Positions 1-64,000 of a stretch of DNA of 64,000 bases are shown one piece after another. Under the pieces are notes generated by a model. That model was not told where the DNA came from, made no database searches, and was given only the letters and a program-made list of their open reading frames with translations. Both the position numbers and the translations under genes were made by a program. Source of the stretch: Candidatus Omnitrophota bacterium (lineage in GTDB: Bacteria > Omnitrophota > Gorgyraeia > Duberdicusellales > 4484-171). Numbering within the stretch: the stretch's first letter is position 1; each line of letters starts with the position of its first letter. The DNA is taken from the NCBI GenBank assembly GCA_037146775.1, contig JBAWWL010000003.1:133956-197955 (forward strand), in the 5' to 3' direction.

Positions 1-2
1 TT

Positions 3-377
3 TTAAAGCCAGGAGCGCCAAAGCTTATCCGCGCGCAGGGTTCGTATATTGAAGATGAAGATATTGATAGCCTGACAAAATTTATACGTAATCAGGGCGG
101 CCCCATATATGAAACTGGTATCGTGGAAGGGGAAAAAAGGGCGGCGATGAACGTGCAGAGTGACGAATTACTTGACGATGCGGTAAAAACAATATTGCAG
201 GCGCGCCAGGCGTCGGCATCAATTTTACAGCGGCGTTTGCGCGTTGGTTATACCCGCGCTGCAAGGTTGCTCGATCTTATGGAACAACAGGGGATAGTCG
301 GCCCGTTCTGCGGTAGTAAAGCGAGAGAAATCCTGGTTGATCCCGAAGAATTTTTCAAGGAGAAAGAAAAAGTATGA
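3..377 (+). CDS. ftsK: DNA translocase FtsK/SpoIIIE, C-terminal end (3' partial; gamma winged-helix domain)
   Basis: An open frame runs in from the window edge. Its C-terminus 'DELLDDAVKTILQARQASASILQRRLRVGYTRAARLLDLMEQQGIVGP' matches the FtsK gamma (KOPS-binding) domain consensus. Confidence 0.8.
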   Translation, partial: LKPGAPKLIRAQGSYIEDEDIDSLTKFIRNQGGPIYETGIVEGEKRAAMNVQSDELLDDAVKTILQARQASASILQRRLRVGYTRAARLLDLMEQQGIVGPFCGSKAREILVDPEEFFKEKEKV

Positions 378-1126
378 CACTCGAAGAACTGTGCGCACGG
401 TTAGCCGCAAAGCGCCAAGAGCTTGGCTTAAGCATTGAGGAGGTAGTTGAGAAGACAAAGTTATACCCTTCAGTGATACGTGATATCGAGGCCGGCAGTA
501 TCGATAATATAAACTCCGCGTACCGCAAAGGTTTTATCAAGATCTATGCTTCATTTTTAAATATCAATGTTGAAGATTCCCTTGAACATATTTCTGTGTT
601 TGACACGAAGATCAATAAAACATTTCAGTCTCCCAAGGTAAAACAGCCTTCTTTAGAAAAAAAGATAAAGTTATCCATCAAGATCCCGCCCCACATAAAA
701 CGGTTGATAGTGATTATTCTTGTTGCTCTGTGCATAGTGTGGTTGGGCTTAAATTTTATTCGTCTTGTCGGCAAAAAAATAAAAGAATTACCCAAACCTA
801 AACATTCAGCGGTAAAACGAGAAACAGTACGCCCAAAAATTTCCCCGCCTTCCCAATTGAACCCACGAGAACTAAGTGTTTCGTTAACTGCCAAGCGGGA
901 GTGTATGATTACCGTAAAGGTTGACGGTAAGTCTCTTTTTCACGGCCCTTTTAAAAAAGGAGACAGGGAAACCTGGACAGGATATAAAGAAATAAACTTA
1001 AAGATCAGCGACGGTTCGTCCGTGTACATAGAAGTAAACGGTAAACCTCTTCCTTCTCTGACCACCACCCATAAAGCCATCAAGAGCCTCAAAGTGACCC
1101 CTTCCGGTGTTTCCGTCGATAAATGA
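374..1126 (+). CDS. rodZ: RodZ-like cytoskeletal protein (N-terminal XRE-type HTH, single TM, C-terminal DUF4115-like domain)
   Basis: It has an N-terminal HTH ('LGLSIEEVVEKTKLYPSVIRDIEAG'), a central hydrophobic TM helix, and a C-terminal beta-rich domain. Its start overlaps the ftsK stop (ATGA). Confidence 0.55.
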   Translation: MTLEELCARLAAKRQELGLSIEEVVEKTKLYPSVIRDIEAGSIDNINSAYRKGFIKIYASFLNINVEDSLEHISVFDTKINKTFQSPKVKQPSLEKKIKLSIKIPPHIKRLIVIILVALCIVWLGLNFIRLVGKKIKELPKPKHSAVKRETVRPKISPPSQLNPRELSVSLTAKRECMITVKVDGKSLFHGPFKKGDRETWTGYKEINLKISDGSSVYIEVNGKPLPSLTTTHKAIKSLKVTPSGVSVDK

Positions 1127-2379
1127 AGACGCTCGCAATAGTTTCTTTGGGTTGTTTTCGCAATACCTACGATTCGCAGGTAGTGCTGAAACGTTTTCTC
1201 GATCAAGGCTATAGCTTGCTTTCTCAGATATCCCTTGTTGATCCGGCTGCGCGCTGTGACACACTTCTCATTAATACCTGTGGTTTTATCGATAAAGCAA
1301 AGCAGGAAACGATACAATGCATTCGTGATGCCGTCGCGCTTAAGAAGAAAGGGAATATTAAAAAACTTATTGTGTTTGGCTGTCTTGTACAGCGTTACCG
1401 TAAAGATTTACAGCGTTCTTTTCCTCAGGTGGACCAGTGGCAAGGAGTAGAGCGTTTTGACTTGGCATCGTGCCATGAGAATACTCTATTACCCAGACAT
1501 ATCGGGTTTTTAAAAATTTGCGATGGTTGTATAAACAGATGCAGTTACTGCGCTATCCCGTTGATCAAGGGAGGGCTTATCAGTAAGCCCGCTCAGGAAA
1601 TCATCAAAGAAGCGCAATACTTAGATAAAAACGGAGTAAAAGAGCTCCATATTATCGGCCAGGATACCACTAGTTGGGGTGCTGATTTAGCAGGCCGTCC
1701 GGATCTTGCCCGGCTACTGAAAAGTATTATAAAAGCCACAAAGCATATCAGGTGGATACGCCTTCTTTATACGCATCCCCGGCATTTCACTAATTCCTTG
1801 CTTGACGTGATCGCCCAAGAGGAACGTATCTGTAAATATATTGATTTGCCTATTCAGCATATCAATGATAGAATTCTAAAGTTGATGGCGAGAGGAGTGA
1901 CTAAACAAGAGATAGTTAGTCTGATCGCTAAAATTCGTAAAAATGTGCGCAATTGCAGCTTGCGTACTTCGGTGATTGCCGGTTTTCCTACGGAATCAAA
2001 AATAGAATTTAAAGAGTTGCTTTCGTTTATCAAGGAAACAGAATTCGAAAAATTGGGAGCTTTTGTGTATTCCCGAGAAGAGGGGACCCTTGCGTATAAT
2101 TTTAAGCCGCAGGTACATTCTAAAACCAAAGAGAGCCGTTATCGGGAAATAATGCGTGTACAACAAGAGATATCGGCCAGATTAGGGCGGCGATATATCG
2201 GTAAGAGCCTGCCAATACTCGTAGATGGAAAAGAAGATGGTGTGTATATCGCCAGGACCCAGTATGATGCTTATGAGGTTGATGGCGTGGTGTATCTTGG
2301 CCGAAAAAATATCAAGGTAGGCGAATTTTATACGGCCTGCATAACGGATGCATACGAATACGATTTAGTAGGGGTGTAA
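1123..2379 (+). CDS. rimO: Ribosomal protein S12 methylthiotransferase RimO (MiaB-family radical SAM with TRAM domain)
   Basis: It has an MTTase N-domain ('IVSLGCFRNTYDSQ'), a radical SAM CxxxCxxC motif ('CINRCSYCAIP'), and a C-terminal TRAM-like domain. Its length is 418 aa. Confidence 0.85.
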   Translation: MKTLAIVSLGCFRNTYDSQVVLKRFLDQGYSLLSQISLVDPAARCDTLLINTCGFIDKAKQETIQCIRDAVALKKKGNIKKLIVFGCLVQRYRKDLQRSFPQVDQWQGVERFDLASCHENTLLPRHIGFLKICDGCINRCSYCAIPLIKGGLISKPAQEIIKEAQYLDKNGVKELHIIGQDTTSWGADLAGRPDLARLLKSIIKATKHIRWIRLLYTHPRHFTNSLLDVIAQEERICKYIDLPIQHINDRILKLMARGVTKQEIVSLIAKIRKNVRNCSLRTSVIAGFPTESKIEFKELLSFIKETEFEKLGAFVYSREEGTLAYNFKPQVHSKTKESRYREIMRVQQEISARLGRRYIGKSLPILVDGKEDGVYIARTQYDAYEVDGVVYLGRKNIKVGEFYTACITDAYEYDLVGV

Positions 2380-2380
2380 C

Positions 2381-2950
2381 ATGAATATTGCCAACCAACT
2401 GACATTTTTGCGCATTATTTTGGCTTTTCTATGTATAGGTTTTATTTTGGGTAACACCTTTTCCTCCATTCTCTTTGCTTTCGGTATTTTTATCGTTGCT
2501 TCGTTGACCGACTTTTTTGACGGTCTCCTGGCCAGGAAAAAAAATACGATTACGGATTTAGGAAAAATTCTCGATCCTATCGCGGATAAGATTCTTATTA
2601 TCGGAGTATTCCTGGCATTCTTGCAGCTGGACATTGTAGTGAACGCCTGGATGGTGAGCGTGATCATGCTTCGTGAATTCATTATCACCGGCATGCGCCT
2701 GTCCAATTTAAATAAGGGAGAGGTGTTGGAAGCAAAGCGTTGGGGTAAGCACAAGACGGTGTCCCAAATAGCGGCTATCATACTTATTTTTCTCTCATTA
2801 CTCTTGTCTATGAAATTTCCCCGCAACGAGTTTATTGCTTTCCTGTATACCAAGGTTACCTATGTAATTATGTGGTATGTGGTTGCGGTGACCTTGTTTT
2901 CCGGAGTGTATTATTTCTGGGTTAACCGGCGTTCGATAAAGACGTTTTAA
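2381..2950 (+). CDS. pgsA: CDP-diacylglycerol--glycerol-3-phosphate 3-phosphatidyltransferase (CDP-alcohol phosphatidyltransferase family)
   Basis: It carries the CDP-OH phosphatidyltransferase motif 'DFFDGLLARKKN...LDPIADK' and has multiple TM helices. Confidence 0.8.
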   Translation: MNIANQLTFLRIILAFLCIGFILGNTFSSILFAFGIFIVASLTDFFDGLLARKKNTITDLGKILDPIADKILIIGVFLAFLQLDIVVNAWMVSVIMLREFIITGMRLSNLNKGEVLEAKRWGKHKTVSQIAAIILIFLSLLLSMKFPRNEFIAFLYTKVTYVIMWYVVAVTLFSGVYYFWVNRRSIKTF

Positions 2951-2965
2951 AAAGCTTAGAGCAAG

Positions 2966-3445
2966 TTGTCGCGGGGGTATAGGAATATGGCAAAATTATC
3001 CGTTAACGATAAGATTTGTGTAATTATCACCAGCCTTTTTGGCGTTGGTTTTGCGCCGCTTTTCGGCGGCACGCTTGCTTCGGTTGTTGCGGTAGCCGTG
3101 TTTCTCCTGGTAAAAAGTCAGTTCTATTTTTCTCTGATTACTGTTTTTTCGATTATTCTTGCTTTTGCGTTATCCGGACACGCCGAAAAAATTTGGGACG
3201 AAAAAGATTCCAAGAAAATCGTTATTGATGATTTCTGCGGAATGCTTGTTTCGTTGCTGTTTATCCCGTACGACATGCGGATGGTGGCGTGTGGTTTTGT
3301 CGTATTTCGTTTGTTTGATGCTTTCAAGGTTCCGCCTATCGATAGAATCGAAAACCTCAAAGGCGCAGCCGGCGTAGTGGGCGACGATATAGCGGCCGGC
3401 CTGTATACCCTCGTTATTCTTCATATAACCAAACTTTTTATTTAA
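2966..3445 (+). CDS. pgpA: Phosphatidylglycerophosphatase A
   Basis: It has PgpA-family motifs ('DDFCGMLVSLLF', 'FRLFDAFKVPPI', 'GVVGDDIAAGLY'). It is adjacent to pgsA, as is common. Confidence 0.75.
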   Translation: MSRGYRNMAKLSVNDKICVIITSLFGVGFAPLFGGTLASVVAVAVFLLVKSQFYFSLITVFSIILAFALSGHAEKIWDEKDSKKIVIDDFCGMLVSLLFIPYDMRMVACGFVVFRLFDAFKVPPIDRIENLKGAAGVVGDDIAAGLYTLVILHITKLFI

Positions 3446-3448
3446 TGA

Positions 3449-3498
3449 GCACATTATTTTTTCTGCGTGTTTCCGCACTTAGAAAAAAATAATAGTGC
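3449..3498. repeat. About 48-nt AT-rich palindromic element (copy 1), immediately after the pgpA stop; terminator-like
   Basis: 'cacattattttttctgcgtgtttccgcacttagaaaaaaataatagtgc'. The arms are an inverted repeat (gcac-tattattttt / aaaaataat-gtgc). A near-identical element occurs at 37757-37806. Confidence 0.5.
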
Positions 3499-3585
3499 GA
3501 ATTATCCCGCCGTAGTCGCTAATAATTCCCTACGGTAATTCTTAGCGTATCTGGCGAAGGCGGGATAACGTCAAATCCACCGACT

Positions 3586-3704
3586 TATAGTCGGTGGTGG
3601 GGCTCAAGGGGGCGAAGTTCCCATACCCTATGTTGTCCACCAACAAAGTTGGTGGCAGGTATTCAAAGATATTTGGGAGAAACCACCGAAGAATTCGGTG
3701 GTAA
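3586..3704. other. Three consecutive hairpins with near-identical 8-bp stems CCACCRAM / KTYGGTGG (unexplained structured region between convergent genes)
   Basis: The hairpins are 'ccaccgacttatagtcggtgg', 'ccaccaacaaagttggtgg' and 'ccaccgaagaattcggtgg'. Upstream at about 3512-3572 is a nested pseudoknot-like set of inverted repeats (cccgcc/ggcggg, ccgtag/ctacgg, cgctaa/ttagcg). No ORF lies here on either strand. Confidence 0.4.
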
Positions 3705-3733
3705 TTCATGCGACTCGCTAGATACCCCCAACC

Positions 3734-4285
3734 TTATCCTTTTTTCATGGCTGCGGAGAATATTCTTTCATATACCGGGCCGGTAGGCTTGAGGGTGCTT
3801 TTAAAAAGAACAATTTCCTTAACAGGCATTTTTTCCTGAACGGAAACTTTTTTTAGTTCATTTTTTAAGGCTTCGATATTTTTTGTGCTTTTTAACCGGG
3901 CCAAGGTAATGTGCGAAGTGAATCTATTTTCTTTGGCAAATCCCAACTTCTCAAGCGCATCTTCCAGTTTCATTGCTATATGTTTTAATTCTTCTTCTCT
4001 GTTTGTTGCCACAAAGAATACGCGGGGGTGTTTTTCGTTGGGGAAGAATCCAAAGTTATTTAAAGTTGCTTCCAGGCAGCTAGACCAGTCGGCAGCCTCT
4101 TTAATAACTTTTTGAATCTCCGCTATCTTTTCTTCAGTTACTTCCCCTAGGAACTTGAGGCTGAGATGAAGATTTTTATCTTGAACCCATTTTGCATCCA
4201 AGTCGTATTTCGTAAACCCCTTTATCAATAAAGCGAGTTTTTGTTTGATTTCGTCAGGCAGGTCTATGGCGATGAATAAACGCAT
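3734..4285 (-). CDS. thpR: RNA 2',3'-cyclic phosphodiesterase (2H phosphoesterase, LigT/ThpR)
   Basis: It has two HxT/Sx motifs ('HLSLKFLGEV', 'HITLARL') and is 183 aa long. Confidence 0.8.
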   Translation of the reverse strand: MRLFIAIDLPDEIKQKLALLIKGFTKYDLDAKWVQDKNLHLSLKFLGEVTEEKIAEIQKVIKEAADWSSCLEATLNNFGFFPNEKHPRVFFVATNREEELKHIAMKLEDALEKLGFAKENRFTSHITLARLKSTKNIEALKNELKKVSVQEKMPVKEIVLFKSTLKPTGPVYERIFSAAMKKG

Positions 4286-4444
4286 AATGAGAATTAAATA
4301 ATTAACGAATTAACTTATTTATAGCACTTATAAATAGTTTACGGTTATCGGCTACGTCACCCGCTTCGTCTGAACGGTTACGTTATTGGTCTTTATATAT
4401 AAGCCGTTACCGTTAAACGTAACCGATACGAGCATCGTAACCGG

Positions 4445-4924
4445 TTAACGTACAACGCATATATTTAATTTTTTGTATAATAAATCTATTGCCAGTAGGC
4501 TTGCTTTTTTCCTGACCGTATCCCTACTTCCTTTGATAACTATTTTTTTTATTTTAACGGTGCCGGCGTATGCTATCGCGATATATACTGTTCCGGCTTT
4601 TACGCCTTTTATAGTTTGCGGACCGGCAAAGCCAACTATTGATACGCCGATATCCGAATCAAAAATGGTACGTATACCCAGAGCAAGTGTTTTTGCTACA
4701 TTGCCCGAAACTCCTTGTGTTTTTTCCAGCAGAGGATAGGGAATCTTGAAAAATTTCTCCTTCGCTTTCAAAGAATACACGATAATCCCCCCCCTAAATA
4801 CCTTAGAACTGCCGGGTATTTTCGTTACAAGATACGAAAGATACCCCGCACTGCAAGATTCTGCGGCAGCAAGGGTCAGTCCTTTATTTTTAAGGGTAAC
4901 TATAAGGTTTTGGGGTGAATGCAT
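4445..4924 (-). CDS. CinA C-terminal domain protein (nicotinamide-nucleotide amidohydrolase PncC-like)
   Basis: It has the motif 'LTLAAAESCSAGYLSYLVT' and 'GGIIVYS...VSGNVAKTLA'. It is 159 aa long, i.e. a stand-alone CinA_C domain. Confidence 0.75.
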   Translation of the reverse strand: MHSPQNLIVTLKNKGLTLAAAESCSAGYLSYLVTKIPGSSKVFRGGIIVYSLKAKEKFFKIPYPLLEKTQGVSGNVAKTLALGIRTIFDSDIGVSIVGFAGPQTIKGVKAGTVYIAIAYAGTVKIKKIVIKGSRDTVRKKASLLAIDLLYKKLNICVVR

Positions 4925-4983
4925 AACAGTATTATTCTACCAAAAATTGCCGTTTAATAAACAGTAAATCTCGTGTTATCTTT

Positions 4984-4999
4984 AATGATAACGATTATT
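4984..4999 (+). promoter_or_regulatory. Fur-box-like operator upstream of the fur-family gene; candidate -35 TTGACA about 5015 and -10 TACAGT about 5037
   Basis: 'AATGATAACGATTATT' compared with Fur-box consensus GATAATGATAATCATTATC. It sits just upstream of a sigma70-like -35/-10 pair in front of the Fur-family gene. Confidence 0.5.
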
Positions 5000-5051
5000 G
5001 TTTAATAATAATTATTGACAAAATATAAAAGCATGTTACAGTAACCTAATT

Positions 5052-5459
5052 ATGGAAGACTGTATAAAAATTTTAAAACAAAAGGGCGTTAAGGTAACCA
5101 GCCAGCGTACGGAAGTTTTTCGCGTGTTACGCAGCGTGCAGGAGCATTTGAGCGTTGAAGAGGTGTTCGATAAGGTACGTAAGAAATTCCCGGTAATTTC
5201 CCTGGCCACGGTATATTCTATTTTAGAAGCGCTCAAAAACAATAGTTTAATTGAGGAATTACGGATTATTCCCGAGAAGGCTTGTTTTAATGTGCGTACC
5301 GACCTACACCATCATTTTTACTGTAAAAAATGTAAAAAGATCAGTGACGTAGATATACCTTTTTGTGCTACCTTAGACAAGAAAGAAGTAGCCGGAAATC
5401 TTATAGAGGAATGCAAAGGTTATTTTTATGGCATATGTAAAGCGTGCAGAAAAAAATAG
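5052..5459 (+). CDS. Fur-family transcriptional regulator (PerR/Fur-like)
   Basis: It has an N-terminal winged helix ('TSQRTEVFRVLRS...HLSVEEVFDKV') and a C-terminal CxxC...CxxC zinc site ('HHHFYCKKCKK...CKAC'). Confidence 0.85.
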   Translation: MEDCIKILKQKGVKVTSQRTEVFRVLRSVQEHLSVEEVFDKVRKKFPVISLATVYSILEALKNNSLIEELRIIPEKACFNVRTDLHHHFYCKKCKKISDVDIPFCATLDKKEVAGNLIEECKGYFYGICKACRKK

Positions 5460-5460
5460 T

Positions 5461-6402
5461 ATGTTGAAACCAAAAATTTCCATTATAGGTGCGGGTAATG
5501 TGGGTATTCGTTACGCGTATAGTCTCATGATGTCGGGATTTGCCCGTTCCATTGTTATTGTCGACGTTGATGCCAAACGCGCACAAGGGGAGGTTTTGGA
5601 TTTAGCCAGCGGCCTGCCGTATGTTTCTCCGGTAGAGATATTGGCAGGCGATTATACAGACATAGTGTATTCGGACGTTGTGGTGATCACCGCCGGGAAG
5701 AAACAGAAACCCGGTCAAACTCGGTTAGAGTTGGTTAAAGATAATGTAGAAATTTTTAGAAGTATTATTCCTCAGATTATCCGTTACGCTAAAGAAGCGA
5801 TTTTAGTAATTGCGACGAATCCGGTGGATATTCTTTCTTATGCCACATACAGAATTTCCGGCAAACCCTGGCAGGAAATCATAGGTTCAGGGACGGTTTT
5901 AGATACAGCGCGCCTGCGCCTGCTGTTATCAAAACACTGTGATATTGACAGTCGCAATATTCACGCCTATATTTTAGGCGAACACGGTGATAGCGAACTT
6001 CCGGTATGGAGCAGTGCCATGCTTGGCGGCACATTCTTGAAAGACTATTGCCCGCTTTGCAATAAGTGTAACCCCCATGACACGCTTAACGCTATTTTCG
6101 AAGAGGTAAAAACTTTTGCTTATCGAGTGATAGAGCGCAAGGGAGAAACTTCGTACGGTATAGGGTTGGCCTTGACGAGAATCACCGAGGCAATCGTGAA
6201 AGATGAGAATTCGGTATTGCCTGTTTCCTGCCTTGCTCAAGATTATTATAAGATACACGAAGTATATATGGGATTACCAGCCGTGGTGTGCCGCAAGGGA
6301 GTAAGAGAAATATTGAAACTACAATTAAACAGCGAAGAGACAAAACAGCTAGAGTTTTCGGCACAAACCTTAAAATCGGTCATAAAGGAAGTGGGGCTAT
6401 GA
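5461..6402 (+). CDS. ldh: L-lactate dehydrogenase (LDH/MDH family; Gln at the substrate-specificity position suggests LDH)
   Basis: It has the Rossmann motif 'ISIIGAGNVG', 'ITAGKKQKPGQTRLELV', 'IATNPVD' and 'GEHGDSE'. An alternative in-frame ATG at 5428 would add 11 aa. Confidence 0.75.
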   Translation: MLKPKISIIGAGNVGIRYAYSLMMSGFARSIVIVDVDAKRAQGEVLDLASGLPYVSPVEILAGDYTDIVYSDVVVITAGKKQKPGQTRLELVKDNVEIFRSIIPQIIRYAKEAILVIATNPVDILSYATYRISGKPWQEIIGSGTVLDTARLRLLLSKHCDIDSRNIHAYILGEHGDSELPVWSSAMLGGTFLKDYCPLCNKCNPHDTLNAIFEEVKTFAYRVIERKGETSYGIGLALTRITEAIVKDENSVLPVSCLAQDYYKIHEVYMGLPAVVCRKGVREILKLQLNSEETKQLEFSAQTLKSVIKEVGL

Positions 6403-7109
6403 AAGAAGTGCGGGCAGTTTTTATCGAGCGTATCGACCGTACCCCGACAGTAGCCAGTTTCCGTTTTCAGCCGAACGAAAAAGTAACGTTTATTCCGGGG
6501 CAGTTCTTGCAAGTTATATTCGATGGGCAAAATAAGAACAATAAAGATCTGAATAAGTATTTATCTTTTTCGGCCTCTCCGGATAAAGCCTATATAGAGG
6601 TAACAAAACGACTAAGCACAAGCATGTTTTCTCAAAAATTATCCGGCCTAAAAAACGGGGATGAGGTAATGTTAAAATTACCGTTAGGCAATTGTACCTT
6701 ACGGCCGGAATATAAAAAAGTCGCATTTTTAATCGGCGGTATCGGCATTACCCCGGTTATCTCGATAGTAGAGTATGCGTGTCAGCGACAGTTGGATATT
6801 GATATAGCCTTGTTTTATTCAAATAAGAGCTACGAAGAAATCGCTTTTAAAAAAGAACTGGATACCTGGCAAAAACAATATGATCACTTGAAAGTTTTTT
6901 ATACCTTAACTGCTTGCGAATCGCAATATGACGATTGCCGTTTCGGCTATATTGACAGTCATTTATTGCAAACTGCCCTTGCCGATATATCCAGCCGGGT
7001 ATTTTTTATCTTTGGTCCGCCAAAGATGGTAGAAGCAATGAATAAGGTTTGTATTGAGGCGGGCTGCGGAAAAGAAAATATAAAAACCGAAAGTTTTCTT
7101 GGCTATTAG
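6399..7109 (+). CDS. FAD/NAD(P)-binding oxidoreductase, ferredoxin-NADP reductase-like (electron-transfer subunit type)
   Basis: The start overlaps the ldh stop (ATGA). It has an FAD-binding barrel ('RFQPNEKVTFIPGQFLQV') and an NAD-binding motif ('FLIGGIGITPVISIV'). Confidence 0.65.
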   Translation: MKEVRAVFIERIDRTPTVASFRFQPNEKVTFIPGQFLQVIFDGQNKNNKDLNKYLSFSASPDKAYIEVTKRLSTSMFSQKLSGLKNGDEVMLKLPLGNCTLRPEYKKVAFLIGGIGITPVISIVEYACQRQLDIDIALFYSNKSYEEIAFKKELDTWQKQYDHLKVFYTLTACESQYDDCRFGYIDSHLLQTALADISSRVFFIFGPPKMVEAMNKVCIEAGCGKENIKTESFLGY

Positions 7110-7150
7110 GCGTTACAAGGTTATAATAAAGCCCTAAAAAAGGAGGGAAG

Positions 7151-7378
7151 ATGCTTAAAGAACAAGTAGAAAAAGTTTTAGACCAGCTTCGGCCGTCATT
7201 ACAAGCCGACGGTGGAGATGTAGAGTTGGTTGAAGTTACCGATGCAGGCATAGTAAAACTACGTTTGAAGGGAGCGTGTGGTTGTTGTCCAATGAGTACG
7301 TATACGCTTAAATTAGGCATTGAGCAGAAGTTGAAAGAAGAGCTTCCTGAAATTAAGAAAGTAGAACAGGTTAAATAA
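7151..7378 (+). CDS. NifU-like (Nfu C-terminal domain) Fe-S cluster protein
   Basis: It is 75 aa with '[26 protein letters not shown]', the classic Nfu CxxC motif. A good RBS 'aaggaggg' precedes it. Confidence 0.75.
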
Positions 7379-7453
7379 GGGGTAAAATAATGGGAAAGAA
7401 CTTTAACTTTTCGGTTTTGCTGCGTACTATCTTGTATCAAAGCGAGGTGTAAT

Positions 7454-7849
7454 ATGGCATCAGTAAAAGATTTATTGCAAAGTGCAGATTGGAAGAAAGA
7501 AAAGCATGTTCCGGTGATTGAGGCTTTGGACAAAGTGCAAAAAGGTACGGCAGTATCAATTACGGTCAGCGTTGGGAAGGAGATAGCGCATCCTAATACC
7601 ACCGAGCATCATATCAGCTGGGTTGCGGTGTACTTTCTTGCTAAGGCAGAGAAGTTTACCTATCAGATAGGCAGATTTGACTTTGCTGCGCATGGCGCAT
7701 CAAGTCAGGGGCCGAACACAAGCACGGTCTATACTGAGCCGAAAGTGGTTTTAACCGTAAAAACGGATAAGCCGGGTACCATTATGGCCATTTCGTATTG
7801 TAACATTCACGGTCTTTGGGAGAACGCAAAGGAAATAGAGGTTGTCTAA
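7454..7849 (+). CDS. sor: Superoxide reductase (1Fe-SOR, neelaredoxin-type)
   Basis: It has the 'EKHVPVIE' motif characteristic of SOR, His ligands ('HPNTTEHHISW'), and Cys/His ('YCNIHG'). It is 131 aa with no N-terminal desulforedoxin Cys motif. Confidence 0.8.
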   Translation: MASVKDLLQSADWKKEKHVPVIEALDKVQKGTAVSITVSVGKEIAHPNTTEHHISWVAVYFLAKAEKFTYQIGRFDFAAHGASSQGPNTSTVYTEPKVVLTVKTDKPGTIMAISYCNIHGLWENAKEIEVV

Positions 7850-7863
7850 AAAGGAGGTTACCT

Positions 7864-8352
7864 ATGGATAAAAAGTTACAGCAGGCGTATAACGAGCAAA
7901 TAAAGAATGAACTTGCTTCCGGATATCTTTATCTTTCCATGGCTGCCTATTTTGAAGCTCAAAATTTACCCGGTTTCGCCCACTGGATGAAGGTACAGGC
8001 AAAAGAAGAACAGGGCCATGCAATGAAAATGTTTGATTTTCTTAACGACCGGGGTGTGAGGGTGATCTTGAAAGAAATTCCCCAGCCGCAGGTTGATTTC
8101 TCTTCAGCCAGAGAAATTTTCGAAGAAACACTCAAGCACGAGAAAAAAGTTACGGAGTTAATCAACAAACTTTATGAATTGTCACAGAAAGTTAACGATC
8201 ATGCTTCGGCGGTATTTCTGCAGTGGTTTATTAACGAGCAAGTAGAAGAAGAATCGAATCCCACGAAAATAATTATGGATTTAGAGGTTATTGGCGAGCA
8301 AGGCCCGGCATTGATTATGCTTGATCGAGAATTAGCCAAACGCGAAGGATAA
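7864..8352 (+). CDS. ftnA: Non-heme ferritin
   Basis: It has a ferritin-like di-iron site ('ELASGYLYLSMAAYFE', 'EEQGHAMKMFDFL'). The RBS is 'aaaggagg'. The track ORF starts further upstream with weak N-terminal residues. Confidence 0.85.
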   Translation: MDKKLQQAYNEQIKNELASGYLYLSMAAYFEAQNLPGFAHWMKVQAKEEQGHAMKMFDFLNDRGVRVILKEIPQPQVDFSSAREIFEETLKHEKKVTELINKLYELSQKVNDHASAVFLQWFINEQVEEESNPTKIIMDLEVIGEQGPALIMLDRELAKREG

Positions 8353-8362
8353 GATTATTCTT

Positions 8363-8412
8363 ACATCATGGGGGTATATATTCAAAATAGGATATATACC
8401 CCCATTATGGTT
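8363..8412 (+). terminator. Perfect 14-bp inverted repeat hairpin after ferritin (terminator or operator)
   Basis: 'atgggggtatatat'-tcaaaatagg-'atatatacccccat', followed by a T-containing stretch. Confidence 0.4.
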
Positions 8413-8447
8413 TTACGATCACAGAGAATAAAAAACAATACAAGAAG

Positions 8448-9191
8448 ATGGAAAACTTAGTCACAAGTCCGCTTGAGACACGTCTAAAGGCTTGGCATGG
8501 AGAAGATTGGCACACTTCCAAAGGCAGAATTATCCGCGACATCGTTTATGCTATAGATACTGGCCTGGTGACCACAGTTTCATTTATTGCCGGCATGTCA
8601 GCTTCTTTAACAGTGCGTAGCAACCTTCTATTGGCCGGTATGGTTCAAATTGCTGCCGGGACGCTTGCAATATTTTTTGGTTCATACATTTCAACCAAAG
8701 CTCAAAAGCATTTTTTTGAGAATCAGATTGAACGGGAAAGAAAGGAGATAGAAGAGGACCCCCGCAAAGAAACGGAAGAAATAAGAGCTATCTTTGCGGA
8801 TATGGGTTTTAACGAAGCCGAACGTGAAATCGCCGTCCGGCGCATCACTGCCGACAAAAACCTTTGGCTTAAATTCATGGCTCAAGAAGAGATAGGCGTC
8901 AGTCCTTCTTTCATTGATAACCCCCTGGAAATAGGATTTATTTCCGCTGTTTCTTTCTTGGTGGGATCCGTTCCGGCGATTACCCCTTTCTTTTTGTTCC
9001 GTGTGCCCGCCCAGGCATTACCTGCTTCAATTATTTCAGTATTTACCTTTCTTTTTATTTTAGGTATCGCGAAAACAAAAATTACTAAAGTGAACTGGTT
9101 TATCAGTGGTATGGAAACATTACTTATCGGCGCGTTATCCTGCGGTTCGGGATTCTTTTTAGGACATTTTGCTGCCCGCTATTTTCATTGA
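8448..9191 (+). CDS. VIT1/CCC1-family iron/manganese transporter
   Basis: It has the VIT-family motif 'DGLVTTVSFIAGMS', five TM segments, and a central acidic helix. Confidence 0.8.
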   Translation: MENLVTSPLETRLKAWHGEDWHTSKGRIIRDIVYAIDTGLVTTVSFIAGMSASLTVRSNLLLAGMVQIAAGTLAIFFGSYISTKAQKHFFENQIERERKEIEEDPRKETEEIRAIFADMGFNEAEREIAVRRITADKNLWLKFMAQEEIGVSPSFIDNPLEIGFISAVSFLVGSVPAITPFFLFRVPAQALPASIISVFTFLFILGIAKTKITKVNWFISGMETLLIGALSCGSGFFLGHFAARYFH

Positions 9192-9427
9192 TGCGCGAGA
9201 AAAAAATAACACAAGTAATCATGATATGGTTTTTACCCCTGATTGTTTTCGGCGGGCTCTTCTTGCCGCTGGTGGGATGCCTTGTTCTTTTTATGATGAT
9301 TTTCCCTTACACTTTCTTATTTTTGCTGGATGGTCAAAGAAGCCAAAAACCACTATTGATGATGTTTCAGGAGCAAAAAAAGCTTAATTATTCAACATTT
9401 TTTATCTGGGAAACAAGGGTATATTAA
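9188..9427 (+). CDS. Small hypothetical membrane protein (doubtful)
   Basis: The ORF overlaps the VIT stop. It is hydrophobic and has no recognisable family. Confidence 0.3.
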   Translation: MMREKKITQVIMIWFLPLIVFGGLFLPLVGCLVLFMMIFPYTFLFLLDGQRSQKPLLMMFQEQKKLNYSTFFIWETRVY

Positions 9428-9432
9428 AATGG

Positions 9433-9461
9433 TTGACAGATAAAACATGAAATGATAGAAT
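9433..9461 (+). promoter_or_regulatory. Sigma70-like promoter (TTGACA-17-TAGAAT) for the DUF4912-GH57 gene set
   Basis: 'ttgacagataaaacatgaaatgatagaat' lies about 25 nt upstream of the 9487 start. Confidence 0.4.
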
Positions 9462-9486
9462 CCCTACACCTCTAGAAGGGGTATAT

Positions 9487-10500
9487 ATGAAGAAAAACTC
9501 CTCCAAAACCTCTAAAAAAACGCCTGTAAAAAAAGAAAAAAAATCTTTACTTAAGCGTGTTGTGTCACGCATTTCCCGACGCAGTAAAAAAGCACCTATC
9601 CAAGAAGAAATCGTTTCTCCAAAACCCACCTATTCCTTAGAAGCAGAAAAAGAAGCGGTAGAGATTGAAAAAGTTAATTTTACCGCAGTCCAAGAGACTA
9701 AACCCGAATCGGCGTATAACTTGCCGCTGCGTTATGGCGATAACCGTATAGTGCTCCTGGCGCGTGACCCGTGGTGGTTGCACACGTATTGGGATGTTGC
9801 CGAGCAGAGGATTAACGAAGTTATTTCTTCAATACCGGTTTATGAGCGGGAAAATTTAAAGTGGATAATTCGCGTGTATGACGTAACAGGCATTAAGAAC
9901 TTTGAAGGTAATAATGCGAACGCTTTTTTTGATATCGATATCCGTTTTGAAGCAAATAACTGGTATGTTAACGTTAACCAGCCGGAACGTGACTGGTGTG
10001 TGGAAATAGGCTTAATCAATCCTTTCGGTAAGTTCTTTCCCGTTGCCCGTTCCAACATTATCAAGACGCCTTATTTCGGTATTTCGTCCGTTATCGATGA
10101 AGAGTGGGCTTTACCGGATGAAGATTATTATAAAGTGTTGGGAGTTTATGATTTGGGAAAGAGCTCTTTGGAGAGAAAGAAAAAGTTTGAAGAAATCATC
10201 AAGCATCAGATCTCATCACCGTTGGCTTCCTGGGGTATGAGCAGCTTGTTCAGCGAGCGGCCTCGCGTTGCGGATAAATTTTTCTTAGAAGTATGGACAG
10301 AGCTTATTCTTTACGGCCGGACCGAACCGGACGCTGACGTTACGGTAGAAGGCAAAAAAGTCCATCTAAAATCAGACGGTACGTTTTCGCTGCGTTACGC
10401 TCTTCCGGTGGGAGATTATACGTATCAAGTGGTCGGTGTTTCAAAGAACAAGAAACACAAGATTACCAAAACTCCCGCAGTAAAACGGTTCGATAAATAA
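9487..10500 (+). CDS. DUF4912 domain protein (Lys-rich N-terminus)
   Basis: It has the signature 'RIVLLARDPWWLHTYWDV'. This family is often found beside GH57 genes. Confidence 0.7.
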   Translation: MKKNSSKTSKKTPVKKEKKSLLKRVVSRISRRSKKAPIQEEIVSPKPTYSLEAEKEAVEIEKVNFTAVQETKPESAYNLPLRYGDNRIVLLARDPWWLHTYWDVAEQRINEVISSIPVYERENLKWIIRVYDVTGIKNFEGNNANAFFDIDIRFEANNWYVNVNQPERDWCVEIGLINPFGKFFPVARSNIIKTPYFGISSVIDEEWALPDEDYYKVLGVYDLGKSSLERKKKFEEIIKHQISSPLASWGMSSLFSERPRVADKFFLEVWTELILYGRTEPDADVTVEGKKVHLKSDGTFSLRYALPVGDYTYQVVGVSKNKKHKITKTPAVKRFDK

Positions 10501-10545
10501 ACCAGAAAACAGAAAACAGGGGACAGATAACAGAAAATCTGTCTT
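10501..10545. repeat. Heptad repeat element (RACAGAA)n ending in a 7-bp hairpin gacagat/atctgtc (site A)
   Basis: 'accagaa aacagaa aacaggg gacagat aacagaa aatctgt'. It has a 7-nt period. Confidence 0.5.
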
Positions 10546-10580
10546 TGCGTTATCCGCTGTATTCTGAATAAACAAAACTT

Positions 10581-12164
10581 ATGGAAAAAGGATATCTATC
10601 GTTTGTTTTACACGCACACCTGCCTTTTGTCCGTCACCCCGAATATAAAGAATTCTTAGAAGAACGCTGGCTGTTTGAAGCCATTACCGAAACCTACATC
10701 CCGCTGTTAGAGATGTTTGAGGGTTTGGTAAAAGACGGCGTTGAATTTTACATAACCATGAATCTGTCGCCGTCTTTATGTAATATGCTGGCGGACGAAC
10801 TTCTGTGCAACCGCTATATCGGCCATCTCAATAAGATGGTTGAACTGTGTGAAAAAGAAGTTGAGCGCAACAGATTCAATCCTGATTTTTATAAGGTTGC
10901 GCTTATGTATTATCATCGTTTTCATCGCACCAGAGACAAATTTCTTCATGTGTATAACAGGAATTTGATCAAAGAATTTAAAAAATATCAGGACAAAGGG
11001 TTTTTAGAGATTATTACCTGCGGAGCGACTCATGGATTTTTACCGCTCTTAGGGATACAAAAAGAAGCAGCAAAAGCACAGATCAGGGTAGGAGCGAATT
11101 CTTACCGTAAGTTTTTTGGATGCGATCCTAAAGGCATATGGCTGCCTGAGTGCGCTTATTACGAAGATCTGGATAAATTTTTGAAAGAAGAAGGTATACG
11201 TTATTTTCTTGTGGAGTCTCACGGTATTCTTTTTTCCAGGCCTCGGCCTAAATTCGGCGTGTACTCTTCATATTATACAAAAAACCGAGTGGCGGTATTT
11301 GGAAGGGACCACGAATCGTCAAAAAGCGTATGGTCTTCTGTTGAAGGTTACCCCGGCGATTATAACTATCGCGAATACTACCGCGATATTGGCTTTGATT
11401 TAGATTATGATTATATACGTCCGTACATATCTGACTGCGGCACGAGAATCTTTACCGGAATAAAATACTATCGTATTACCGGCGAAACCCCGCATAAAGA
11501 GCCGTATGTTCCAGAGTGGGCTCTTGACAAGGCTGTCTTCCACGCGAGCAATTTTATGTTTAACCGCGAAAAACAAATAGAATATCTCAGCTCTATCTTT
11601 GACCGAAAACCGATTATTGTCGCGCCATATGACGCGGAATTGTTCGGCCACTGGTGGTTTGAAGGAGTGCAGTGGTTAGGCCTTCTTATCCGCAAAATTC
11701 GTTATGACCAAAAAACCTTTCAGTTGACCACACCTTCACGCTATCTTTCGCAGTATCCGAAAAACCAAGTTATCACTCCTGCGGCGTCGAGCTGGGGCTG
11801 GAAAGGCTATTATGAAGTATGGTTGAACGGTTCTAATGACTGGATATATCCCCATCTGCATAGAGCGCAGGAAAAAATGGTGGAAGCGGTGAAACAATAC
11901 CGCTCGGCAGGGCCGATGAAGGAACGAATCTTAAATCAAATGGCGCGCGAACTGCTTCTGGCGCAGTCCAGCGATTGGGCGTTTATGATGAAGACAGGTG
12001 CTTTCTCGGAGTATGCATGCAAAAAAACCGTGACTCATCTGGAACGTTTTTATCTCCTCAAGTCCTATCTGGACAGAAGTTTCGTCAATAACGAAATGAT
12101 CGAAGATATCGAAAGTAAAGATAATATCTTTCCTGAGATTAACTATTCCGTTTTCCAACCTTAA
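10581..12164 (+). CDS. GH57-family 1,4-alpha-glucan branching enzyme
   Basis: Its N-terminus 'LSFVLHAHLPFVRHPE' is typical of GH57 branching enzymes. It is 527 aa. Confidence 0.8.
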   Translation: MEKGYLSFVLHAHLPFVRHPEYKEFLEERWLFEAITETYIPLLEMFEGLVKDGVEFYITMNLSPSLCNMLADELLCNRYIGHLNKMVELCEKEVERNRFNPDFYKVALMYYHRFHRTRDKFLHVYNRNLIKEFKKYQDKGFLEIITCGATHGFLPLLGIQKEAAKAQIRVGANSYRKFFGCDPKGIWLPECAYYEDLDKFLKEEGIRYFLVESHGILFSRPRPKFGVYSSYYTKNRVAVFGRDHESSKSVWSSVEGYPGDYNYREYYRDIGFDLDYDYIRPYISDCGTRIFTGIKYYRITGETPHKEPYVPEWALDKAVFHASNFMFNREKQIEYLSSIFDRKPIIVAPYDAELFGHWWFEGVQWLGLLIRKIRYDQKTFQLTTPSRYLSQYPKNQVITPAASSWGWKGYYEVWLNGSNDWIYPHLHRAQEKMVEAVKQYRSAGPMKERILNQMARELLLAQSSDWAFMMKTGAFSEYACKKTVTHLERFYLLKSYLDRSFVNNEMIEDIESKDNIFPEINYSVFQP

Positions 12165-12175
12165 GTACGTGACCC

Positions 12176-13759
12176 ATGAATAGTTCGCCTACCAAAGTAA
12201 TATTTTTATGGCACATGCATCAGCCGTGCTATAAGATTCCTGGCACAAACCATTATTCACTTCCCTGGGTACGGCTTCACGCGATAAAAGATTATTATGG
12301 CATGGCAAGAATCATCGCCAACTTTACCAAGGTGAAAGTTGCCTTTAATTTCAGCGGTGTTCTTCTGGAACAACTCCTCGATTATGTAAATGGTTCGAGT
12401 GATTCTTATCTGGATGTAACCGCCAAACAACCAGCACATCTCAGCCGCGAAGAGAGGGCATTTATTATCGATCGCTTTTTCTCCATAAATTTTGACCGAT
12501 TTGTTAAACCGCACCGCAGATATTTGCAGTTATATAATAAGAAGTTATCGCTTAAGAGTAAATTCAGCACACAGGATATATTGGATCTGCAAGTGCTCTT
12601 TAACCTCTTTTGGTTTCATACCTATACGTTACAGGAAGATAAAAATTTAAAGAAGCTTGTTCTTAAGGAAAAAAACTATAACGAAGCCGATAAAGCATAT
12701 ATTATTCAAAAGCAGTATAAAATCATGCAAGAGGTAATCCCTCTTTATAAACGGCTCGTTCATCATGGCCGGATTGAATTGACGCTTACGCCATATTATC
12801 ATCCTATCATGCCGTTGCTTTACGACAGCGATGTCGTCAAGGAATTTTCGTATTTGAAAAAGCCTACCTTACGTTTTTCTTCCCCCGATGACTGCCGCTG
12901 GCATCTGCGGCAGGCAAAAGAATTGTTCAAAAAAACATTCGATTATGAACCGTGCGGCAGCTGGCCGTCGGAAGGCAGTGTTTCTGAAGACGTTGTTTCT
13001 CTCTACGGCCAGGAGGGTTTTAAATGGATCGGGACAGATGAAGCCATTTTGTTTAAGAGCCTTACGACGGGATATGTTTCTTACGACATGATTAAAAATC
13101 AGCGGCACATTATCTATCGTCCCTATACGTTTAAAGACGTTAATATATTTTTCCGAGACAGAAATTTTTCCGATATGCTTAGTTTTGTATACCAGGGCTG
13201 GGATGATGCAACCTTTGCTTCGAACGATCTCATCGAGCATTTTAAGCGCACTCACAGCTACGCAAAGGATATTTTTAAGGAGCGCGCCATCACTATCATC
13301 ATGGACGGAGAGAACGCCTGGGAGTATTACAAGAATAATGGTGTTGATTTCTTGGAGAGGCTTTACAGCGCGCTTGAAAAAAGCGATGTATTGACCACCT
13401 CAACGCCTTCGGAATTCTTAAAACACAGCAGCAAGCGAACGCTTGAGCGGCTTTCCAGCGGTTCCTGGATTAACGGAGACTTTGGCGTGTGGGTGGGGTC
13501 AAAAAAGAACAATATATACTGGAATATTTTACGAAACATCAGGGACATGGTGGAGAAAAGTAAAGTTTCCGATATGGCACTTACTAAAATAAAAAATTAT
13601 TTTTATCTTATCGAGGGTAGTGACTGGTTCTGGTGGAATACTTTTGAAGATACAGTCGGAGAGTTTAAGAAAATTTTCTGTGCGTATATCGAGGAATTAT
13701 ACCGTCTCCTGGGTAAAACGTTGCCCGCGAGCATTAAGTCGATCAAGAACGCAAAGTAA
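12176..13759 (+). CDS. GH57-family glycoside hydrolase (alpha-amylase/amylopullulanase-like)
   Basis: It has the 'LWHMHQPCY' GH57 region-1 motif. It is 527 aa. Confidence 0.75.
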   Translation: MNSSPTKVIFLWHMHQPCYKIPGTNHYSLPWVRLHAIKDYYGMARIIANFTKVKVAFNFSGVLLEQLLDYVNGSSDSYLDVTAKQPAHLSREERAFIIDRFFSINFDRFVKPHRRYLQLYNKKLSLKSKFSTQDILDLQVLFNLFWFHTYTLQEDKNLKKLVLKEKNYNEADKAYIIQKQYKIMQEVIPLYKRLVHHGRIELTLTPYYHPIMPLLYDSDVVKEFSYLKKPTLRFSSPDDCRWHLRQAKELFKKTFDYEPCGSWPSEGSVSEDVVSLYGQEGFKWIGTDEAILFKSLTTGYVSYDMIKNQRHIIYRPYTFKDVNIFFRDRNFSDMLSFVYQGWDDATFASNDLIEHFKRTHSYAKDIFKERAITIIMDGENAWEYYKNNGVDFLERLYSALEKSDVLTTSTPSEFLKHSSKRTLERLSSGSWINGDFGVWVGSKKNNIYWNILRNIRDMVEKSKVSDMALTKIKNYFYLIEGSDWFWWNTFEDTVGEFKKIFCAYIEELYRLLGKTLPASIKSIKNAK

Positions 13760-13777
13760 AATCTCTGGGTGAATATT

Positions 13778-15820
13778 ATGGGAAAAATCTATTTGTTATT
13801 CGGTGCCCACAACCATCAGCCGGTAGGTAATTTCCCGCATATTTTCCGGCAGGCATACGAGAATTGCTACTCGCCTTTCTTATCCACCTTGAACGCGTTT
13901 CCAAAAATACGTTTTAGCCTTCATAATTCCGGACCGCTTTATGACTGGATTCAGGGTAATGCAAAAGAGTATCTCGGTATGCTGAAGCAAATGGTTAAGC
14001 GCGGCCAAGTAGAAATTGTCAGCGGAGGCTACTATGAGCCGATTTTACCGATTATATCGGATGACGATAAATGCGGGCAGATACGCCTCATGAACGGCTT
14101 TATTGAAAAGGTATTTGGTACAAAACCGCAGGGCAGCTGGACCGCGGAACGCGTGTGGGAGCCGTACCTGGCAAGGATCCTGAATCGATGTGACATACGC
14201 TATACTTTTTTAGACGATACGCATTTTCGCTTTTCCGGCTTAAAGGAAAAAGAGTTTTTTGGATACTATACTACCGAAGACGAAGGCCGTCCGGTTCATA
14301 TCTTTCCTATCAGCAAAACCTTGCGCTATAAAATTCCTTTCTCAAAAGCTAACGAAGCTATCGATCTTATCAATAGTTTCGGCTGCGAGGAGGACATCCT
14401 GATAAGTGTTTTTGACGACGGAGAAAAGTTCGGCCTCTGGCCCAATACCTATGACTGGGTATATAACCAGGGCTGGCTGCGCCAGTTCTTGTCGCTTCTG
14501 GAAGGCTCTAAAACGATCCAAACCATTACCCCGCAAGAGGCGATAAAGAAATTTTCTTCTTCAGGCATCGTATATCTTCCTACTGCTTCTTATGAAGAGA
14601 TGGGAGAGTGGGTGCTTGAACCCAAAAGATTTTTTGCGTATGAAGAGCTGAATAATTTCCTGAAAGCTCAAAATCGGCTTGATGAAGCTAAAGATTTTAT
14701 CCGTGCAGGCTTCTTTAGGAATTTTTACCGTAAATATAGCCGGCTTAATTATATGCACAAACGTATGCTTGCAACAAGCAAGGCAATCAATGCCCGCGCT
14801 TGTCCCCAGAAAGACAAAGAAATATTTACTTCGCTTTATAAAGCCCAGACCAATTGCGGCTATTGGCACGGCGTATTCGGTGGCTTTTATCTTGGCCATA
14901 TCAGGTCGGCGGTGTACGAGAATCTTATCCATGCGCAAAATCTCTTTGATAAAAAATATAGCAAAGAAGCCGTAACACTCGAAGAAGAGGATATCGATCT
15001 AGACGGCAATAAAGAGTATACGGTGCGTAACAATCATATGATATGTTGTTTTTCACCAAAAGGCGGGTCGCTCCTTGAAATGAGCCTGCGTAATTCCGGC
15101 TTTAATCTTTTGAATACCATTACGCGCCAGGAAGAATCCTATCATCAGAAGATACGGCAAAATGTCAATCAAACCGCTGAAGTTGCTACCATCCATAATA
15201 TCGTGCAACAGAAGGATAAGGATTTGGATAAATTTCTCGTCTATGACGCGTACGAACGCCTTGGCCTTATTGATCACCTGTTGGACAAGAAGCTGACGAG
15301 CGCGGCATTTAATTCAGGCGAGGGCGTGGTGAGTTTGAGCGGCGAGCAATACTCTATGGCTGCTAAAGGAGACAAGAAAAAGGCGGTTTTGGAGTGCCGT
15401 TTTAGCGATAAAAACCTTGATTTTACTAAGCAAATTGAATGCGGACAAGATTGCGGTTTTGATGTCCTTTATACGTTTCGCAAAAAAAATATCTTGAACG
15501 ATTATAATTTTGGTATAGAATTTAATATATCCTTGCCGTCGCCAAACGATATATACAAGAAAGACAAGGCTAAGGAAATATCGTTGAACGAGCCGCGGCA
15601 ATGGCAGGAACAGGGCTCTTTGACTATTGTTGATCATTTTAAAAAGATAGCGATAGAATTTTGTGTCGATACCTGTGATATCATGACCATGCCGTTATAT
15701 TCGGTATCTTCTTCGGAATCCGGATTCGAGAAAGTGTATCAACAGCTTGTCGTACTTTTTATTGCGAAACATAAGAAAGATACCTTCCGGCTGGCTTTAC
15801 GTATACACGCAAAGAAGTAA
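13778..15820 (+). CDS. GH57-family 4-alpha-glucanotransferase-like enzyme with C-terminal extension
   Basis: It has 'LLFGAHNHQPVGNF' (GH57 region 1) plus a long C-terminal domain. An alternative GTG start lies at 13769. Confidence 0.75.
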   Translation: MGKIYLLFGAHNHQPVGNFPHIFRQAYENCYSPFLSTLNAFPKIRFSLHNSGPLYDWIQGNAKEYLGMLKQMVKRGQVEIVSGGYYEPILPIISDDDKCGQIRLMNGFIEKVFGTKPQGSWTAERVWEPYLARILNRCDIRYTFLDDTHFRFSGLKEKEFFGYYTTEDEGRPVHIFPISKTLRYKIPFSKANEAIDLINSFGCEEDILISVFDDGEKFGLWPNTYDWVYNQGWLRQFLSLLEGSKTIQTITPQEAIKKFSSSGIVYLPTASYEEMGEWVLEPKRFFAYEELNNFLKAQNRLDEAKDFIRAGFFRNFYRKYSRLNYMHKRMLATSKAINARACPQKDKEIFTSLYKAQTNCGYWHGVFGGFYLGHIRSAVYENLIHAQNLFDKKYSKEAVTLEEEDIDLDGNKEYTVRNNHMICCFSPKGGSLLEMSLRNSGFNLLNTITRQEESYHQKIRQNVNQTAEVATIHNIVQQKDKDLDKFLVYDAYERLGLIDHLLDKKLTSAAFNSGEGVVSLSGEQYSMAAKGDKKKAVLECRFSDKNLDFTKQIECGQDCGFDVLYTFRKKNILNDYNFGIEFNISLPSPNDIYKKDKAKEISLNEPRQWQEQGSLTIVDHFKKIAIEFCVDTCDIMTMPLYSVSSSESGFEKVYQQLVVLFIAKHKKDTFRLALRIHAKK

Positions 15821-15863
15821 TGCGTCTGGGTGGGCGCATTTTTACATAAAAAAGGAGGCTACA

Positions 15864-16061
15864 ATGGCATTCCCAACAAGAGGTTTTTCCAAGAGTCCCG
15901 CGAGCAAAAACAATACGTGCAAAATTGACGAAGGAAAACTGAATCAGATGATCAAAGAGCGCGCGTATTACATTTGGGAAAGTAAAGGCAAACCCCAAGG
16001 CCAGGATAGAGCTATTTGGTTCCAGGCAGAAAAAGAAGTTCTTGCTAAAGTAAAGAAATAA
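15864..16061 (+). CDS. DUF2934-like small protein
   Basis: It has 'ERAYYIWESKGKPQGQDRAIWFQAEKE' and a strong RBS 'aaaaggagg'. Confidence 0.55.
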   Translation: MAFPTRGFSKSPASKNNTCKIDEGKLNQMIKERAYYIWESKGKPQGQDRAIWFQAEKEVLAKVKK

Positions 16062-16175
16062 ACATAGTTTATAGCGGCTACAGGTTTTATGAGCTGGATT
16101 GTGGTGTTAGCGCAAAACGTTGCTTGTATTTTTCTGTAGTCGTTCTGTATCCCGGACCTTTCTAAAAGGAGGTGA

Positions 16176-16574
16176 GTGATGAAGGCAGTAAAAGGCGAAG
16201 AGATTATACTCACCATGGAAAACAAAGTTGGCGCATTAGAGGTAATAGCCAAGTTAGTCACCGATGCCGGCATTAATTTAAGGGGTATAAGCGCGTACGT
16301 TATCGATAATAAGGCTATGTTCAGGATTATTGCCTCGGATAATGCTAAAGCGAAAGACATCCTCAAGAAGGCAGGAACGATACAGACAAAAGAAGTAATT
16401 ATTGTAGATGTACCTGATGAAATAGGCCAGTTGCAAGTCCTCGCTACAAAGCTTAAGGATGCAGGTATAGATCTTACTCATATCTATGGCACTACCTCGA
16501 AACCGCACCAGTCAGCGATTATTGTATTTGCTTCAAACAATAATAATAAAGCGTTGGAAGTCATTGCTTCTTAG
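16176..16574 (+). CDS. Tandem ACT-domain protein
   Basis: It has two repeats of the form 'ILTMENKVGALEVIAKLVTDAGINL' and 'IIVDVPDEIGQLQVLATKLKDAGIDL'. Confidence 0.65.
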   Translation: MMKAVKGEEIILTMENKVGALEVIAKLVTDAGINLRGISAYVIDNKAMFRIIASDNAKAKDILKKAGTIQTKEVIIVDVPDEIGQLQVLATKLKDAGIDLTHIYGTTSKPHQSAIIVFASNNNNKALEVIAS

Positions 16575-16580
16575 CTTTTA

Positions 16581-17795
16581 ATGCGCATCCAATTTCCCTC
16601 TTCGTTTCTATGGGGGGCAGCCCTTTCTAGTTATCAGACCGAAGGGAATATTTTCAATACCGATTGGTCGCTTTGGGAACAAGAAAAAAAACTGGAACAA
16701 GCTGGCCGAGCCTGTGATCATTATCATTTATTTAAAGAGGACTTCAATTTAGCCAGCCAGCTACACCTCAATTGTCTGCGAATCTCGTTGGAGTGGGCGC
16801 GTATCTGTCCCGGTCCAGGCGTGTATCAGGAAGAGGAACTCGCGCATTACCGAGAGGTGATCGATACATTAAAGGCCTTGGGTCTTAAACCTATCATTAC
16901 TCTGCATCATTTTACCAACCCCCTTTGGTTTAGCCAGCGCGGCGGCTGGGAAAATTCAGAAAATGTTGATTTTTTCCTCGCCTATTTGAAAAAAACCGCT
17001 GGTTGTTTTAAGAAGGATATAACGTATTGGTTGATCCTTAATGAACCGCTCGTGTATATCTATAACAGTTTTGTCGCCGGGATTTGGCCGCCGGGAATAC
17101 GTTCTCTTAAAACAGCCAAAAAAGTTCTTAACAATCTCCTTTCTGCGTATATAACGGGCTACCAGGAAATAAAACATATATACAGACAAGAAGGTTTAAC
17201 TGCGCAGGTTTCTTTTGTAAAGCACATGAGAATATTTTCGCCCTGCCCCAGTTTCAGTTTCGGTCTAAATAATCTTTCAGCTTGCGTCCGGCATTACCTG
17301 TTTAATACGCAATTTCTTGATAAGGTAATTCGCGGCCGCTACCTTGATTTTATTGCCATTAACTATTATTGTAAGGAGTATGTCGCGTTTAAGGGTTTAG
17401 CCGGAGTAGAGTGCACACACAATTCTCATTCTGAAAAGAAAAATGCGCTTGGCTGGTATACTTACGCTTGTGGGCTATATAAGATACTGGTTGCCATGAA
17501 ACGTTTCAAGCTTCCCATTATTATTATGGAGAATGGGACTGCCGAAGTTTCCGATATATCATATCGCCAATTCTTACTATCCCACTTAGAAGCTTTAGGG
17601 AGGGCGTTACAGGAAGGAGTTGATGTACGGGGGTACCTTTGGTGGTCGCTCATCGATAATTTTGAATGGGATAAAGGTTTCGGCCCCCGTTTTGGCTTGA
17701 TTTCGGTCGATTATAAAAACTTAGCACGTAACGTCAAGCCATTCGCTCACACGTATGCCGGTATCTGTAAAGAGAATGCAATAGACGTTTTGTAA
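16581..17795 (+). CDS. GH1-family beta-glucosidase
   Basis: It has 'FLWGAALSSYQTEG', the catalytic acid/base 'LNEP', and the nucleophile 'IMENG'. Confidence 0.85.
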   Translation: MRIQFPSSFLWGAALSSYQTEGNIFNTDWSLWEQEKKLEQAGRACDHYHLFKEDFNLASQLHLNCLRISLEWARICPGPGVYQEEELAHYREVIDTLKALGLKPIITLHHFTNPLWFSQRGGWENSENVDFFLAYLKKTAGCFKKDITYWLILNEPLVYIYNSFVAGIWPPGIRSLKTAKKVLNNLLSAYITGYQEIKHIYRQEGLTAQVSFVKHMRIFSPCPSFSFGLNNLSACVRHYLFNTQFLDKVIRGRYLDFIAINYYCKEYVAFKGLAGVECTHNSHSEKKNALGWYTYACGLYKILVAMKRFKLPIIIMENGTAEVSDISYRQFLLSHLEALGRALQEGVDVRGYLWWSLIDNFEWDKGFGPRFGLISVDYKNLARNVKPFAHTYAGICKENAIDVL

Positions 17796-17810
17796 CCATT
17801 GTGTAATACC

Positions 17811-19661
17811 ATGGATAATAAAGACGTACAGTTTATCATTACCAACACCCCGCCTTTTAATAAACTAAAACCGGAGGAGCTCGCCCAGTTTATTGCTCTT
17901 TCCGAAGTCAAAGCATATAGAAATGGGGATATTATTTATCATAACGGAGATGCCGGAGAATATTTTTATTTTCTGTTGGCCGGCCGGGTAGCTATTCTCA
18001 ATAGCGATTATAGCCGGGATGCGGAAATAGAAACTTTAAAACGCGGTACCTGCTTTGGTATTATCTCCCTTTTTAACGATGAACCGCATTCGGTAACCGC
18101 CAAATCTACCGGCATCTCGTGGGTTCTCTTAGTTAAAAAAGATGCTTTCAAGGAATTCTTGCATGCCCACGCGATGCTTTCTCTTGAATTTTACCGGATT
18201 CTTTCGCAGCGTATACGTACAAGAGCCAAACCAAAAAAAATATTTCAATGTAAGCGCATAGCCGTGTTTGGATTCCCTTTGTCGGGCAAGACCACCTATG
18301 TGGTTCATCTGGGGCGTGAACTTATTGAGCAAACCAAAAAAAAGGTTATCTGTGTAGAATTTTCCTTAGAAAATAATTTCAGCCTTCCCGAGGTGCTCGG
18401 CAAAGAAGCTAAGCCGCTTGAACTGGAGGCATTTAGCGAAGAGCAGATCGAAGAACATATTGTACATGACAGCGTTGATGGCCTTTTGGTAAAGATAGTC
18501 AACGGAAGCAATATTCTTTCTTTATTAAATTGCCTTTATGAGCGGTATCACTTTATTGTCTACGAAATTCCTTCTGTGTTGGGCGATATGTATCTTTACG
18601 ATATGGTTGAACCGTGTGATTATTTGCATATTCTTCTTTCCGGTCACAACGAAGAGTTTACCGCTTTAGCGCATACTATCGCGGCGTTAAAAGAAAAAAG
18701 CCCGATTAACCAAGAAAAGATAAAGATTATCGTGAATGAGTCAGCCACAAAAGACATGTCTTCGCAGGAAATGGTACGTTTACTTCGGCATCCTCTCTAT
18801 GCTACCTTGCCTGTTCTCGCCAGCGATGACTATATCAAGATGATGCGCCGCATTGCGCGTCAAACGGCAGAGGTGGTGGTAGGTTTGGCGCTTGGTTCCG
18901 GAGCAGCCTACGGATTATCCCATATCGGAGTATTAAAGGTCCTTGAAGCGCACGAGATCCCCATTGATATCATCTGTGGCTCCAGTATTGGTGCGGTCAT
19001 CGCGAGCCTGTGGGCATGCGGTTACGCCGTGAGTGACATTGAAGCGATATGTAAAGATTTTGCCAAGCGTGGTAATCTTTTTTCCTTCTCTGGTATATCA
19101 TTTCCGTTTCGAGGCTTCTTTCGGATAAAACGTTTGGAGAAGGTGCTCAGAGATATTTTTAAAGATAGAACTTTTTACGACGTGAAACGAACCTTAAAAA
19201 TAGTGGCATTTGATTTCTATAAAAGAGAAACACGTGTGCTTGAAGAAGGACTCCTGTATAAAGCGCTGGCAGCCAGCTGTGCGATGCCCGGGATTTTTGA
19301 ACCCGTGCGGTTTAAAGAAGACATACTTTTAGACGGAGGTATTTTGAACCCGCTTCCTACGAAAGTGCTTCTCGGCTATGGGGTCAACAAGATAATCGCG
19401 GTCAACATCACGCCTTCAAAAGAGGAAATCTTTAATACTTACAGGAAAAAAAATAGTTTACACATTCTTGATTTCATTTTTGGCAGCATCGAAACTATGC
19501 AGGGGGAATTTGTCCAGCAGGCAATAAGCGTTGCGGATGTGGTCATTCATCCAAAACTTAACGGTTTAGGCTGGATGGAGTTTGATAAGATAGGGCCATT
19601 TATCCAGCGGGGAGAGGAAGCAGCAAGAGAAAAATTACAAGATATGAAGCGCTTATGCTAA
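17811..19661 (+). CDS. Cyclic-nucleotide-binding domain / degenerate P-loop domain / patatin-like phospholipase (NTE-like architecture)
   Basis: It has an N-terminal cNMP-binding fold ('YRNGDIIYHNGDAGEYFYFLLAGRVAIL...GTCFGIISLF'), a middle 'FGFPLSGKTT' deviant Walker-A-like segment, and a C-terminal patatin domain ('GLALGSGAAYGLSHIGVL...CGSSIGAVIASL' with GxSxG). Confidence 0.8.
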   Translation: MDNKDVQFIITNTPPFNKLKPEELAQFIALSEVKAYRNGDIIYHNGDAGEYFYFLLAGRVAILNSDYSRDAEIETLKRGTCFGIISLFNDEPHSVTAKSTGISWVLLVKKDAFKEFLHAHAMLSLEFYRILSQRIRTRAKPKKIFQCKRIAVFGFPLSGKTTYVVHLGRELIEQTKKKVICVEFSLENNFSLPEVLGKEAKPLELEAFSEEQIEEHIVHDSVDGLLVKIVNGSNILSLLNCLYERYHFIVYEIPSVLGDMYLYDMVEPCDYLHILLSGHNEEFTALAHTIAALKEKSPINQEKIKIIVNESATKDMSSQEMVRLLRHPLYATLPVLASDDYIKMMRRIARQTAEVVVGLALGSGAAYGLSHIGVLKVLEAHEIPIDIICGSSIGAVIASLWACGYAVSDIEAICKDFAKRGNLFSFSGISFPFRGFFRIKRLEKVLRDIFKDRTFYDVKRTLKIVAFDFYKRETRVLEEGLLYKALAASCAMPGIFEPVRFKEDILLDGGILNPLPTKVLLGYGVNKIIAVNITPSKEEIFNTYRKKNSLHILDFIFGSIETMQGEFVQQAISVADVVIHPKLNGLGWMEFDKIGPFIQRGEEAAREKLQDMKRLC

Positions 19662-19686
19662 TATGCCGGCGTCTTGTGGCAGAATA

Positions 19687-20712
19687 TTACTCGATTACCA
19701 GCAAAGAATTTTTTCCGCCAAAATGATCGTCTTCTTCAAGCTTGTTGTGGGGATCGGAAATCCACGAATCTCCTGCCAGAAACTTATAGCGATATTTACC
19801 TTTTTCGGATAGCGGTATATTGATGGTCCAAATATCGTTTCCGACCTTCTTTAATTTATACTGTTCTTCTTTTTTCCAGTTGTTAAAATCGCCGATGGCA
19901 TACACTTCGTTAAACTGCTCGCCTTTTAAGAAAAGCGGTTTCCAGGTTGTTTGGGAAGTGATCCGTTCTAATTCCGTCGCCAGCGCCAAGAAATCTTCAG
20001 CGCCTCGGGAATCGGGCATATATTCGAAAATTGTCTTTCCGGCCGAAGAGGCTTCTTTAAGATGTACGTTGGTACGTATACTGCTTTCCAGAACCAAACT
20101 TCCCAGCTGTTTTTTTACCTTCTCCGTGAATTCTAAAGAGAACCGGTAACGTTTATCCAGTTGATTGAGCAAATAGAACGAAACAGGAGCTTTGCCTTTG
20201 AACTCTTTGAGCATAATAATAATATCCTTCAATATTTCAACCCCGCGCAGAGAGAAGTCGCACATATTTAAGGGAATGATTGAATACGCGCTTGCTTCGA
20301 GTGCGTTGAGTGTAAGAACTCCCAAGTTAGGAGGGCAGTCTAGTACGCAATAATCAAAATTCGCCGATATGGTTTGCAGGAAAGAGGATAGAATGCTGAA
20401 CCGGTCTTCCCGCTGAGAAACTTTATATTCTAAAGACGCCAAGCCGATACGTGAAGGTATAAAGTAGAAATTGTCTGCGATTGACACATAAAGATTATCC
20501 TGCGGCAGCGCTTCTTCCAGGTACATCTTCTCTAGGATATCAGTGATGGTAGTGGTATTGTCTTTTCTTAAGGCGAACGTAGCGTGTGCCTGGGGATCCA
20601 TGTCTATCAAAAGCACCTTAAAACCTTTCTTGCTTAAGGCAGCTGAAAGGTTAACCGCCGTTATCGTTTTTCCGCAACCGCCTTTTTGATTAACCACAGA
20701 AATGATTTTCAT
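19687..20712 (-). CDS. ParA/MinD-family ATPase fused to a C-terminal CBM48/AMPK-beta-type glycogen-binding domain
   Basis: It has a deviant Walker A 'NQKGGCGKTITAVNLSAAL...LLIDMDPQ'. The C-terminal approximately 85 aa ('VYAIGDFNNWKKEE...GKYRYKFLAGDSWISDPHN') matches the CBM48/AMPK-beta GBD consensus (FNNW...YKF..DG.W..DP). Confidence 0.8.
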   Translation of the reverse strand: MKIISVVNQKGGCGKTITAVNLSAALSKKGFKVLLIDMDPQAHATFALRKDNTTTITDILEKMYLEEALPQDNLYVSIADNFYFIPSRIGLASLEYKVSQREDRFSILSSFLQTISANFDYCVLDCPPNLGVLTLNALEASAYSIIPLNMCDFSLRGVEILKDIIIMLKEFKGKAPVSFYLLNQLDKRYRFSLEFTEKVKKQLGSLVLESSIRTNVHLKEASSAGKTIFEYMPDSRGAEDFLALATELERITSQTTWKPLFLKGEQFNEVYAIGDFNNWKKEEQYKLKKVGNDIWTINIPLSEKGKYRYKFLAGDSWISDPHNKLEEDDHFGGKNSLLVIE

Positions 20713-20726
20713 CTATTCTACCCTCC

Positions 20727-21425
20727 TTAATTCATCGTTATATCTTTGATCAATACCCACTGTGTTTTATCGGTGGCTGTCGGATAAAAAGAAAACGTAA
20801 TCTGATTTATGCGATATAGATTGGCGTTTTGCACCCCAGCGCTTTTAAGGTCGACGGGCACCTTTACGTAAGAAACTGTTTCGTCCGTAATTTCGCTCGT
20901 GGCGGGATGCAAAGAATTAGAAAAGAAATTACTGTCGCGTACTGTTACTGCCATCGTAAGCGGCGTTGATGATTTTTGCAGATGAACCATTAGCGTCCCG
21001 GACGCAAGGTCGATTGGTTTCTTCAGCGTTATGATAAACGTTGTCGAATTGCGCGGTGTAATGGTAATATGTATAGCCGATGAGCCTTTTTTTATTTTCT
21101 GTGTATCGGAAGAATCAAGAGAAGAAAAGATTTCCCCGTGTAGCAACGAATTGGCATTGTTATCTATTATGGCTGTCTGGCGGGCGATGACCATGAATTC
21201 GTATTTCGTTAAAAAGAATATCAGCGTAGCGGTTAAGGCGAAAACCACCATTACTATCGAGAGAATAAGCAGATTTCTATGGTGGGGTTTCTTTTTTCTT
21301 TTTTTCTTGGGCGGAGAGAAAAAAGTATCTTTTAACCGCTGAGAATCGAGATAGCTGTATGATGCAAAAGGATTATCTCGTTTGTCCACAAAAAATATAT
21401 TAGCATTGAATTTTAGAAAAATCAA
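20727..21425 (-). CDS. Hypothetical membrane-anchored protein with poly-basic N-terminal tail; co-operonic with the ParA-CBM48 gene
   Basis: It has 'PPKKKRKKKPHHR' followed by a TM helix and an approximately 150-aa beta-rich extracytoplasmic domain. It lies 14 nt upstream of the ParA-like gene on the same strand. Confidence 0.5.
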   Translation of the reverse strand: MIFLKFNANIFFVDKRDNPFASYSYLDSQRLKDTFFSPPKKKRKKKPHHRNLLILSIVMVVFALTATLIFFLTKYEFMVIARQTAIIDNNANSLLHGEIFSSLDSSDTQKIKKGSSAIHITITPRNSTTFIITLKKPIDLASGTLMVHLQKSSTPLTMAVTVRDSNFFSNSLHPATSEITDETVSYVKVPVDLKSAGVQNANLYRINQITFSFYPTATDKTQWVLIKDITMN

Positions 21426-21491
21426 CTATATAATTTGAATCAAACGGCCATATATCTAAAAATATAGCCGTTTTAGGGCAATAGGATACGT

Positions 21492-22517
21492 ATGGCAAAA
21501 GAAGCTTCTTTTTATAGCAAAGAACCACACCAGTCAGTGCGTTGTTTTCTCTGCGCGCACCGCTGCTCTATTAAGAACGAATCTACCGGTATCTGCGGTG
21601 TACGTAAAAACCAAGAAGGTATCCTTTATGCTTTAAACTATGGCCAGGTTGTTGCCGCGCATATCGATCCGATCGAGAAAAAACCATTGTTTCATTTCTT
21701 TCCCGGCACAACGTCTTATTCGCTCGCCTGTGTGGGGTGTAATTTTAAGTGTTCTTTCTGTCAAAATTGGCAGATTTCTCAAACCGCCTTCTCCCGTGCC
21801 GTCGGTGTCGACGGTTTTGGAGTAACGCCCGATAAAATTGTGCAGGAGGCCAAGCTCCATAACTGTCCCAGCATTTCGTATACGTATACCGAACCAACGA
21901 TATACTTCGAATTTGCCTATGATTGTGCGAAACAAGCCAAAGAAAACGGGCTCTATAACGTTTTTGTTACCAATGGATATATGAGCAAAGAGGCACTTGT
22001 CTCCATTAGCCCGTATCTTGACGCGGCTAACGTAGATTTAAAATCATTCCGGCAAGATTTTTATCACACTTTTTGTAAAGCTTCTTTGCAACCGGTTTTA
22101 GAGAGTATTGCTCTTATGCATAGCCTAAATATTTGGCTGGAGATAACCACGCTCATTATTCCCGGCGCAAACGACAGTGAAGATCAATTGCGGGATATTG
22201 CCCGTTTCTTATGTTCGATTGATGCGTCTATTCCCTGGCACCTAAGCGCGTTTCATCCTGACTATAAGCTTACCGATGTTTGTTCTACACCAGCTAAAAC
22301 GCTTGAGAAGGCTTATGGCATCGGGAAAGACGAAGGTTTGAAATATGTATATATGGGCAATATCTATACGCCGCGCGGAGAAAATACGTATTGCCCTTCC
22401 TGTAAACAGCTTTTGATTGAGCGTGAAGGGTTTTTGGTGAAACAGCAGAAAATAAAAGAAGGCACTTGTCCGTATTGCGGGATACGCATAGAGGGTTTAG
22501 GTCCCCCTTTTCGATAG
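21492..22517 (+). CDS. amrS: AmmeMemoRadiSam-system radical SAM enzyme (PFL-activase-like)
   Basis: It has an N-terminal Cys cluster 'CFLCAHRCSI', a radical SAM motif 'CVGCNFKCSFCQNW', and a C-terminal 'CPSC...CPYCG'. Confidence 0.7.
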   Translation: MAKEASFYSKEPHQSVRCFLCAHRCSIKNESTGICGVRKNQEGILYALNYGQVVAAHIDPIEKKPLFHFFPGTTSYSLACVGCNFKCSFCQNWQISQTAFSRAVGVDGFGVTPDKIVQEAKLHNCPSISYTYTEPTIYFEFAYDCAKQAKENGLYNVFVTNGYMSKEALVSISPYLDAANVDLKSFRQDFYHTFCKASLQPVLESIALMHSLNIWLEITTLIIPGANDSEDQLRDIARFLCSIDASIPWHLSAFHPDYKLTDVCSTPAKTLEKAYGIGKDEGLKYVYMGNIYTPRGENTYCPSCKQLLIEREGFLVKQQKIKEGTCPYCGIRIEGLGPPFR

Positions 22518-22543
22518 TAAACTAAATTAACTCAATAAGCTCA

Positions 22544-22954
22544 ATGAAATTATCCAGCATATTATATAGATGTGTTTTATTTCTCTTTTTTGCGGGGATT
22601 ATTTTTATTCTGTTTTTTTACTATACCGCGATATACAGGCTGCCTCTGAAAAAAAGAAAGATTATTCTTGGAGGAAAAGAGTTTATAGTTTTTGTTGCGC
22701 AGACTGAAACAGAGCGGGAGAAGGGGTTGCAGCGCATTATTTGGATGCCTAAAAATATGGGAATGCTTTTTTTATTCCCCCGGGCGGATAGGTATTGTTT
22801 CTGGAATAAAAATACTCATATACCGCTAAAGCTTATCTTTCGGCGCAAAGAAAAAGTTGTACAAGAATCATTTCTGCCGCCCATATCCAAAGGGGCAATA
22901 ACCGTATGCCCGCAAGAGCCGGTTGATTCGGTTATTGAGGTGGGTGTTAACTGA
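22544..22954 (+). CDS. DUF192 (COG1430) family protein
   Basis: It has an N-terminal TM and 'GLQRIIWMPKNMGMLFLFP...YCFWNKNTHIPLKLIF', typical of DUF192. Confidence 0.65.
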   Translation: MKLSSILYRCVLFLFFAGIIFILFFYYTAIYRLPLKKRKIILGGKEFIVFVAQTETEREKGLQRIIWMPKNMGMLFLFPRADRYCFWNKNTHIPLKLIFRRKEKVVQESFLPPISKGAITVCPQEPVDSVIEVGVN

Positions 22955-22975
22955 AGACATGGGGAGTGAGTTACG

Positions 22976-23479
22976 ATGAAACACACATTTTTTAAAGGAA
23001 GATTGCTCAATGTTTCAGTGAAAAAAGTAACATTGCCTAACGGATATGTGGTGCCCTTGGAAGTAGTGAAACATCCGGGGGCGGTATTGGTAATTCCGTT
23101 TCTGACGCAAAGAAAAGTAATTATTTTAAAACAACTGCGGCCGGTAGTAAAAAAGTACTTGTATGAGTTGCCTGCGGGAACCCTGGAAAAAGGGGAGCAG
23201 CCGATGCGTTGTGCCCGGCGGGAAATTATCGAAGAGACCGGTTATAGTGCGGGGGCTTTAACGCGGTTGGGGGTTATTTTTCCGGTTCCCGGCTATTCCA
23301 CAGAAAAGATCGTTATTTACAAAGCAGAGCACTTACGTAAAGTAACGCAGCAACATCAGGCAGACGAAGTTATCCAGGTCCAGACGATTACTAAATCACG
23401 CCTGAAATATCTTTTTAGCCACGGCAAAATAGTAGATGCCAAAACAATTTGCGCTTTTGCGTTGTGTGGTTGGCTATGA
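22976..23479 (+). CDS. NUDIX hydrolase (ADP-ribose pyrophosphatase-like)
   Basis: It has the Nudix box 'GTLEKGEQPMRCARREIIEETGY'. Confidence 0.8.
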   Translation: MKHTFFKGRLLNVSVKKVTLPNGYVVPLEVVKHPGAVLVIPFLTQRKVIILKQLRPVVKKYLYELPAGTLEKGEQPMRCARREIIEETGYSAGALTRLGVIFPVPGYSTEKIVIYKAEHLRKVTQQHQADEVIQVQTITKSRLKYLFSHGKIVDAKTICAFALCGWL

Positions 23480-23637
23480 CGTTGATGTGTATTTTATGGC
23501 GACAGTTTTTTTAGAATATGTTACAAGCGTCCAGGTTGGCAAATAAAAAGATTGATTATCTTTTTGTTTATTAGATAATAAAAAGATTAAATCTCGCAAT
23601 TTTAAAGTGGTACACATATTATGTACGTGGAGAAAAA

Positions 23638-25290
23638 ATGACAAATAAAAAGATATCTTTGCAACACGTAGCAATTTTGCTCATCTGTTCTTACGCATTA
23701 TTTGTACTGGGTAACGGTATCTTGGGCTTGACTAATGATAACGAAGTTTTTTATGCCCAAACCGCGAAAGAAATGATTCAGCAGAAAAGCTGGGCGACTC
23801 CCTATCTTTTTGGCCAGCCGCAGTTCGAAAAGCCGATTTTTACCTATTGGTTGCTACGAATTGGATTTTATCTCTTTGGAGTTTCTAGTTTTGGCGCGAG
23901 ATTCTTTCCTGCGCTGTTTGCTATTATTGGAGTCATAGCGGTTTATTTCTTAGGCTTGATCGGTTTTAAAGATGAGAAGAAAGCATTTCTCTCCGGTTTG
24001 ATCCTGATGTCTTCGGCTATGTATATTGGTTTGGGGAAAACGGTTTTTACCGACATGTTTTTCTCGGTGTTGATACTTTTGGCCTTGTTATTTTTCTTTT
24101 GGGGTTATAGCGATCAGCGCAAGAAAATGCTTGGGTTTATCTCTTTCGCCGTTTTTTCCGGCCTGGCGGTATTAACAAAAGGCCCCTTAGGGCTGATTAT
24201 CCCCGTGATTACGGTCGGTCTATTTCTATTATGCAAAAAAGATATTAAATTCTTGTTTTGCAAACATTTTATATTGAGTTTTTTTGTTTTCTTTTTGGTT
24301 GCCGGACCGTGGTATCTCTTGATGATTGCCAAATACGGAAATAATTTCATCCAAGAATTTATTTACAACGTCAATACCCGCAGGCTGGTTGAGGCGCAGC
24401 ATGTTTCCAACGATACCTGGTATTTTTATCCCCTTACTGTCATTACCAGCATGTTTCCCTGGAGTTTGTTTATCGCGGCCGCATTATTTTTTCTTCCTCG
24501 TTCTACCGTAAGAAAAGATAATCCTTTCTATCTTTTTTTAACCTGCTGGGCCGGGACTATTTTTTTGCTTTTTCAGCTTGCGCACTCCAAAGTCGCTAAC
24601 TACATTTTCCCTATATTTCCGGCCGTTGCCATACTTGTAGGCGGTTTTATCGTCGATATGTTAGCCGACAACAAACATAGGCGTTTACTCTTGTTTCTTT
24701 GCGGTGGTACATTATTTGTGATTCTACTTTTTCCGATAGGCTTTACGGTCAGTTTTAATATCTTCAAGGCATATATCGTATATAAATTGCCGGTTTACTC
24801 CTTAATTGTCGGGTTTGTCATATTAAGCGCGCTCATGCTTTTTTTCATGATCCGTAAGCGCATGCAAAACTTGGTATACGCTTTGGTGGCGGTTATGCCG
24901 ATTTTTTTAATTAATTTACCGCTGTTACATAAAAACTTCGAGGCCTATGTGTCTTCCAGGGCGGCTTGCGAATATTTACTCAAAAACTATCAAGTGGATA
25001 ACACTATTCTTTGTTCTAAGTTCTTTGTGCGCGGTATAAAATATTATACCGATAAAGATGTAGTTATAATTAATATCGGAGGAAAACCTTTTTTCAGTCG
25101 GCACGCGCTGCGTGCGTTAGATTCCCGGGAAAAAGTAAAGGATTTTTTATATACACAAGGCGTTACTTACTGCATCCTCAGTAAATCTTCCCTAAAAACC
25201 ATCAAGGATATCATTCCCGAAAAAAACATTACCGTACTCACACTTGCCGGAAATGAATACGTGGTGAAGGTAGAACTGCCTCGCAGCTAA
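23638..25290 (+). CDS. GT-C glycosyltransferase, ArnT/PMT family (GT83/GT39-like)
   Basis: It has about 12 TM helices, an early 'DNEVFYAQTAKEM' (DE-type) loop motif, and a C-terminal soluble domain. It is 550 aa. Confidence 0.8.
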   Translation: MTNKKISLQHVAILLICSYALFVLGNGILGLTNDNEVFYAQTAKEMIQQKSWATPYLFGQPQFEKPIFTYWLLRIGFYLFGVSSFGARFFPALFAIIGVIAVYFLGLIGFKDEKKAFLSGLILMSSAMYIGLGKTVFTDMFFSVLILLALLFFFWGYSDQRKKMLGFISFAVFSGLAVLTKGPLGLIIPVITVGLFLLCKKDIKFLFCKHFILSFFVFFLVAGPWYLLMIAKYGNNFIQEFIYNVNTRRLVEAQHVSNDTWYFYPLTVITSMFPWSLFIAAALFFLPRSTVRKDNPFYLFLTCWAGTIFLLFQLAHSKVANYIFPIFPAVAILVGGFIVDMLADNKHRRLLLFLCGGTLFVILLFPIGFTVSFNIFKAYIVYKLPVYSLIVGFVILSALMLFFMIRKRMQNLVYALVAVMPIFLINLPLLHKNFEAYVSSRAACEYLLKNYQVDNTILCSKFFVRGIKYYTDKDVVIINIGGKPFFSRHALRALDSREKVKDFLYTQGVTYCILSKSSLKTIKDIIPEKNITVLTLAGNEYVVKVELPRS

Positions 25291-25420
25291 GCCCAGCTCC
25301 GCTTTCCATGAGAATGGTCACGCCTTGTGGCTACAGCTACTCGCTGCGTTTCCGCTTTTGGTGAGCCTCGTCTTCGGCGGGAAACTTTGTCGAAGCGGGC
25401 GAACCCCCCTTTTACTTATT

Positions 25421-25565
25421 AAACCCGAAACACTAAACCCTAAATCCTAAATAAACTCAAAACGAAAAAATAAAAATTCAAAACGATACTATTTTGAGTT
25501 TGAAATATTTAAGTTTTTGGTTGTTTGTTTGTTTAGGATTTAGGGTTTGAGGTTTAGAGTTTATG
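25421..25565. repeat. Long AT-rich inverted repeat (about 60-nt arms) between convergent genes; bidirectional terminator-like
   Basis: 'aaaccctaaatcctaaataaactcaaaa' ... 'ttttgagttt...tttaggatttagggttt'. The arms are exact reverse complements over 17 nt or more. It is preceded by a short GC-rich segment at 25291-25400. Confidence 0.6.
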
Positions 25566-25638
25566 GTAAGAAGTTACTATTACATCTAGGCCAACGCGGG
25601 TATCGTTTTTGCTGTCACCAAAGAAGATTTTATTATGT

Positions 25639-26400
25639 TTAGATGCTTATTTTTGAAGCGAAGACAAGCCAGCCGGTGTGGCAGGGCATGTGCTGCTCGG
25701 GCCGGGTTTTCCCTCGGCGTACCAGGATTTTGCGTAGCAGTACTTCCATACTTTCGATATTCGTAAAACCTTTCTCTTCCAAAGTAAACACCATTCTGGT
25801 GAGTTGTTCAAAGGTAGGACAAATTGTCGCTAACCGCGCGCCGCCTTTCAGTGATTTATAAGCCGCATCTATCAAATCCCAGGGGCTGCCGATATCGATC
25901 ATAATAAAATCCACTTCTTTTTCGTCGTATGTATCAACTACTTCACGTAGCTTAAACTCCACCCACTCGCTTAAGCCGTATTTTTCCAGGTTTTTTTTCG
26001 CGTTTTCCAGAAATTCTTCGTTACGTTCGTAGCTGTATACTTTTCCGTTCGGTCGGACAAAATTAGCCAACGCCGTAGTTAATGCACCGCTGCCACCGCC
26101 CGACTCGATCACGGTTGCGCCGGGGAAAATATTAGCCCGGGATAATATCTCACCGATATCTTTGGGATAGAGAATCTGGGTTTTCCTTTTTATCTTCATT
26201 ACCATCTCATAGAGGTTTGGTCTCAAGATATAGAACTTTTCTCCCAGATTTGTTTCAATGCTCTGGCCAAACTCTTTGCCGACGACACTTTTAAGTTCCA
26301 TATAGCCCAGATCGGTATGTAGCCTGCCGCCCTGCGCTTTGATAAGGAAATTACGTCGTTCGTCTTTGTAAAGATAAAGTAAATCGCCTTCCTGAATCAT
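25639..26400 (-). CDS. trmI: tRNA (adenine58-N1)-methyltransferase TrmI (Gcd14 family)
   Basis: It has the SAM motif 'VIESGGGSGALTTALA' and 'FIMIDIGSPWD'. It is 253 aa. Confidence 0.8.
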   Translation of the reverse strand: MIQEGDLLYLYKDERRNFLIKAQGGRLHTDLGYMELKSVVGKEFGQSIETNLGEKFYILRPNLYEMVMKIKRKTQILYPKDIGEILSRANIFPGATVIESGGGSGALTTALANFVRPNGKVYSYERNEEFLENAKKNLEKYGLSEWVEFKLREVVDTYDEKEVDFIMIDIGSPWDLIDAAYKSLKGGARLATICPTFEQLTRMVFTLEEKGFTNIESMEVLLRKILVRRGKTRPEQHMPCHTGWLVFASKISI

Positions 26401-26674
26401 AGTGTATTATCATACAGGCTCGTATTGTTTTTTGCAAGGGTAATTCATGTCTTGAGTTACAATAAAAATATGTCTGTATTATATATATTAAGCAAGAATA
26501 TTTCAGCGAAAAAATATTCCGATATTATCTCAAAAGACCCTTGCAAGATAAAGAGTTTTGTAATAAACTTGCTTACACAGATGGCCACAGATTGATGTCA
26601 CAGATTATCTCAGATGTTTACCGGTGATCATCCGTAGTTCTTATTTGTGATTATCTGTGTTAAAATTAAATACA

Positions 26675-27874
26675 ATGAAATACATTTTTATTGTTCCTGA
26701 CGGCGCCGCGGATTATCCTATTGAAATGCTTGCCGGTAAAACTCCTCTGGAGGCAGCGGACAAGCCATTTATGGATTCATTGGCTAAGAAAGGGATCCTG
26801 GGCAGAGTGAAAACCGTTCCAAGTGGATTTACTCCCGCCAGCGACGTGGCTAATCTTTCGCTTTTGGGTTATGAGCCGGAGAAATACTATTGTGGAAGAG
26901 GGCCTCTTGAAGCGGCGAATTTAGGCGTAACGTTAGAAGGGGGCGATGTGGCGTTTCGCTGTAATCTGATCACCGAAGCAGAAGGAAAAATTTTGGATTA
27001 TAGTGCCGGGCATATCAGTGACCACGAGGCAAAGCTGCTTATCGAACATATCAATACTAATGTAGGCACCAAAGAGATCGAATTTTATCCGGGTAAAAGT
27101 TACCGTCACCTGATGGTGTTTCGCCAGGGTGCCGGGCTTGGTCTTGAGAAGCTTACTTGTGTTGCTCCCCATGATATCATGGGCAAGCCTATAAAAAAAC
27201 ATATGCCGCAAGGTAAAAACAACGAAGTAATCGCAAAACTTATGCAGCGTTCGCAGGAGCTTCTCAAAGAGCATGAAATTAATAAGGTACGTATTGATTT
27301 GGGCGAAAATCCCGCTAATATGATTTGGCTCTGGGGTAGCGGGAAAAAGCCGGCGATCCCTCTGTTTCAGGAAAAATTCGGCTTACGCGGAGCGGTTATT
27401 TCCGCTGTTGATCTCATTAACGGGATTGGCAAAATTATCGGTTTGAAGGTTATTAAAGTGGAAGGAGCGAACGCTTATTATGATACCAATTATCAGGGTA
27501 AAGCCTTGGCTGCACTCGAAGCTTTGGAAGAGGTTGATTTTGTGTTTATCCACATAGAAGCAACGGATGAAGCCGGCCACAACCAGGATTTACGCATGAA
27601 AATTGCATGCATCGAACGCATCGATAAACTGGTGGTGGGAACGATTATCCAGAAAATGCAGGAAGGTACGTATCGGATCCTGATTGCTCCCGATCATCCT
27701 ACGCCGGTTTCAAAACGCACCCACACGGATGAGCCGGTGCCGTTTCTTATGGCCGGTAGCGGCATATCCAGCGGTGGTTTCTCTGCGTATTCGGAAACCG
27801 ATGCGGCAAATTCCAAGCTCTATTTGAATAGTGGTATAGAGTTGATGAAGTATTTTTTAAACCCGTCTCGTTAA
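26675..27874 (+). CDS. apgM: Cofactor-independent phosphoglycerate mutase, archaeal-type
   Basis: It has 'YIFIVPDGAADYP', 'FIHIEATDEAGH' and 'APDHPTP'. Confidence 0.85.
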   Translation: MKYIFIVPDGAADYPIEMLAGKTPLEAADKPFMDSLAKKGILGRVKTVPSGFTPASDVANLSLLGYEPEKYYCGRGPLEAANLGVTLEGGDVAFRCNLITEAEGKILDYSAGHISDHEAKLLIEHINTNVGTKEIEFYPGKSYRHLMVFRQGAGLGLEKLTCVAPHDIMGKPIKKHMPQGKNNEVIAKLMQRSQELLKEHEINKVRIDLGENPANMIWLWGSGKKPAIPLFQEKFGLRGAVISAVDLINGIGKIIGLKVIKVEGANAYYDTNYQGKALAALEALEEVDFVFIHIEATDEAGHNQDLRMKIACIERIDKLVVGTIIQKMQEGTYRILIAPDHPTPVSKRTHTDEPVPFLMAGSGISSGGFSAYSETDAANSKLYLNSGIELMKYFLNPSR

Positions 27875-27899
27875 AGATAAAAAATAATATTACGAAATA

Positions 27900-29468
27900 A
27901 TGAGCACATTTATTTTTTTAATAGTTTTGCTGGTGATGGTGGCCGGCTATTTTGTGTACGGACGATGGGTGAGCAGGTTCTTCGGTATCGACGTGTACCG
28001 CAAAACCCCCGCATATACGCATTATGACGGTATTGATTATGTCCCGTCGAAAAACTGGCTTATTCTTTTCGGTCACCATTTTGCTTCGATTGCCGGCGCC
28101 GGCCCGATTGTTGGACCGATATTTGCGTACATCTATTGGGGATGGTTCGGTGTGCTCTTGTGGATTATTTTTGGTTCGATTTTTATCGGAGGAATTCACG
28201 ATTTCGCGGCATTGTTTTTGTCGTTACGGGAAGGTGGCAGCAGTATCGGAGATATTGCAAAGAAATATATTTCTAAACGCGCAAGTATCATCTTTTTGAT
28301 TTTCCTCTGGATGGCTCTTATCCTGATAAACGCGGTGTTTGCTGCTTTATGTGCGCAGAGCTTTGTTGATGAGCCGAAGATTGTTTTTCCTTCTCTGGGG
28401 CTCATTCCGGTGGCAATGGTGGTAGGAGTGCTTCTCTATAAAATGAAAGCGAACACGCTTTTATCGACCGTTTTTGGTTTGTGTGCCCTGCTGTATTTGG
28501 TTGTTCTGGGTAACGGATTTCCCGTTGCGATAAGTAATAACGCGTATTATTTTTGGGTGGCCATACTTTTTATTTATTGCTTTCTGGCATCTGTGCTTCC
28601 GGTGAACATATTGCTTCAACCGCGCGATTATCTTTCCAGTTTTCTTTTATTTTTTGGCCTCGCGGTTTCTTGTTTGGCAATTGTAGTTAAGCCGCTTCCT
28701 CTGGAATCGGCTCATTTTTTTAAATTTTCTTCCCCGATCGGTTCTTTTTTCCCTTTACTTTTCATTACCGTTGCCTGCGGGGCGGTTTCCGGATTCCATG
28801 CCTTGGTTTCCAGTGGCACCACCTCCAAACAGCTCGCTTCGGAAAAAGACATACAAAAAATAGGTTACGGCGCAATGATTGTAGAGGCTATATTGGCGGC
28901 GGTGGCGCTATTTTGTGTTGTATTCGGCGTAAAAAAAATTCCGGCAGGAAAGACCCCCATAGACATTTTTGCTCTCGGTTTTTCAAATGTGGTATTTTTC
29001 TTGGGTAGTTACGCTAAACCGTTCGCGTTTTTATTGTTGAATGCGTTTATTCTGACCACTCTTGATACTTCAACGAGGATTACCCGTTATCTAACCCAGG
29101 AACTGTTTCATATCAATAATAAATATCTGGCGACGTGTGTAGTGGTGCTTTTTTCCGGCTATCTGTGTTTGAGCGGCCAATGGCAGATGCTTTGGCCGAT
29201 CTTTGGCGCATCGAACCAGCTGGTTGCGGGCTTGACGCTTTTGGTGGCAAGCGCGTATCTCCTGCAGCATAAAAAAAGTTGCCGTATAACCCTTATCCCT
29301 GCAGGCATTATGTTTGTTATCACCGGTTGCGCATTGGTGATACAGGCAATGGAATTTTTCAGCAAAAGAAATTATTTTCTCTTTGTAATCAATATAATAC
29401 TTATAGCGCTTGGTGTATTCATTGTTATGGAATTTTTTAAAAAAAGAAGGAGCATATATGCAGGCTAA
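27900..29468 (+). CDS. cstA: Carbon starvation protein A family transporter
   Basis: It has 'HHFASIAGAGPIVGPIFAYIYWGW' and multiple TM helices. It is 522 aa. Confidence 0.85.
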   Translation: MSTFIFLIVLLVMVAGYFVYGRWVSRFFGIDVYRKTPAYTHYDGIDYVPSKNWLILFGHHFASIAGAGPIVGPIFAYIYWGWFGVLLWIIFGSIFIGGIHDFAALFLSLREGGSSIGDIAKKYISKRASIIFLIFLWMALILINAVFAALCAQSFVDEPKIVFPSLGLIPVAMVVGVLLYKMKANTLLSTVFGLCALLYLVVLGNGFPVAISNNAYYFWVAILFIYCFLASVLPVNILLQPRDYLSSFLLFFGLAVSCLAIVVKPLPLESAHFFKFSSPIGSFFPLLFITVACGAVSGFHALVSSGTTSKQLASEKDIQKIGYGAMIVEAILAAVALFCVVFGVKKIPAGKTPIDIFALGFSNVVFFLGSYAKPFAFLLLNAFILTTLDTSTRITRYLTQELFHINNKYLATCVVVLFSGYLCLSGQWQMLWPIFGASNQLVAGLTLLVASAYLLQHKKSCRITLIPAGIMFVITGCALVIQAMEFFSKRNYFLFVINIILIALGVFIVMEFFKKRRSIYAG

Positions 29469-30687
29469 ATTGATTATACAAAAATATGGGGGAACCTCGG
29501 TGGGGGATGTCAAACGCCTTGAGGCGGTTGCCGAGCGTATTGCTTCCTGTGTCAAGAAAGGGCACAGGCTGGTGGTGGTAGTCTCGGCCATGGGGGATAC
29601 CACTGATGAATTGATCGATCTGGCGAGAAAGATCAATCAACATCCTTCGGAGCGGGAGATGGACATGCTTATTTCTACCGGAGAACAGATTTCGTCGGCG
29701 CTTTTGGCAATGGCGATACACACCAAAGGTTGCGAGGCTATTTCTTTTACCGGCCCGCAAGTCGGCATTATTACCGATACCTATCATACCAAGGCAAAAA
29801 TTTTAAAGATTGAAACAAGCCGGATAAAAGAAGAGCTCGCTCGAGGTAAAGTCGTTATCGTCGCTGGTTTTCAGGGAATCAGCACCAAATCAGAAATCAC
29901 TACATTGGGTAGAGGCGGTTCGGATTTAAGTGCGGTCGCTTTGGCGGTTGCCCTTGGAGCCGACATGTGCGAGATCTATACGGATGTTGAAGGCATTTTT
30001 ACTGCCGACCCACGCATTGTTCCCGGGGCGCGTAAACTTAAATACATTACTTTTGACGAAATGTTGGAGCTGGCTGCTCGCGGTGCACAGGTGATGCAAA
30101 CCAGGGCGGTTGAGGTTGGTAAAAAATTTAACATGCCTATTTATGTACGTTCAAGCTTTAGCCAAAAGGAGGGAACGGTAATCATGAACAAAAAACCACA
30201 CATTGAAGAGCCCGTGGTTCGCGGAGTTGCTTTAACAGAAAACGAAGCCAAGATCACTATTTGTGACGTTCCCGATCAGCCGGGCATCGCGGCAGAGATT
30301 TTTAATGATTTAGCTTCCCAGAATATTAACATCGATATGATCGTACAAAATGTCAGCCATCGTAAAATGACCGATGTTTCTTTTACTGTGCCTAAGGATA
30401 ATTTGCAAAAGGCACTTAAAACCGCCAAAAAGATTTCGGGAAGTATTTCTGCCGGTGGTGTGCTTTCTGACGAAAATGTGGCGAAAGTTTCAGTCGTGGG
30501 AGTGGGTATGAAATCGCAATCTGGTGTTGCGGCGAAGTGTTTTTCGGCCCTGGCAAAACATAAAATTAATATTGAGATGATTTCGACCTCCGAGATCAGT
30601 ATTTCCTGTGTGGTAAAAAAAGAGTTGGGGAAAGAATCTTTGAGGGTGCTGCATAAAGAGTTTGGATTGGAAAAAATAAAAGGATAA
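29458..30687 (+). CDS. lysC: Aspartate kinase with C-terminal ACT domains
   Basis: It has 'LIIQKYGGTSVGD', 'VVVVSAMGDTTDELIDL' and two ACT repeats. It overlaps the cstA end by 11 nt. Confidence 0.9.
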   Translation: MQAKLIIQKYGGTSVGDVKRLEAVAERIASCVKKGHRLVVVVSAMGDTTDELIDLARKINQHPSEREMDMLISTGEQISSALLAMAIHTKGCEAISFTGPQVGIITDTYHTKAKILKIETSRIKEELARGKVVIVAGFQGISTKSEITTLGRGGSDLSAVALAVALGADMCEIYTDVEGIFTADPRIVPGARKLKYITFDEMLELAARGAQVMQTRAVEVGKKFNMPIYVRSSFSQKEGTVIMNKKPHIEEPVVRGVALTENEAKITICDVPDQPGIAAEIFNDLASQNINIDMIVQNVSHRKMTDVSFTVPKDNLQKALKTAKKISGSISAGGVLSDENVAKVSVVGVGMKSQSGVAAKCFSALAKHKINIEMISTSEISISCVVKKELGKESLRVLHKEFGLEKIKG

Positions 30688-30859
30688 ACGAGGTTTTATA
30701 GGTTTAGTCTTTATTTCTCCGGTGAGAATGTATCAATGTCATCACAGGCGAGTGTGCATCGCCTTGCCGCAGGGGAAAGAGGCATACGGATTGTCTGTAA
30801 TGTGTGAGGGGTATATTGTTTCGGTTGAGACATAAAGACTTTGCAGGGGAGTATTGATA

Positions 30860-32437
30860 ATGAAAAAAATAGCCATATACGACACGACATTACGTGATGG
30901 CGCACAGACAGAAGGAATCTCTTATTCGCTGCACGACAAAATTACCATCACCAAACGTTTGGATGAGTTTGGTGTAGATTTCATTGAAGGAGGCTGGCCG
31001 TACTCAAATCCTAAAGATAAAGAGTTGTTTAAGTATTTTAAGAAAAACCCTTTACGCAATTCCCAGCTTGTTCCTTTTGGTTCTACCGCTCATCCCGCGC
31101 ATGCAGCTTCGGAAGATAAAAATTTGCTCAGTCTCATTGCTGCCGGGACAGAGTGGGTGACTATCTTTGGCAAAACGTGGGATTTGCATGTCGAGGAAAT
31201 CTTAAAAATAAAGCCAGAAGATAATTTAAAAATTATTTATGAAAGTGTAAAATTCTTAAAGAAGAAAGGAAAAAAAGTTTTTTATGATGCTGAGCATTTC
31301 TTTGACGGCTACAAAGCCAACCCCTCCTATGCGCTTAAGACCGTAGAAGCAGCCATATCCGGCGGTTGTGATTTGCTTGTGTTTTGTGATACTAACGGCG
31401 GCACGCTTCCCTGGCATGTACAGGAAGTCGTTAAGGGCGTGAAAAAACAGCTTTGCTTGGAACATTTTGGTATCCATTGCCACAATGATTTAGGTCTTGC
31501 CTTGGCGAATTCGCTTATCTCCATACCCGATGGCTTAGAGCAAATTCAAGGTACTATTAACGGCTATGGTGAGCGCTGTGGCAACACCGATTTGATACTG
31601 GTGATGGGAATATTGCAGCTGAAAATGAATTACGAACCGTTATTTCCCAAAAAAATGGCAGAGCTAACCAAACTCTCTCATGTTATAAGCGAAATCAGCA
31701 ATATGGCTCAGCGAGATAACCATCCTTTTGTGGGAAGCAGCGCCTTTGCCCATAAGGGCGGTATCCATATTGATGCAGTTATTAAGAATCCTCTTGCCTA
31801 TGAACATATTGATCCCGTATCGGTGGGTAATAAGCGCCGTTTTCTCGTTTCGGAATTAGCCGGGAAATCCACACTGGTCATAAAAGCAAAAGAGCTGGAA
31901 TTTGATTTGGATAAGAAATCTGCTCAGGCAAAGAAGATACATAAACTAATTCAAAAATTAGAGAAGCAGGGATATCAGTTTGAAGCCGCCGAAGGATCAT
32001 TCAAACTACTTCTGCAAAAGGAATTTAAAAAGTATAAGAAATTTTTTGATTTGTTGGGTTTTCGGGTCAGCGTGGAGAAACGAGAGGATGGCAGATTGAT
32101 TTCCGAAGCGGTGGTGAAACTGAAGATACAGAACAAACTGGAACATAGTGCCGCCGAGGGAGATGGCCCGGTAAACGCGCTTGATAACGCCCTACGCAAG
32201 GCGCTTAAGAATTTCTATCCAACCTTGTCTAAAATGCACCTCACTGATTTTAAAGTAAGGGTTTTGGACGAAAAAAGCGGAACTGCCGCCAAAGTACGGG
32301 TATTGATTGAATCCCAAGATGAAAACGAAGACTGGTCAACCATTGGCGTCTCCGAAAACATTATTGAGGCTTCTTGGAATGCGCTGGTTGACTCGGTAGA
32401 GTATAAACTGTTGAAAGATTTACACGCCCAAGAGTGA
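30860..32437 (+). CDS. cimA: (R)-citramalate synthase (LeuA-family)
   Basis: It has 'IAIYDTTLRDGAQTEG' and 'HCHNDLGLALANSL'. It is about 525 aa with a C-terminal LeuA-dimer regulatory domain, distinct from the true leuA at 37912. Confidence 0.75.
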   Translation: MKKIAIYDTTLRDGAQTEGISYSLHDKITITKRLDEFGVDFIEGGWPYSNPKDKELFKYFKKNPLRNSQLVPFGSTAHPAHAASEDKNLLSLIAAGTEWVTIFGKTWDLHVEEILKIKPEDNLKIIYESVKFLKKKGKKVFYDAEHFFDGYKANPSYALKTVEAAISGGCDLLVFCDTNGGTLPWHVQEVVKGVKKQLCLEHFGIHCHNDLGLALANSLISIPDGLEQIQGTINGYGERCGNTDLILVMGILQLKMNYEPLFPKKMAELTKLSHVISEISNMAQRDNHPFVGSSAFAHKGGIHIDAVIKNPLAYEHIDPVSVGNKRRFLVSELAGKSTLVIKAKELEFDLDKKSAQAKKIHKLIQKLEKQGYQFEAAEGSFKLLLQKEFKKYKKFFDLLGFRVSVEKREDGRLISEAVVKLKIQNKLEHSAAEGDGPVNALDNALRKALKNFYPTLSKMHLTDFKVRVLDEKSGTAAKVRVLIESQDENEDWSTIGVSENIIEASWNALVDSVEYKLLKDLHAQE

Positions 32438-32612
32438 AAAGGTTGCCAGGAAAAATAAATTCCTGATTATTTGTTTATCTTTCCTGCCGGTAGCCGTTGG
32501 GCAAAAAGAAATTTACTTGCTGCGCCGCATATTCAGCCGAGTCGGGAATATCCAGAGAAACCACGGGCTAAAGCCCGTGGAGGTTCATTTGGCGTATCAA
32601 AATAACCCGCAC

Positions 32613-34250
32613 ATGAAATATTATATTATTTATATAGCGGTACTTATGACAGCATTCATTACTCGTAGTGTGTATGCTGAAACGGTTACTCTTAAGTCAG
32701 GAAAAATCGTGCAAGGCAAGGTTCTTGAACAAACCGATGTGTACCTTGTTATGGAAATTTCTGGATTAGAAATAAAATACTATCTCGACGAGATAACAAG
32801 TATAGACGGTAAAGTGCTTGCTTCTGTTATTCCCGGAACCCAGCCACCGGACTCTTCGCAGAATATACCCGGCTTAGAGCAAACATTCCAAGATGCAGAC
32901 GTGGGATACTCGCTCGGTTATCCGTCCAGTTGGGAACTTGTACCTGATGCGGAGAAGAAAAAAGGTTGTAGCGTGAGCCTGCGTTCAAAGAAAATCAGCC
33001 GTAGCGAACCGGCGGTATACCTGTCTTTACAACAAGGCAATTACAGCGAAGATAAACTAAAAGATAAAAATACCATGAGTGATCTGTTGAGCCTTTTGCC
33101 TTTGCCGCGGGAGTTAAAACAAGAATCAGCGGATGCCGTTACCATACATCAGGATTCCTGGCTTTTTATGCGTTACACGCAAAATATTCCCTATACCCTT
33201 ACCAACGTCGACGAAAAAGGAAATAGCTTGAACGGTTTTATGACCAGCTATTATGATTATTATTTCTTTTCTCCGGTATTTGTTTCGCAAGGCAAAAACA
33301 AAAGATTTTTTCTTATCGAGGTGTATTATCTTAAATTCAATCCGTTGGCCGAAGACAGTAACAGCAGCATAACCAAAACGATTATTGAGAAACACATGTT
33401 ATCTAATGACCGTTATAATGAGAACGTGGATACGCGCAGCAAAGAAGCCAGGATGGTTGTTGACTCATTTCGTTACCGGCCAAGCGATTCGTCGCCGGAG
33501 CAGGCTGTGTCTTCGGCTGTAGAAAAGAAGGCGTCTCAAGTTCCTTCGGTCAGCGTAAAACTTTCTTTAGGTAAACTTAAGGAGGCACAGGATTATCTGC
33601 AGCGCGGCAGAAACTATCTGATAGATAAGAAATATCAGGATGCGATTATACAGATCCAGAAAGCGCTTGCTATTAACCCGCAGGATGCGTTTGCTTACGT
33701 TAGTTTGGGCGAAGCCTACGGAGCCTTAGGGAATAATAAGCAAGCCGTAGAGTATTTTCGAAAAGCCATGGATATTATTCCTAATTACCTTGAAGCCTAT
33801 GCGGGTTTAGGGTATGTGTATATCGCTTCCGGACAACAACAGGAAGCAGTTGCTGTGTTTCAAAAAGCTACCGAAATTAACCCCAAGTATGCCGAAGGTT
33901 ACCGGGGGTTGGGATATATCTATTCAAGACTTGGCCAATACGATCCGGCCATCACTCAATATCAGAAAGCTTTGAAGATAGACCCGAACAACGTCTATTA
34001 TAATAAAGAAATAGGTTTTCTGTATGTTTCCCTGGGTCAATACCGAGAAGCGATCACCTACTTCCAGAAGGCAATCAAACTTAATCCGGAATATGCCGAA
34101 GGTTACACCGGTTTAGGGTTTGTATATTATTCTCTTGGCCAGAATCAAAATGCAAAAGAACACTTTCAGAAGGCCAGGCAGCTTTTCAGAAATAAACAGG
34201 ACATGGAAGGGGTAAAAATAATAGAGGAATACCTCAAAAAGATCCCCTAA
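32613..34250 (+). CDS. Secreted TPR-repeat protein with conserved N-terminal beta-domain
   Basis: It has a signal peptide, then 'AETVTLKSGKIVQGKVLEQ...YYLDEITSIDGK'. It has C-terminal TPRs ('AFAYVSLGEAYGALGNNKQAVEYFRKA' and similar). The N-domain is paralogous to the 49480 gene. Confidence 0.7.
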   Translation: MKYYIIYIAVLMTAFITRSVYAETVTLKSGKIVQGKVLEQTDVYLVMEISGLEIKYYLDEITSIDGKVLASVIPGTQPPDSSQNIPGLEQTFQDADVGYSLGYPSSWELVPDAEKKKGCSVSLRSKKISRSEPAVYLSLQQGNYSEDKLKDKNTMSDLLSLLPLPRELKQESADAVTIHQDSWLFMRYTQNIPYTLTNVDEKGNSLNGFMTSYYDYYFFSPVFVSQGKNKRFFLIEVYYLKFNPLAEDSNSSITKTIIEKHMLSNDRYNENVDTRSKEARMVVDSFRYRPSDSSPEQAVSSAVEKKASQVPSVSVKLSLGKLKEAQDYLQRGRNYLIDKKYQDAIIQIQKALAINPQDAFAYVSLGEAYGALGNNKQAVEYFRKAMDIIPNYLEAYAGLGYVYIASGQQQEAVAVFQKATEINPKYAEGYRGLGYIYSRLGQYDPAITQYQKALKIDPNNVYYNKEIGFLYVSLGQYREAITYFQKAIKLNPEYAEGYTGLGFVYYSLGQNQNAKEHFQKARQLFRNKQDMEGVKIIEEYLKKIP

Positions 34251-34414
34251 CACAGCTTCTAAATCTCAATTCTATCATCATTTATCTGATATATTTACAT
34301 GGTTTTTGAAGAGAAAAAGCAGTTGTTGTCTTTTCGTTTTGAAGTGATATAATTGGATATTTATTAGCCGGGATATAGGCACAAGTATACCCCATTATTA
34401 AAGGATTAATCCAT

Positions 34415-36079
34415 ATGAACGGAGCACGAATACTCATTGAGTCGCTTTTAAAAGAAAAGGTAGAGGTAATGTTTGGTTATCCTGGCGGCCAGGTTTTGCC
34501 AATTTTTGACGCGTTATACGATGCTCCGATCAGGTTTATCTTGACGCGCCACGAACAAGCTGCAGCCCACGCTGCCGATGGTTACGCCCGGGCAACGGGT
34601 AAAGTGGGTGTGTGCCTTGCGACGAGTGGCCCTGGCGCGACTAATTTGACCACAGGCATCGCTACCGCCTACATGGATTCTATCCCGATGGTCGCTATTA
34701 CCGGCCAGGTGAAGACGTTTTTGATCGGTAACGACGCTTTTCAGGAAGCAGATGTTACCGGTATTACCCGGCCTATAACGAAACACAATTATTTAGTTAA
34801 AGATATAAAAGATTTGGCGCGTATTATACAGGAAGCTTTTCATATTGCTTCTACCGGCAGGCCCGGCCCGGTATTAATCGATATCCCCAGTGATATCCAA
34901 CAGCAGAACTATGAATTTATTTGGCCGGAGGAAGTTAATATTAAAGGCTATAAACCAACATATTTCGGCCATCCCGGACAAATCAAAAGAGCGGCAAAAT
35001 TAATCGTTCAGGCAAAAAGGCCTATTATTTATGCCGGTGGAGGGGTTATCACTTCCGGTGCCCATCGGGAATTAAAAATATTGGCAGAAAAGATAAAGGC
35101 TCCGGTGACCATGACCTTGATGGGTTTGGGAGGATTTCCCGGTACCCACGAACTTTCTTTGGGAATGCTCGGTATGCACGGCACCGCATATGCCAACCAC
35201 GCTATTATGGAGTCAGACTTGATCATTGCCGTCGGCGCGCGTTTTGACGACAGGGTTACCGGACGGCTTGACGCTTTTGCGAAAGGCGCAAAGATAATAC
35301 ATATTGACGTTGATCCGTCGTCAATCAGCAAAAATGTCGGTGCGGAAATTCCGGTCGTCGGCGACGCGAGAAATATTTTAGGCCAGTTGCTAGAAGAAAT
35401 AAAAAAAGTTCCCGATACAAAAGAATGGCTTAAGACTATAGAAGGCTGGAAGAAAAAATATCCTCTCTCTTATAAAGATAAAACGAAAATCAGCCCCCAA
35501 TATGTCATGGAACAAATTTATAGTATAACTGCCGGTGACGCTATTATAGCCACCGAGGTCGGACAACATCAAATGTGGGCAGCGCAATGGTACAAATATC
35601 TTTATCCGCGCACGTTTATTTCCAGCGGCGGATTGGGCACTATGGGGTTTGGTTTTCCCGCAGCCATGGGTGCGAAGATTGCTTTTCCCGAAAAATTGGT
35701 TTTTGATATTGCCGGCGATGGCTCTATTCAGATGAACATACAGGAGTTGGCTACCTGTGTGTGTAATAAGATAAACGTGAAGGTAATTATATTTAATAAT
35801 GGTTATTTAGGCATGGTGCGGCAGTGGCAGGAATTGTTTTATAAAAAGCGCTATTCTCATGTGTGTATTACCGCGCCAGATTTTGTGAAGTTGGCGCAAA
35901 GCTACGGTGCCGAAGGAATCCGCATTACTAAAAAAGAAGAAGTGCGCAAAGCTTTGGAGAAAGCCATGAGTATAGATAACACGGTGTTTGTCGATATTCA
36001 GGTTGAGCCGGAAGAGAATGTATTTCCGATGGTTCCGGCAGGAGAAGCTATCAACCGGTTCATCGGCGGGTTGGCCTAG
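34415..36079 (+). CDS. ilvB: Acetolactate synthase large subunit
   Basis: It has TPP motifs '[14 protein letters not shown]' and '[14 protein letters not shown]'. It is 554 aa. Confidence 0.9.
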
Positions 36080-36137
36080 GAATATTAAGAATCAAAAATA
36101 AGATATAAGTTTTTTATTTTTAGAGGTATAAAGACGG

Positions 36138-36608
36138 ATGAGACATACAATTTCAGTTATAGTCGAAAATAAACCGGGAGTATTGGCACGCATTTCAGGA
36201 TTATTCAGCGCGCGAGGTTACAATATTGCTTCTTTAGCGGTGAGCGAAACATTGGATCCTACCATATCCTATATGACTATGGTGGTGGACGCAGAGGACG
36301 AGCGTATTTTAGAGCAGATAAAAAAACAGCTTAATAAGCTTATCGACGTTATCACCGTTACTGATTTTACTAAAAAAGAACATGTCGAGAGAGAATTAAT
36401 TCTAGTAAAAGTGAACTATGCTGCAAAAGAGAAGAGTAAACTGACAGCTATTTTAAATAAATATATGGCGAAAATAGTGCTTCATAATGCGGATACGGCT
36501 ATTATTGAGGCAGTAGGTGAGCAGGAAGTTATCAAGCAATTGTTGGTCGTGTTGGATAAGATTGGAATAAAAGAATTAATTAGGACAGGAAAAATAGCCA
36601 TCGCTTAG
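36138..36608 (+). CDS. ilvN: Acetolactate synthase small (regulatory) subunit
   Basis: It has an ACT domain ('ISVIVENKPGVLARISGLFSARGYNI'). It is 156 aa and directly follows ilvB. Confidence 0.85.
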   Translation: MRHTISVIVENKPGVLARISGLFSARGYNIASLAVSETLDPTISYMTMVVDAEDERILEQIKKQLNKLIDVITVTDFTKKEHVERELILVKVNYAAKEKSKLTAILNKYMAKIVLHNADTAIIEAVGEQEVIKQLLVVLDKIGIKELIRTGKIAIA

Positions 36609-36609
36609 G

Positions 36610-36693
36610 AAACAGAGGACAGATATCAGAGGTCAGAGGACAGAAGTCAGACGTCAGGTGTCAGAAGACAGAAAAAAGAAGTCAGAATCATAA
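36610..36693. repeat. Tandem heptad repeat (GNCAGAN) x about 12, 7-nt period (site B) in the ilvN-ilvC spacer
   Basis: 'aacagag gacagat atcagag gtcagag gacagaa gtcagac gtcaggt gtcagaa gacagaa aaaagaa gtcagaa'. Confidence 0.7.
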
Positions 36694-36718
36694 CAGTTGA
36701 ATAATAAGGAGGTAGAAG

Positions 36719-37711
36719 ATGGCACAGGTGTATTATGACAAGGACGCGGATCTTGATTTATTAAAAGGCAAAACCATCGCTATCATCGGCTACGGTATTC
36801 AGGGTCGCGGCCAGGCGTTGTGTTTACGCGATACGGGCTGTACCGTAATTGTTTCGGAGCTTTCAGGTACACCGAACTATGAGCAGGCAAAGAAAGATGG
36901 TTTTAATCCTGTTTCTGCCGCTCAGGCCGCTACAGAAGGAGACATTATCCAGATTTTAACTCAAGATCATGTACAGGCGAAAGTGTACGCAGAACATATT
37001 AAGCCAAACCTGAAAAAAGGAAAAGCGCTTTGTTTTTCGCACGGATTTAATATCCGTTTTAAACAGATAAAACCGCCAAAAAATGTAGACGTCTTTATGG
37101 TTGCTCCTAAGGGCCCAGGAGCTTTGGTGCGGCGTATGTATGAGGAAGGTAAGGGTGTTCCTTGTTTAGTCGCAGTTTTCCAGGATGGATCAGGCCAGGC
37201 AAAACAGCTTGCGCTTGCTTATGCGAAAGCCATCGGCGGTACTCGCATGGGAGTTATTGAAACAACTTTTGCGGAAGAGACCGAAACCGATTTATTTGGT
37301 GAACAGGCGGTGCTTTGCGGTGGTGTCAGTGAGCTGATCAAGGCTGGTTTTGATACTTTGATCGAAGCAGGATATCAACCGGAGATTGCTTATTTCGAAG
37401 TACTACACGAATTAAAGCTCATTACAGATTTAATACAGGAATTTGGTATCAGCGGAATGCGGCGCCGAGTTTCCAATACTGCGTGTTACGGTGATCTCAC
37501 CAGGGGGCCGATGGTAGTTAACGAAAAAACACGTAAAACCATGCAAAAGATTCTTAAAAGTATCCGCTCGGGAAAGTTTGCGCGGGAATGGATCAAAGAA
37601 AATGAAGCCGGCAGAAAGAATTTTGATAGCCTTTTGAAGAAAGGCGATGAACACAAAATAGAACAAGTAGGAAAACAGCTTCGGGAAATGATGCCTTGGA
37701 TGAAAAAATAG
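36719..37711 (+). CDS. ilvC: Ketol-acid reductoisomerase
   Basis: It has '[23 protein letters not shown]' and '[12 protein letters not shown]'. The RBS is 'aaggagg'. Confidence 0.9.
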
Positions 37712-37756
37712 ATCCTTCGGTTGCTTTGCAGCCTCAGGATTAATTCGCACTATTAT

Positions 37757-37806
37757 TTTTTTGCGTGCCTTTGACACTTGGAAAAATAATGTGCTTATTA
37801 AAATGA
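37757..37806. repeat. About 48-nt AT-rich palindromic element (copy 2), 45 nt after the ilvC stop
   Basis: 'gcactattatttttttgcgtgcctttgacacttggaaaaataatgtgc' is near-identical to 3449-3498. Confidence 0.5.
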
Positions 37807-37827
37807 TGCCCTGGATGAAAAACAAAT

Positions 37828-37898
37828 AACAGAAGACAGAAAACAGAAGTCAGATAATTTTTTTCTGACCTCTGTCATCTGATATCTGACTTCTGAAT
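37828..37898. repeat. Heptad repeat element in hairpin configuration (site C): four direct RACAGAA heptads, a T-run loop, five inverted heptads
   Basis: 'aacagaa gacagaa aacagaa gtcagat aattttttt ctgacct ctgtcat ctgatat ctgactt ctgaata'. Confidence 0.65.
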
Positions 37899-37911
37899 AA
37901 CTTTGATGCCA

Positions 37912-39408
37912 ATGGAAAAGATTATAATATTTGATACGACATTGCGCGACGGAGAACAGGCGCCGGGCGCTTCCTTGACCTCAGAGCAAAAACTTGAGGT
38001 GGCATGTCAATTGGAAAAGCTTGGGGTTGATATTATTGAGGCCGGTTTTCCTATTGCCAGCCCCGATGATTTTAAAGCGGTAAGTACCATTGCCCGGGTT
38101 ATTAAACATTGCGCGGTATGTGGTTTAGCGCGCTGCGTCAAGGCGGACATTGAAGCAGCGGGCAATTCTTTAAGGAAAGCGAAGCGTCCGCGTATCCACA
38201 TTTTTCTTGCCACTTCCAAGATTCATCTACAATATAAATTTCACAAAGTTGAAGAAGAAATTTTAACATTAGCTAAACAGGCAATTCAAATGGCAAGAAA
38301 GCATTGTGATGATATAGAATTTTCTCCCGAAGACGCCACGCGTACCGAACGAGATTTTCTTTTCCGTGTGATAGAAACCGCTATCAAAGAAGGGGCGAAA
38401 ACGATCAATATACCCGACACTGTCGGTTATAGCTATCCGCAAGAAATTCATTCGTTGATTATGGATATTATCAACAACGTTCCCAATATAAACCAAGCCA
38501 CCCTTTCAATTCATTGTCATGATGACTTAGGAATGGCAACTGCGAATTCTTTATCGGCCATTTTAGCCGGTGTGCGCCAGGTACATTGTACGATTAACGG
38601 TATAGGCGAACGTGCCGGAAACGCTTCGTTGGAAGAAATTGTTATGGCGCTTAAAACCCGGCGCGATGCATTTGAACATTTCAGCAACGGTATTAACACA
38701 AAAGAATTGTATCGTACTTCGAGATTGGTTAGTGTTTCAACCAGCTTTGTGGTGCCTCCCAATAAAGCCATTGTGGGCGAAAATGCCTTTCGCCATGAGT
38801 CGGGGATTCACCAGGACGCAATGCTTAAAAAACGCACCACTTACGAGATTATGGATCCCAAAGATGTGGGAATAGAAAGCAGTGAACTGGTATTAGGAAA
38901 GCATTCCGGAAGACACGCTCTTTGTGCGCGGCTCAAACATCTCGGTTTGCAGTTGGATGAAAGAAGAGTTGAGACAGTTTTTAAGAAATTTAAAGAACTT
39001 GCCGATAAGAAGAAAGAGATATTTGACGAAGATTTGGTTACGTTAGCCGAGGAAGAAACGCGGGAGCATAAGAAAGGTTTCGAACTGGTCTCGGTACAGG
39101 TTATGACCGGTACGGATATCGTTCCTGATGCAACCGTGAAGCTGAAATACAAGAAAAAAATCTATCAAGCTCATTCAGGCGGAGACGGCCCGGTGGATGC
39201 TTGTTATAAGGCGATTGACAAAATTACCAAAATAAAGACGAAGCTGGTAAGTTACAAACTTGAAGCTATTACCAAAGGAAAAGACGCGCAAGGGTTAGTG
39301 AGGGTAGAGTTAAAAGTTGGCGGTAAGGCGGTGAGCGGCCGTGGTGCAAGTACCGATATTTTAGAGGCATCAGCCCGTGCGTATCTTGACGCGTTGAATA
39401 AGATTTAG
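37912..39408 (+). CDS. leuA: 2-isopropylmalate synthase
   Basis: It has 'IIIFDTTLRDGEQAPG' and 'HCHDDLGMATANSL', with a C-terminal regulatory domain. Alternative starts lie at 37903 and 37906. Confidence 0.9.
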   Translation: MEKIIIFDTTLRDGEQAPGASLTSEQKLEVACQLEKLGVDIIEAGFPIASPDDFKAVSTIARVIKHCAVCGLARCVKADIEAAGNSLRKAKRPRIHIFLATSKIHLQYKFHKVEEEILTLAKQAIQMARKHCDDIEFSPEDATRTERDFLFRVIETAIKEGAKTINIPDTVGYSYPQEIHSLIMDIINNVPNINQATLSIHCHDDLGMATANSLSAILAGVRQVHCTINGIGERAGNASLEEIVMALKTRRDAFEHFSNGINTKELYRTSRLVSVSTSFVVPPNKAIVGENAFRHESGIHQDAMLKKRTTYEIMDPKDVGIESSELVLGKHSGRHALCARLKHLGLQLDERRVETVFKKFKELADKKKEIFDEDLVTLAEEETREHKKGFELVSVQVMTGTDIVPDATVKLKYKKKIYQAHSGGDGPVDACYKAIDKITKIKTKLVSYKLEAITKGKDAQGLVRVELKVGGKAVSGRGASTDILEASARAYLDALNKI

Positions 39409-39428
39409 GCAACATGAAAGAGGGTAAT

Positions 39429-39893
39429 ATGCGTTATGTGCTAAATATTATCGCGATTCTTATAGTGGTTGCGATTACAATCGGGATAATCCAGTACCGA
39501 CAACATTCTTCAACGTATCCTTTCGAGGGTACCTTCAAGCAGGCTTACAAAAATCTGGGCAAAACTCTGCGGGCAAAAGAAAAAGAAGTCCTTGTTTCTG
39601 TTTCTCCGGACAGGAAACGAGCTCTTACTTTTATTACCAAGGAAACGGCACTGCGAGAGCTTGTCCCGGAGTTATTCGGCACGTTTGACGAGCAGGAGTG
39701 GGAATACTTCTGGGGACTTCTCTATGATCCAATGGCTATTAAAAAGGGGAAGAAACCCGTTAAAACCTATCGTTCACGGGATGAAATTGAAAGCGTTTTA
39801 CGCGACCGGTATTCCGAGACTCTCGGTTACTATGATGACGCTAAGTGGTTTGCGTTGTGGAAAGCCGCCGGCGTGGATTGGTCACAATGGTAG
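39429..39893 (+). CDS. Hypothetical membrane-anchored protein
   Basis: It has an N-terminal TM 'VLNIIAILIVVAITIGII' and an aromatic-rich soluble domain. It has no family match. Confidence 0.45.
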   Translation: MRYVLNIIAILIVVAITIGIIQYRQHSSTYPFEGTFKQAYKNLGKTLRAKEKEVLVSVSPDRKRALTFITKETALRELVPELFGTFDEQEWEYFWGLLYDPMAIKKGKKPVKTYRSRDEIESVLRDRYSETLGYYDDAKWFALWKAAGVDWSQW

Positions 39894-40726
39894 ATAGTCA
39901 GACAGCATGTTTAGGGTTATTTGGTTTTCCCGTCAAACATTCTCTATCGCCGCGCATTCATCGCTATTTCTCGAAACTGCACCGTATTAACGCCACCTAT
40001 CTTTGTTTTGAAGTTTCACCAGCCCATTTGGAAAAAGCAATTACCGGCGCTAAGGCGCTCGGCCTAAAAGGTTTCAACCTCACCATTCCCCATAAAGAAA
40101 GTATTATCCGTTATCTCGACTGCATTGATCCTGGAGCCAGGCTTATTGGTGCGGTGAATACGGTAAAAATCGAAAACGGTAAGACATTCGGATTTAATAC
40201 TGACGGAGAAGGTTTCCTGCGGCATCTTCAGGAAGAATTGTCGTTCGACCCTCGTCATAAGGATATAGCGATGCTTGGCGCCGGTGGAGCGGCAAGAGCG
40301 GTTTCGGTATATTTGGCCAAAATGCACCCGGCCAGCCTTGCAATATACGATATTGATAAGGCAAAAGCAAAAGCGTTATTGGGTCATCTGAAAGCAAATT
40401 TCAAGCATACCACGTTTCGTTTTGCCTCAAGCGTTATCGCGCTGGATATAGCGCAGTGTGATTTGTTAGTGAATACAACGCCTGTAGGTATGAAGCCGGG
40501 GGATCCTTGTCTTGTTGCCCCCGAACTTTTACATAAAAAGCTCTTTGTATATGATTTAATTTATAATCCCGGAGAAACCAAACTTCTTATGCGTTCACGT
40601 TTGCATGGTTGCCGCATTTCGAACGGTTTAGGAATGTTATTACATCAAGCCGCGCGGTCATTTGAGATTTGGACCGGTAAAAAGATAGCGAAAAGCAGTA
40701 TACAAAAATTACAATCTGCGATATGA
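39887..40726 (+). CDS. aroE: Shikimate dehydrogenase
   Basis: It has 'LFGFPVKHSLSPRIH' and 'MLGAGGAARAV'. The track ORF starts at 39845, but the canonical N-terminus fits the ATG at 39887. Confidence 0.85.
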   Translation: MVDSQTACLGLFGFPVKHSLSPRIHRYFSKLHRINATYLCFEVSPAHLEKAITGAKALGLKGFNLTIPHKESIIRYLDCIDPGARLIGAVNTVKIENGKTFGFNTDGEGFLRHLQEELSFDPRHKDIAMLGAGGAARAVSVYLAKMHPASLAIYDIDKAKAKALLGHLKANFKHTTFRFASSVIALDIAQCDLLVNTTPVGMKPGDPCLVAPELLHKKLFVYDLIYNPGETKLLMRSRLHGCRISNGLGMLLHQAARSFEIWTGKKIAKSSIQKLQSAI

Positions 40727-40748
40727 TACTGGTAAGGATGGATCAGCA

Positions 40749-41582
40749 GTGATAGAAAGCGTAATTGTTTTTATTTTTGGAAGTATCGTCGGCAGTTTTC
40801 TTAATGTATGTATCCACCGTCTGCCCAAAGACCTTTCTGTCGTAAAACCACGTTCATTTTGCCCGCACTGTAAAGTCCCGATATGCTGGTATGATAATAT
40901 TCCATTTATCAGTTTTATCATCCTTGGGGGCAAATGCCGCAAATGCCAAGGAAAAATTTCTTTTCGTTATCCGCTCGTTGAGCTGGTAACCGCAGTTTTT
41001 TTTGTTATTCTTTATACACAGCTTGGTCTTTCTTCCGTCTTACTGAAATATTTGTTTTTCTTTTGTTTGCTTATTGTCGTTTCATTTATTGATATCGATT
41101 ATCACGCTATTCCCGCATATCTTTGTTTTGTCGGCGTGATATTCGGTTTACTCTATGACGTGGTGATTACCGTTAGGCTTCTTGAGCGTGGGATGATCAC
41201 CAGTTGGCAGTTTTTACCGATACTCAGATCGCTGAAGGGGCTCATTTTTGGTCTCGGATTCACTTATCTTTTTAAATTCTTCGGTGATATAGCTATCGGT
41301 TTATATTTAAGCTGGCGAAAAAAAGAATCTATCGAAGGAGAAAAAGAATCTCTTGGCCTGGGCGATGTTGATTTTATGGGCATGACCGGCGTATTCTTGG
41401 GTATGCAGCAGGTAGTGCTTGTATTTTTCTTGGCACCGTTTTTTGCGCTTCTTTATTCTGCAGCGGCATTATTTTTAAAAAAATCACACGTCATTCCCTA
41501 TCTGCCGTATCTTTCGCTTGCTTCGATAGCGGTATTTTTCTGGGAAAAGCAGATTTTGAAGATAGTTGGTTTTGGATTTTAA
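40749..41582 (+). CDS. pilD: Prepilin peptidase (A24 family, type IV leader peptidase/N-methyltransferase)
   Basis: It has a zinc-binding CxxC...CxxC ('CPHCKVPI...CRKCQGKI'), the catalytic 'IDIDYHAIP', and 'GLGDVDFMGM'. Confidence 0.8.
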   Translation: MIESVIVFIFGSIVGSFLNVCIHRLPKDLSVVKPRSFCPHCKVPICWYDNIPFISFIILGGKCRKCQGKISFRYPLVELVTAVFFVILYTQLGLSSVLLKYLFFFCLLIVVSFIDIDYHAIPAYLCFVGVIFGLLYDVVITVRLLERGMITSWQFLPILRSLKGLIFGLGFTYLFKFFGDIAIGLYLSWRKKESIEGEKESLGLGDVDFMGMTGVFLGMQQVVLVFFLAPFFALLYSAAALFLKKSHVIPYLPYLSLASIAVFFWEKQILKIVGFGF

Positions 41583-41594
41583 GAAGGAGTGTCC

Positions 41595-42728
41595 ATGCGT
41601 CTTTTAACCGCCGGCGAATCTCATGGTTCTTATAACGTTGCGATACTTGAGGGTTTCCCCAAAGGTGTCCGGATAGAGCAACGGTTTATCAATGAAGAGC
41701 TCAAAAGAAGGATGACCGGTGTCGGCCGCGGTGGCCGGATGCTGATAGAGGAGGATAGTGCGGAAATTGTTTCTGGGCTGCGCAATAAAATTACCTTAGG
41801 AAGCCCCATAGCGATTTTAATAAAGAATAAAGACGCAAAGATTTTTGCTCAAGCCTCGGACAACCTTGCATCTTTATCCATTCCGCGCCCTGCGCATGCG
41901 GATCTGTGCGGTGCGCTGAAATATGGCGAGAAAGACCTACGAAATATTTTAGAGCGGGCTTCGGCGCGCGAAACAGTAGCGCGGGTAGCTGTCGGCGCAA
42001 TATGCAAACAGTTTCTCTCTTTATTCCGTGTGCGCATCGCAAGTTTTACTGTGGGCGTTGGGAGAGTTTTGTCCGGAGTAAAACCGAAAGATATCTCGGA
42101 AATTATTGCTTCCAGGAAACAAGAGCTTAATTGTATCGATGCTGTCGCAGGGAAACAGATGATTAAAGCGATCAAACAGGCTCAAAGTTCTGGTGATAGT
42201 CTTGGTGGAATAGTAGAGGTATGGGTTGATGGGCTTGTGTGCGGTTTGGGCAGTTTCATGCACTTTGATAAGCGTTTGGATGCAAAACTTGCCGGCTATC
42301 TTATGAGTATCCCGGCAGTAAAAGGTGTGGAGATTGGGCTAGGATTCAAGTATGCACAAGAGAGGGGTTCTCTCTCTCACGACGCAATATATTACTCTCC
42401 GTCAAAAAAGTTTTATAGAAACACGAATAATTCCGGCGGTATTGAGGGCGGTATTTCGACCGGCTCACCCGTAGTGATGCGTGTGGCGATGAAACCTATT
42501 GCGACACTCTGTAAGCCTCTGGAATCCGTCGATCTTATGACCAAGAAGAAAGAAAAAGCAATGGTAGAGCGCTGCGATACTTGTGCTATTGTGGCTTTGT
42601 CGGTTATTGCGGAAGCCATGAGCTCACTAGCGGTTACCGAAAGCTTCCTGGAGAAGTTTAGTTGTGATAGTTTACCGGAGATCAAAAGGAATTATCAAGG
42701 TTATCTGAAAAGCATTGACAATTTATAA
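41595..42728 (+). CDS. aroC: Chorismate synthase
   Basis: It has 'MRLLTAGESHG' and 'GRGGRMLIEEDSAEIVSG'. The RBS is 'aaggag'. Confidence 0.9.
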   Translation: MRLLTAGESHGSYNVAILEGFPKGVRIEQRFINEELKRRMTGVGRGGRMLIEEDSAEIVSGLRNKITLGSPIAILIKNKDAKIFAQASDNLASLSIPRPAHADLCGALKYGEKDLRNILERASARETVARVAVGAICKQFLSLFRVRIASFTVGVGRVLSGVKPKDISEIIASRKQELNCIDAVAGKQMIKAIKQAQSSGDSLGGIVEVWVDGLVCGLGSFMHFDKRLDAKLAGYLMSIPAVKGVEIGLGFKYAQERGSLSHDAIYYSPSKKFYRNTNNSGGIEGGISTGSPVVMRVAMKPIATLCKPLESVDLMTKKKEKAMVERCDTCAIVALSVIAEAMSSLAVTESFLEKFSCDSLPEIKRNYQGYLKSIDNL

Positions 42729-42859
42729 ATTTTTTGTAAAATTTTTTATATTCCGTTATAACATCTTTTGTAAGAAAGGAGGTGCCCACACTTTGCGGCA
42801 TGAAGTTATGTGTGGTGTCCATTTTATAGAAGTATTACAGGGTTAAAAAAAGGAGTAAG

Positions 42860-43306
42860 ATGAAAAGTATAGCTTTTGTACTTGCCGTTCTTTTAGTGTG
42901 TGTAGCAGGGTGTGGCAGAAAAACTGAAAAAGTAGATACAGCCACCGAAACTGAAAATCTTACCAGCGAATTTGGTATGGTTACCGTAGAAAGTCCGACC
43001 ACCGAAACAACAGCTACAACGCAAGCTACCAGCGAAATACCAGTAGCCACTACTGAATCAGCGAAGGATGTTTTGAGCCAAGAAGCTCCCCTTACTGCTG
43101 TTGCTATGGAAAAACCTACGGTGAGCAATATTCAGCAGGCGCTTAAGAACCTCGGTTTATATGTCGGCAAACTCGATGGTACTCTTGGTCCCAAAACAAA
43201 GAAAGCTATCGAAGAATTCCAGAAGCAGAATAATCTTAAGGTAGACGGCAAGGTTGGCCCAAAAACCTGGGAAAAGCTGAAAACGCATCTCACGAAAGCG
43301 CAGTAA
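42860..43306 (+). CDS. Lipoprotein with C-terminal peptidoglycan-binding (PG_binding_1) domain
   Basis: It has a lipobox 'LLVCVAGCG', a Thr/Glu-rich linker, and a C-terminal 'IQQALKNLGLYVGKLDGTLGPKTKKAIEEFQKQNNLKVDGKVGPKTW'. Confidence 0.7.
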   Translation: MKSIAFVLAVLLVCVAGCGRKTEKVDTATETENLTSEFGMVTVESPTTETTATTQATSEIPVATTESAKDVLSQEAPLTAVAMEKPTVSNIQQALKNLGLYVGKLDGTLGPKTKKAIEEFQKQNNLKVDGKVGPKTWEKLKTHLTKAQ

Positions 43307-43437
43307 ATCGCTTTCAAATAGTTTAGGTGAGATAGGGGACTACGCGTGCAGTGTGTTTTATAGGACTATAGATTTCCTTCCAGGATTACTCTGTATCACT
43401 GTCTATATCCGCATAATTTGAGGTATAATTATTGAGC

Positions 43438-44709
43438 ATGGAGCTACGTTTTTTAACTCTTACGCTTTTTGTTTTTGCCTATCTTCTTTTCATTTTTTTA
43501 CCCGGTAAAAGAACATATATTGCTCTCATTGCCTCTTGCGCGCTTATCATAAGCCGCTGCATAGGCCTGCGGGAAGCATTTTTTGTCATTAACTGGAACG
43601 TGATGGGTATTTTTGTCGGCACCCTGGTAATCGCCGACCTTTTTATGGAAAGCCGCATGCCGGCTTATTTGGCCGAGCTGATTGTAAACCGCTCAAAAAA
43701 TACCTGTATCGCTATGCTTTTTATTTGTGCCCTTACTGGTTTTATCTCCGCATTTGTAGAAAACGTTGCTACTGTTTTGATTGTCGCACCTATCGCTTTA
43801 GCTCTGTCGAAAAAGCTTCATATTAGCCCGGTCAAGCTGTTGATTGCGATTGCGATAAGTTCAAATTTGCAGGGAACCGCTACGCTCATCGGTGATCCAC
43901 CCAGCATGCTTTTGGGCGGTTTTGCAAAAATGAATTTTATGGATTTTTTCTTTTATAAAGGAAAACCCAGCATTTTCTTTGCCGTTCAAGCGGGCGCGTT
44001 GGTTTCTTTTGTGGTGTTGTATTATATCTTTAGGAAGGAGAAGAAGCAGGTCGAGCTTTTACGGGTAGAAAAAATAAAATCATTGGTGCCGACGTTTTTA
44101 CTCGTCGCTCTTATTATAGCTTTAGCTATTTCATCTTTCTTTGATACTGGCTTTAGCTTCCTTGCCGGCACGATCTGTTTAATTACCGCTTTTCTCGGGC
44201 TTCTGTGGGATGCGTTCGCTAATAAAGGTAATTTCATCGCGCGCATAAAAGCGTTAGACTGGGAAACCACCTTTTTTTTAGTAGGAGTATTCATCTTGGT
44301 CGGCAGCCTCACTCTTACCGGATGGATTGATGTAAGCGCGGGATTCCTATCGCAACTTATCGGCCAGAATATTTTCCTGGGATTCGTTCTGCTGGTTACT
44401 ATTTCGGTGGTATTGTCCGCTTTTATTGATAATGTGCCATTCTTGGCGGCAATGCTTCCGGTTACCGTCAGTGTTGCACAAAAACTTTCTGTTGAGCCGA
44501 CCGTATTTTTATTCGGACTGCTTATCGGCACAAGCCTGGGCGGCAATATTACTCCCATAGGTGCGTCAGCCAATATCGTGAGCGTGGGCATTCTTAAGAA
44601 AGAGGGGTATCAGGTAAAATTTATGGATTTTGTTAAAATCGGTTTACCGTTTACCATAGTTGCAGTGTTGGCTGCCTGTTGTTTTGTGTGGGTTGTCTGG
44701 AAGCCATAA
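43438..44709 (+). CDS. ArsB/NhaD-superfamily ion transporter (citrate/arsenite permease-like)
   Basis: It has about 12 TM helices and duplicated 'GDPPSMLLGG' / 'GGNITPIGASANIV' half-transporter motifs. Confidence 0.7.
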   Translation: MELRFLTLTLFVFAYLLFIFLPGKRTYIALIASCALIISRCIGLREAFFVINWNVMGIFVGTLVIADLFMESRMPAYLAELIVNRSKNTCIAMLFICALTGFISAFVENVATVLIVAPIALALSKKLHISPVKLLIAIAISSNLQGTATLIGDPPSMLLGGFAKMNFMDFFFYKGKPSIFFAVQAGALVSFVVLYYIFRKEKKQVELLRVEKIKSLVPTFLLVALIIALAISSFFDTGFSFLAGTICLITAFLGLLWDAFANKGNFIARIKALDWETTFFLVGVFILVGSLTLTGWIDVSAGFLSQLIGQNIFLGFVLLVTISVVLSAFIDNVPFLAAMLPVTVSVAQKLSVEPTVFLFGLLIGTSLGGNITPIGASANIVSVGILKKEGYQVKFMDFVKIGLPFTIVAVLAACCFVWVVWKP

Positions 44710-44781
44710 CAATGAATTGTTTGCTTACGAATAAAATGATTGTAAAATAAGATGGAACCATAAAGATATCTTATCACCATC

Positions 44782-45357
44782 ATGAAAAATTTCTTTTTAG
44801 CTTTTATTCCCATATTTGTGGCTGTCGATGCTGTCGGTGTCCTGCCTATTTTTATTTCTCTTACTGAGGGGCTTAAGAAAAAAGAAAAAACGAAGGTTAT
44901 TTTGCAGTCTCTTTTTACTGCCACTTGCCTGGCGCTCGGGTTTATCTTTTTAGGGAAAGCAATATTTAAGTTTTTAAATATCACCGTAAGCGATTTTATG
45001 ATCGCAGGAGGAAGTATACTTTTCTGTATCGCCATCAGTGATATTGTGAATCCGGAAAAAAAGCGCCGCATTCCAGGTCAGGAGTTAGGGGCAGTTCCTT
45101 TAGGGACTCCCTTGATCGTCGGCCCGGCGGTGCTTACCACCTCGTTGATAATTATAGAAGAATATGGGTTATACCCAACGATTGCATCAGTGGTAGCGAA
45201 TGTTGCAATAGCAGGGTTAATTTTTTCTCTCTCCGGCGTCTTGATACGGCTTATCGGTGACGCAGGAGCTAAGGCGCTTTCCAAGGTAACAAGTCTGCTT
45301 TTAGCCGCCATCGCCATTATGATGATGAGAAAAGGTATAATGCAGCTCTTAAGGTAA
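44782..45357 (+). CDS. MarC-family (UPF0056) membrane protein
   Basis: It has 'FIPIFVAVDAVGVLPIFISLT' and six TM segments. It is 191 aa. Confidence 0.7.
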   Translation: MKNFFLAFIPIFVAVDAVGVLPIFISLTEGLKKKEKTKVILQSLFTATCLALGFIFLGKAIFKFLNITVSDFMIAGGSILFCIAISDIVNPEKKRRIPGQELGAVPLGTPLIVGPAVLTTSLIIIEEYGLYPTIASVVANVAIAGLIFSLSGVLIRLIGDAGAKALSKVTSLLLAAIAIMMMRKGIMQLLR

Positions 45358-45478
45358 TTTACCTGCCCAATCTTGCGGTATTGACTTTTGTCAAGAAATG
45401 TATAAAATTTTATGGTAAACTTCGGTTATTTTTTAAAGCAGTTTTGTCTGCTGTGATATCAATAAAGGAGGTGTCCAG

Positions 45479-45901
45479 ATGTTTTTACGGTTACTTTGCA
45501 TTGCCATGTTAGTGATAGGCATTAGCGGTTGCGCGACGGCAAAAAAGAGCGCATCATCATCACAAATCGAAGAATTTAACGGTAAGATCAGTGACTTAGA
45601 AAAGCAGTTGCAAGAAAAAGACAGTGAAATTCGCGACTTAGAAGACCGATTATCCAGAACGCAAGGCGTAGAAGAAATGGTGAATGTGACAGAGGTAGAT
45701 ATTTCTAGCGCTACGCCTATACGGATTCAAACCGCGCTTAAAAACGCCGGTTTTTATAATGAAGCCGTTGACGGAAAGTTAGGAAGAAAAACAAAAGAAG
45801 CAATCAAGGCATTTCAGAAAGAGAACAGTTTAAAGGCCGATGGCGTAGTGGGAAAGCAAACGTGGTCAAAATTGCAAAAGTTTTTAGGACAGTCTCGTTA
45901 A
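45479..45901 (+). CDS. Lipoprotein with coiled-coil and C-terminal peptidoglycan-binding domain (paralog of the 42860 gene)
   Basis: It has a lipobox 'VIGISGCA', a coiled coil, and 'IQTALKNAGFYNEAVDGKLGRKTKEAIKAFQKENSLKADGVVGKQTW'. Confidence 0.7.
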   Translation: MFLRLLCIAMLVIGISGCATAKKSASSSQIEEFNGKISDLEKQLQEKDSEIRDLEDRLSRTQGVEEMVNVTEVDISSATPIRIQTALKNAGFYNEAVDGKLGRKTKEAIKAFQKENSLKADGVVGKQTWSKLQKFLGQSR

Positions 45902-46020
45902 GGAATCGTGATAGTCTTTTCCTGCCTTCTCGCAGGCCGCTATCACGCGCTCATAAAGATTGAGCAAACTTTTCACGGGGAAGTATTTTTGTGTTTCGAT
46001 GTGTGATAGTAAAGAGCGAG

Positions 46021-46057
46021 CCCTAAAAAGGCTCGCTCTTTTTTTGGCAAACCCCAG
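46021..46057 (+). terminator. Rho-independent terminator
   Basis: 'agagcgagcc-ctaaaaa-ggctcgctct' followed by TTTTTTT. Confidence 0.7.
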
Positions 46058-46176
46058 GCATCTTTAGATATTTTTTGTGGTGAACCGCGTTTTTTACAAA
46101 TAGAATAAGCGATTATTGTTTAAATTGATCACAGAACTTCTTGTAGCTGTCTGTTCTCACAGGCAAGGAGAGGGCT

Positions 46177-46506
46177 ATGAAGACAATATTTCTTTTAACT
46201 CTGTCGAATATTTTTATGACGTTTGCCTGGTATGGCCACCTCAAGTATAAAAATTCTCCCCTATGGATAGCAATAATCGTAAGTTGGCTTATTGCGTTTG
46301 TCGAATATTGTTTTCAGGTACCTGCCAATCGTATCGGGCACTATCGATTTACGACGGTACAGCTTAAAACTATCCAGGAAGTCATTACGTTAGTTGTTTT
46401 TTGTTTCTTTTCGGTGTTTTACTTAAGAGAAAATCTCAAACTAAATCATATCGTTGGCTTTGTTATGATTATTATCGCGGTATTTGTCATTTTTAAAAAA
46501 TGGTAA
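46177..46506 (+). CDS. Small DMT-superfamily-like membrane protein (DUF486-like)
   Basis: It is 109 aa with four TM segments. The assignment is by overall shape only. Confidence 0.45.
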   Translation: MKTIFLLTLSNIFMTFAWYGHLKYKNSPLWIAIIVSWLIAFVEYCFQVPANRIGHYRFTTVQLKTIQEVITLVVFCFFSVFYLRENLKLNHIVGFVMIIIAVFVIFKKW

Positions 46507-46576
46507 GGTAGTATTGGTATGCAATGACAACATGTGGTTGACTGATGCCAAGGGTGGTAGTATCATCATAGTATAC

Positions 46577-46999
46577 ATGAAAAGAAAATATATATTGTTG
46601 GCGGCAGTATTGCTTGTCTCGATAATGGCTATTCATAGCGGTGTGGTGTGGGCTATTGCCGAGAAAAAAGTAGGCACAGTCACGATTAAGGCCAGCACGG
46701 GAACCAGGGATATTATGCCATTTTTAGAAGATATGGTTGTTCGCTGGGGAAAATACTTTCGGTTACTTTACGGTGAATATAAGAACGATAAGATAGTAAT
46801 CCAGATAGATACGAATGGGAATTATTTTGTTTTTGATGAAATTTCCAGGGTTGGCCATGCGGTTGCATACGAAGTGGCCACGCTTTACCCTCTGGCTGAA
46901 GCAACTATTGTTATGCGCGCGCCTGAATCCGAGGGGGCGTGGCATACGCTGGAATGGACTGTTATAGAAGGCGAAATAACCAATTATACCGAACGTTAA
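46577..46999 (+). CDS. Hypothetical secreted protein
   Basis: It has a signal peptide 'KYILLAAVLLVSIMAIHS'. It has no family match. Confidence 0.4.
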   Translation: MKRKYILLAAVLLVSIMAIHSGVVWAIAEKKVGTVTIKASTGTRDIMPFLEDMVVRWGKYFRLLYGEYKNDKIVIQIDTNGNYFVFDEISRVGHAVAYEVATLYPLAEATIVMRAPESEGAWHTLEWTVIEGEITNYTER

Positions 47000-47282
47000 T
47001 CCTTCCTGTCTCTGATTTTTTCCCCGCACTATTTTTCTTGGCGTATAGGAAAGTATAAAAAAGGCAAATCATTTATACAAAATATTTACTTTCCAATTGT
47101 AACAACGCTAAGGAACCTCGAAATACAGGGTGGACCCTTCGCACTAACCTAAAATAGTTGTAAGCTTCGCCTCAGGATGAAGCAAGATTTCTTGAAAACG
47201 CTTACAAAAAACAGGCACTTTCGCTGGTTTTTACCATCGCTTATATGGTACTATCTAAATTAGGTGAAAGAGGGGGGTGTTT

Positions 47283-47681
47283 ATGAAGAAAAAGATAGTG
47301 TTTATAGCCTTTATTTTCTTGTGTTCTTCTCTTATATGCGTGAGTTCCTTTGCGAAGTATGCAGAATTAGTAGGTAAAAGGGCAGAGATCCACGGGCCTT
47401 ATTGCTGGGATACTCTGGGCGTAGCGCTAAGCGAAGAACATTTTGCTTTAATGCGCTCGGCACTTGAGACTAAGGATGAAAAGCTTTTTTCGGAAGTTCT
47501 TAAGTGCTATAACATCTTGCGTATTGAGAAAAATACCAAAGTATTTGTGTTATACACCGAAACGCTTGCCCGCCGGGCGCAAGTGGTAATCCTTACCGGT
47601 ATATATAGAGGTATGTCGGGGTGGATTCCGCTCGAGTGGCTCGACGGTAACAACAAAGTATCTTCTTTCCGCGACAGTTAA
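47283..47681 (+). CDS. Hypothetical secreted protein
   Basis: It has a signal peptide 'IVFIAFIFLCSSLICVSSFA' and a good RBS (gaaagagggggg). Confidence 0.4.
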   Translation: MKKKIVFIAFIFLCSSLICVSSFAKYAELVGKRAEIHGPYCWDTLGVALSEEHFALMRSALETKDEKLFSEVLKCYNILRIEKNTKVFVLYTETLARRAQVVILTGIYRGMSGWIPLEWLDGNNKVSSFRDS

Positions 47682-47685
47682 TCTC

Positions 47686-47756
47686 ACAGCGCCTGTATTT
47701 TAAGAAAGCAGCATAACAGTGTGTTTCTTAAGCCAGGCGCTGTTTTTATTTTTTGA
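47686..47756 (+). terminator. Rho-independent terminator (long hairpin cagcgcctg...caggcgctg plus a T-run)
   Basis: 'cagcgcctgtattttaagaaagcagcataacagtgtgtttcttaagccaggcgctgtttttatttttt'. Confidence 0.6.
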
Positions 47757-47893
47757 CCGGTTACTCCGGCGTTTGGGTACTGAAAGCCAAAAACTATCCT
47801 TCCGCGTCACCTCCCATAAAAAAAATGAAAAAGCTAATTTAGCTTCTCGTCGTTTTAATTAATGGTATAATAAACCAATCATTACACACTACC

Positions 47894-49045
47894 ATGCGGT
47901 ATATCTATAAAAAAATATTTGTGTGCACTATTCTTTTCTATTTTTTTACTGCCAACACTTACACTCAAACTACCAAAAACCCCTTCTTTGACAAGGCAAA
48001 AGATTATTACGAAAAGCAGATGTATCTTCAGGCGATTTCTGAGTTTACCAGGGCATTGCAGCTGGAACCGAACAGCGCCGAGCTCTATTATTGGCGCGGC
48101 CGTTGTTTTGTTGAGGAGCGCAATTATGGGCATGCCTTCAGCGATTTTGATAAGGCTTTAATGCTTAACCCTCGTTTTTTCGAAGTCTATAATGCCCGAG
48201 GGGTGGTTTATCTGCGAGCGGAAGCTTTTGAACAGGCGATTGCTGATTTCAATAAAGCCATCGCGATAAATCCCGAGTATGTCGACGCGTATAACAACCG
48301 AGGATTTGTCTATGCGAAGAAAGGTAATTTTGAGCTCGCCATTATCGATTTTAATAATGCAATTAGAATTAATCCTTATAGTGCCGATGTGTATTATAAT
48401 CGGGGTTTTGTCTTTGCGCAAAAAGGCGACTTAAGCCAGGTAATCACATATTTAAATAAGGTAATAGAACTCAATTCCGCGTATGCGCCTGCTTACTATA
48501 ACCGGGGACTTGCGCATGCTAAACGGGGCAATCTTGACCGGGCTATCCGCGATTTTAATGAGGCGGTAAATATCGACCCCTACTACGCCGAAGCTTACTA
48601 TAACCGTGCGGTTGCATACGCCGAAAAAGGTAATTACGATGAAGCCATCGCTGATTATGATAAAACGCTCCAGCTTAATCCGGATCTTACCCAAGCCAAG
48701 GATAATAAAGTGTTAGCTCAAACCAAACGGGACAATCTCACCAAGGCTATTGACCAGTTCGATAATTTAATACAGAAGAATCCCCAATATGTACAAGCTT
48801 ACTATAACCGTGGCGTCGCGTATCTAAAGAAAGGTAATTTTAAGCACGCCATTGAAGACTTTGATAGAGCATTGTTTTTGAGTCCTAAGGAGCCGTTGGT
48901 GTATCGCGAGCGCGCAATTGCGTTTTTTTATATCCAGAATTACGATGACGCCTGGCAAGATGTGCGTAAGGCTAAAACATTAGGAGCGGCAATAAGCTCT
49001 ATATTTCTAGAAGAACTTCAAGAGGCTTCCGGGAAGCAAGAATAG
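47894..49045 (+). CDS. Secreted TPR-repeat protein (about 9 tandem TPRs)
   Basis: It has a signal peptide and repeated 'A..YYNRG.....G....AI.DFN.A' units. Confidence 0.75.
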   Translation: MRYIYKKIFVCTILFYFFTANTYTQTTKNPFFDKAKDYYEKQMYLQAISEFTRALQLEPNSAELYYWRGRCFVEERNYGHAFSDFDKALMLNPRFFEVYNARGVVYLRAEAFEQAIADFNKAIAINPEYVDAYNNRGFVYAKKGNFELAIIDFNNAIRINPYSADVYYNRGFVFAQKGDLSQVITYLNKVIELNSAYAPAYYNRGLAHAKRGNLDRAIRDFNEAVNIDPYYAEAYYNRAVAYAEKGNYDEAIADYDKTLQLNPDLTQAKDNKVLAQTKRDNLTKAIDQFDNLIQKNPQYVQAYYNRGVAYLKKGNFKHAIEDFDRALFLSPKEPLVYRERAIAFFYIQNYDDAWQDVRKAKTLGAAISSIFLEELQEASGKQE

Positions 49046-49078
49046 CCATAAATCTGCATATATAAAAAGGAGGTGCGT

Positions 49079-49480
49079 ATGAAAATATTAGTGTGTCTAT
49101 GTGCACTAACCATGGCTTGTTTATCTTTGTCCTATACTCTTTCGGCAGCCGATACTGCTGACGGAGGAGACTGGAAATTGTTCGGCAGATATATAGAAGC
49201 CAATCGTATGCGGGCATTTTTTGTGCAAGGTATTTACGAAGGCGCATTAGCGATGAATCAGGCGAAGGCGCGCGAGGTTTTTTATTATACCGATTATACT
49301 ACACTTGCTTCGGCTGTGAGCGAGTTTTATAGCGATGACGACGATAATGCCGATATCCCCGTCACGCACGCTCTATATATTGTTTCTATGCGCATGAAAG
49401 GAAAATCAAAAGACGCGGTCGACGATATGATTAAAAAATTCAGAGGCGGTCTACGTTTAGAGTTTTTAGCCAAACAATAA
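49079..49480 (+). CDS. Hypothetical secreted protein
   Basis: It has a signal peptide 'ILVCLCALTMACLSLS' and a strong RBS 'aaaaggagg'. Confidence 0.4.
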   Translation: MKILVCLCALTMACLSLSYTLSAADTADGGDWKLFGRYIEANRMRAFFVQGIYEGALAMNQAKAREVFYYTDYTTLASAVSEFYSDDDDNADIPVTHALYIVSMRMKGKSKDAVDDMIKKFRGGLRLEFLAKQ

Positions 49481-51447
49481 TGTCGCCAAACTTACTCACT
49501 ACTTTCTTTATCTTTCTGTGTGCCGGGGCCATGCCCTGCACGCTTTTTGCCGAAACGATCCTGCTTAAGTCCGGTAAAGTCATCGAGGGCAAAATTCTCG
49601 AACAGAGCCCCGCGGGCATAAAAATAGACTTTGCCGGCGTGACGCTTTTCTACTATACCGAGGAAGTTCAGGCTATCGACGGTAAATCTGTATCTTCGGC
49701 TATCCAGCAGACAGGTATACAGGCCGTATCTTCGGATAAAAAGTTTTTTGCTCAGAATATCGAAGCCGCACTAAAAACCACCAAGAGGATACATGTTATA
49801 TCTAACGAAGCATTGCATGTGTCGGAGGCTGTTTCTTCCGCTTCAGAATATATCGTTGATATTGATTTTACTAATAAAATAATGAAAATTAGCTCGCACA
49901 TACGCACGCTGACTTTGCCCACGCACATTCTTGAATTCTACAAGAAATTGATATTACAAAATCAGCTCGCACAAGCACGTAAAAAGGGATTATCAGAGCA
50001 GAAACAGAAAGAACTGCGGGATGCATTTGAATTGAAATTCAAAGAGATCGTTGAGGTATTCAAAACAAAGATAGAAAAATTACAAAATACCATTATTGAT
50101 ATGTATGTATTCCAGGACTCGTTAGTATTGAATGTGGCAGATAAGTGGGCAAAAATCAAAGATCCTTCGTTCCTGCGTTTTTGGAGTGAAGCGTCATTCT
50201 CTTCCGCCGTCCAAGACCCCCTGGTATTAAGCGACAGCTTGCGTACCATAACAAATCTTGATATAAAGAATTTATTGCCCTTAAGCTTGTTGCGAGAGGA
50301 AGCCGCCTTTACTGTCAGCGACAGCAATATGTCGGTGGAAGATTGCTATGTTCTGGATGTAGATCAAAAGGTCGTCGAAGATAAGATGAAAAAAAGTTTT
50401 TTGATGTCAGTGTCGGAAAAAACGCAGCACCGCCAACTCCAGCCAGAATTAGTATTTGATGCCGCAACGGTTAGATTTTTCATTTCCAAGAAAAATTTCT
50501 TGCCGTTACGCTACGAAGCACAAACTCAGTTTGCGGCAGTTACCAAGGAATTCGTGGCGGTGCGCAAGCAGGACATGTCATTTGAAATCACATCGGATTT
50601 TAGCTATCCCAGCGAATCGCTTGTTTTACCGCAAGAGGCACAAACCGCCATAGTTGTTTCAAGTCCCATGGAAGCGCTTAATAAAGTTACGGGTGATTTA
50701 TTCAAGCTGGATGCGCCGGCCATCGAAGCTCTCAGTCGGGGGGATAAGTTAGCCGATGAAGGTAAATACGATCTAGCTATCACCGAATATAAATCCGCGC
50801 TTGCACAAGTACCGGAAGGCTCGATAGATAAAGTTTTCATCTTGAATCAATTGGGTTATATGTATCGAAACATGGAAGAATTTGACCAGGCGCTTGCGAC
50901 CTTTCAACAAGGGTTAGATAGTGTTGGCAAATTACGGTTGACACATTCTCCCGTTACGGAATTTATTGCGCGTTTGGATAAAATCGAAGCTACCCTGCAT
51001 TATCATGTTGGCGATGTGTATATGGCAACCGGCAAATTTTCCCAGGCTCTCGCCGCGTTCGATAAAGCAATCGCTTTACATCCGCTCGTAGACGCCTACC
51101 AGAATAAAGCCGTGGTATACAGGCTTATGGGCAAATATAAAGAATCCATCGAGGCATGCAAGGAAACGTTGAAAGTAGATCCAAGTTTTGGTAAAGCTTA
51201 TTCAAGTATGGGTTGGGCTTATGGGTCGCTTGGTGATTTTAAAAATGAAATAGAATGTCAGAAGGAGGCTATTAAGCGTTGGCCAAACTTTATGTTTGCT
51301 TATTATCGGCTGGGGGAAGCTTATGAGCGTCTCGGAGACAACGCTGCGGCCGCGAAAACTTACGAAACCGCCTTGGCGGTAGAGCCTGATAATATGTCGT
51401 TGCGTCAGGCTTTGCAGAAAGTAAACTCAAAGTTTGGAAAAGAATAG
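49480..51447 (+). CDS. Secreted TPR-repeat protein with the same N-terminal beta-domain as the 32613 gene
   Basis: It has 'AETILLKSGKVIEGKILEQSPAGIKIDFAGVTLFYYTEEVQAIDGK' and C-terminal TPRs ('AYQNKAVVYRLMGKYKESIE' and similar). Confidence 0.7.
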   Translation: MSPNLLTTFFIFLCAGAMPCTLFAETILLKSGKVIEGKILEQSPAGIKIDFAGVTLFYYTEEVQAIDGKSVSSAIQQTGIQAVSSDKKFFAQNIEAALKTTKRIHVISNEALHVSEAVSSASEYIVDIDFTNKIMKISSHIRTLTLPTHILEFYKKLILQNQLAQARKKGLSEQKQKELRDAFELKFKEIVEVFKTKIEKLQNTIIDMYVFQDSLVLNVADKWAKIKDPSFLRFWSEASFSSAVQDPLVLSDSLRTITNLDIKNLLPLSLLREEAAFTVSDSNMSVEDCYVLDVDQKVVEDKMKKSFLMSVSEKTQHRQLQPELVFDAATVRFFISKKNFLPLRYEAQTQFAAVTKEFVAVRKQDMSFEITSDFSYPSESLVLPQEAQTAIVVSSPMEALNKVTGDLFKLDAPAIEALSRGDKLADEGKYDLAITEYKSALAQVPEGSIDKVFILNQLGYMYRNMEEFDQALATFQQGLDSVGKLRLTHSPVTEFIARLDKIEATLHYHVGDVYMATGKFSQALAAFDKAIALHPLVDAYQNKAVVYRLMGKYKESIEACKETLKVDPSFGKAYSSMGWAYGSLGDFKNEIECQKEAIKRWPNFMFAYYRLGEAYERLGDNAAAAKTYETALAVEPDNMSLRQALQKVNSKFGKE

Positions 51448-51545
51448 AATCTTTTAGCCTGCGCCGGTTTAAAACAGAATTTCCGGCAAAACGACTACCA
51501 AGAAATTATTTTACTTCAACCATATCGCAAGCGAATTATGTTATT

Positions 51546-53705
51546 ATGTTCCAGCGATTGATATATACTGGTCGATATGTGTGCTTCTTTGTGTGCAGCA
51601 TGATGGGTATCTCTCCCGCGTTTAGTCAAGTATCCAGCGTGACGGTACCTATCCAGGAGGACACTATGGTTAGAGATATCCAGCGTACCATCGCTGTTTT
51701 ATCCAACACTCACACGCATCTTTCGCCAAGCCATGTTGGGCATCCAGGTTATGGAGATCTTGCTTTTCTCTACGATAAAGCCGTGGACGCACTTGTTTTA
51801 AAGGCAGGAGGATATCAAAAAGAAGCCCAAGCCATTCTTGATTATTTTGCAGCCCGCCTGAAGATTCCTTTCGAGGAAATACGTATGCATGCTGATACGA
51901 ATGATACTTACGGAATTATAAAGATTTTTTCTCCATTTTCAGCCTCCGGCATGCCCACCAAAGCATTAATGAATGCTTTGGATATTACCTCAAACCGCAG
52001 GCAGGGGAAAGCTACCCTTGAATTTTTTACCACACCTGGACCGACCTCATTTCTTATCTTTGCTTTTCTTCAGGTCAACCCAGATATTTATAAAAACGAG
52101 GCGCTGCTGCTAGGAGAGGTTTTACTGGCGATGCAAAACGCAGACGGAGGTATCCGGGATGGTGACCGGTCGCCGGAGAAGGTTCATACCGAACCGCACA
52201 TGGATAGTTATGCCGCATTCATGATGCTGTATCAAATAAGCGGGGATAGTAAATGGGAAATAGCCGCTCATAGAGCTCTTGAGTGGTTTAACGCAAACGT
52301 GTATCATCCCAATGAGGCGGCAATCGATCAAGGTGTGTGGGCACACGCTCCTAATCAGGCGTTTGCTACCGACGCCTACTCCTGGACTATGGCCGGCCCC
52401 TTGGGTGACACGATTTCTCCCGAGATGCTTAAGCGTTTGAGCGAGCGGATGCTTGAAGAGAGTTTAACAAAAATCACCCTTCCGGTTCCTGACGGTACCG
52501 TAAGAACTGTAACGCTCTGTGATTTTAGTAACCCTGAAAGCCAGGTCGTAAAAAATATACGCCAGGGATTCCATCCGATGGGTTCGGTAGAATGGACTGC
52601 GGGGGTAATTCTTGCCCTGCAAAAGAACGCGGTGAGGTTTTGGAATACCGGCGATCGCAAGGCCGCCAGTTTCTATAAAGCCATTGCTCAGATACTTTCT
52701 GGCGAAACAAAAAAATGTTTTTATCGGCTCGATAATACATATATGACATTTTATGCCACAGGCCAGGGTGTCTGCGTTGGCCCTTTCGGTTCAATCTCGG
52801 GGGTAAGTATAGAGGGTTGGAAGACGCCATTTTTCTATGTAAAAAGTAAAGATAACCAGGTGCTGATAAAGGGTGGGAGTTGCGTGGGCGCCTGGATCAT
52901 CCTGCCACATCTTGGCTTCAACCCGTTTATTCTCAATGACCGGTACCATGAAACGTACGGGAAAATACCGCTGACACAAGAAACAACGGATCAGGCTAAA
53001 ATATTTGTAGATAAAATCGCAAGCAAACGTTTTTTTACCGAGGGTGTTATCCGCGAAGCGCCCAGCCCCGACAGCCAGATCGTCGAGCCGGCTTTGTTTA
53101 ATGAAAAAATGTGGGATGCCTTAGAAAAAGGATATGCTCAGCGTACAAGAGGTGATTACGTAAAGGCAGAAATATATTTTCAAAAAGCAGCTTTTTGGGC
53201 ACATAAGGTTGTGGATAATTCGGCTTGGTGCCAGCGCGCGCGGGCCGACAATGCACAGAAAGAAAAAGAAATCGGCGGTATTGTTTCATATCCGTGGGGC
53301 GCTGTCTATCGAGATAATGATCACCCGTTGCATTATGCGGTATTGAGATACCCTTTATTAAACGAAGTTGCTGCTGCGATGTGGGCTTTGGCCACGGTTA
53401 ATTTCGAGCTAGGCCATCCGGAAGAAACAAAATATTGGATTCGGCGTATCATCGATGAGGTTTCTCTGCATCAGATCGCGGATATTAAAAAAGACGGCCA
53501 ACAGGAGGCGCCTGATTTAATCCAGGGATATTGGAATGCGCTTGTTTCTTGGGAAGATAACCCTGGTGGATACGAGCGGGACAAGAAAATCGGCGTGCTT
53601 TATCGGGAAGTATTGCGGGAGAAAAAACTTTCTGGTGCCAAGCCAAAAACAGTAATAGTTCCTGATTTTGTCACAAGAGCCCCCGGGGTTGGGGATCGGC
53701 AGTAA
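51546..53705 (+). CDS. Large hypothetical secreted protein, possibly alpha/alpha-toroid fold
   Basis: It has a signal peptide and repeated helical 'LL.GE.LLAMQNADGGIRDG'-type segments. It is 719 aa and the fold guess is weak. Confidence 0.45.
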   Translation: MFQRLIYTGRYVCFFVCSMMGISPAFSQVSSVTVPIQEDTMVRDIQRTIAVLSNTHTHLSPSHVGHPGYGDLAFLYDKAVDALVLKAGGYQKEAQAILDYFAARLKIPFEEIRMHADTNDTYGIIKIFSPFSASGMPTKALMNALDITSNRRQGKATLEFFTTPGPTSFLIFAFLQVNPDIYKNEALLLGEVLLAMQNADGGIRDGDRSPEKVHTEPHMDSYAAFMMLYQISGDSKWEIAAHRALEWFNANVYHPNEAAIDQGVWAHAPNQAFATDAYSWTMAGPLGDTISPEMLKRLSERMLEESLTKITLPVPDGTVRTVTLCDFSNPESQVVKNIRQGFHPMGSVEWTAGVILALQKNAVRFWNTGDRKAASFYKAIAQILSGETKKCFYRLDNTYMTFYATGQGVCVGPFGSISGVSIEGWKTPFFYVKSKDNQVLIKGGSCVGAWIILPHLGFNPFILNDRYHETYGKIPLTQETTDQAKIFVDKIASKRFFTEGVIREAPSPDSQIVEPALFNEKMWDALEKGYAQRTRGDYVKAEIYFQKAAFWAHKVVDNSAWCQRARADNAQKEKEIGGIVSYPWGAVYRDNDHPLHYAVLRYPLLNEVAAAMWALATVNFELGHPEETKYWIRRIIDEVSLHQIADIKKDGQQEAPDLIQGYWNALVSWEDNPGGYERDKKIGVLYREVLREKKLSGAKPKTVIVPDFVTRAPGVGDRQ

Positions 53706-53754
53706 ACTTAAAAATGATTTGACAGAGATATCTCAGATGGTACATTGACAATTG

Positions 53755-54120
53755 ATGAGCGAGCGTCGGAAGAATATACGGATACATAAATCCCTGATTG
53801 TACGTTTCAAACTTCCCAAGGGTTATCTGGGTATGTCTTCGCGCAGCGACAATATCAGCGAAGACGGAATGCGTATGGGTGCCTTGCAACGGTTTGAGCC
53901 GGGAATGTCTTTGCAGCTAAATTTTAATCTGCAGGAGTATACGGACCCCGTTATCGTTAATGCAACGGTGGTATGGGTGGATTACAAAAAACAAAGTTAT
54001 TTTCCATTTGTCTTAGGTTTACGGTTTATTAATCTCGCTGATTCCGATCGCCCTCGCTTACGTGATTATATTAGCCATGTCGTTAGAGAAGAAAACCTTT
54101 CTATCTCTCCTGGCGCCTAG
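53755..54120 (+). CDS. PilZ-domain protein (c-di-GMP receptor-like)
   Basis: It has 'RRKNIR' (RxxxR) and 'NISEDG' ((D/N)xSxxG) motifs. It is 121 aa. Confidence 0.65.
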   Translation: MSERRKNIRIHKSLIVRFKLPKGYLGMSSRSDNISEDGMRMGALQRFEPGMSLQLNFNLQEYTDPVIVNATVVWVDYKKQSYFPFVLGLRFINLADSDRPRLRDYISHVVREENLSISPGA

Positions 54121-54134
54121 CGATTTTTCTATTC

Positions 54135-54165
54135 TCGTAAGACCTTCTTGAGCCGTTATGTACCC
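54135..54165 (+). terminator. Perfect 10-bp hairpin after the PilZ gene, followed by a second inverted repeat at 54185-54230
   Basis: 'cgttatgtac-ccag-gtacataacg', then 'tttaaaccg...cggtttaaa'. Confidence 0.45.
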
Positions 54166-54479
54166 AGGTACATAACGAAGCCTGATTTTTAAACCGATCG
54201 TCAGGTGTCTCAATAGCGGTTTAAAAATAAAACCCTATCTTTAGTGTTGACCGCGCTTGGCCCGCGTATTATTATAATTTATAACGGTAAAATTGATTTA
54301 GAACCGATTGTCTCAGTTAAGAGGCAGCAATATTTAAGAGAGTAGAATTTTTATGTACGGTGTTATTTTTTAGTCTTTATTGCGAAAAGTATTTTCTTAT
54401 CAGTTTGACGGTTTAGCTTAAGAGGGCTTATTTACAAGGTTCTGCGGGCATAATATAATACCGTTAAGGGGAGGTAGTA

Positions 54480-54968
54480 ATGAAGAGCGAACGGCTACAA
54501 TATTTAATTAATGAATACAGACTTGTCCAAAAACGCTTATATGAGATCAGGGCTGATTATGAGCGTATGAAAATAACGTTTGAGATTCTTAAAGAGGTTG
54601 AGAAAGAGTTAGGTGAACGCGCGAAGCACGCATCTGATGGCGCAACCGGACAGTATTGGATGGACATTGCCGCCGGGTGTTTTACGGGTGATCAAGACCG
54701 GCCCAACGAAGCGGATTTTAATAAAGCAAAAGAAAAAGTAGAGAAGAACGAGAAATTAATTCTTTACTATGAAACAAAGCTAAATATGATTCGTAGGTTC
54801 TTAGGTGTCCGCGAGACAGACCTGTTTGAAAGCTTTCAGGAGAAAAACATTCTTATGGGAAGTGAGCAGTCTTCTTCGACGAATATGCGCAATGTTCTTC
54901 AGAAAACAGAAGAAGAAGACAAGCTTCGAGATGAACGCAAGAACGACGTTAATTTTAACAAAATGTAA
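54480..54968 (+). CDS. Hypothetical coiled-coil protein
   Basis: Its RBS is 'aaggggagg'. It is helical and charged, with no family match. Confidence 0.4.
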   Translation: MKSERLQYLINEYRLVQKRLYEIRADYERMKITFEILKEVEKELGERAKHASDGATGQYWMDIAAGCFTGDQDRPNEADFNKAKEKVEKNEKLILYYETKLNMIRRFLGVRETDLFESFQEKNILMGSEQSSSTNMRNVLQKTEEEDKLRDERKNDVNFNKM

Positions 54969-54981
54969 GCTTGGGGAGGCC

Positions 54982-55317
54982 ATGGCTATCGAAAGGCATC
55001 TCACGAAAAAGTATCGGTTTCGGCATGTCGGATGTGCACGCGTGTTGTCATTTATTGTTCTGTTATTGTTCTTACATTCGACCATGCAAGTTTATGCTGT
55101 TACTATTCCCGCCGCCTTAGAAAAACTCGGGTTTACCGAAGATGATCTTTTGAATTATCGCCGTCAGGATGAGCAAGAGTTTTTTACTTTTTCCGATAAA
55201 CGGACTCGCGAGAGGCAGGACGTTATTACTTTTGTAATCGAAAATGGTGAAATTATTGCCTATCCGAACCCGATGGTCGAGAAGAAAGAGGATAAACGCG
55301 ATAGCCTAGATATGTAA
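54982..55317 (+). CDS. Small hypothetical secreted protein, paralog A (EFFTF...ITFVIENG family)
   Basis: Its RBS is 'ggggagg'. It has a signal/TM 'VLSFIVLLLFLHS' and 'LEKLGFTEDDLL...EFFTFSDKRTRERQDVITFVIENGEII'. It is paralogous to the 57575 gene. Confidence 0.5.
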   Translation: MAIERHLTKKYRFRHVGCARVLSFIVLLLFLHSTMQVYAVTIPAALEKLGFTEDDLLNYRRQDEQEFFTFSDKRTRERQDVITFVIENGEIIAYPNPMVEKKEDKRDSLDM

Positions 55318-55497
55318 AAAAGCACTCCCTTAATGCAAGCGTATTATAGCTGCCAAAACGATCTTCGTCCGTTTTCCCATAAAACCTGCGGTGTTATTTG
55401 AGGTTTTTGTCTATCATCCATTCGGTTTTAATGGAGTAGGCAGGTACAAAAAACTTTATAATATTGGAAAAAAATAAGAGGCTATTTTTGAGCAGGA

Positions 55498-55725
55498 TTA
55501 TCTTTCGTCGGTAGCCTCATCGACAGACTGACCTTTTTTAAGCGGGGATCCTTCCTGGAGCGTATTTTCTTTTTCGTAGGTTTGGCAACTTTTAGAAGCG
55601 AACGAGAGAACGGCGAGTAACACAATTACAAGGATTATTACAAAGAAATAAGGGTATATCGTTACGTTTTTAATTTTCATATACCAGATTATATCAAACA
55701 TACATTTTTTGTCAAAATATATCAA
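55498..55725 (-). CDS. Small hypothetical membrane protein (doubtful)
   Basis: It is the only ORF in a 550-bp gap. It has one TM 'YPYFFVIILVIVLLAVLSF'. Confidence 0.3.
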   Translation of the reverse strand: MIYFDKKCMFDIIWYMKIKNVTIYPYFFVIILVIVLLAVLSFASKSCQTYEKENTLQEGSPLKKGQSVDEATDER

Positions 55726-55888
55726 TTTTATGACTGCGCGGTACCTGGCAGGGCGGCAGTTTATTAAACTGCTATAATTTTAATAAGGGGAATGGTATAA
55801 TTAAAAAGTACGTACATGATAATCACGATTTCATTATTAAACTACAGCGTCTTTAATTTTATTCTTGGCCGAAACGATTATTTTTAAA

Positions 55889-56314
55889 ATGAGTTTATTA
55901 AAAAAAATAGCATGGTTGGTTCTGGGGGTAATTTTTGTCCCGCTGGCTATGTTCCTGCTTTTACTGATAGTGCGTACTTTTTTCCCCACGCTGCGGTATG
56001 CGGCAGAACAGGTATTTTTGGTAATATGGATCGGTGTGCTAAGCGCTACAATTCTTTTAGCAATAATTGTTAGGAAGAAAAAAGAATCGTTTTCAAACGG
56101 ATTATTGGTTTCGGCAGCCATCGCCCTCATCGTAAGTTTCGTGGCCTTGCTTTTGCATGTATACAATTATACAAAACTGAATTATCTAAAAGTGGAGAAT
56201 GAGAGTCTTATGTTAAAAACTAAAAGTCTAAAAGAAGAAATATCCGGCTACAAGAAAAGAATTAAAGAATACGAAGAAAATTCTGACTTGCGAAGAAAGC
56301 TTCCGGGTGATTGA
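55889..56314 (+). CDS. Hypothetical two-TM membrane protein with C-terminal coiled-coil
   Basis: It has hydrophobic segments followed by 'LKVENESLMLKTKSLKEEISGYKKRIKEYEE'. Confidence 0.4.
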   Translation: MSLLKKIAWLVLGVIFVPLAMFLLLLIVRTFFPTLRYAAEQVFLVIWIGVLSATILLAIIVRKKKESFSNGLLVSAAIALIVSFVALLLHVYNYTKLNYLKVENESLMLKTKSLKEEISGYKKRIKEYEENSDLRRKLPGD

Positions 56315-56532
56315 GGTCTTTGGCCGGGTGAGCGATGCATTCTTGATGCGTTCGTTGGTGCGTTCCTTCGGCAGGCTCAGGACGCTCAAGTAATGTCGGA
56401 GCGAAACCACGCCTTTTAAGGCGCGAAACATACGCTCGCCGCTTGGTATGGTTTCGGCTATGGCTCAGCCAAGTGCCCAGTCTCCCGTGCAAACCCCTGG
56501 ATTAAAACTTGGGGAAAGTCGAATGGGTTGAT

Positions 56533-56567
56533 TTTTCTTTCTTGACCAATCTTTACTATGGCAGTAT
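56533..56567 (+). promoter_or_regulatory. Sigma70-like promoter TTGACC-17-TATTAT, copy 1 of a duplicated promoter
   Basis: 'cttgaccaatctttactatggcagtattatttttt' is near-identical in its 3' half to 58998-59032. Confidence 0.4.
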
Positions 56568-56707
56568 TATTTTTTCGATCGCTTACGAAAACAGATCGGT
56601 AGGAAAATTTTATATCAGTCAGGTATGATCCGGACGGCGGTTTTATAATTCTTGAAAATAAGCTTCTATAGGAGTAATTTCTTCTAACTTTTAAGGAGGG
56701 TATTGCG

Positions 56708-57019
56708 ATGAGAAAAGCCAAAATTTTAGGTTCATTGGCCGTGATTATGTTGTTTTGTCCGCTCGTCATTTTTGCCCAAAGTTCCGGAGAAAAAAATGAG
56801 CCTGTGATGGGGGATGTTAAAAAAGACAAGCAGATAGAGAAAGAACGTATGATTGGTATGGCGATGAATATGTTGGGGATGATGCAAAAACAAATAGTCG
56901 CTACCGGTGACGGCGGAGCTATTGTTTTATTGGGTAATAAACTTCTCAAATATGATAAAGATTTAAACCTTATAAAGGTAGTTGAATTAAAGGCCGACGT
57001 TGCGCCTGTGCAGAAATGA
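56708..57019 (+). CDS. Small hypothetical secreted Met-rich protein
   Basis: Its RBS is 'aaggaggg'. It has a signal peptide and 'MIGMAMNMLGMMQKQ'. Confidence 0.4.
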   Translation: MRKAKILGSLAVIMLFCPLVIFAQSSGEKNEPVMGDVKKDKQIEKERMIGMAMNMLGMMQKQIVATGDGGAIVLLGNKLLKYDKDLNLIKVVELKADVAPVQK

Positions 57020-57158
57020 TGAAAACCAAAGCCGAAATTAGGCAAAAGGAAAAAAGAGTAATATTGGCTCTTTCTGCAGAAGGTTTTGATGGGTCTGCAA
57101 CCAGATTAAGACAATGCTCGCAGGGCGAGGTTATTTTTTAGCCATGGAGGTAGCCGAC

Positions 57159-57578
57159 ATGAAAACCTTTTTACTCGCAGGATTATTTTTCTTCATCAGT
57201 TTCGTGTGTTTTGCAAAAGATATTCCTGCGAAAGAATACTACCATCGCGGCGGAACTTACATAAAACCAACCTATCGTTCTAATTCCGAAGGGGATGCGC
57301 CCCGTAGCCGTAGCAGGCCGAGTTATCAACAACAAAAAGCATATCAAACCTTGCCGGTCACGCCTGCTTATAAGAGCGATTATGATAATGATGTGCTTAC
57401 CGAAAAGGACGAGAAAGAAGAGGATGATAGTACAAACGAAGATAGTGTGGGTGATGACAGAGATTCTTATCCTTACGGCACGCATAGATCTTATAGGTAT
57501 AGAGAATCAAAGGATAAGAGTAATACGATCGGCAGTTTTTCTGATAGCAACGATACCGAAACTAAACAAAAGGAATGA
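57159..57578 (+). CDS. Hypothetical secreted acidic low-complexity protein
   Basis: It has a signal peptide followed by Ser/Asp/Glu/Tyr/Arg-rich sequence. Confidence 0.35.
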   Translation: MKTFLLAGLFFFISFVCFAKDIPAKEYYHRGGTYIKPTYRSNSEGDAPRSRSRPSYQQQKAYQTLPVTPAYKSDYDNDVLTEKDEKEEDDSTNEDSVGDDRDSYPYGTHRSYRYRESKDKSNTIGSFSDSNDTETKQKE

Positions 57579-57859
57579 GGAAGTTTTTATTGCTGCTAAT
57601 CTTCATTTTTCTTCCTTTTTTTTCGGTATTCGCCCAAAAGATACCCGATAGACTGCGCATACCGAAAGAATTGGAAGAGTTAGGATTTACCCGTTCCTTT
57701 CTTGTTGAATACAAAAAGATTGCCGATAAAGAATTCTTTACTTTTGATAATTGGAGAACAGCGCAAGGCCTGGACACTATAACTTTTGTGATTGAAAATG
57801 GTAAGGTGAAAGATGTATTCAAAGGTAAGAGAATAAAATTAAAGGAGAGAGGCACATGA
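57575..57859 (+). CDS. Small hypothetical secreted protein, paralog B (EFFTF...ITFVIENG family)
   Basis: It has a signal peptide and 'LEELGFTRSFLV...EFFTFDNWRTAQGLDTITFVIENGKV'. Confidence 0.5.
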   Translation: MRKFLLLLIFIFLPFFSVFAQKIPDRLRIPKELEELGFTRSFLVEYKKIADKEFFTFDNWRTAQGLDTITFVIENGKVKDVFKGKRIKLKERGT

Positions 57860-58287
57860 AACCTTTAACCAAAAAAATCATAGCGAGAGAGGGGCTGATT
57901 TTGCTGGGTTTGCTCCTTGTGGGAGTTATTTTACACTTATGTTTACCAATCATAATCCCTCCGTTTGTTTTTCCTAAGGTTCCTTATTCTTGCACATCAT
58001 TACCGAACAAATCAAATTCGAATAAAGCACTATACGAATTATCCATTTTGGGTAACAAATATGAATTAGAGTACGATAGCTATAATCCCACGGAAGAGGA
58101 GCTAAGCGAAGTTGCAACCAGCATAGCAATAAGAGAAAAACTTATCCAACCTACCTTAAAGTGGCGAATGCATTGTTTTTTTGCGGATACTATTAATATA
58201 ACTTTCTTAATTATTTTTTTAGTTAGCTACTCATTCTATCTTCTTGTCCGTTTCATTCGTTGGGCAATTAAAACTTTGGTAGGTTAG
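57856..58287 (+). CDS. Hypothetical membrane protein
   Basis: It has an ATGA overlap with the previous gene and N- and C-terminal TM helices. Confidence 0.4.
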   Translation: MKPLTKKIIAREGLILLGLLLVGVILHLCLPIIIPPFVFPKVPYSCTSLPNKSNSNKALYELSILGNKYELEYDSYNPTEEELSEVATSIAIREKLIQPTLKWRMHCFFADTINITFLIIFLVSYSFYLLVRFIRWAIKTLVG

Positions 58288-58540
58288 GAGTGAATAGAGA
58301 ATGAGGCATGAAAGACGATATTAGGTTTGGTTTGGGCGTATGTATAATTTTGCGCCAGTTTTGCTTGGAATTTTGTTATTGATAATTTTGGTTTGTTTCA
58401 GGCATCTTACATCCGGGTTTACCTCGGCTTACGGTCAAATAAAAAAGTAGCGCACCTGACCCACACAAACGAAGTTTCAATCTCTCTTTCGTTAGGAACA
58501 CACGACCTTAAGAAAAATATGGTATAATTCAAAGGACGAA

Positions 58541-58957
58541 ATGACAAAGAAAAGAATAAAAGTAATTCTTAATTATATAACTGCGGCTTGTTTCTTTGTG
58601 TGTTTTGCGGGCTGTATGACAATTTCAGAGAAGCGCTTGGATGCCCTGAGAGAGACCTTTTCGCCGTTGACGCACATTATTAAGATCAGTAATGATTATT
58701 ATAGCCAGAATTTAAAATGGCCGGAAAGTAAAGAAGAGATCAAAAAGTTTATCATAGAAAAGAAAATTGATTTCAATATAGAACAGTTCAAAGTGCTCAT
58801 TTTTAACCCTCAGCCGGACGGCACATTGCTTGTTACGTATGAAGTGAAGCCGTACGGATTTTTAGAGCAACTTAAATTCAGAGATATAATAAAAGGCAAG
58901 ATCAAGGTCGGTAGATCCGATAAACAAGGATCTTTGAAAGAACCCATAAAAAAATAA
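58541..58957 (+). CDS. Hypothetical lipoprotein
   Basis: It has a lipobox 'FFVCFAGCM'. It has no family match. Confidence 0.45.
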   Translation: MTKKRIKVILNYITAACFFVCFAGCMTISEKRLDALRETFSPLTHIIKISNDYYSQNLKWPESKEEIKKFIIEKKIDFNIEQFKVLIFNPQPDGTLLVTYEVKPYGFLEQLKFRDIIKGKIKVGRSDKQGSLKEPIKK

Positions 58958-58997
58958 TTTGTTATTTTCTTTGATATCGTCAAACCTTACCTTTTTT

Positions 58998-59032
58998 GCT
59001 CTTGACGCATGTATGGTATAGCAGTATTATTT
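58998..59032 (+). promoter_or_regulatory. Sigma70-like promoter TTGACG-17-TATTAT, copy 2 of a duplicated promoter
   Basis: 'cttgacgcatgtatggtatagcagtattatttttt'. Confidence 0.4.
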
Positions 59033-59176
59033 TTTAATCATTACTCGAATTGCCGAGTACCTTGGCCCCGGTTATTACGGGCTGTATCACGAAGTAGGGG
59101 CGTGATATCTTTAAGGCAGTGTAATGGAAAAATATTTTCGAAATAGCTAAGGACATAATTTGTAAACGGGGGCACA

Positions 59177-59557
59177 ATGGAAAACAGAAGAAAATTTCCC
59201 AGAGTTAACACGGCTAAAATGATGGTTAGTTGGAGGAAGGTTAAAGCCTACGACAATTTGAATGAAACAAAAGATATCTCTGGAGGGGGTATTTGTTTGA
59301 TGGTTGACGGCGAAGGCTTGGTGAGTGTCGGAGACATATTACAACTCGAATTTAGCTTACCTTTGGGAAAAACCATTTATTCAAAAGGAAAAGCGGTGTG
59401 GCTGGACAAATTTACTATCATAGGTGACCTGAAGGAGGAAACGCGCTATGAGGTAGGAGTAGAATTCTTAGATATCAACGATAAAGACAGAGCAGCAATT
59501 GAACAATTTGTTTTTTTGCACTTGCCTTTGAACAAAAAAACAACTCAACAAATATGA
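59177..59557 (+). CDS. PilZ-domain protein
   Basis: It has 'RRKFPR' and 'DISGGG' motifs. It is 126 aa. Confidence 0.6.
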   Translation: MENRRKFPRVNTAKMMVSWRKVKAYDNLNETKDISGGGICLMVDGEGLVSVGDILQLEFSLPLGKTIYSKGKAVWLDKFTIIGDLKEETRYEVGVEFLDINDKDRAAIEQFVFLHLPLNKKTTQQI

Positions 59558-60087
59558 GAGAAAAAATGAAAATTGGTACTTACCGCTTATTCTCGTGTGT
59601 GTGCAAACATTTCGTGATCATCTTATTCGGTATTCTCTTTATCTAAGAATTATGTTGTGCCGAATAACCGCGCTAAGGTATCCAGGAAAACCGGTAGTAT
59701 TTCCGCCAGACACGAACTAATCATTATCGCGATGTAGATATAACACGTAAGATGCGGCGTATTTTTTCAGTGTTCGTTTCGCTGAGCGCATAGCAAAAAA
59801 ACATTAATAACACGATTGTTCCCAGCCACTCATCTATTTTTGAATGAAATGTATTTAGCACATGTAATGTACGCATAAGCGAAGTAACACGTACGTTCGT
59901 AATAATGATTATTAAAATAATAAGGCAACTCTCTAAACGGGGGGTTGCCTTTGTTGATTTAATGTCTTAATATATTTTAAGGCATGCTGGTTGTATCTAT
60001 CCGTGATTACGATAGGCACGCACAAGAAAGTGGTTTTATGAATTTTGAGCCGATAAAATGCGAGTAAACTGGCTAAGAACATAAGTA

Positions 60088-61527
60088 ATGGCACGTCTTT
60101 ATCTAATTTCACCACCATACCAGGATGTCTATAAAAAAATAAATTATAAGAACTTTGGAGTTCTCCAGCCCCCTTTAGGATTGGCTTATATTGCCAGTTA
60201 TGTAAAACGTCACGGGCATTCCGTAATGCTTTTTGACGGCAGCTTTAGCAGGGATATTTTTAAGGATATAAAAGCCAATATCGCCGCATTTAACCCAGAC
60301 TTTGTGGGCATAACCGCCACCACGCCGCAAATTGCAAGCGCACTGAAAATAGCGGAATATATAAAGAACCTTGCTCCGGATATAAAGATAATTTTAGGAG
60401 GATTTCACGTATCGGCTTTGCCGGAACAAACCCTTACTCATCGGTATGTTGATATTGTGGTTTGCGGAGAAGGCGAAATAACGATTTCCGAAATTATAGG
60501 AGGAAAAGACATATGTGATATCAAGGGGATTTATTTTCGGCAGATGGATAGTATCAGAAAAAATGCGCCGCGGCCACTCATAGAAGATTTAGATTCGCTC
60601 CCTTTTCCGCTCTGGGAGGGATTACCCGTACGGTCGTATTACTACTTTCCGGAACATACCGTTGGGATAATAAGCGGGAGAGGATGCCCTTATGGCTGTA
60701 GTTTTTGTGCCTCGGCAGTCATACATGGTAATCGTTATAGAATGCGAAGCCCAAATAACTTCGTCGACGAAATCGAACTTCTGCGGAAAGACTATGGGGT
60801 TGAATATCTTTTTTTTGTTGACGAAACCTTTACTATTAATCCTCAAAGGACAGAAGAGATTTGTAGTATAATACAAAAGAGGAAAATTTCTGTTAAGTGG
60901 ACATGCGATACCCGGGTAGACCATGTGACGAAAGACATGTTACGCATTATGAAATCCGCTGGTTGTCGATCGTTGAGAATAGGAGTAGAATCCGCTGACG
61001 AGAGAGTGTTGAAAATGACAGGAAAAAATATAACTTTGGCAGAGGCAGAAAGGGCCATATCATGGGCAAACGAATTAGGAATAAAAACTACAGCATACTT
61101 TATATTGGGCCTTCCTTACGAAACCCCGGCCAGCCTGGACAAGACATTAGTATTTTCTAAAAAATTAAACACAGACGTAGCTCAATTTTCCATGCTTGTT
61201 CCGCTTCCTGGCACTAAGATCTGGGACATCGTACAAGAGGGAAAAATACTGCGATGTACGGCTAAGGAATGGGATGAGTATGTCCGGTATGACAAGGCGA
61301 TTGTGGAATCCGATTTACTTTCTGCAAGCCAACTATTAGCATATCAGCGTCATATAGTAAAGAGCTACTATTTAAGCCCGTTATATATATTGAAAAGATT
61401 GGGTGGCATTAGATCTTTTAGGGAATTATGGGAAGTTTTACGAGGTGGCATGGCTGTATTGATAATGATTTTCTCCAAAAAAAATGTACTTAGAAAGAAT
61501 TCTTCTTGGCAGGAAAGGTGTCAATGA
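60088..61527 (+). CDS. B12-binding-domain radical SAM protein (class B)
   Basis: It has an N-terminal cobalamin-binding Rossmann region ('GLAYIASYVKRHGHSVMLFD') and a radical SAM 'CPYGCSFC'. It is 479 aa. Confidence 0.8.
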   Translation: MARLYLISPPYQDVYKKINYKNFGVLQPPLGLAYIASYVKRHGHSVMLFDGSFSRDIFKDIKANIAAFNPDFVGITATTPQIASALKIAEYIKNLAPDIKIILGGFHVSALPEQTLTHRYVDIVVCGEGEITISEIIGGKDICDIKGIYFRQMDSIRKNAPRPLIEDLDSLPFPLWEGLPVRSYYYFPEHTVGIISGRGCPYGCSFCASAVIHGNRYRMRSPNNFVDEIELLRKDYGVEYLFFVDETFTINPQRTEEICSIIQKRKISVKWTCDTRVDHVTKDMLRIMKSAGCRSLRIGVESADERVLKMTGKNITLAEAERAISWANELGIKTTAYFILGLPYETPASLDKTLVFSKKLNTDVAQFSMLVPLPGTKIWDIVQEGKILRCTAKEWDEYVRYDKAIVESDLLSASQLLAYQRHIVKSYYLSPLYILKRLGGIRSFRELWEVLRGGMAVLIMIFSKKNVLRKNSSWQERCQ

Positions 61528-62528
61528 AAAGAGTTTTTATTACCGGTGCGCCTGGATGGCTTGGCACGCGATGCGTTGAGACGCTACTAAAAAAAGAATT
61601 TCCTTTCCAGAAGTACGATTATTCCTGTACATGTTTTGTCTTGCGTGGGGTCGATGCATCAAAGTTGGAAATCATGGGCGCGAAGATTATTTACGGAGAT
61701 ATAAGGGATCAGGACAGCCTTAAAGGCGCGATGGAAGAATGTGACTGTGTTATTCATATGGCGGCAGTGGTTCATCCAAAACGGATTAAAGACATGTATG
61801 ACACGAATGTTATTGGAACCAAGAATGTTCTTCATGAAGCCATTTTGTATAAAGTGAAAAAATTTATATATATCAGCAGCAATTCTCCGGCCGGCTTCAA
61901 TATAGACGGTAAGCTTTTTTCCGAAACAGACCCCCCTCGCCCGTATATGAATTATGGAAGGAGTAAGTATCTTGCGGAAGAGTTTGTGAGAAAAGCGGCG
62001 AGAGATACGCCGATAGAGGCGATTATATTAAGACCTTGCTGGTTTTATGGGCCAAGGCAACCTGCAAGACAGACTAGGTTGTTTAAGATGATCAAAGGCG
62101 GCACGCCTATTTTATTCGGCGATGGAGGCAATCTGCGAAGCCTTTCTTATGTCGACAATACGGTGCAGGGAATTATTTTAGCGCTTGAGAAAGAAGGTAT
62201 TAACGGGCAAACGTATTGGATTGCGGACGAAAGGCCCTACACAACACTTGAGATCTATAAGGCTATAGCCGAGATGTTGGGTGTAAAAACATTGAAACCG
62301 AGAAAAATCCCTGCATGGTCGTCTTCTGTTTTTGGAGCAATGGATTTGGCAGTGCAAGCTGCCGGCTTGTATATACCGGAGATACATGTTGTGGGAGAGA
62401 TGTCCAGAAATATCGCATGTAGCATAGAAAAAGCAAAAAAAGAATTAGGGTATAGGCCTCAAGTTTCTTTAAGGGAGGGGATGAGAAGGTCAATAGAGTG
62501 GTGCAGGGCTAACGGGATAGAGATATGA
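61523..62528 (+). CDS. NAD-dependent epimerase/dehydratase (extended SDR)
   Basis: It has 'VFITGAPGWLGTRCVE' and 'YGRSKYLAEE' (YxxxK). It has an ATGA overlap with the upstream gene. Confidence 0.8.
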
Positions 62529-63568
62529 ACGCTAAAGTTTTGATTACCGGCGGATCGGGATTCTTTGGCACTTCGTTAACAAAGGGGTTGCTTGAGAAAG
62601 AGTATTCCGTTAGAATCCTTGACCCGGAGTATCCCGCTAGCGCCGACATTAGACCGCGAATAGAATTTATACAGGGCGATATTCGTAATAAGGAGATCGT
62701 AAGAGAGGCGTCTAAAGGAATAAGTATTGTTTTCCATAATGCCGCGATATTGCCGATTTCCAGGTCACATAAGAAAATTTTCTGGGAAGTAAACGTCGAG
62801 GGGACGCGTACTATTCTGGAAACGGCTTTAATAAACAAGGTACGCAAAGTCATTTTTATATCTTCAAGCGCACCATACGGTATTCCAAAAGATACTCCCG
62901 TGACAGAGAATACACCATTTAACCCGGTCTGTGATTACGGCCGCTCGAAAATAGCGGCAGAAGAAATATGCAACGAATATAGAAGCAAAGGGTTGGATGT
63001 GGTAATATTACGTCCGCGAACGCTTGTGGGAAAAGGAAGATTGGGGCTTTTCCAGATCTTGTTTAACTGGATAGCCGATAATAAGCGGATATATCTTATC
63101 GGTAAAGGAAACAATCCATTTTCTTTCTTGAGCGAAAGAGATTTTGTAAAAGCATGTATTGTCAGTATCGAAAAAGATTGTAAGAACGGAGATTTTAATT
63201 TAGGGACGGATAAGTTTAATACTGTCAAAGAGGATTTAGAAAGCCTCATACGTTCTGTTGGTAGTTCATCGAAGATAGTTCCCCTGCCCGCTTCGGCCAC
63301 CAAGTTATTGTTGAGCGTATTCGATATGTTCAGCGTGGTGCCTTTTACGCCATGGCACTATAAAACTTGCGATAAGCCGTTTTATTTTGATATTACCAAA
63401 GCTCGGAAGACATTGGGGTGGTTCCCGGAAGTAAGCAATTTCGAGATGCTTAAGGACGGTTACAACGATTATATATCTCATAGAAAGGATATTGATTCCG
63501 ATTTCGGCACCATACATACAAAATCCGTAAGGCAGAGAATACTAAGAGTTTTAAAAAGCCTGTCTTAG
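62525..63568 (+). CDS. NAD-dependent epimerase/dehydratase (extended SDR), second copy
   Basis: It has 'VLITGGSGFFGTSL' and 'YGRSKIAAEE'. It has an ATGA overlap. Confidence 0.8.
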   Translation: MNAKVLITGGSGFFGTSLTKGLLEKEYSVRILDPEYPASADIRPRIEFIQGDIRNKEIVREASKGISIVFHNAAILPISRSHKKIFWEVNVEGTRTILETALINKVRKVIFISSSAPYGIPKDTPVTENTPFNPVCDYGRSKIAAEEICNEYRSKGLDVVILRPRTLVGKGRLGLFQILFNWIADNKRIYLIGKGNNPFSFLSERDFVKACIVSIEKDCKNGDFNLGTDKFNTVKEDLESLIRSVGSSSKIVPLPASATKLLLSVFDMFSVVPFTPWHYKTCDKPFYFDITKARKTLGWFPEVSNFEMLKDGYNDYISHRKDIDSDFGTIHTKSVRQRILRVLKSLS

Positions 63569-63614
63569 GCCGCGTGGTTTAAGAGATACGAAATGATTCT
63601 TTAAATAAGGTGTT

Positions 63615-64000
63615 GTGAAGAATAAGCTATGTAAACATTATCCTCTCATTATCAGTGTGTGTGTGTTGGTTTTCTTGGTGGCGGTATGCCTGATATTTTC
63701 TGTCAAAAAAAATCAAGGCCATCTCATTTATGCTCTCGACGATGCATACATTCATATGGCGATAGCAAAAAATTTTGTGCAACATGGAGTCTGGGGTGCA
63801 ACAAAATATGATTTCAATTCATCATCTTCTCCGATACTCTGGTTGTTGCTGTTGTCTTTAGACTACTTTTTCTTTGGCGTGAATGTGGCGGCCCCTTTTC
63901 TGTTAAATATTATCTGCGCAATATTGGTGTGTGTCGTCTCGTATGTTTTCCTGAAGAAACAAAAGGTGCATCCTTTGCTTGTGTGCATTGTTTTACAGGG
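63615..64000 (+). CDS. GT-C (ArnT/PMT-like) membrane glycosyltransferase, 5' partial (runs off the window)
   Basis: It is an open frame to the window end with a TM helix, then a 'YALDDAYIHMAIAKNF' acidic loop, then further TM helices. The start codon is uncertain (GTG about 63615). Confidence 0.45.
   Translation, partial: MKNKLCKHYPLIISVCVLVFLVAVCLIFSVKKNQGHLIYALDDAYIHMAIAKNFVQHGVWGATKYDFNSSSSPILWLLLLSLDYFFFGVNVAAPFLLNIICAILVCVVSYVFLKKQKVHPLLVCIVLQ

Follow-up and report, generated by a model that had tools for sequence, protein, structure and literature searches.

In the 64-kb window, the whole stretch of DNA that we analysed, which comes from an uncultured Omnitrophota bacterium, two adjacent genes on the minus strand encode a ParA-CBM48 fusion and a membrane protein that we call its partner. 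The fusion gene (19687..20712, stop codon counted) was taken from the open reading frame list and encodes 341 aa with Pfam matches to AAA_31/CbiA and AMPK1_CBM. Directly upstream, the partner gene (20727..21389, minus strand) encodes a 220-aa bitopic membrane protein. The original prediction had located both open reading frames correctly, on the minus strand and 14 nt apart; the gap between the partner stop and the fusion start carries AAGGAGG, read in the sequence as the ribosome-binding site of the ATPase gene (20722..20728, minus strand) and overlapping the partner stop codon. The upstream position of the partner stood, whereas its proposed length of 232 aa almost certainly did not. The mechanical open reading frame reaches a TTG at 21425, a less likely start; the GTG at 21389 is preferred because homologues begin there, and it is almost certainly the true start.

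The N-terminal part of the fusion (residues 1–250; 19963..20712, minus strand) was assigned as a Soj/ParA-like ATPase domain from its solved relatives and invariant residues. Pfam AAA_31 matched residues 1–169 with 158.5 bits (cutoff 27) and CbiA scored 73.1 bits (cutoff 25.4). The closest solved relatives were the ParA family protein 8ray (125 bits) and Soj (6iub/1wcv, 92–96 bits). The deviant Walker A motif K10-G-G-C-G-K-T16, with signature lysine K10, was read at 20665..20685 (minus strand). Among 85 aligned fusions from several phyla, K10, K15 and T16 are kept in 84, the remaining one being a gap, and the Walker A' and Walker B aspartates D37, D39 and D125 are invariant. KGGCGKT is present in 121 of 135 fusion representatives, found without pattern bias; the Cys13 within it is unusual. 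Alignment to B. subtilis Soj identified Arg188 (20149..20151, minus strand) as the counterpart of Soj R189, invariant in 85/85 fusions, and position 217, the counterpart of Soj R218, is Lys or Arg in 65/85. In a pairwise alignment of the fusion with the Soj sequence, G12, K16, D40 and R189 stayed in register, R189 being the arginine that binds DNA non-specifically. The catalytic set of a ParA thus reads as intact in the fusion family.

The ATPase half is Soj/ParA-like and not MinD-like, which retains one part of the earlier "ParA/MinD-type" label, given the invariant R189 equivalent, and drops the other. A MinD identity was ruled out: the fusion ends in its CBM48 (...NSLLVIE) with no MinD-type C-terminal amphipathic membrane helix, no min genes lie nearby, and the NCBIfam model minD_bact scored 36.5 against a cutoff of 212.9. 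A BY-kinase identity was likewise rejected, the fusion sequence having no C-terminal tyrosine cluster, the mark of that family, and the models scoring far under the ParA models. Other NCBIfam models also fell below their cutoffs, namely the ParA_partition equivalog (106.5 bits against 180), cellulose_yhjQ (70.5 against 157.9) and eps_fam (37.3 against 108). Pfam CBP_BcsQ did match the ATPase (35 bits, cutoff 21.3), beneath the far stronger AAA_31/ParA match.

A linker (residues 251–261; 19930..19962, minus strand), delimited by the linker-length distribution and by reduced pLDDT where the CBM model begins, leads to a C-terminal CBM48/AMPK-beta-type glycogen-binding domain (residues 262–341; 19690..19929, minus strand). 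The ATPase-CBM linker is counted as 18 aa in this protein and as 18–73 aa across other family members. The domain assignment draws on Pfam, phmmer, an AlphaFold model, Foldseek and conserved residues. AMPK1_CBM (PF16561) matched residues 268–337 with 34.8 bits (cutoff 26.8), CBM_48 (PF02922) was borderline, just below its cutoff (21.8 against 22.4), and all full-length homologues carry the precomputed PF16561 annotation. Searched in isolation with phmmer, the C-terminal 90 aa had the AMPK beta1/beta2 CBMs as best solved relatives (E 2e-5). The AlphaFold model of residues 250–341 (pLDDT 91.6) superposed in Foldseek on the AMPK-beta CBMs 1z0m/4yee/4yef, cyclodextrin complexes included, with TM 0.68–0.79 and rmsd 1.6–3.0 Å; AMPK beta CBMs made up the top 46 matches, followed by the CBM48 of RmGH13_47A, SEX4 and GlgB.

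Conserved residues pointed the same way. W100, K126, W133 and N150 of AMPK beta1, the cyclodextrin contacts in 1Z0M, align to W279, K310, W317 and N335 of the fusion. All four are invariant across 45 close homologues; in the 85 diverse fusions W279 is found in 85, W317 in 84, Lys or Arg at 310 in 75, and Asn or Asp at 335 in 82. The CBM is the best-conserved stretch of the fusion protein, and the non-ParA proteins nearest to it are tandem arrays fused to GH13 alpha-amylases. Sequence and model together indicate a genuine CBM48/AMPK-beta-type domain, for which glycogen binding is predicted. The original prediction of a ParA ATPase fused to CBM48 was therefore borne out, with AAA_31, CbiA and AMPK1_CBM above cutoff, a confident model, retained sugar-contact residues, and the motifs KGGCGKT, DMDPQ, FNNW, YRYKF, GDSW and SDP all read in the 341-aa protein.

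The same conservation bears on the weakest alternative, a very improbable one, that the module is a protein-protein interaction domain of CBM48 fold with no carbohydrate: the AMPK CBM is known to contact the kinase domain as well and the CBM_48 model falls just short of its cutoff, but the near-universal sugar-stacking tryptophans, the kept Lys/Arg and Asn/Asp ligand positions, the closest sequence relatives on GH13 amylases and a linkage to GH57 genes, described below, all argue against it.

The fusion is no rarity; it is very widespread, with at least 592 matches in species-representative genomes of many phyla. The architecture recurs in 85/85 retrieved loci and in 135 of the best 149 cluster representatives, and is therefore not a chance event; more than 120 full-length homologues of the 341-aa protein share 47–93% identity. 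We found no literature describing a ParA-CBM48 fusion or a ParA-CBM48 glycogen system, in line with the original prediction, and database labels for the family are only "AAA family ATPase" or "chromosome partitioning protein", so thousands of genomes are probably mis-described. Judged from its members' sequences, ParA-CBM48 constitutes a large, phylum-spanning, unnamed and unstudied family. In other phyla the gene after the fusion often encodes a pseudo-ParA that starts with a ParB-like LGRGL peptide (KLGRGL...FLS), which shows that ATPases of this family go with classical ParA-activating peptides. In those phyla the fusion was not seen with the membrane partner or linked to glycogen genes, and a single GH77 occurred among the 112 flanking genes examined. 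No ParB and no parS-type partner was adjacent to the fusion in 88 loci, the ParB box-II motif was absent beside it in 85 loci, and the 64-kb window holds no second ParA and no ParB domain.

The partner has three parts. Its predicted cytoplasmic N-terminal peptide (21276..21389, minus strand) consists of a conserved helix (...SYSYLDSQRLKDTFF) followed by a poly-basic PPKKKRKKKPHHR patch; next come a single transmembrane helix acting as a signal anchor (21207..21275, minus strand; hydrophobicity maximum 2.84) and a predicted extracytoplasmic beta-sandwich of jelly-roll type, CBM30/CBM11-like by AlphaFold and Foldseek (20733..21128, minus strand). The poly-basic patch, the one long transmembrane helix and the beta-rich C-terminal domain had all been foreseen. 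The whole-partner AlphaFold model has pLDDT 78.7, with the N-peptide helix at residues 8–23 (pLDDT about 60), the transmembrane helix at residues 37–69 (pLDDT 87–90) and the beta-sandwich at pLDDT 80–93. By the positive-inside rule, the N-terminus would face the cytoplasm and the beta-domain would lie outside. In the N-peptide D27, R30, F35 and F36 (ORF numbering) are invariant, as is an FFSN motif in the beta-sandwich domain. The fold of the latter matched CBM30, 11, 29, 16, 61 and 6 in Foldseek (E 1e-7 to 1e-3) at TMq 0.35–0.46, the query being 40% non-domain. Five of 33 partner family members gave weak Pfam CBM30 matches (best E 3e-5), the window's own protein not among them; the latter matched no Pfam or NCBIfam model.

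The partner lies directly upstream of the fusion on the same strand in 49/85 loci, at a median gap of about 20 nt, and reciprocal look-up of the pair held in 3/3 cases. It falls into three sequence classes that are homologous (HHalign 97–98%) and share a core L-x-x-x-[FY]-[FLI] followed by a K/R run. The classes map to near-pure ATPase clades (8/8, 34/35 and 7/9), and the partner co-diverges with the ATPase; it is specific to the Omnitrophota lineage.

The surroundings of the pair are rich in alpha-glucan genes. On the plus strand, a block at 9487..15820 encodes, by Pfam, a DUF4912 protein, a GH57 branching enzyme (BE_C), a further GH57 and a GH57 of amylase/4-alpha-glucanotransferase type; NCBIfam branching-enzyme models scored 367 and 304 bits, under their equivalog cutoffs. 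The block is also near the fusion in loci L001, L003 and L086–L088. Between it and the pair lie convergent neighbours (16176..19661, plus strand; Pfam), an ACT protein, a short GH1 and a cNMP-binding/patatin phospholipase, and this trio converges on the fusion in L002–L006, L086 and L087, all of the window's own clade. The GH1 lies within the 5 kb originally claimed (1.9–3.1 kb away), whereas the three GH57 genes, claimed for the same interval, lie at 3.9–9.1 kb. One of them (12176..13759, plus strand; Pfam GH57) was the best match of 24 neighbour GH57s and has its orthologue immediately before the pair in a second clade of Omnitrophota. This orthologue precedes partner and fusion in 21/34 group-B loci, with gaps mostly of 15–145 nt, so that GH57 linkage is seen in two different gene arrangements within Omnitrophota. 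Part of the adjacency may be phylogenetic inertia, since the synteny of the largest clade also takes in the housekeeping genes PPDK and sigma-70. No GH57 was found within 8 kb in seven group-C loci or in 33/36 partner-less loci. Omnitrophota MAGs have been reported to encode glycogen synthesis (PMC8542988).

Conservation of the upstream gene and linkage of the fusion to glycogen genes, both anticipated by the original prediction, therefore hold only inside the Omnitrophota lineage, because neither the partner nor a glycogen neighbourhood was found elsewhere.

The reading we favour, tentatively but as a real possibility, is a membrane-regulated tether, switched by ATP, that spreads glycogen over the nucleoid. 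We regard as established how the two proteins are built and folded, which residues they conserve, that their genes are adjacent in an operon and have diverged together, and that GH57 genes are linked to them; from these we infer dimerisation, DNA binding, glycogen binding, a peptide-ATPase interaction and a positioning outcome. ATP binding would dimerise the Soj-type switch, and the dimer would bind the nucleoid non-specifically through its Arg188 surface. Each subunit would carry a CBM48 on a flexible linker, and the dimer would therefore be a bivalent alpha-glucan binder, able to tether glycogen particles to the nucleoid and to spread or partition them, with cargo recognition built into the ATPase and no separate adaptor. 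The partner, presumably co-transcribed, would expose its N-terminal helix and poly-Lys/Arg patch on the cytoplasmic side of the membrane. In cargo-positioning ParAs, the charged N-terminal region of the partner protein is the presumed ATPase activator; in the same manner as ParB, MinE or McdB, the N-peptide here may stimulate ATP hydrolysis or capture the ATPase, so that turnover, and hence granule placement, would be referenced to the envelope. The outer CBM30/11-like domain may localise or gate the partner through wall or external glycan. Of the positioning system with a membrane partner first proposed, the partner is kept, and the purely cytoplasmic model is not, as it leaves this predicted extracytoplasmic domain unexplained.

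Several observations count against the tether. In known ParA ratchets the activator sits on the cargo, and a membrane-anchored activator combined with a cargo binder fused to the ATPase is a wiring unlike theirs. It is not apparent what the extracytoplasmic CBM-like domain would contribute to positioning in the cytoplasm. An Alginate_exp-like outer-membrane barrel, which sits with a small membrane protein in the operon of the largest clade, points to the envelope. The possible inertia behind the GH57 adjacency and the loci lacking a nearby GH57, given above, weigh on the same side. Many Omnitrophota, moreover, are reported to be ultra-small cells, in which granules would not obviously need positioning.

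An alternative that dispenses with positioning is a granule-surface scaffold or metabolic switch: the CBM48 would park the ATPase on glycogen, the dimer would cross-link or coat particles, or recruit or exclude GH57, and in this way govern how large the particles are or how accessible the store is, and the partner would couple this to a membrane or envelope signal. The operon-like order of GH57, partner and fusion in group-B loci fits such a role, as do genes for glycogen branching and processing close by in the clade of the window and the strong conservation of the CBM, and a bivalent CBM dimer follows from the established dimer geometry of ParA. Without a DNA matrix, however, there would be no need for an invariant arginine of Soj R189 type or for basic residues at positions 217/219, and outside Omnitrophota the fusion is not beside glycogen enzymes. 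We know of no ParA/MinD protein whose sole activity is to scaffold enzymes on a polymer, and consider this explanation unlikely.

In a further reading, partner, ATPase and, in other clades, the Alginate_exp-like barrel would form a BcsQ/Wzc-like module that organises how a glucan is exported, imported or attached to the surface at one defined place in the envelope, with the CBM48 holding a cytoplasmic alpha-glucan substrate or primer. In about 28 loci the order is barrel, (GH57), partner, fusion and a DUF4870-like membrane protein; both its fold and weak sequence matches mark the outer domain of the partner as CBM-like; CBP_BcsQ matches above cutoff; and polysaccharide secretion offers precedents for a ParA/MinD-fold ATPase paired with a membrane modulator, such as BcsQ and CapA/CapB. 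Yet the BcsQ match lies under the much stronger AAA_31/ParA match, the tyrosine cluster is missing, and BY-kinase models score far below ParA models. In the window, moreover, no glycosyltransferase, synthase, flippase or ABC exporter lies beside the pair, no bcs, cps or wz genes are near it, and the barrel and small membrane protein are missing from all 64 kb. The fusion also occurs in many phyla with no membrane partner, and we judge an envelope-linked glycan system quite unlikely.

Distinctly unlikely, too, is a glycogen-sensing cell-cycle regulator, which would exert Soj/MipZ-like control of chromosome segregation, replication initiation or division-site choice, tuned by glycogen through the CBM48 as the AMPK beta CBM reports glycogen, with the partner as topological cue. 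Full-length similarity to chromosomal ParA/Soj, the retained DNA-binding arginine, the source annotation "chromosome partitioning protein", the AMPK-beta CBM as closest structural relative of the C-terminal domain and a gidA gene 2 kb upstream in locus L002 are compatible with it. The 88 loci, however, show no adjacent ParB or parS-type partner, the ParA_partition score is well under its cutoff, and GC skew is steady across the window with no origin-like switch. The family is furthermore present in phyla with a canonical ParABS, Myxococcota among them, so the fusion is an extra ParA there.

A broader form of the favoured tether, which we find rather doubtful as a whole, would extend it to all phyla carrying the fusion: a phylum-spanning ParA class with its own polysaccharide-binding module would use the nucleoid to distribute or partition glycogen. 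In Omnitrophota, an extracytoplasmic CBM-like receptor would control the ATPase through the N-peptide, coupling an external or wall glycan cue to the internal store; in other phyla, the pseudo-ParA with the LGRGL peptide would drive the ATPase. If true, this would be the first carbohydrate-store positioning system and the first ParA with cargo recognition in cis.

Glycogen is the most common bacterial carbon store. Plasmids, chromosomes, carboxysomes, chemoreceptor arrays and division sites each have ParA systems dedicated to them. The tether, if correct, would add a polysaccharide to the cargoes that ParA positions and imply that motor and cargo recognition can be joined in a single protein, while the outer CBM-like domain of the partner hints at trans-membrane coupling of envelope glycans with internal storage. 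Simple testable reagents would follow, including the 90-aa CBM, the 38-aa peptide and point mutants.

Among known systems, chromosomal ParA/Soj (type Ib, with ParB/Spo0J) has in common with the fusion its full-length similarity, the deviant Walker A with signature lysine, the Walker A' and B motifs and the R189 counterpart, and the Spo0J-like LGRGL N-peptide recurs on the protein after the fusion in other phyla. The fusion differs in having Cys in place of Val/Thr in Walker A (KGGCGKT), no adjacent ParB/parS and an added C-terminal CBM48, and in Omnitrophota its partner is a membrane protein. McdA/McdB, PpfA-TlpT, PomZ-PomXY and ParC-ParP likewise place a ParA for non-DNA cytoplasmic cargo beside a small partner, as proposed here. 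McdA is detectable as a distant relative of the fusion ATPase (61 bits for its structures); an McdA identity was rejected, no mcdB or carboxysome (cso/ccm) genes being linked in the window. Whereas those systems obtain cargo recognition from the partner, the fusion would carry it in cis; the Omnitrophota partner is predicted to be membrane-anchored with an extracytoplasmic domain, off the cargo, and the proposed cargo is a polysaccharide and not a protein assembly.

BcsQ and CapA/CapB-type pairs also join a ParA/MinD-fold P-loop protein to a membrane protein in a polysaccharide context. Unlike them, the fusion has neither bcs/cps genes nearby nor a tyrosine cluster, and ParA/Soj models score far higher; its partner has one transmembrane helix and a cytoplasmic peptide that is N-terminal and not C-terminal. 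PhaM of Ralstonia eutropha tethers PHB granules to the nucleoid, and plant PTST2-MFP1, a CBM48 protein and its membrane-associated partner, determines where starch granules are initiated. Both link a storage polymer to a nucleoid or membrane landmark, a functional analogy only, as they have no sequence kinship to the ATPase or partner and work without an ATPase switch. The AMPK beta CBM and other CBM48 domains (SEX4, LSF1 and the N-domains of GlgB and isoamylase) share with the fusion the fold and the cyclodextrin-contacting Trp/Lys/Asn set. The fusion module is only about 26% identical to AMPK CBMs, and sits on a ParA ATPase rather than on a kinase scaffold, phosphatase or glycoside hydrolase.

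On the minus strand of the window, the gene for the ParA-CBM48 fusion (19687-20712, 341 aa) is directly preceded by that for its membrane partner (20727-21425). The sequence observations of the original prediction proved correct, since the ORFs, the 14-nt gap between them and the Pfam assignments all check out, and both domains expected in the 341-aa protein were recovered above cutoff by Pfam search: AAA_31 (158.5 bits) and CbiA (73 bits) over residues 1-228, and AMPK1_CBM (34.8 bits, cutoff 26.8) over residues 268-337. The CBM_48 model scored 21.8 bits, slightly under its 22.4 cutoff. Reading of the sequence places an AAGGAGG ribosome-binding site in the 14-nt gap, overlapping the partner stop codon. 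The partner had been taken as a 232-aa protein, the length of its ORF; homologues begin instead at GTG 21389, for a length of 220 aa. A scan of 19400-21700 returned 8 promoter-like sites versus 4.6 +/- 2.0 in shuffled sequence, and 1 terminator versus 2.2, neither count being informative.

We compared the ATPase half with solved structures and with its own homologues. Its best solved relatives were the chromosomal-type ParA 8ray (125 bits, residues 2-249), followed by Soj (6iub, 1wcv), with MinD (about 68 bits) and McdA (61 bits) remoter. No NCBIfam model reached its cutoff on the fusion, the best being ParA_partition at 106.5 bits versus 180. Across an alignment of 85 fusions from several phyla, K10, K15, T16, D37 and D125 were invariant, as was Arg188 (85/85). 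The latter lies opposite R189 in a pairwise alignment with B. subtilis Soj, in a sequence whose G12, K16, D40 and R189 agree with the published numbering; R189 is the Soj arginine needed for non-specific DNA binding. The position of Soj R218 was Lys or Arg in 65 of the 85. By sequence, the ATPase half is Soj-like. The proposed ParA/MinD-type assignment thus stands for the ParA fold and falls for a MinD-like character: Soj and ParA are nearer, and the MinD-type C-terminal amphipathic helix is absent because the CBM fills the C-terminus. A Cys within Walker A, replacing the usual Val, Thr or Ser, is a family hallmark, found in the window (20665-20685) and family-wide; KGGCGKT occurred in 121 of 135 fusion representatives from a profile search independent of that motif. 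This Cys may be sensitive to redox state or to metals.

At the C-terminus lies a genuine CBM48. Its 90 residues alone matched the CBMs of AMPK beta2 and beta1 (E 2e-5 to 1e-4), ahead of starch phosphatase-like LSF1, amylases and GlgB. Residues 250-341, modelled with AlphaFold at pLDDT 91.6, gave AMPK-beta CBMs, cyclodextrin complexes included, as its top 46 Foldseek matches (TM 0.68-0.79, rmsd 1.6-3.0 A), with CBM48 modules of a GH13 amylase, SEX4 and branching enzymes next. W279, K310, W317 and N335 align with W100, K126, W133 and N150 of AMPK beta1 and were invariant among 45 homologues with identity down to 47%; among the 85 diverse fusions they were kept in 85 (W279), 75 (K310, as K/R), 84 (W317) and 82 (N335, as N/D). 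The nearest non-ParA proteins by family profile were tandem arrays of the same CBM, two of them with GH13 alpha-amylase catalytic domains. These arrays (P0156, 1812 aa; P0245, 6207 aa; P0182; P0271) carry 4-20 copies of the same CBM48 subtype, some with GH13 alpha-amylase. The fold match, the conserved ligand residues and the GH13-linked relatives together strongly imply that the predicted CBM48 binds alpha-glucan. Omnitrophota MAGs have been reported to encode glycogen synthesis (PMC8542988).

The search for other ParA-CBM48 fusions that the original prediction called for yielded many. A word-index search gave over 120 clusters, about 340 aa long and 47-93% identical, all from Candidatus Omnitrophota, all with PF16561 and PF13614, and named nothing more specific than "AAA family ATPase" or "chromosome partitioning protein". 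The window therefore belongs to an Omnitrophota genome. Scanning one genome per species gave at least 600 pattern matches, at least 592 of them confirmed by tblastn. The best 80 of these were nearly all full-length, with titles including Omnitrophota, Planctomycetia/Planctomycetales MAGs, Myxococcota/Deltaproteobacteria, Krumholzibacteria, Eisenbacteria, Margulisiibacteriota, Gemmatimonadales, Phycisphaerae and Auribacter, among others. In each of the 85 loci whose gene is complete, separate HMMs for the ParA and CBM halves matched one and the same ORF. An exhaustive profile search recovered 7,721 proteins at E <= 1e-30; after clustering at 50% identity, 135 of the 149 best representatives were ParA plus CBM fusions of 337-698 aa. 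Nitrospirota and Leptospirillia members exist, CP070807.1 and CP070684.1 are complete Omnitrophota genomes with the fusion, and the linker between ATPase and CBM48 spans 18-73 aa across the family. Given this recurrence across genomes and phyla, the fusion is no local oddity but a large, uncharacterised family that spans many phyla.

The window's partner had no Pfam or NCBIfam match, and its profile had no relative by sequence among solved structures. In the family alignment (ORF numbering), an N-terminal segment SY(A/S)YLDSQRLKDTFFSPPKKKRKKK, with D27, R30, F35 and F36 invariant, is followed by a hydrophobic helix and a C-terminal domain in which an FFSN motif is invariant. The AlphaFold model (pLDDT 78.7) comprised a short N-terminal helix (about 60), a long TM helix (87-90) and a ten-strand beta-sandwich (80-93), which matched the non-catalytic jelly-roll families CBM30, 11, 29, 16, 61 and 6 in Foldseek (E 1e-7 to 1e-3). 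Scanned permissively against Pfam, 33 family members yielded CBM30 in 5 (best E 3e-5), SGBP_B_XBD in 4 and CBM17/28 in 3, with no match in the window's own partner. Eight or nine Lys/Arg directly precede the TM helix, which under the positive-inside rule would make the N-peptide cytoplasmic and leave the sandwich outside. Three partner variants linked by HHalign (A-C 97.9%, E 4.5e-13; B-C 97.1%, E 6e-11; A-B 48%) form one family, and have in common a cytoplasmic core L-x-x-x-[FY]-[FLI] before a K/R run.

We clustered neighbouring ORFs within 8 kb of each fusion gene and named recurrent clusters with Pfam. In 49 of the 85 loci a same-strand partner gene lay directly upstream (median gap about 20 nt), and reciprocal look-up from three partner homologues (27-48% identity) found the fusion directly downstream in 3/3 and a GH57 gene nearby in 3/3, confirming that the upstream gene is conserved with the fusion. 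The partner classes map to nearly pure clades of the ATPase tree (8/8, 34/35 and 7/9); therefore, the two genes co-diverged. At one locus, an 81-aa TM2-domain ORF (L087:8717-8962) sits between them. At another, from a distant relative and as a single instance, gidA (L002:6217-8064) is found some 2 kb upstream of the pair; in other genomes it is typically located beside soj-spo0J, close to oriC.

Group A (the window and L001-L007) has the order partner > fusion, converging on cNMP-binding/patatin < GH1 < ACT, with a GH57 block next in the window, L001 and L003 and a remnant in L004. The window's block opens with a DUF4912 protein with a weak Glucodextran_B-like C-terminus (9487-10500, plus) and closes with a small DUF2934 protein (15864-16061, plus); genes for both accompany the block in L001, L003, L004, L086 and L087. 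Three GH57 genes had been predicted within 5 kb; the trio is indeed near, at distances of 3.9-9.1 kb, so not all fall within that limit. Between block and pair lie a double-ACT protein (132 aa) and a short GH1 beta-glycosidase-like protein (16176-17795, plus), its 404-aa length unusual. They adjoin the cNMP-patatin gene throughout the window's clade, and it is curious that a beta-glycosidase should accompany alpha-glucan genes and a partner whose outer domain resembles beta-glucan-binding CBMs. The cNMP-binding/patatin gene (17799-19661, plus, 620 aa) converges on the fusion gene across a 25-nt gap, a position kept in the clade (in L003 as separate cNMP and patatin genes). Its product has an N-terminal cyclic-nucleotide-binding domain, an unassigned middle region of about 210 aa and a C-terminal patatin phospholipase. 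By eye the middle region (IAVFGFPLSGKTT...) resembled a degenerate ParA P-loop, which profile comparison did not support (HHalign at most 1.5% against the ParA profile, 0.9% against c21, a neighbour cluster described below).

On the other side, an AmmeMemoRadiSam-system radical SAM gene (21492-22517, plus; TIGR04337, 357 bits versus cutoff 220) diverges from the partner gene and is equivalently placed in L002, L003, L007, L031 and L087; this adjacency is probably unrelated conserved synteny. Farther away, 53750-60000 has a GC of 0.37-0.40 versus about 0.42-0.43 and many short hypothetical ORFs, several with signal-peptide-like N-termini, including two small proteins that look PilZ-like by eye (53752-54120 and 59177-59557). 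The 719-aa ORF upstream of this stretch (51546-53705) had no Pfam match, and Rfam and tRNA scans found no RNA genes in the window.

Group B (34 loci) has the order PPDK > sigma-70 > ... > Alginate_exp-like outer-membrane barrel > GH57 > partner variant (MDKKDIYEHLAKIYLDASSKKKKK plus TM) > fusion > DUF4870-like small membrane protein (108 aa) > a protein of 120-190 aa with an extremely Lys-rich N-tail. From the barrel onward these genes form a conserved co-directional string in about 34 Omnitrophota loci (for example L029:7758-11856 and L035:6382-11565). The last protein contains a small EF-Tu-domain-2-like barrel with the motif VTHYFPHVxAAVIKL...GDxIxIKGHTTDF and could be an McdB-like factor. 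None of the barrel, the DUF4870-like protein, the Lys-rich protein (c1) or the remaining companions has a homologue in the window. The GH57 is an orthologue of the window's 12176-13759 gene (37-42% identity) and lies directly 5' of the partner in 21 of the 34 loci, with gaps mostly of 15-145 nt. Group C (7 loci) has a third partner variant (...QLADIYF..., a basic stretch and a TM helix) ahead of the fusion and lacks GH57 inside the 8 kb.

The 36 loci without a TM partner had no recurrent glycogen neighbour: GH57 fell within 8 kb in 3, and their 112 flanking genes included a single GH77 and no family more than 3 times. The expected linkage to glycogen genes therefore recurs within Omnitrophota and is absent outside that lineage. 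No ParB adjoined the fusion in any of the 85 loci. In 7-8 of the 36 (L051, L053, L064, L067, L068, L079, L081, L082; for example L079:11128-12045), the gene directly downstream begins KLGRGL(E/S)(E/D)VSxxFLS. This protein (c21, 280-330 aa) has a ParB/Spo0J-type N-terminal peptide followed by a divergent ParA fold with a degenerate P-loop (body versus ParA half, HHalign 93%, E 2.8e-7), and looks like a pseudo-ParA adaptor with a ParB-type activating peptide. Its peptide points to classical ParA-activating peptides as the operators of this ATPase family, and makes an analogous activator role for the N-peptide of the non-homologous Omnitrophota partner more plausible. Homology between partner and c21 was rejected (HHalign probability about 0); what the two share is a brief similarity in motif, [FY][FL]S following a conserved Leu, which we keep as a lead. 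A conserved 190-230-aa protein (c43) often follows c21.

The architecture, the conserved residues, the folds, the adjacency in an operon, the co-divergence and the link to GH57 are observed; the function of the system is wholly inferred. ATP-driven ParA-CBM48 dimers would bind the nucleoid through a Soj-type surface and hold glycogen through two CBM48s on flexible linkers, which would tether and distribute glycogen particles. The partner's cytoplasmic peptide would act as activator or receptor of the ATPase, referencing its cycle to the envelope, and its outer CBM-like domain may localise or gate the partner. Such a glycogen-directed ParA system is the best-supported reading, held tentatively at somewhat less than an even chance. 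Against it, the wiring is unlike known ParA ratchets, with the activator on the membrane and the cargo binder on the ATPase. A granule-surface scaffold or metabolic switch is the foremost alternative and an unlikely one. The partner's outer domain and the group B outer-membrane barrel also count against a glycogen-directed ParA and point to the envelope; a BcsQ/Wzc-type module for envelope glucan is improbable. Next comes a glycogen-sensing Soj/MipZ-like cell-cycle regulator, a doubtful reading that would draw on the Soj-like ATPase; neither ParB nor a second ParA was found in the 64-kb window, and GC skew across it had no origin-like switch. Part of the synteny may be inherited, not selected, and the absence of glycogen-gene linkage outside Omnitrophota further weakens a glycogen-directed ParA; a non-carbohydrate role for the CBM fold is highly improbable beside its conserved ligand residues.

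By every testable feature, the 341-aa protein is a member of the ParA/MinD superfamily with a CBM48. Full-text literature searches returned no account of a ParA-CBM48 protein, in line with the original prediction, nor of ParA-driven glycogen positioning. The fusion differs from ParABS in having no ParB and scoring under the ParA_partition equivalog cutoff, and by the features tested it likewise falls outside MinD, McdA and the BcsQ/BY-kinases. McdAB-type orphan ParA systems are the nearest functional analogues; PhaM-type proteins, which are granule-nucleoid tethers, and the plant PTST2-MFP1 pair resemble it by analogy only. New relative to these is a positioning-type ParA ATPase with polysaccharide recognition in cis and, in the Omnitrophota lineage, a transmembrane partner, which combines a clear anatomy and a large family with a hypothesis open to ready testing.

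Follow-up and report, generated by a model that had tools for sequence, protein, structure and literature searches.

Period-7 repeat arrays beside the ilv-leu genes of an Omnitrophota bacterium are members of a widespread bacterial heptanucleotide repeat class

The three (RWCAGAN)n arrays found in the window, that is, the whole 64-kb stretch of Omnitrophota DNA analysed here, belong to a class of bacterial heptanucleotide repeats that is already known but whose function is unexplained, and their interpretation as a dedicated switch or attenuator of the ilv-leu genes is not supported. That interpretation fails because the arrays are missing from the orthologous spacers of the closest relative and missing or replaced in most others, share their architecture with arrays of more than ten unrelated units, occur in many phyla, on viral contigs and in genes, show no mRNA-strand bias when unpaired and are not accompanied by a terminator. 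Neither a function nor a mechanism of origin is established for heptanucleotide repeats, and the practical message for the window is therefore negative and speaks against annotating the arrays as an ilv-leu attenuator. Constraint on orthologous hairpins and an intrinsic polarity of the hairpins go beyond the known features of the class. The specificity for period 7, the placing of the G-rich arm on the 5' side and the purifying selection on at least one intercistronic hairpin provide three handles on the heptamer puzzle.

Arrays of this type are present at exactly three intergenic sites in the window (A, B and C; Table 1), among genes that received the Pfam names DUF4912, GH57 branching enzyme, ilvB, ilvN, ilvC and leuA. 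The pattern CAGAN3CAGAN3CAGA, with at most one mismatch, gave 18 matches against 0.11 expected, and all 18 fall within the three sites. TRF reported period 7 in the window, and a motif-agnostic scan of the window detected arrays at period 7 only, with none at periods 5, 6 or 8-11. Arrays were scanned for by column conservation; autocorrelation with a strict threshold misses arrays in which only four of seven positions are conserved. A check of the window sequence confirmed the heptads at the three places described in the initial annotation, and its strict 7-nt period was upheld, only period 7 being in excess.

Table 1 Coordinates of the heptad arrays and neighbouring elements in the window
Feature	Coordinates	Strand	Composition or property
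Site A, direct arm	10501-10535	+	Five heptads: ACCAGAA AACAGAA AACAGGG GACAGAT AACAGAA
Site A, whole imperfect hairpin	10503-10566	+	CAGA arm pairs with TCTGTCT..GCTGT..TTCTG; predicted -21.3 kcal/mol, z = -4.7
Hairpin of the second heptad family	25418-25566	+	(TAAACCC/TAAATCC)n, central region, (GGATTTA/GGGTTTA)n
Site B, direct array	36611-36687	+	11 in-register heptads RWCAGAN, without inverted partner
Non-heptad structured element past the ilvC stop	37712-37800	+	P1, AATTCG, P2, CTTATTA
Hairpin P1 of this element	37712-37740		
AATTCG of this element	37742-37747		
Hairpin P2 of this element	37748-37793		A/U-rich
Duplicated ilvC 3' end (mini-ORF)	37803-37829	+	ATGATGCCCTGGATGAAAAACAAATAA (MMPWMKNK, then stop); stop abuts the site C array
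Site C, 5' arm	37828-37855	+	Four heptads: AACAGAA GACAGAA AACAGAA GTCAGAT
Site C, loop	37856-37863	+	AATTTTTT
Site C, 3' arm	37864-37898	+	Five inverted heptads: TCTGACC TCTGTCA TCTGATA TCTGACT TCTGAAT

The array of site A starts at the first base past the DUF4912 stop codon, and its direct arm is followed by the partial inverted units TCTGTCT..GCTGTAT TCTGAAT; the hairpin ends 14 nt before the ATG of the GH57 gene (10581), which has no Shine-Dalgarno sequence. Site C, in which a degenerate unit lies directly 5' of the four CAGA heptads, is predicted to fold at -23.2 kcal/mol (z = -4.3), and its 3' arm ends 13 nt before the probable start of leuA (ATG 37912), another gene without a Shine-Dalgarno sequence. 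Both sites thus agree in sequence and predicted fold with their first description, as five heptads with a hairpin after the DUF4912 gene and as four direct heptads, a T-run loop and five inverted heptads forming a hairpin upstream of leuA. Site B begins 2 nt past the ilvN stop codon (36606-36608) and stops some 25 nt short of the ilvC ATG (36719), leaving the ilvC Shine-Dalgarno AAGGAGG intact. It was originally counted as about 12 heptads in perfect register; eleven are in exact register (units 1-6, AACAGAG GACAGAT ATCAGAG GTCAGAG GACAGAA GTCAGAC; units 7-11, GTCAGGT GTCAGAA GACAGAA AAAAGAA GTCAGAA), followed by a degenerate 12th. The core positions C, A, G and A each stay unchanged in 9-11 of the 11 units, the three other positions take 2-4 states, and higher-order periods of 21 and 28 nt are superimposed. 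Little structure is predicted for this array (z = -2.7). A role of the units as stop-rich "all-frame stoppers" was rejected, as the repeat unit of sites A and B contains no stop codon on the sense strand.

The initial annotation proposed that such arrays are read by an RNA-binding attenuation protein of the HutP or TRAP type. HutP recognises NAG triplets separated by 4-nt spacers, giving a period of 7, in blocks of three, while TRAP binds 9-11 (G/U)AG triplets spaced 2-3 nt apart, with a period of 5-6; the sites of both lie in 5' leaders beside a terminator, are conserved with the operon and need a cognate protein. The HutP part of this proposal holds for spacing, given that CAG triplets recur at strict 7-nt spacing, with exact 4-nt spacers, in 10 of the 11 units of site B, but it breaks down on other features, since the arrays neither overlap a terminator nor are conserved with the operon, and many arrays of the class are built from non-NAG units. 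TRAP geometry is incompatible with the strict 7-nt step. A scan of positions 34000-40000 for intrinsic terminators and promoters placed none at sites B or C, with counts equal to the shuffled expectation, and the site A hairpin has no T run 3' of its stem (next bases AATAAACAAAACTT); the T run of site C sits in the loop, not past the stem. Searching the whole window against Rfam at gathering thresholds gave zero matches, and a relaxed search (E up to 5) of positions 36550-37950 returned sub-threshold noise only, with no T-box or leader RNA. Comparison of about 60 window ORFs with Pfam gave no HutP, TRAP, cold-shock, S1/KH, RHH or Y1-transposase domains. An attenuation protein of either type is accordingly unsupported for arrays that are dispensable in relatives, come without a terminator and, when unpaired, show no mRNA-strand bias.

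Comparison with orthologous spacers, using locus labels (L###) for relatives and foreign loci, in which genes were called crudely as longest ORFs, revealed turnover, in that one and the same spacer may have gained an array, lost it or exchanged it for another from one relative to the next. A search of public assemblies for an exact copy of the ilvC of the window gave none. The closest relative, L001, with an ilvC 96% identical, has neither site B nor site C. The ilvN-ilvC spacer measures 110 nt in the window, with its 11 heptads; in L001 it is 88 nt long and unrelated in sequence, and in L004 and L128 it is reduced to 17-25 nt. Site B is gone in these three and two units of it are left in L007. 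At the ilvN-ilvC and ilvC-leuA junctions, other relatives have spacers of 0-25 nt or heptad arrays of unrelated units, those recorded in other lineages being TCAGSNN, GGTCTTA, CTAAATC, AGCGTAT, TAGTNNA and AGTATTG. The ilvC-leuA spacer is empty, at 3-36 nt, in many lineages, and is filled by a TCAG/CTGA heptad hairpin in five, namely the window, L004, L128, L007 and L133. The site A hairpin is kept at 78% identity in a close relative (L208/L209) and is missing from relatives at 82-85% identity. Absence from the orthologous spacers of close relatives had been named at the outset as one observation that would tell against a regulatory element, and in most relatives the arrays are indeed absent or replaced. 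Conspecific contigs (99.6-100% identity) carry identical arrays with zero indels, so that a hypermutable, contingency-type microsatellite is unsupported at short range.

Many arrays are inverted pairs for which stable hairpins are predicted, each heptad usually contributing about 6 bp and one mismatch, and the hairpin sites reach z values of -3.6 to -7.1. Once present, such hairpins are constrained, as shown by the comparison of L004 with L128, in which the ilvC-leuA hairpin spacer is identical at 67 of 71 positions (94%) with zero indels, whereas codon position 3 is 57-60% identical (synonymous sites about 58%) and sixteen other spacers are 14-73% identical. The flanks and the apical loop account for all four differences, and the stem is conserved in sequence, beyond pairing alone. 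Judged by these substitution patterns, the ilvC-leuA heptad hairpin is under strong purifying selection in the relatives that have it, and for at least one intercistronic heptad hairpin this selection is as strong as that on amino-acid-changing sites. The more general suggestion of a cis-acting RNA element made in the initial annotation is thus partly retained, in the strong conservation of ilvC-leuA hairpins in relatives, but not as an ilv-leu attenuator. Non-heptad elements of the same spacer are likewise conserved between L134 and L141 (83/93 identical). Across lineages, a Shine-Dalgarno sequence is missing from leuA in 23 of 25, with spacers down to 3-7 nt, and ilvC has one in 27 of 28.

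In every genomic context the hairpins are intrinsically polar, their G-rich arm lying 5'. CAGA precedes TCTG in 29 cases and follows it in none, and the 5' arm contains more G than C in 37 of 40 inverted pairs, or in 47 of 52 once longer loops are included. The same rule holds without exception (23:0) in divergent, convergent, in-ORF and contig-edge contexts. Rho avoidance was rejected as its general cause because unpaired arrays have no sense-strand preference for G over C (66 vs 51), and selection on the downstream initiation region was rejected because the polarity persists in convergent, divergent and in-ORF contexts. The polarity suggests instead that the hairpins arise directionally, or that the hairpin as such is recognised.

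The same period dominates well beyond the window. In 391 kb of Omnitrophota loci there are 32 period-7 arrays, against 1, 4, 0, 0, 0 and 0 for periods 5, 6, 8, 9, 10 and 11, and none in shuffled sequence. In 844 kb of loci from many phyla, ascertained via the CAGA pattern, 319 period-7 arrays compare with 3-15 for periods 5, 6, 8 and 9, and 150 of the 319 have non-CAGA units although the loci had been chosen by that pattern. More than ten unrelated units share the period-7 architecture; the period is invariant and the unit sequence is not. WCAGANN arrays themselves are found in many bacterial phyla and on viral contigs. The excess of period 7 is independent of the unit and marks whole genomes across many phyla as well as viral contigs. 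Arrays fill intercistronic spacers from stop to start codon: 29 of the 32 Omnitrophota arrays are intergenic and flanked by co-directional genes, they set in 0-8 nt past the stop codon, and those of hairpin type end 0-5 nt before the start codon. In the many-phyla loci, 37% of CAGA arrays lie inside crude ORFs, which span 84% of the bases. Some arrays nevertheless lie within housekeeping and other genes, in frame in those for LeuRS, RecJ, RecG, TilS and a CbiG-methylase fusion, with two arrays of identical unit in the recG of L038. One unit family may recur within a genome, three times in the window and in L140 and twice in L145, whose two copies have their first 20 nt in common, and several families may coexist, as CAGA and TAAACCC do in the window and as four do within 4 kb of L143, with four or more within 20 kb. 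The number of units forms a continuum, and many arrays lack an inverted partner; the unpaired CAGA arrays lie on the sense strand in 11 cases and on the antisense strand in 17. The arrays display the features by which bacterial intergenic heptanucleotide tandem repeats are classed, namely multiple copies, non-coding bias, coexisting families, variability and a conserved core.

Further elements of the window were absent from the earlier description. The TAAACCC/GGGTTTA family is a second heptad family, represented by a long hairpin between convergent genes with a predicted energy of -48.7 kcal/mol (z = -7.1); in the relative L007 the flanking genes overlap and the spacer is wholly missing. Immediately 5' of site C, positions 37712-37829 hold a structured element and a duplicated ilvC 3' end. 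The architecture of the structured element is common to L130, L137, L134 and L141, and six copies of an AATTCG-hairpin-CTCATT module are scattered over Omnitrophota loci, against 0 in shuffled sequence. The copy of the ilvC 3' end is kept in the same four loci with synonymous-type variation, and the mini-ORF contains zero Leu codons.

The account that we favour, with moderate confidence, is that sites A-C are RWCAGAN arrays of the widespread class of bacterial 7-bp repeats that were generated by slippage and polar inverted duplication, tolerated, and then maintained at junctions with translational coupling. Arrays would grow in 7-nt steps by slippage or unequal exchange, as suggested by the 21- and 28-nt super-periods of site B and by in-gene arrays that resemble duplications of local 7-mers. 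Hairpins may originate from a polar inverted duplication, in the simplest version of which a G-rich nascent strand folds back, aided by G.T or G.A self-pairing, and copies itself, and the elements would survive at sites where they do little harm. At the ilvC-leuA and DUF4912-GH57 junctions, the downstream gene, having no Shine-Dalgarno sequence, presumably depends on the upstream ribosome; a spacer-wide hairpin would keep the stop and start codons near each other and would be opened by the terminating ribosome, and might therefore be tolerated. A hairpin tolerated in this way would then have to stay folded, which would explain purifying selection on its stem. Site B, in turn, would act as an unstructured purine-rich spacer 5' of an intact Shine-Dalgarno sequence. 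Against this account, local slippage alone leaves unexplained why the same family recurs at several spacers per genome, the invariant CAG(A) core of site B, which has no pairing partner, looks like the constraint on a recognition core, and the sequence-level conservation of the L004/L128 stem exceeds what a purely structural role needs. Nor does it give an account of the 7-nt step.

It is possible, if unlikely, that heptad hairpins are a distinct cross-phylum class of elements in bacteria and viruses, written by a directional, sequence-agnostic process that advances in 7-nt steps and later co-opted. Such a writer, for which self-templated fold-back synthesis or a patchily distributed dedicated enzyme would be candidates, would account for both the invariant period and the near-absolute G-5' polarity; co-opted hairpins would gate translation of genes without a Shine-Dalgarno sequence, such as leuA, and if this were true, having a "heptad-rich genome" would be heritable and traceable to a genetic cause. 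A similarly tentative proposal takes the hairpins for short mobile elements akin to REP/REPIN or MITE sequences. Being non-autonomous, they would depend on an enzyme from another locus that recognises the folded hairpin and copies it into new positions, direct arrays being remnants. A strict polarity (29:0, 47:5) is expected if a protein recognises one form of the hairpin, and genome-specific multi-copy families, the common first 20 nt of the L145 copies, rapid gain and loss, insertions within genes, twice with one unit in a single recG gene, and arrays on viral contigs are all in line with mobility. Beyond the array itself, however, no common flanks or termini and no target-site duplications were seen, unit number varies continuously with many arrays unpaired, in-gene arrays look like local 7-mer duplications, the families per genome are too many for the usual pattern of one RAYT per family, REP elements have no internal 7-nt periodicity, and the window contains no transposase. 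The fallback of the initial annotation, a REP-like family specific to this lineage, comes closer to the evidence in being a repeat family, while its restriction to one lineage is contradicted by occurrence in many phyla and on viral contigs.

Somewhat more doubtful is the reading of the arrays as binding tracks of an oligomeric nucleic-acid-binding protein that contacts one core per 7 nt, within a post-transcriptional or nucleoid-level regulatory network including ilv-leu. Candidates would be HutP-like, cold-shock, S1 or KH-type proteins on RNA and omega-type ribbon-helix-helix proteins or IHF/HU on DNA. The HutP-like spacing of the ten CAG triplets of site B, the recurrence of one family at several sites per genome and the sequence-level conservation of the L004/L128 hairpin speak for recognition, as does a core of 4-5 conserved nucleotides with 2-3 variable positions, comparable to Xanthomonas GGGANTN (PMC4692102); published proposals are alike, with S1, Csp or CsrA suggested for TAACTGA (PMC4679880) and a global regulator or IHF/HU for Geobacter (PMC2700814). 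More than ten unrelated units, at least four families of them within 20 kb of L143, would nevertheless require many cognate proteins. The arrays are moreover dispensable at orthologous spacers, show no mRNA-strand bias when unpaired, occur in housekeeping genes and viral contigs and are accompanied by neither terminator nor antiterminator, and no HutP, TRAP, Csp, RHH or S1/KH gene was found among the approximately 60 ORFs of the window. It is very improbable that site C is a leucine-specific riboregulator of leuA whose heptad form is incidental, in one version of which its CUGA heptads (a Leu codon plus purine) and CAG heptads would sense tRNA-Leu or ribosome state. Although the TCAG/CTGA hairpins of five lineages, the strong L004/L128 conservation and the conserved non-heptad elements of L134 and L141 single out this spacer, its units are also present at sites A and B and, across many phyla, in unrelated settings, the spacer is empty in many lineages, neither Rfam search gave a credible match, a terminator is missing, the mini-ORF offers no Leu codons, and about half of all heptads would contain a Leu codon by chance.

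Among known systems, the REP, BIME and REPIN elements of Enterobacteria and Pseudomonas are short imperfect palindromes in intercistronic or 3' positions that form genome-specific families with strain-variable presence, and may either make the upstream mRNA more stable or adjust how strongly the next cistron is expressed. Their length is constant, and they occur in association with RAYT transposases. The heptad arrays resemble them in palindromes and multi-copy families, but have no common termini, vary in length and come with no RAYT in the window. The operators of omega-type RHH proteins on inc18 plasmids are contiguous 7-bp direct or inverted repeats at promoters, bound by one RHH dimer per heptad; their geometry is alike, whereas the arrays described here lie between cistrons rather than at promoters, and the window ORFs include no RHH gene.

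Nearer parallels are provided by other heptamer arrays. TAACTGA direct repeats are known from marine Beggiatoaceae, Cyanobacteria and Bacteroidetes (MacGregor 2015, PMC4679880), and are likewise overwhelmingly intergenic, often abut start codons without a Shine-Dalgarno sequence, have indels in 7-nt steps, do not occur at the corresponding spacers of closely related species, with variation between relatives recorded in Cyanothece and Gramella (PMC4679880), and are intermixed with other heptamers; the complement TCAGTTA shares TCAG with the arrays of the window. The Beggiatoa arrays, however, are for the most part perfect repeats of just 2-6 units with a strong orientation to the downstream start, and include one inverted pair only, unlike the arrays here, which are imperfect, with a conserved core and variable positions, and include many hairpins. 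G-rich heptamer arrays have been described in Xanthomonas (GGGAATC) and Nostoc (GGGGAYT) (Rehm 2015, PMC4692102), where they are transcribed and no function was found (PMC4692102); as cited in the same paper, Calothrix carries tandem heptanucleotide repeats (STRR heptamers) and an excess of heptameric repeats was reported in 2007 for many bacterial genomes. These heptamers of Xanthomonas, Nostoc and Calothrix share with the arrays here the period of 7, a conserved core with variable positions, a strong non-coding bias, some inverted pairs and variation in length and sequence at the same spacer between close species, as between Xcc and Xac (PMC4692102), although the Xanthomonas and Nostoc units can form G-quadruplexes, which CAGA units cannot, and the phyla differ.

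The closest described case to sites A-C is that of the "class 3 global regulator binding sites" of Geobacter metallireducens, which are 5x MTYCTGA sites paired at a variable distance, classed as protein-binding sites by prediction only (PMC2700814). Geobacter belongs to a different phylum from Omnitrophota, and its consensus MTYCTGA/TCAGRAK, the published form on which this comparison is based, is fully matched by 2 of the 11 units of site B and 1 of the 5 units of the site C 3' arm. Its layout of five tandem heptanucleotides per site in opposite-strand pairs is nevertheless that of a heptad hairpin, close to the 4+5 units of site C, and the core YCTGA/TCAGR is common to sites B and C. Like the arrays here, the class 3 sites are missing from the same spacer of a sister species (PMC2700814), and one pair lies between proB and proA (PMC2700814), at the junction of an amino-acid operon, just as site C lies between ilvC and leuA.

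The three heptad sites picked out in the initial annotation were found as described on inspection of the sequence. Site A comprises five heptads from the first base past the DUF4912 stop codon, followed by partial inverted units. Site B opens 2 nt past the end of ilvN and stops short of AAGGAGG, the Shine-Dalgarno sequence of ilvC, and site C lies upstream of leuA. Pfam searches confirmed the identity of the genes around the sites (DUF4912, GH57 branching enzyme, ilvB, ilvN, ilvC and leuA). Scanning the window with CAGAN3CAGAN3CAGA, one mismatch allowed, gave 18 matches, all inside the three sites, compared to 0.11 expected. Tandem Repeats Finder reported period 7 at each site, with periods 21 and 28 scoring better than 7 at site B, and a motif-agnostic scan of the window, with a threshold of 4 or more of 7 columns unchanged across four units, recovered arrays at period 7 only and none at 5, 6 or 8–11. 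A second heptad family, based on TAAACCC, is an insertion, as the two genes around it overlap in the relative L007. Its unit is identical to the plant telomere repeat, and the family also fills the ilvN-ilvC spacer of L143; the segment from the PMT stop codon to this hairpin (25291-25417) is G+C-rich with short inverted repeats (..ggtgagcctcgtcttcggcgggaaactttgtcgaagcgggcgaacccccc). Elsewhere in the window, two HMGL-like/LeuA_dimer genes of one cluster (30854-32437 and 37912-39408), both conserved in relatives, are probably a citramalate-synthase-like paralogue and leuA. An ORF of 719 residues and several small ORFs in a row (51546-53705 and 54480-58957) gave no Pfam match; two PilZ-domain genes (53752-54120 and 59177-59557) flank them.

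Coordinates of heptad arrays and associated elements in the window and in compared loci (L-numbers)
Feature	Locus	Position	Description
Site B	window	36611-36687	11 RWCAGAN heptads in exact register, then a degenerate 12th
Site C	window	37828-37898	4 CAGA heptads, loop AATTTTTT, 5 TCTG heptads
Second heptad family	window	25418-25566	(TAAACCC/TAAATCC)n ... (GGATTTA/GGGTTTA)n between convergent PMT-family and GCD14-type methyltransferase genes
Hairpin P1	window	37712-37740	between ilvC stop codon and site C; then AATTCG
Hairpin P2	window	37748-37793	A/U-rich; then CTTATTA
Copy of last 8 ilvC codons	window	37803-37829	mini-ORF MMPWMKNK*
In-gene arrays, RecG	L038	4125-4150 and 4721-4746	both with ATTCAGA unit
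In-gene array, LeuRS	L103	464-489	
In-gene array, RecJ	L068	6739-6764	
In-gene array, CbiG-methylase fusion	L027	2046-2078	
In-gene array, TilS	L041	2719-2744	
AATTCG module copy	L128	~14801-14854 (-)	
AATTCG module copy	L145	~3484-3536 (-)	
AATTCG module copy	L133	2108-2160	
AATTCG module copy	L130	3749-3812	
AATTCG module copy	L137	4117-4168	

Heptad arrays are a property of the whole genome and not of the ilv operon, with an invariant period and varying units. In 391 kb of Omnitrophota loci, 32 period-7 arrays with at least 10 unrelated units were detected, compared to 1, 4, 0, 0, 0 and 0 at periods 5, 6, 8, 9, 10 and 11, and none in shuffled sequence. They fill intercistronic spacers: with genes outside the window called throughout as longest ORFs, 29 of the 32 lie between co-directional genes, starting 0-8 nt past the stop codon, which some of them provide, and those of hairpin type (a direct array followed by an inverted one) end 0-5 nt ahead of the next start codon. 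The suggestion that the repeat is specific to this lineage was not borne out, since a search for WCAGANN x4 in one genome per species returned at least 120 matches, whereas a pattern of 36 bits in 1.2e12 positions is estimated to match ~17 times at random. Among the matches listed are Bacteroidota, Verrucomicrobiota, Planctomycetota, Acidobacteriota, Desulfobacterota, Cyanobacteria, Nitrospirota, Chloroflexota, Omnitrophota and others. Viral contigs also gave numerous matches. Around the genomic matches listed, 844 kb of sequence selected via the CAGA pattern held 319 period-7 arrays (150 with units unrelated to CAGA) versus 3-15 for periods 5, 6, 8 and 9; in 645 kb of ilvC loci taken for comparison from less closely related taxa there were just 14. 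In other phyla, in-frame arrays were also located inside recognisable housekeeping genes (LeuRS, RecJ, RecG, TilS and a CbiG-methylase fusion), where they add 7-residue peptide repeats and resemble local 7-mers that have been duplicated. Also in other phyla, in L068 (~6765-6800) and L093 (~6310-6350), G+C-rich hairpin repeats of the type cccctcaccccc..ggggggatgggggg directly adjoin heptad arrays, and distinct small repeat families therefore cluster at shared sites.

Comparison with relatives revealed gain and loss of arrays at orthologous positions. The best ilvC matches (85-96% identity), where named, are nearly all Candidatus Omnitrophota MAGs, in which the gene order around ilvBNC-leuA is conserved and the spacers are not. 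The ilvN-ilvC spacer, 110 nt in the window, measures 88 nt in L001, the closest relative (96%), where its sequence is unrelated; it is 25 nt in L004, 17 nt in L128 and 109 nt in L007, the last with two CAGA heptads only, directly past the stop codon. The ilvC-leuA spacer shrinks from 200 nt in the window to 50 nt without heptads in L001, and is filled in L004 and L128 by a 71-nt hairpin (TCAGnnn x4 / CTGAnnn x4), with related hairpins in L007 and L133. Unrelated units occupy these two junctions in other loci, namely GGTCTTA and CTAAATC hairpins (L143), AGCGTAT (L129), TAGTNNA (L140) and AGTATTG/CAATACN (L178), and in many lineages the spacers measure just 0-25 nt. The proposed attenuator reading is not supported by these orthologous spacers, which lack the arrays in the closest relative and are without them or carry other units in most of the rest. 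Site A is kept at equal length in the close relative L208/L209 (62/80 identical, heptads partly decayed); at 82-85% identity, unrelated spacers of 40-66 nt take its place. L001 and L209 share a metagenome of origin and are equally diverged from the window, so a single relative appears to keep site A and lack sites B and C. Turnover is visible only where synonymous sites have substantially diverged. Arrays do not differ between contigs of one species recovered from separate samples (99.6-100% identical, no indels), and at this short range they are therefore not hypermutable microsatellites of the contingency type.

Between ilvC and site C lies a composite element, whose layout (P1, AATTCG, P2, CTTATTA and mini-ORF) recurs in L130, L137, L134 and L141. 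Across it, L134 and L141 are identical at 83/93 positions, a high conservation given that synonymous divergence is saturated (third codon positions 44-50% identical). An AATTCG-hairpin-CTCATT module was found elsewhere in 6 structured copies, versus 0 in shuffled sequence, in both orientations and with differing stems. It is a dispersed small element in Omnitrophota with conserved flanks (GGRAT-WAATTCG ... CTCATTT) and a covarying stem (GCC/GGC, CAC/GTG, GACA/TGTC), present in both orientations relative to genes; an Rfam search of the module gave no credible match.

The heptad hairpins combine stability with polarity and, at least once, with constraint. Compared with shuffled controls, sites of hairpin type are much more stably folded, with -23.2 kcal/mol (z = -4.3) for site C, -21.3 kcal/mol (z = -4.7) for site A and -48.7 kcal/mol (z = -7.1) for the TAAACCC element, and with -30.4, -44.4, -43.0 and -47.5 kcal/mol in L004, L007, L133 and L145, respectively; a typical stem has ~6 pairs and one mismatch per heptad. 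Constraint was evidenced in one good lineage pair, L004 and L128, whose 71-nt ilvC-leuA hairpin spacer is 67/71 identical without indels, while third codon positions are 60% (ilvC) and 57% (leuA) identical and 16 other orthologous spacers are 14-73% identical and mostly unequal in length. The four differences fall in the two flanks and in the apical loop or closing pair. As for polarity, all 29 close inverted CAGA pairs (14 in genomes, 14 in viral contigs and 1 in the Omnitrophota set) read 5'-(CAGA)n..(TCTG)n-3' and none the reverse. For any unit, G exceeds C on the 5' arm in 37/40 informative pairs (p = 2e-8), some sharing a locus (41 pairs from 31 loci), and in 47/52 with the loop limit raised to 90 nt; where the unit is not CAGA, G+T enrichment falls on the 5' arm in 20/22. 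The few exceptions include the TAAACCC hairpin of the window, with a C-rich 5' arm, and the related hairpin in L143. This polarity cannot reflect gene or replication orientation, because the configuration reads alike on both DNA strands. Selection on the downstream start codon is ruled out as its cause, given that the rule holds between co-directional genes (24:5) and also in divergent, convergent, in-ORF and contig-edge contexts (23:0 together). Stability should differ little between the two configurations, and the bias therefore suggests either that the process generating the hairpins is directional or that the hairpin is recognised as such.

Combining these observations, we consider it somewhat better than an even chance that slippage-type arrays and a polar inverted duplication gave rise to the elements, which were tolerated and then maintained at translationally coupled junctions; all statements on function here are inferred. 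Arrays may lengthen through slippage or unequal exchange, by 7 nt or by several units at a time, and hairpins may originate by polar inverted duplication, in the simplest version by fold-back and self-copying of a G-rich nascent strand able to self-pair through G.T or G.A contacts. Such elements would survive where harm is slight. No Shine-Dalgarno sequence precedes leuA in 23/25 lineages, including those with a 3-7 nt spacer, whereas ilvC has one in 27/28, which suggests that leuA translation is coupled to that of ilvC; the GH57 gene past site A is likewise without one. The leuA start listed by the ORF caller is TTG 37903, and homologues beginning MEK.. indicate ATG 37912 (region 37903-37914). 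At junctions of this kind the downstream gene presumably relies on the ribosome that completes the upstream one. A hairpin with its 5' foot at the stop and its 3' foot near the start would bring the two codons close and be opened by the terminating ribosome. Its insertion would be tolerated and then obliged to stay folded, giving constraint without an original benefit. The direct array of site B leaves the ilvC Shine-Dalgarno sequence intact and may serve as a spacer.

This account of slippage and duplication leaves four points unexplained, namely the step of 7, the recurrence of unit families at several sites of one genome, the invariant core of site B and the conservation of the L004/L128 stem in sequence, and because of them two other explanations keep some weight. 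That the heptad hairpins are small mobile elements is unlikely. It is quite improbable that the arrays are a binding track for an oligomeric nucleic-acid-binding protein, for which two features speak: the CAG(A) core of site B does not vary although it has nothing to pair with, and the L004/L128 stem is conserved beyond pairing. The initial annotation had favoured a HutP- or TRAP-like attenuation protein; the HutP geometry holds for CAG every 7 nt in site B, but every other expectation failed. No terminators accompanying the arrays were found in a scan of the ilv-leu spacer region, site B is weakly structured (fold z = -2.7) and NAG is missing from many heptad units. Between co-directional genes, unpaired CAGA arrays number 11 on the sense and 17 on the antisense strand (p = 0.34), and unpaired arrays of any unit have no sense-strand G/C preference (66 versus 51). 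Rfam searches of the window returned no credible family, and none of the ~60 ORFs in the 64-kb window has a HutP, TRAP, cold-shock, S1/KH, RHH or Y1-transposase domain, which is weak evidence.

The arrays belong to a known class of heptamer repeats without an explained role; our literature search found no report of them in Omnitrophota and, although aimed at neither specifically, no description of the polarity rule or of a selection test. In many bacteria, heptamers are reported to be in excess among the long simple-sequence repeats, which one hypothesis links to the polymerase footprint (PMC4692102). Those of Xanthomonas and Nostoc are intergenic and transcribed, combine a core with variable positions, differ between close species in the same spacer and at times form inverted pairs, with no role established (PMC4692102); reporter deletions of Nostoc arrays gave modest, hard-to-interpret effects (bioRxiv 10.1101/2022.06.06.494920). 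TAACTGA repeats (complement TCAGTTA) of Beggiatoaceae, Cyanobacteria and Bacteroidetes are located mostly directly upstream of start codons without Shine-Dalgarno sequences, their proposed readers being S1, Csp or CsrA (PMC4679880). The nearest parallel comes from Geobacter metallireducens, with eight opposite-strand pairs of five tandem MTYCTGA heptanucleotides, annotated as predicted sites of a global regulator, itself not identified; one of the pairs is located at the proB-proA junction, a spacer in which G. sulfurreducens lacks it (PMC2700814).

Follow-up and report, generated by a model that had tools for sequence, protein, structure and literature searches.

The ilvC-leuA junction and the element between its repeats

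The window, by which we mean the whole 64-kb stretch of DNA that was analysed, comes from a Candidatus Omnitrophota genome and carries ilvC and leuA in the same orientation, and the spacer between them contains a second copy of the end of ilvC together with several predicted hairpins. The features that bear on this analysis are listed below.

36719..37711, plus strand: ilvC (ketol-acid reductoisomerase), stop codon TAG at 37709-37711; assigned from its ORF, translation and homologues
37686..37711, plus strand: copy 1 of the direct repeat (c1), the true 3' end of ilvC; 22-mer at 37686-37707
37712..37740, plus strand: hairpin H1 of element M (ATCCT-TC-GGTTGC / GCAGCC-TC-AGGAT), from RNA folding, beginning right after the ilvC stop
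37741..37802, plus strand: hairpin H2 of element M (TAATTCGCAC-TATTATTTTTTT...AAAAATAAT-GTGCTTATTAA), described in the initial annotation as a second palindrome copy
37801..37829, plus strand: copy 2 of the direct repeat (c2); 22-mer at 37801-37822
37803-37829, plus strand: mini-ORF ATGATGCCCTGGATGAAAAACAAATAA, read as ATG ATG CCC TGG ATG AAA AAC AAA TAA and encoding MMPWMKNK*
37830..37895, plus strand: heptad-repeat hairpin, (CAGANNN)x4 / (NNNTCTG)x4-5, a separate kind of element lying between c2 and leuA
37912..39408, plus strand: leuA (2-isopropylmalate synthase), with the ATG at 37912 chosen by homology (MEKIIIFDTTLRDGEQ)
3441..3568, minus strand: second copy of M in the window (H1 at 3502-3568, H2 at about 3441-3509), without a flanking direct repeat

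The translation of ilvC (36719-37711) ends in ...REMMPWMKK*, and homologues of its product, up to 96% identical, are named ketol-acid reductoisomerase. The mechanical ORF of leuA begins slightly upstream of the chosen start, at a TTG at 37903. A repeat search matched AAATGATGCCTTGGATGAAAAA (37686-37707) to AAATGATGCCCTGGATGAAAAA (37801-37822) at 21 of 22 positions, the two lying 115 nt apart, and if a single 3-nt indel is allowed, the likeness extends through both stop codons (ATGAAAAAA, a 3-nt gap and TAG in c1 vs ATGAAAAACAAATAA in c2). The duplication of the ilvC end reported in the initial annotation is therefore real and had been placed correctly, although the ends given there for the two 22-mers, 37712 and 37829, were slightly too generous, the matches closing at 37707 and 37822. 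The insert between the copies is also present, with a length of 89 nt from the ilvC stop to c2 instead of the 88 nt given before; 93 nt separate the two 22-mers. As had been proposed, the mini-ORF product MMPWMKNK mimics the IlvC end MMPWMKK, since 37803-37829 is a copy of the gene end, and the heptad hairpin follows directly, beginning at the base after the mini-ORF stop (37830).

A local direct-repeat scan of the 64-kb window was carried out with a threshold of at least 18 nt, and 10 Markov-shuffled windows served as controls. Three repeats were found in the window, of which the ilvC-end repeat is the longest, as compared with 0-1 in the shuffled windows. One of the remaining two is an 18-nt repeat at 48591/48795 that sits within a TPR repeat gene, and the other is an 18-nt repeat at 2785/3125.

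RNA folding places H1 and H2 next to each other, together exactly filling the gap from the ilvC stop to c2. H2 is a long AT-rich hairpin, bracketed by TAATTCGCAC...GTGCTTATTAA, that terminates at the start of c2. The module H1 + AATTCGCAC + H2 + GTGCTYATTAAA is referred to here as M. A covariance model of H2 was built from nine aligned copies, taken from the window and from its relatives, in which compensatory changes occur in 10 of the 19 consensus pairs. The model matches 37736-37802 with 60.5 bits (E about 5e-11) and recovers both window copies of M. H1 homologues with TCC...GGA-type closing pairs occupy the same position in relatives. The initial annotation was also right that the insert holds the second copy of a palindrome, the first lying at ~3449-3497. 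At that second site of M (3441-3568), the end of H2 overlaps the stop codon of pgpA (2966-3445, plus strand), and the element occupies the interval between this stop and a structured region downstream of a LigT-like gene.

M is non-coding and contains no ORF; at ilvC-leuA junctions it measures 62-136 nt, too small to encode a recombinase or transposase, and no such gene was found in the immediate flanks of any M copy. In relatives, whose loci are given L numbers, M also occurs at other junctions, namely once between ilvD and ilvB (L108), twice between ilvN and ilvC (L096) and once downstream of another gene (L091). None of the five M copies outside ilvC-leuA has a flanking direct repeat above the shuffled background, and the long duplication is thus not a general property of M insertion. 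The survey covered 64 kb of the source genome and at most 9 kb per relative, an extent over which M copy number and target preference are thinly sampled.

Searches against known features returned little. Rfam gave nothing meaningful at the gathering threshold over the whole window, or at E <= 5 over 36560-37960 and 3380-3800. ARAGORN found no tRNA or tmRNA in the 64-kb window, so that a tRNA-type att site at the ilvC end is excluded. A promoter and terminator scan of 36000-39500 yielded nothing in the ilvC-leuA spacer, and an internal promoter at a TTGACA in the H2 loop was considered and rejected, as the hexamer lacks an acceptable -10 partner and shows no conservation in relatives. A literature search found no description of Omnitrophota intergenic repeats.

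Recurrence and distribution among Omnitrophota

The best IlvC matches to the window were 86% identical in a one-genome-per-species set and 96% identical in a metagenome protein set. In order to follow the repeat beyond the window, 176 loci were collected, and ilvC-downstream spacers of 30-600 nt were scanned for the last 18 ilvC bases of the same locus. Scores of at least 14/18 were obtained only in the window, L007, L013, L019, L093, L095, L097, L099/L100 and L104, and every remaining locus, as well as the reversed-sequence controls, scored at most 13/18. All repeat-positive loci fall within an Omnitrophota clade of 82-86% IlvC identity to the window. These nine loci, representing eight other lineages, share a single architecture in which the ilvC stop is followed by a GC-rich H1, a longer H2, ATG(ATG)CCNTGGATGAARAAR with its stop codon, and leuA; H1 and H2 are predicted by folding at all nine M-bearing ilvC-leuA loci. 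The repeat is present in every M insert found at ilvC-leuA, in the window and the nine loci alike, and is absent from the other scanned ilvC-downstream spacers, including those that hold heptad hairpins, other palindromes or whole genes. It is tied to the combination of M and the ilvC-leuA junction. Among the extra close IlvC relatives L171-L176, no further M-with-repeat junctions were found.

The M inserts fall into subfamilies, one comprising L019 and L095, one L104 and L097, one L007, L093, L099 and L013, and one the window. The H2 stems of L019 and L095 covary around a conserved loop, AARCGCCAGAGGC. Copy c2 always opens at an ilvC Met codon, it retains an open frame and a stop in 9/9 lineages, and the junction between M and c2 is constant within each subfamily. 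Repeat length varies from about 21 to ~70 nt, a spread at odds with both a target-site duplication of fixed size and a fixed att core. The upper end of this range is L007 (~70 nt, 52/74 identical), where c2, together with its tail, is orthologous to the genuine end of ilvC and the spacer after it in L098 (MRSERK, GAGCGAAGTCCC). Given this lineage-specific tail, the L007 duplication is a separate event with different limits.

Other kinds of insert occupy the same junction. Larger inserts in L011 and L012 encode HEPN/nucleotidyltransferase (HEPN/MNT) and other proteins and are not flanked by repeats; such inserts were considered as an autonomous parent of M and rejected, as they lack the repeat and their ORF translations reveal no obvious recombinase. 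Clusters of H1-like TCCCGC...GCGGGA hairpins were also seen in relatives, for example in L114.

The heptad hairpin has a distribution of its own. CAG-heptad hairpins stand directly 3' of the ilvC stop in the relatives L090 and L082/L091, and L174-L176 have a comparable heptad-repeat hairpin of a different motif. Judging from this position in relatives, the lineage of the window probably acquired the heptad hairpin before M, and if so, the repeat was not needed in the window to keep the context of leuA. The array recalls the heptamer tandem repeats known as STRR in cyanobacteria and those of Beggiatoaceae (PMC4679880), both being 7-nt-period intergenic arrays before start codons. The TAACTGA repeats of Beggiatoaceae are placed just upstream of start codons, often without canonical ribosome-binding sites (PMC4679880). 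The CAGANNN arrays differ in forming inverted pairs, and hence hairpins, and in having a variable heptamer in place of a fixed word. This parallel concerns the neighbouring heptad hairpin and does not extend to the ilvC-end duplication.

The closest relative found, L081 (IlvC 96% identical in amino acids), has an unrelated 50-nt spacer without M, the repeat or the heptad hairpin, although it is not very close at the nucleotide level, its ilvC being 84.9% identical to that of the window overall and 60% identical at third codon positions. A neighbour-joining tree was constructed from two proteins, IlvC and LeuA, with 200 bootstraps. In the pair formed by the window and L081 (support 100), M occurs in the window only; in the pair L104 and L011 (support 100, 96% amino acid identity), only in L104; and in the group L013, L105 and L094 (support 100), only in L013. 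The sisters L019 and L099 (support 83) carry different M subfamilies. M-bearing junctions are patchy and scattered at the tips of the tree. The initial annotation had asked whether the insert and duplication are specific to the lineage or instead an ancient, fixed feature, and comparison of the relatives' spacers speaks against an ancient, fixed feature, with neither insert nor duplication in L081 and a patchy distribution elsewhere.

The distribution is also partly horizontal. Over 66 nt, the M copies of L104 and L097 share 95.5% identity, and they have the same position and the same junction with c2, whereas the genes around them are divergent, with ilvC 75.8% identical (50% at third positions) and leuA 71.6%. 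No tract of raised identity was found in the flanks of these two copies, and transfer of a large patch around them by homologous recombination is therefore not supported. Near-identity of M between divergent genes without a high-identity flanking tract therefore suggests that M itself moved between lineages, or that it recently entered L104 and L097 from a common source.

Origin of the second copy

The differences between c1 and c2 are not spread evenly over codon positions. Of 25 differences, 18 fall on third positions (p = 9e-5 against an expectation of 1/3), and the bias persists (p = 0.004) against an expectation of 0.44 that allows for constraint on c1 only. With the exception of L013, in which c1 and c2 are identical, c2 is no more like the c1 of its own lineage than that of other lineages (18.0 vs 17.6 of 21, p = 0.23), a pattern that could equally mean an old duplication with c2 kept by selection. 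Comparison with element-free relatives, which offers few sites, finds c2 the closer copy in the window, L019 and L099 and c1 the closer in L095, with L104 tied. In L095 and L097, c2 has undergone non-synonymous decay. Taken as sequence patterns, these data would fit an element with a mimic of its conserved target, either carried along or regenerated repeatedly; they would also fit an allele-like copy imported with M, or an old copy that selection has retained. In most lineages they do not fit a local duplicate in neutral decay.

On balance, we judge it probable that the two copies are direct repeats flanking an 89-nt non-coding M, a horizontally spreading hairpin element that recurs at the 3' end of ilvC. 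The initial annotation had seen in the duplication the footprint of an insertion or duplication event, and the insertion footprint is supported by the discrete nature of the repeated element, its second copy in the window, its copies in relatives and the lack of both insert and duplication in L081. We infer mobility or exchange of M, with the end of ilvC as the target. Variants of the M family lie at ilvC-leuA in many lineages, in the constant order stop-H1-H2-c2-leuA, and the conserved last 21-26 nt of ilvC (ATG(ATG)CCNTGGATGAARAAR and the stop) would act as the target or attachment sequence. After insertion the ilvC end would stand on both sides of M, so that the C-terminus of ilvC remains intact and the downstream DNA keeps its original upstream context. 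The MMPWMKNK mini-ORF is simply the second copy of the gene end, and in the window it most probably arose as a by-product and has hardly any function, if it has one at all.

The main alternative gives c2 a role in translation. It supposes a conserved relay mini-ORF, that is, an old duplication whose second copy is selected because it is translated and restores termination-reinitiation coupling between ilvC and leuA: ribosomes would initiate at the ATG after H2, translate 6-8 codons, terminate beside the leuA start and re-initiate there. The initial annotation had likewise raised a duplicated translational-coupling signal upstream of leuA. Several observations speak for it. No Shine-Dalgarno sequence lies upstream of leuA in the window, and there is essentially none in tight-junction or M-bearing relatives, where the sole match, GGATGA, comes from the Trp-Met codons; the median leuA Shine-Dalgarno pairs with the anti-SD at -3.1 kcal/mol, as compared with -10.8 for ilvC. 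In element-free relatives the ilvC stop lies 0-16 nt from the leuA ATG. With leuA lacking a Shine-Dalgarno, the ilvC end would be its natural upstream context, which makes coupling plausible, and c2 could maintain this context after insertion of the hairpins. L019, L093, L095, L097 and L104 reproduce the close spacing of element-free relatives, with no more than 4 nt between the c2 stop and the leuA ATG and an overlap in L019. Both the Met start with open frame and stop in all nine lineages and the third-position bias agree with a translated copy, as the equal likeness of c2 to own and foreign c1 does with an old constrained one. Against this, most lineages have no Shine-Dalgarno before the mini-ORF, whose ATG sits at the foot of a stable hairpin, and the mini-ORF ends 82 nt from leuA in the window, 130 nt in L013, 47 nt in L007 and 22 nt in L099. 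L082, L091, L105, L106 and L008 carry other inserts without the repeat or a Shine-Dalgarno, so coupling appears dispensable. The decay of c2 in L095 and L097 also counts against selection for translation, near-identical M in distant lineages and the patchiness at the tips do not suit a purely old vertical feature, and the third-position bias is expected just as well from a copy of another lineage's ilvC or an element-borne mimic of the target. We therefore regard the relay as unlikely for the set of junctions as a whole. As a coupling signal, c2 is plausible for the five relatives with close spacing and a minority possibility for the family; for the window, with an 82 nt gap, a 66-nt hairpin in between and a mini-ORF without a Shine-Dalgarno, the case is weak.

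Less probable still is a one-off local accident, in which slippage or tandem duplication of the ilvC end came first and M was later inserted into the neutral gap, or in which a replication template switch copied M from elsewhere and resumed upstream; on this view the recurrence would go back to a single old event, with repeat recombination causing many subsequent losses. A repeat length that varies (21 to ~70 nt) is easier to reconcile with template switching or homologous events than with a transposase, direct repeats around hairpins are easily deleted and could give patchiness, and M copies elsewhere lack repeats. The predicted intermediate, a tandem c1-c2 without M, is nevertheless absent among ~60 clade junctions, the L007 repeat with its lineage-specific tail formed separately from the 21-nt repeats of other lineages, and sister lineages hold different M subfamilies while distant ones hold the same. 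A leucine or branched-chain attenuator, with MMPWMKNK as a leader peptide that controls the next hairpin and thus leuA transcription, has the outward layout in its favour (a short ORF, then a strong hairpin, then leuA) and is otherwise very improbable. The peptide, which copies the C-terminus of IlvC, has no Leu, Ile or Val codon; AAUAACUUUG, and not a U-run, comes after the hairpin, and no terminator-like site occurs at 37680-37930; no Rfam leader family was found even at E <= 5; and the heptad hairpin is absent from the M-bearing junctions of relatives. A leu-type attenuator is effectively refuted by the lack of regulating codons and of a terminator. Programmed translational bypassing of the T4 gene 60 / byp type was rejected as well, for the frame ends at once after c2 (TAA 37827-37829) and nothing new is encoded. 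As for a chance likeness, or a metagenome assembly artefact fusing two strain variants, the organism is uncultured, its sequence presumably comes from a metagenome assembly, and the repeated segment is short; the probability is nonetheless negligible, as the shuffled windows yield no repeat as long and nine other contigs, from different projects and assemblers, share the architecture with sequences of their own.

The preferred reading of a hairpin element recurrent at the ilvC end can be taken further. Possibly M is a non-autonomous mobile element of miniature size that homes specifically to the conserved last 21-26 nt of ilvC in Omnitrophota, with c2 held under a codon-like constraint either as a match to the target or as a relay mini-ORF. 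It would integrate by a route not yet described, after which M has the gene end on either side. This extension is possible but doubtful in our estimation; if true, selection would be maintaining a copy of a housekeeping-gene end, six to eight codons long, as a working component of a mobile element.

Parallels with known systems and significance

M resembles the REP/BIME, ERIC and MITE repeats in that all are short (60-130 nt), non-coding, hairpin-forming, multi-copy and intercistronic, occur in either orientation and differ between close relatives. Its dispersal is REP/MITE-like, with two copies in the window and others in L091, L096 (two) and L108, and its non-coding hairpin structure is conserved. 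The repeats at its borders set it apart. MITEs have terminal inverted repeats and target duplications of 2-10 bp, and REPs have no duplication, whereas M has a 21-70-nt repeat of a coding gene end on its flanks at ilvC-leuA and no repeat at its other sites; terminal inverted repeats with a short fixed target duplication at every copy were not found for M.

Integrase-type insertions at gene 3' ends, such as tRNA/tmRNA islands and ICESt1, generate att repeats that rebuild the end of the gene, and CIMEs are integrase-less derivatives of ICESt1 at the 3' end of fda. The likeness to the present case lies in a repeat that corresponds to the final ~20-30 nt of a conserved gene, an intact gene and the same site in different hosts; the direct repeats here are the 3' end of the target gene and ilvC is intact, and the c1/c2 differences resemble those between orthologous alleles. 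The M insert differs in its size of only 62-136 nt, its lack of an integrase and its variable repeat length, and the repeat copies of L104 and L097 are less alike between the two genomes than M itself. No recombinase was found next to any M copy, and the ORF translations of the larger inserts at the junction (L011, L012) revealed no obvious one. Insertion sequences of the IS1634 group likewise produce long direct repeats of variable length and are kilobase-sized and transposase-encoding; long variable duplications are common to them and M, with no evidence that M is a derivative. Termination-reinitiation systems share with the junctions of relatives a leuA without a Shine-Dalgarno that starts 0-16 nt past the ilvC stop or at most 4 nt from the mini-ORF stop, and differ from them in that the putative mini-ORF itself has no Shine-Dalgarno and in the 82-nt gap of the window. 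The closest parallels are REP/MITE-like elements for M and att repeats at gene 3' ends for the duplication, and from each the present case departs in one or more defining features.

The common view of small hairpin repeats is that they are junk that may land anywhere between genes, whereas M recurs at one tight junction, always accompanied by a duplicated gene end. It may be that a tiny non-coding element can target a conserved coding sequence and leave it intact, or that a few duplicated codons are kept because they sustain the translation of leuA. In genome annotation, mini-ORFs and duplicated gene ends of this kind are not to be labelled leader peptides or pseudogenes. The finding bears on the tolerance of mobile DNA in compact operons, and on intergenic turnover in a major uncultured phylum, in which spacers can be wholly different at an IlvC identity of 96%.

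Inserts at the ilvC-leuA junction

In relatives of the window's genome, the junction between ilvC and leuA is a hot spot for widely differing inserts. Besides the three listed below, inserts occur there in L030, L122, L155 and L157, and other genes are found among them.

Inserts at the ilvC-leuA junction (L-numbers denote loci of relatives, in their own coordinates)
L011 3162-4470: ORF pair whose translations read as HEPN protein plus nucleotidyltransferase; also a secreted protein
L012 3987-5855: 622-aa protein
L173 2494-3170: two small ORFs

Tight stop-start coupling is seen throughout these gene-bearing inserts. The ilvC-end repeat, the last ~21-26 nt of ilvC that recur downstream of the double-hairpin element M, is absent from all of them.

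Heptad arrays

The ilvC-leuA spacers of L017, L022, L023, L027, L082, L090 and L174 are occupied by heptad-repeat hairpins composed of other heptamers than the arrays of the window. Besides the CAGANNN-type hairpin at 37830-37895, the window has further arrays with a 7-nt period. The pattern CAGANNNCAGANNNCAGA has 18 matches versus 0.1 expected.

Further arrays with a 7-nt period in the window
36613-36687: approximately eleven CAGANNN units, filling the ilvN-ilvC spacer
10499-10537: short AAAACAG array
25420-25451 and 25531-25563: facing arrays, TAAACCC versus GTTTAGG, ~100 nt apart

The nearest published parallel is the TAACTGA/STRR heptamer repeats (PMC4679880). The array 5' of ilvC (36613-36677) and the 3' arm of the downstream heptad hairpin (37859-37895) are 84-85% complementary over 33-37 nt, so that sequences able to pair over 1.2 kb stand on both sides of the ilvC cistron. 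This complementarity may be a mere consequence of the common heptamer.

M copies and their flanks

In M copies that lie reversed, the H2-side end (reverse complement ...T(T/A)AATGAG...) runs into the adjacent gene's stop codon and supplies it partly or wholly, so that the element adjoins coding sequence without a spacer.

Stop codons overlapped by the end of reverse-oriented M
Window 3441-3449: pgpA
L108 566-575: ilvD
L091 8798-8805: unnamed gene

The pgpA example belongs to copy B, the second M copy of the window. Its H2 stem arms are identical to those of copy A, between ilvC and leuA, over 21-22 nt. Its H2 loop (3463-3486) is inverted relative to its own flanks when compared with that of copy A (37762-37784), matching at 17/25 positions in flipped orientation versus 12/28 in element orientation. 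This looks like a hairpin-loop 'flip'.

A further structured region lies next to copy B.

3569-3733, minus strand: structured region, bordered by M copy B and by the LigT-like gene at 3734-4285

The ~300 nt at 3430-3740, copy B included, fold far more strongly than shuffled sequences (z = -7.5) and contain three similar CCACCGA...TCGGTGG hairpins outside M. An Rfam search of this region returned no match, even at E <= 5; the region may be an ncRNA not yet described, or else a further cluster of repeats.

Elsewhere in the window, two 44-nt segments (56532-56575 and 58992-59035) are 77% identical. In both, the arrangement fits sigma-70 well: TTGACC or TTGACG, a gap of 17 nt, TATTAT and, after it, a T-run. 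They are probably related promoters.

Sequences resembling M and H1

At the 3' coding end of ilvN in L096 (1850-1871), the ELIRT codons read GGAATTAATTCGCAC, nearly the M signature motif GGATTAATTCGCAC, and two M copies lie in the spacer directly after it. The near-match could be coincidence or a hint at the origin of the motif; in the window, ilvN has AGG as the Arg codon and does not match the signature. The long non-coding stretch 3' of ilvC in L114 (4994-5760) is crowded with hairpins. Among them, TCCCGCA(A/G)(T/A)TTGCGGGAT occurs three times, once followed by TAGTTCG, an arrangement that resembles H1 together with M's AATTCG motif. These L114 copies suggest that H1-type hairpins are a REP-like family in their own right.
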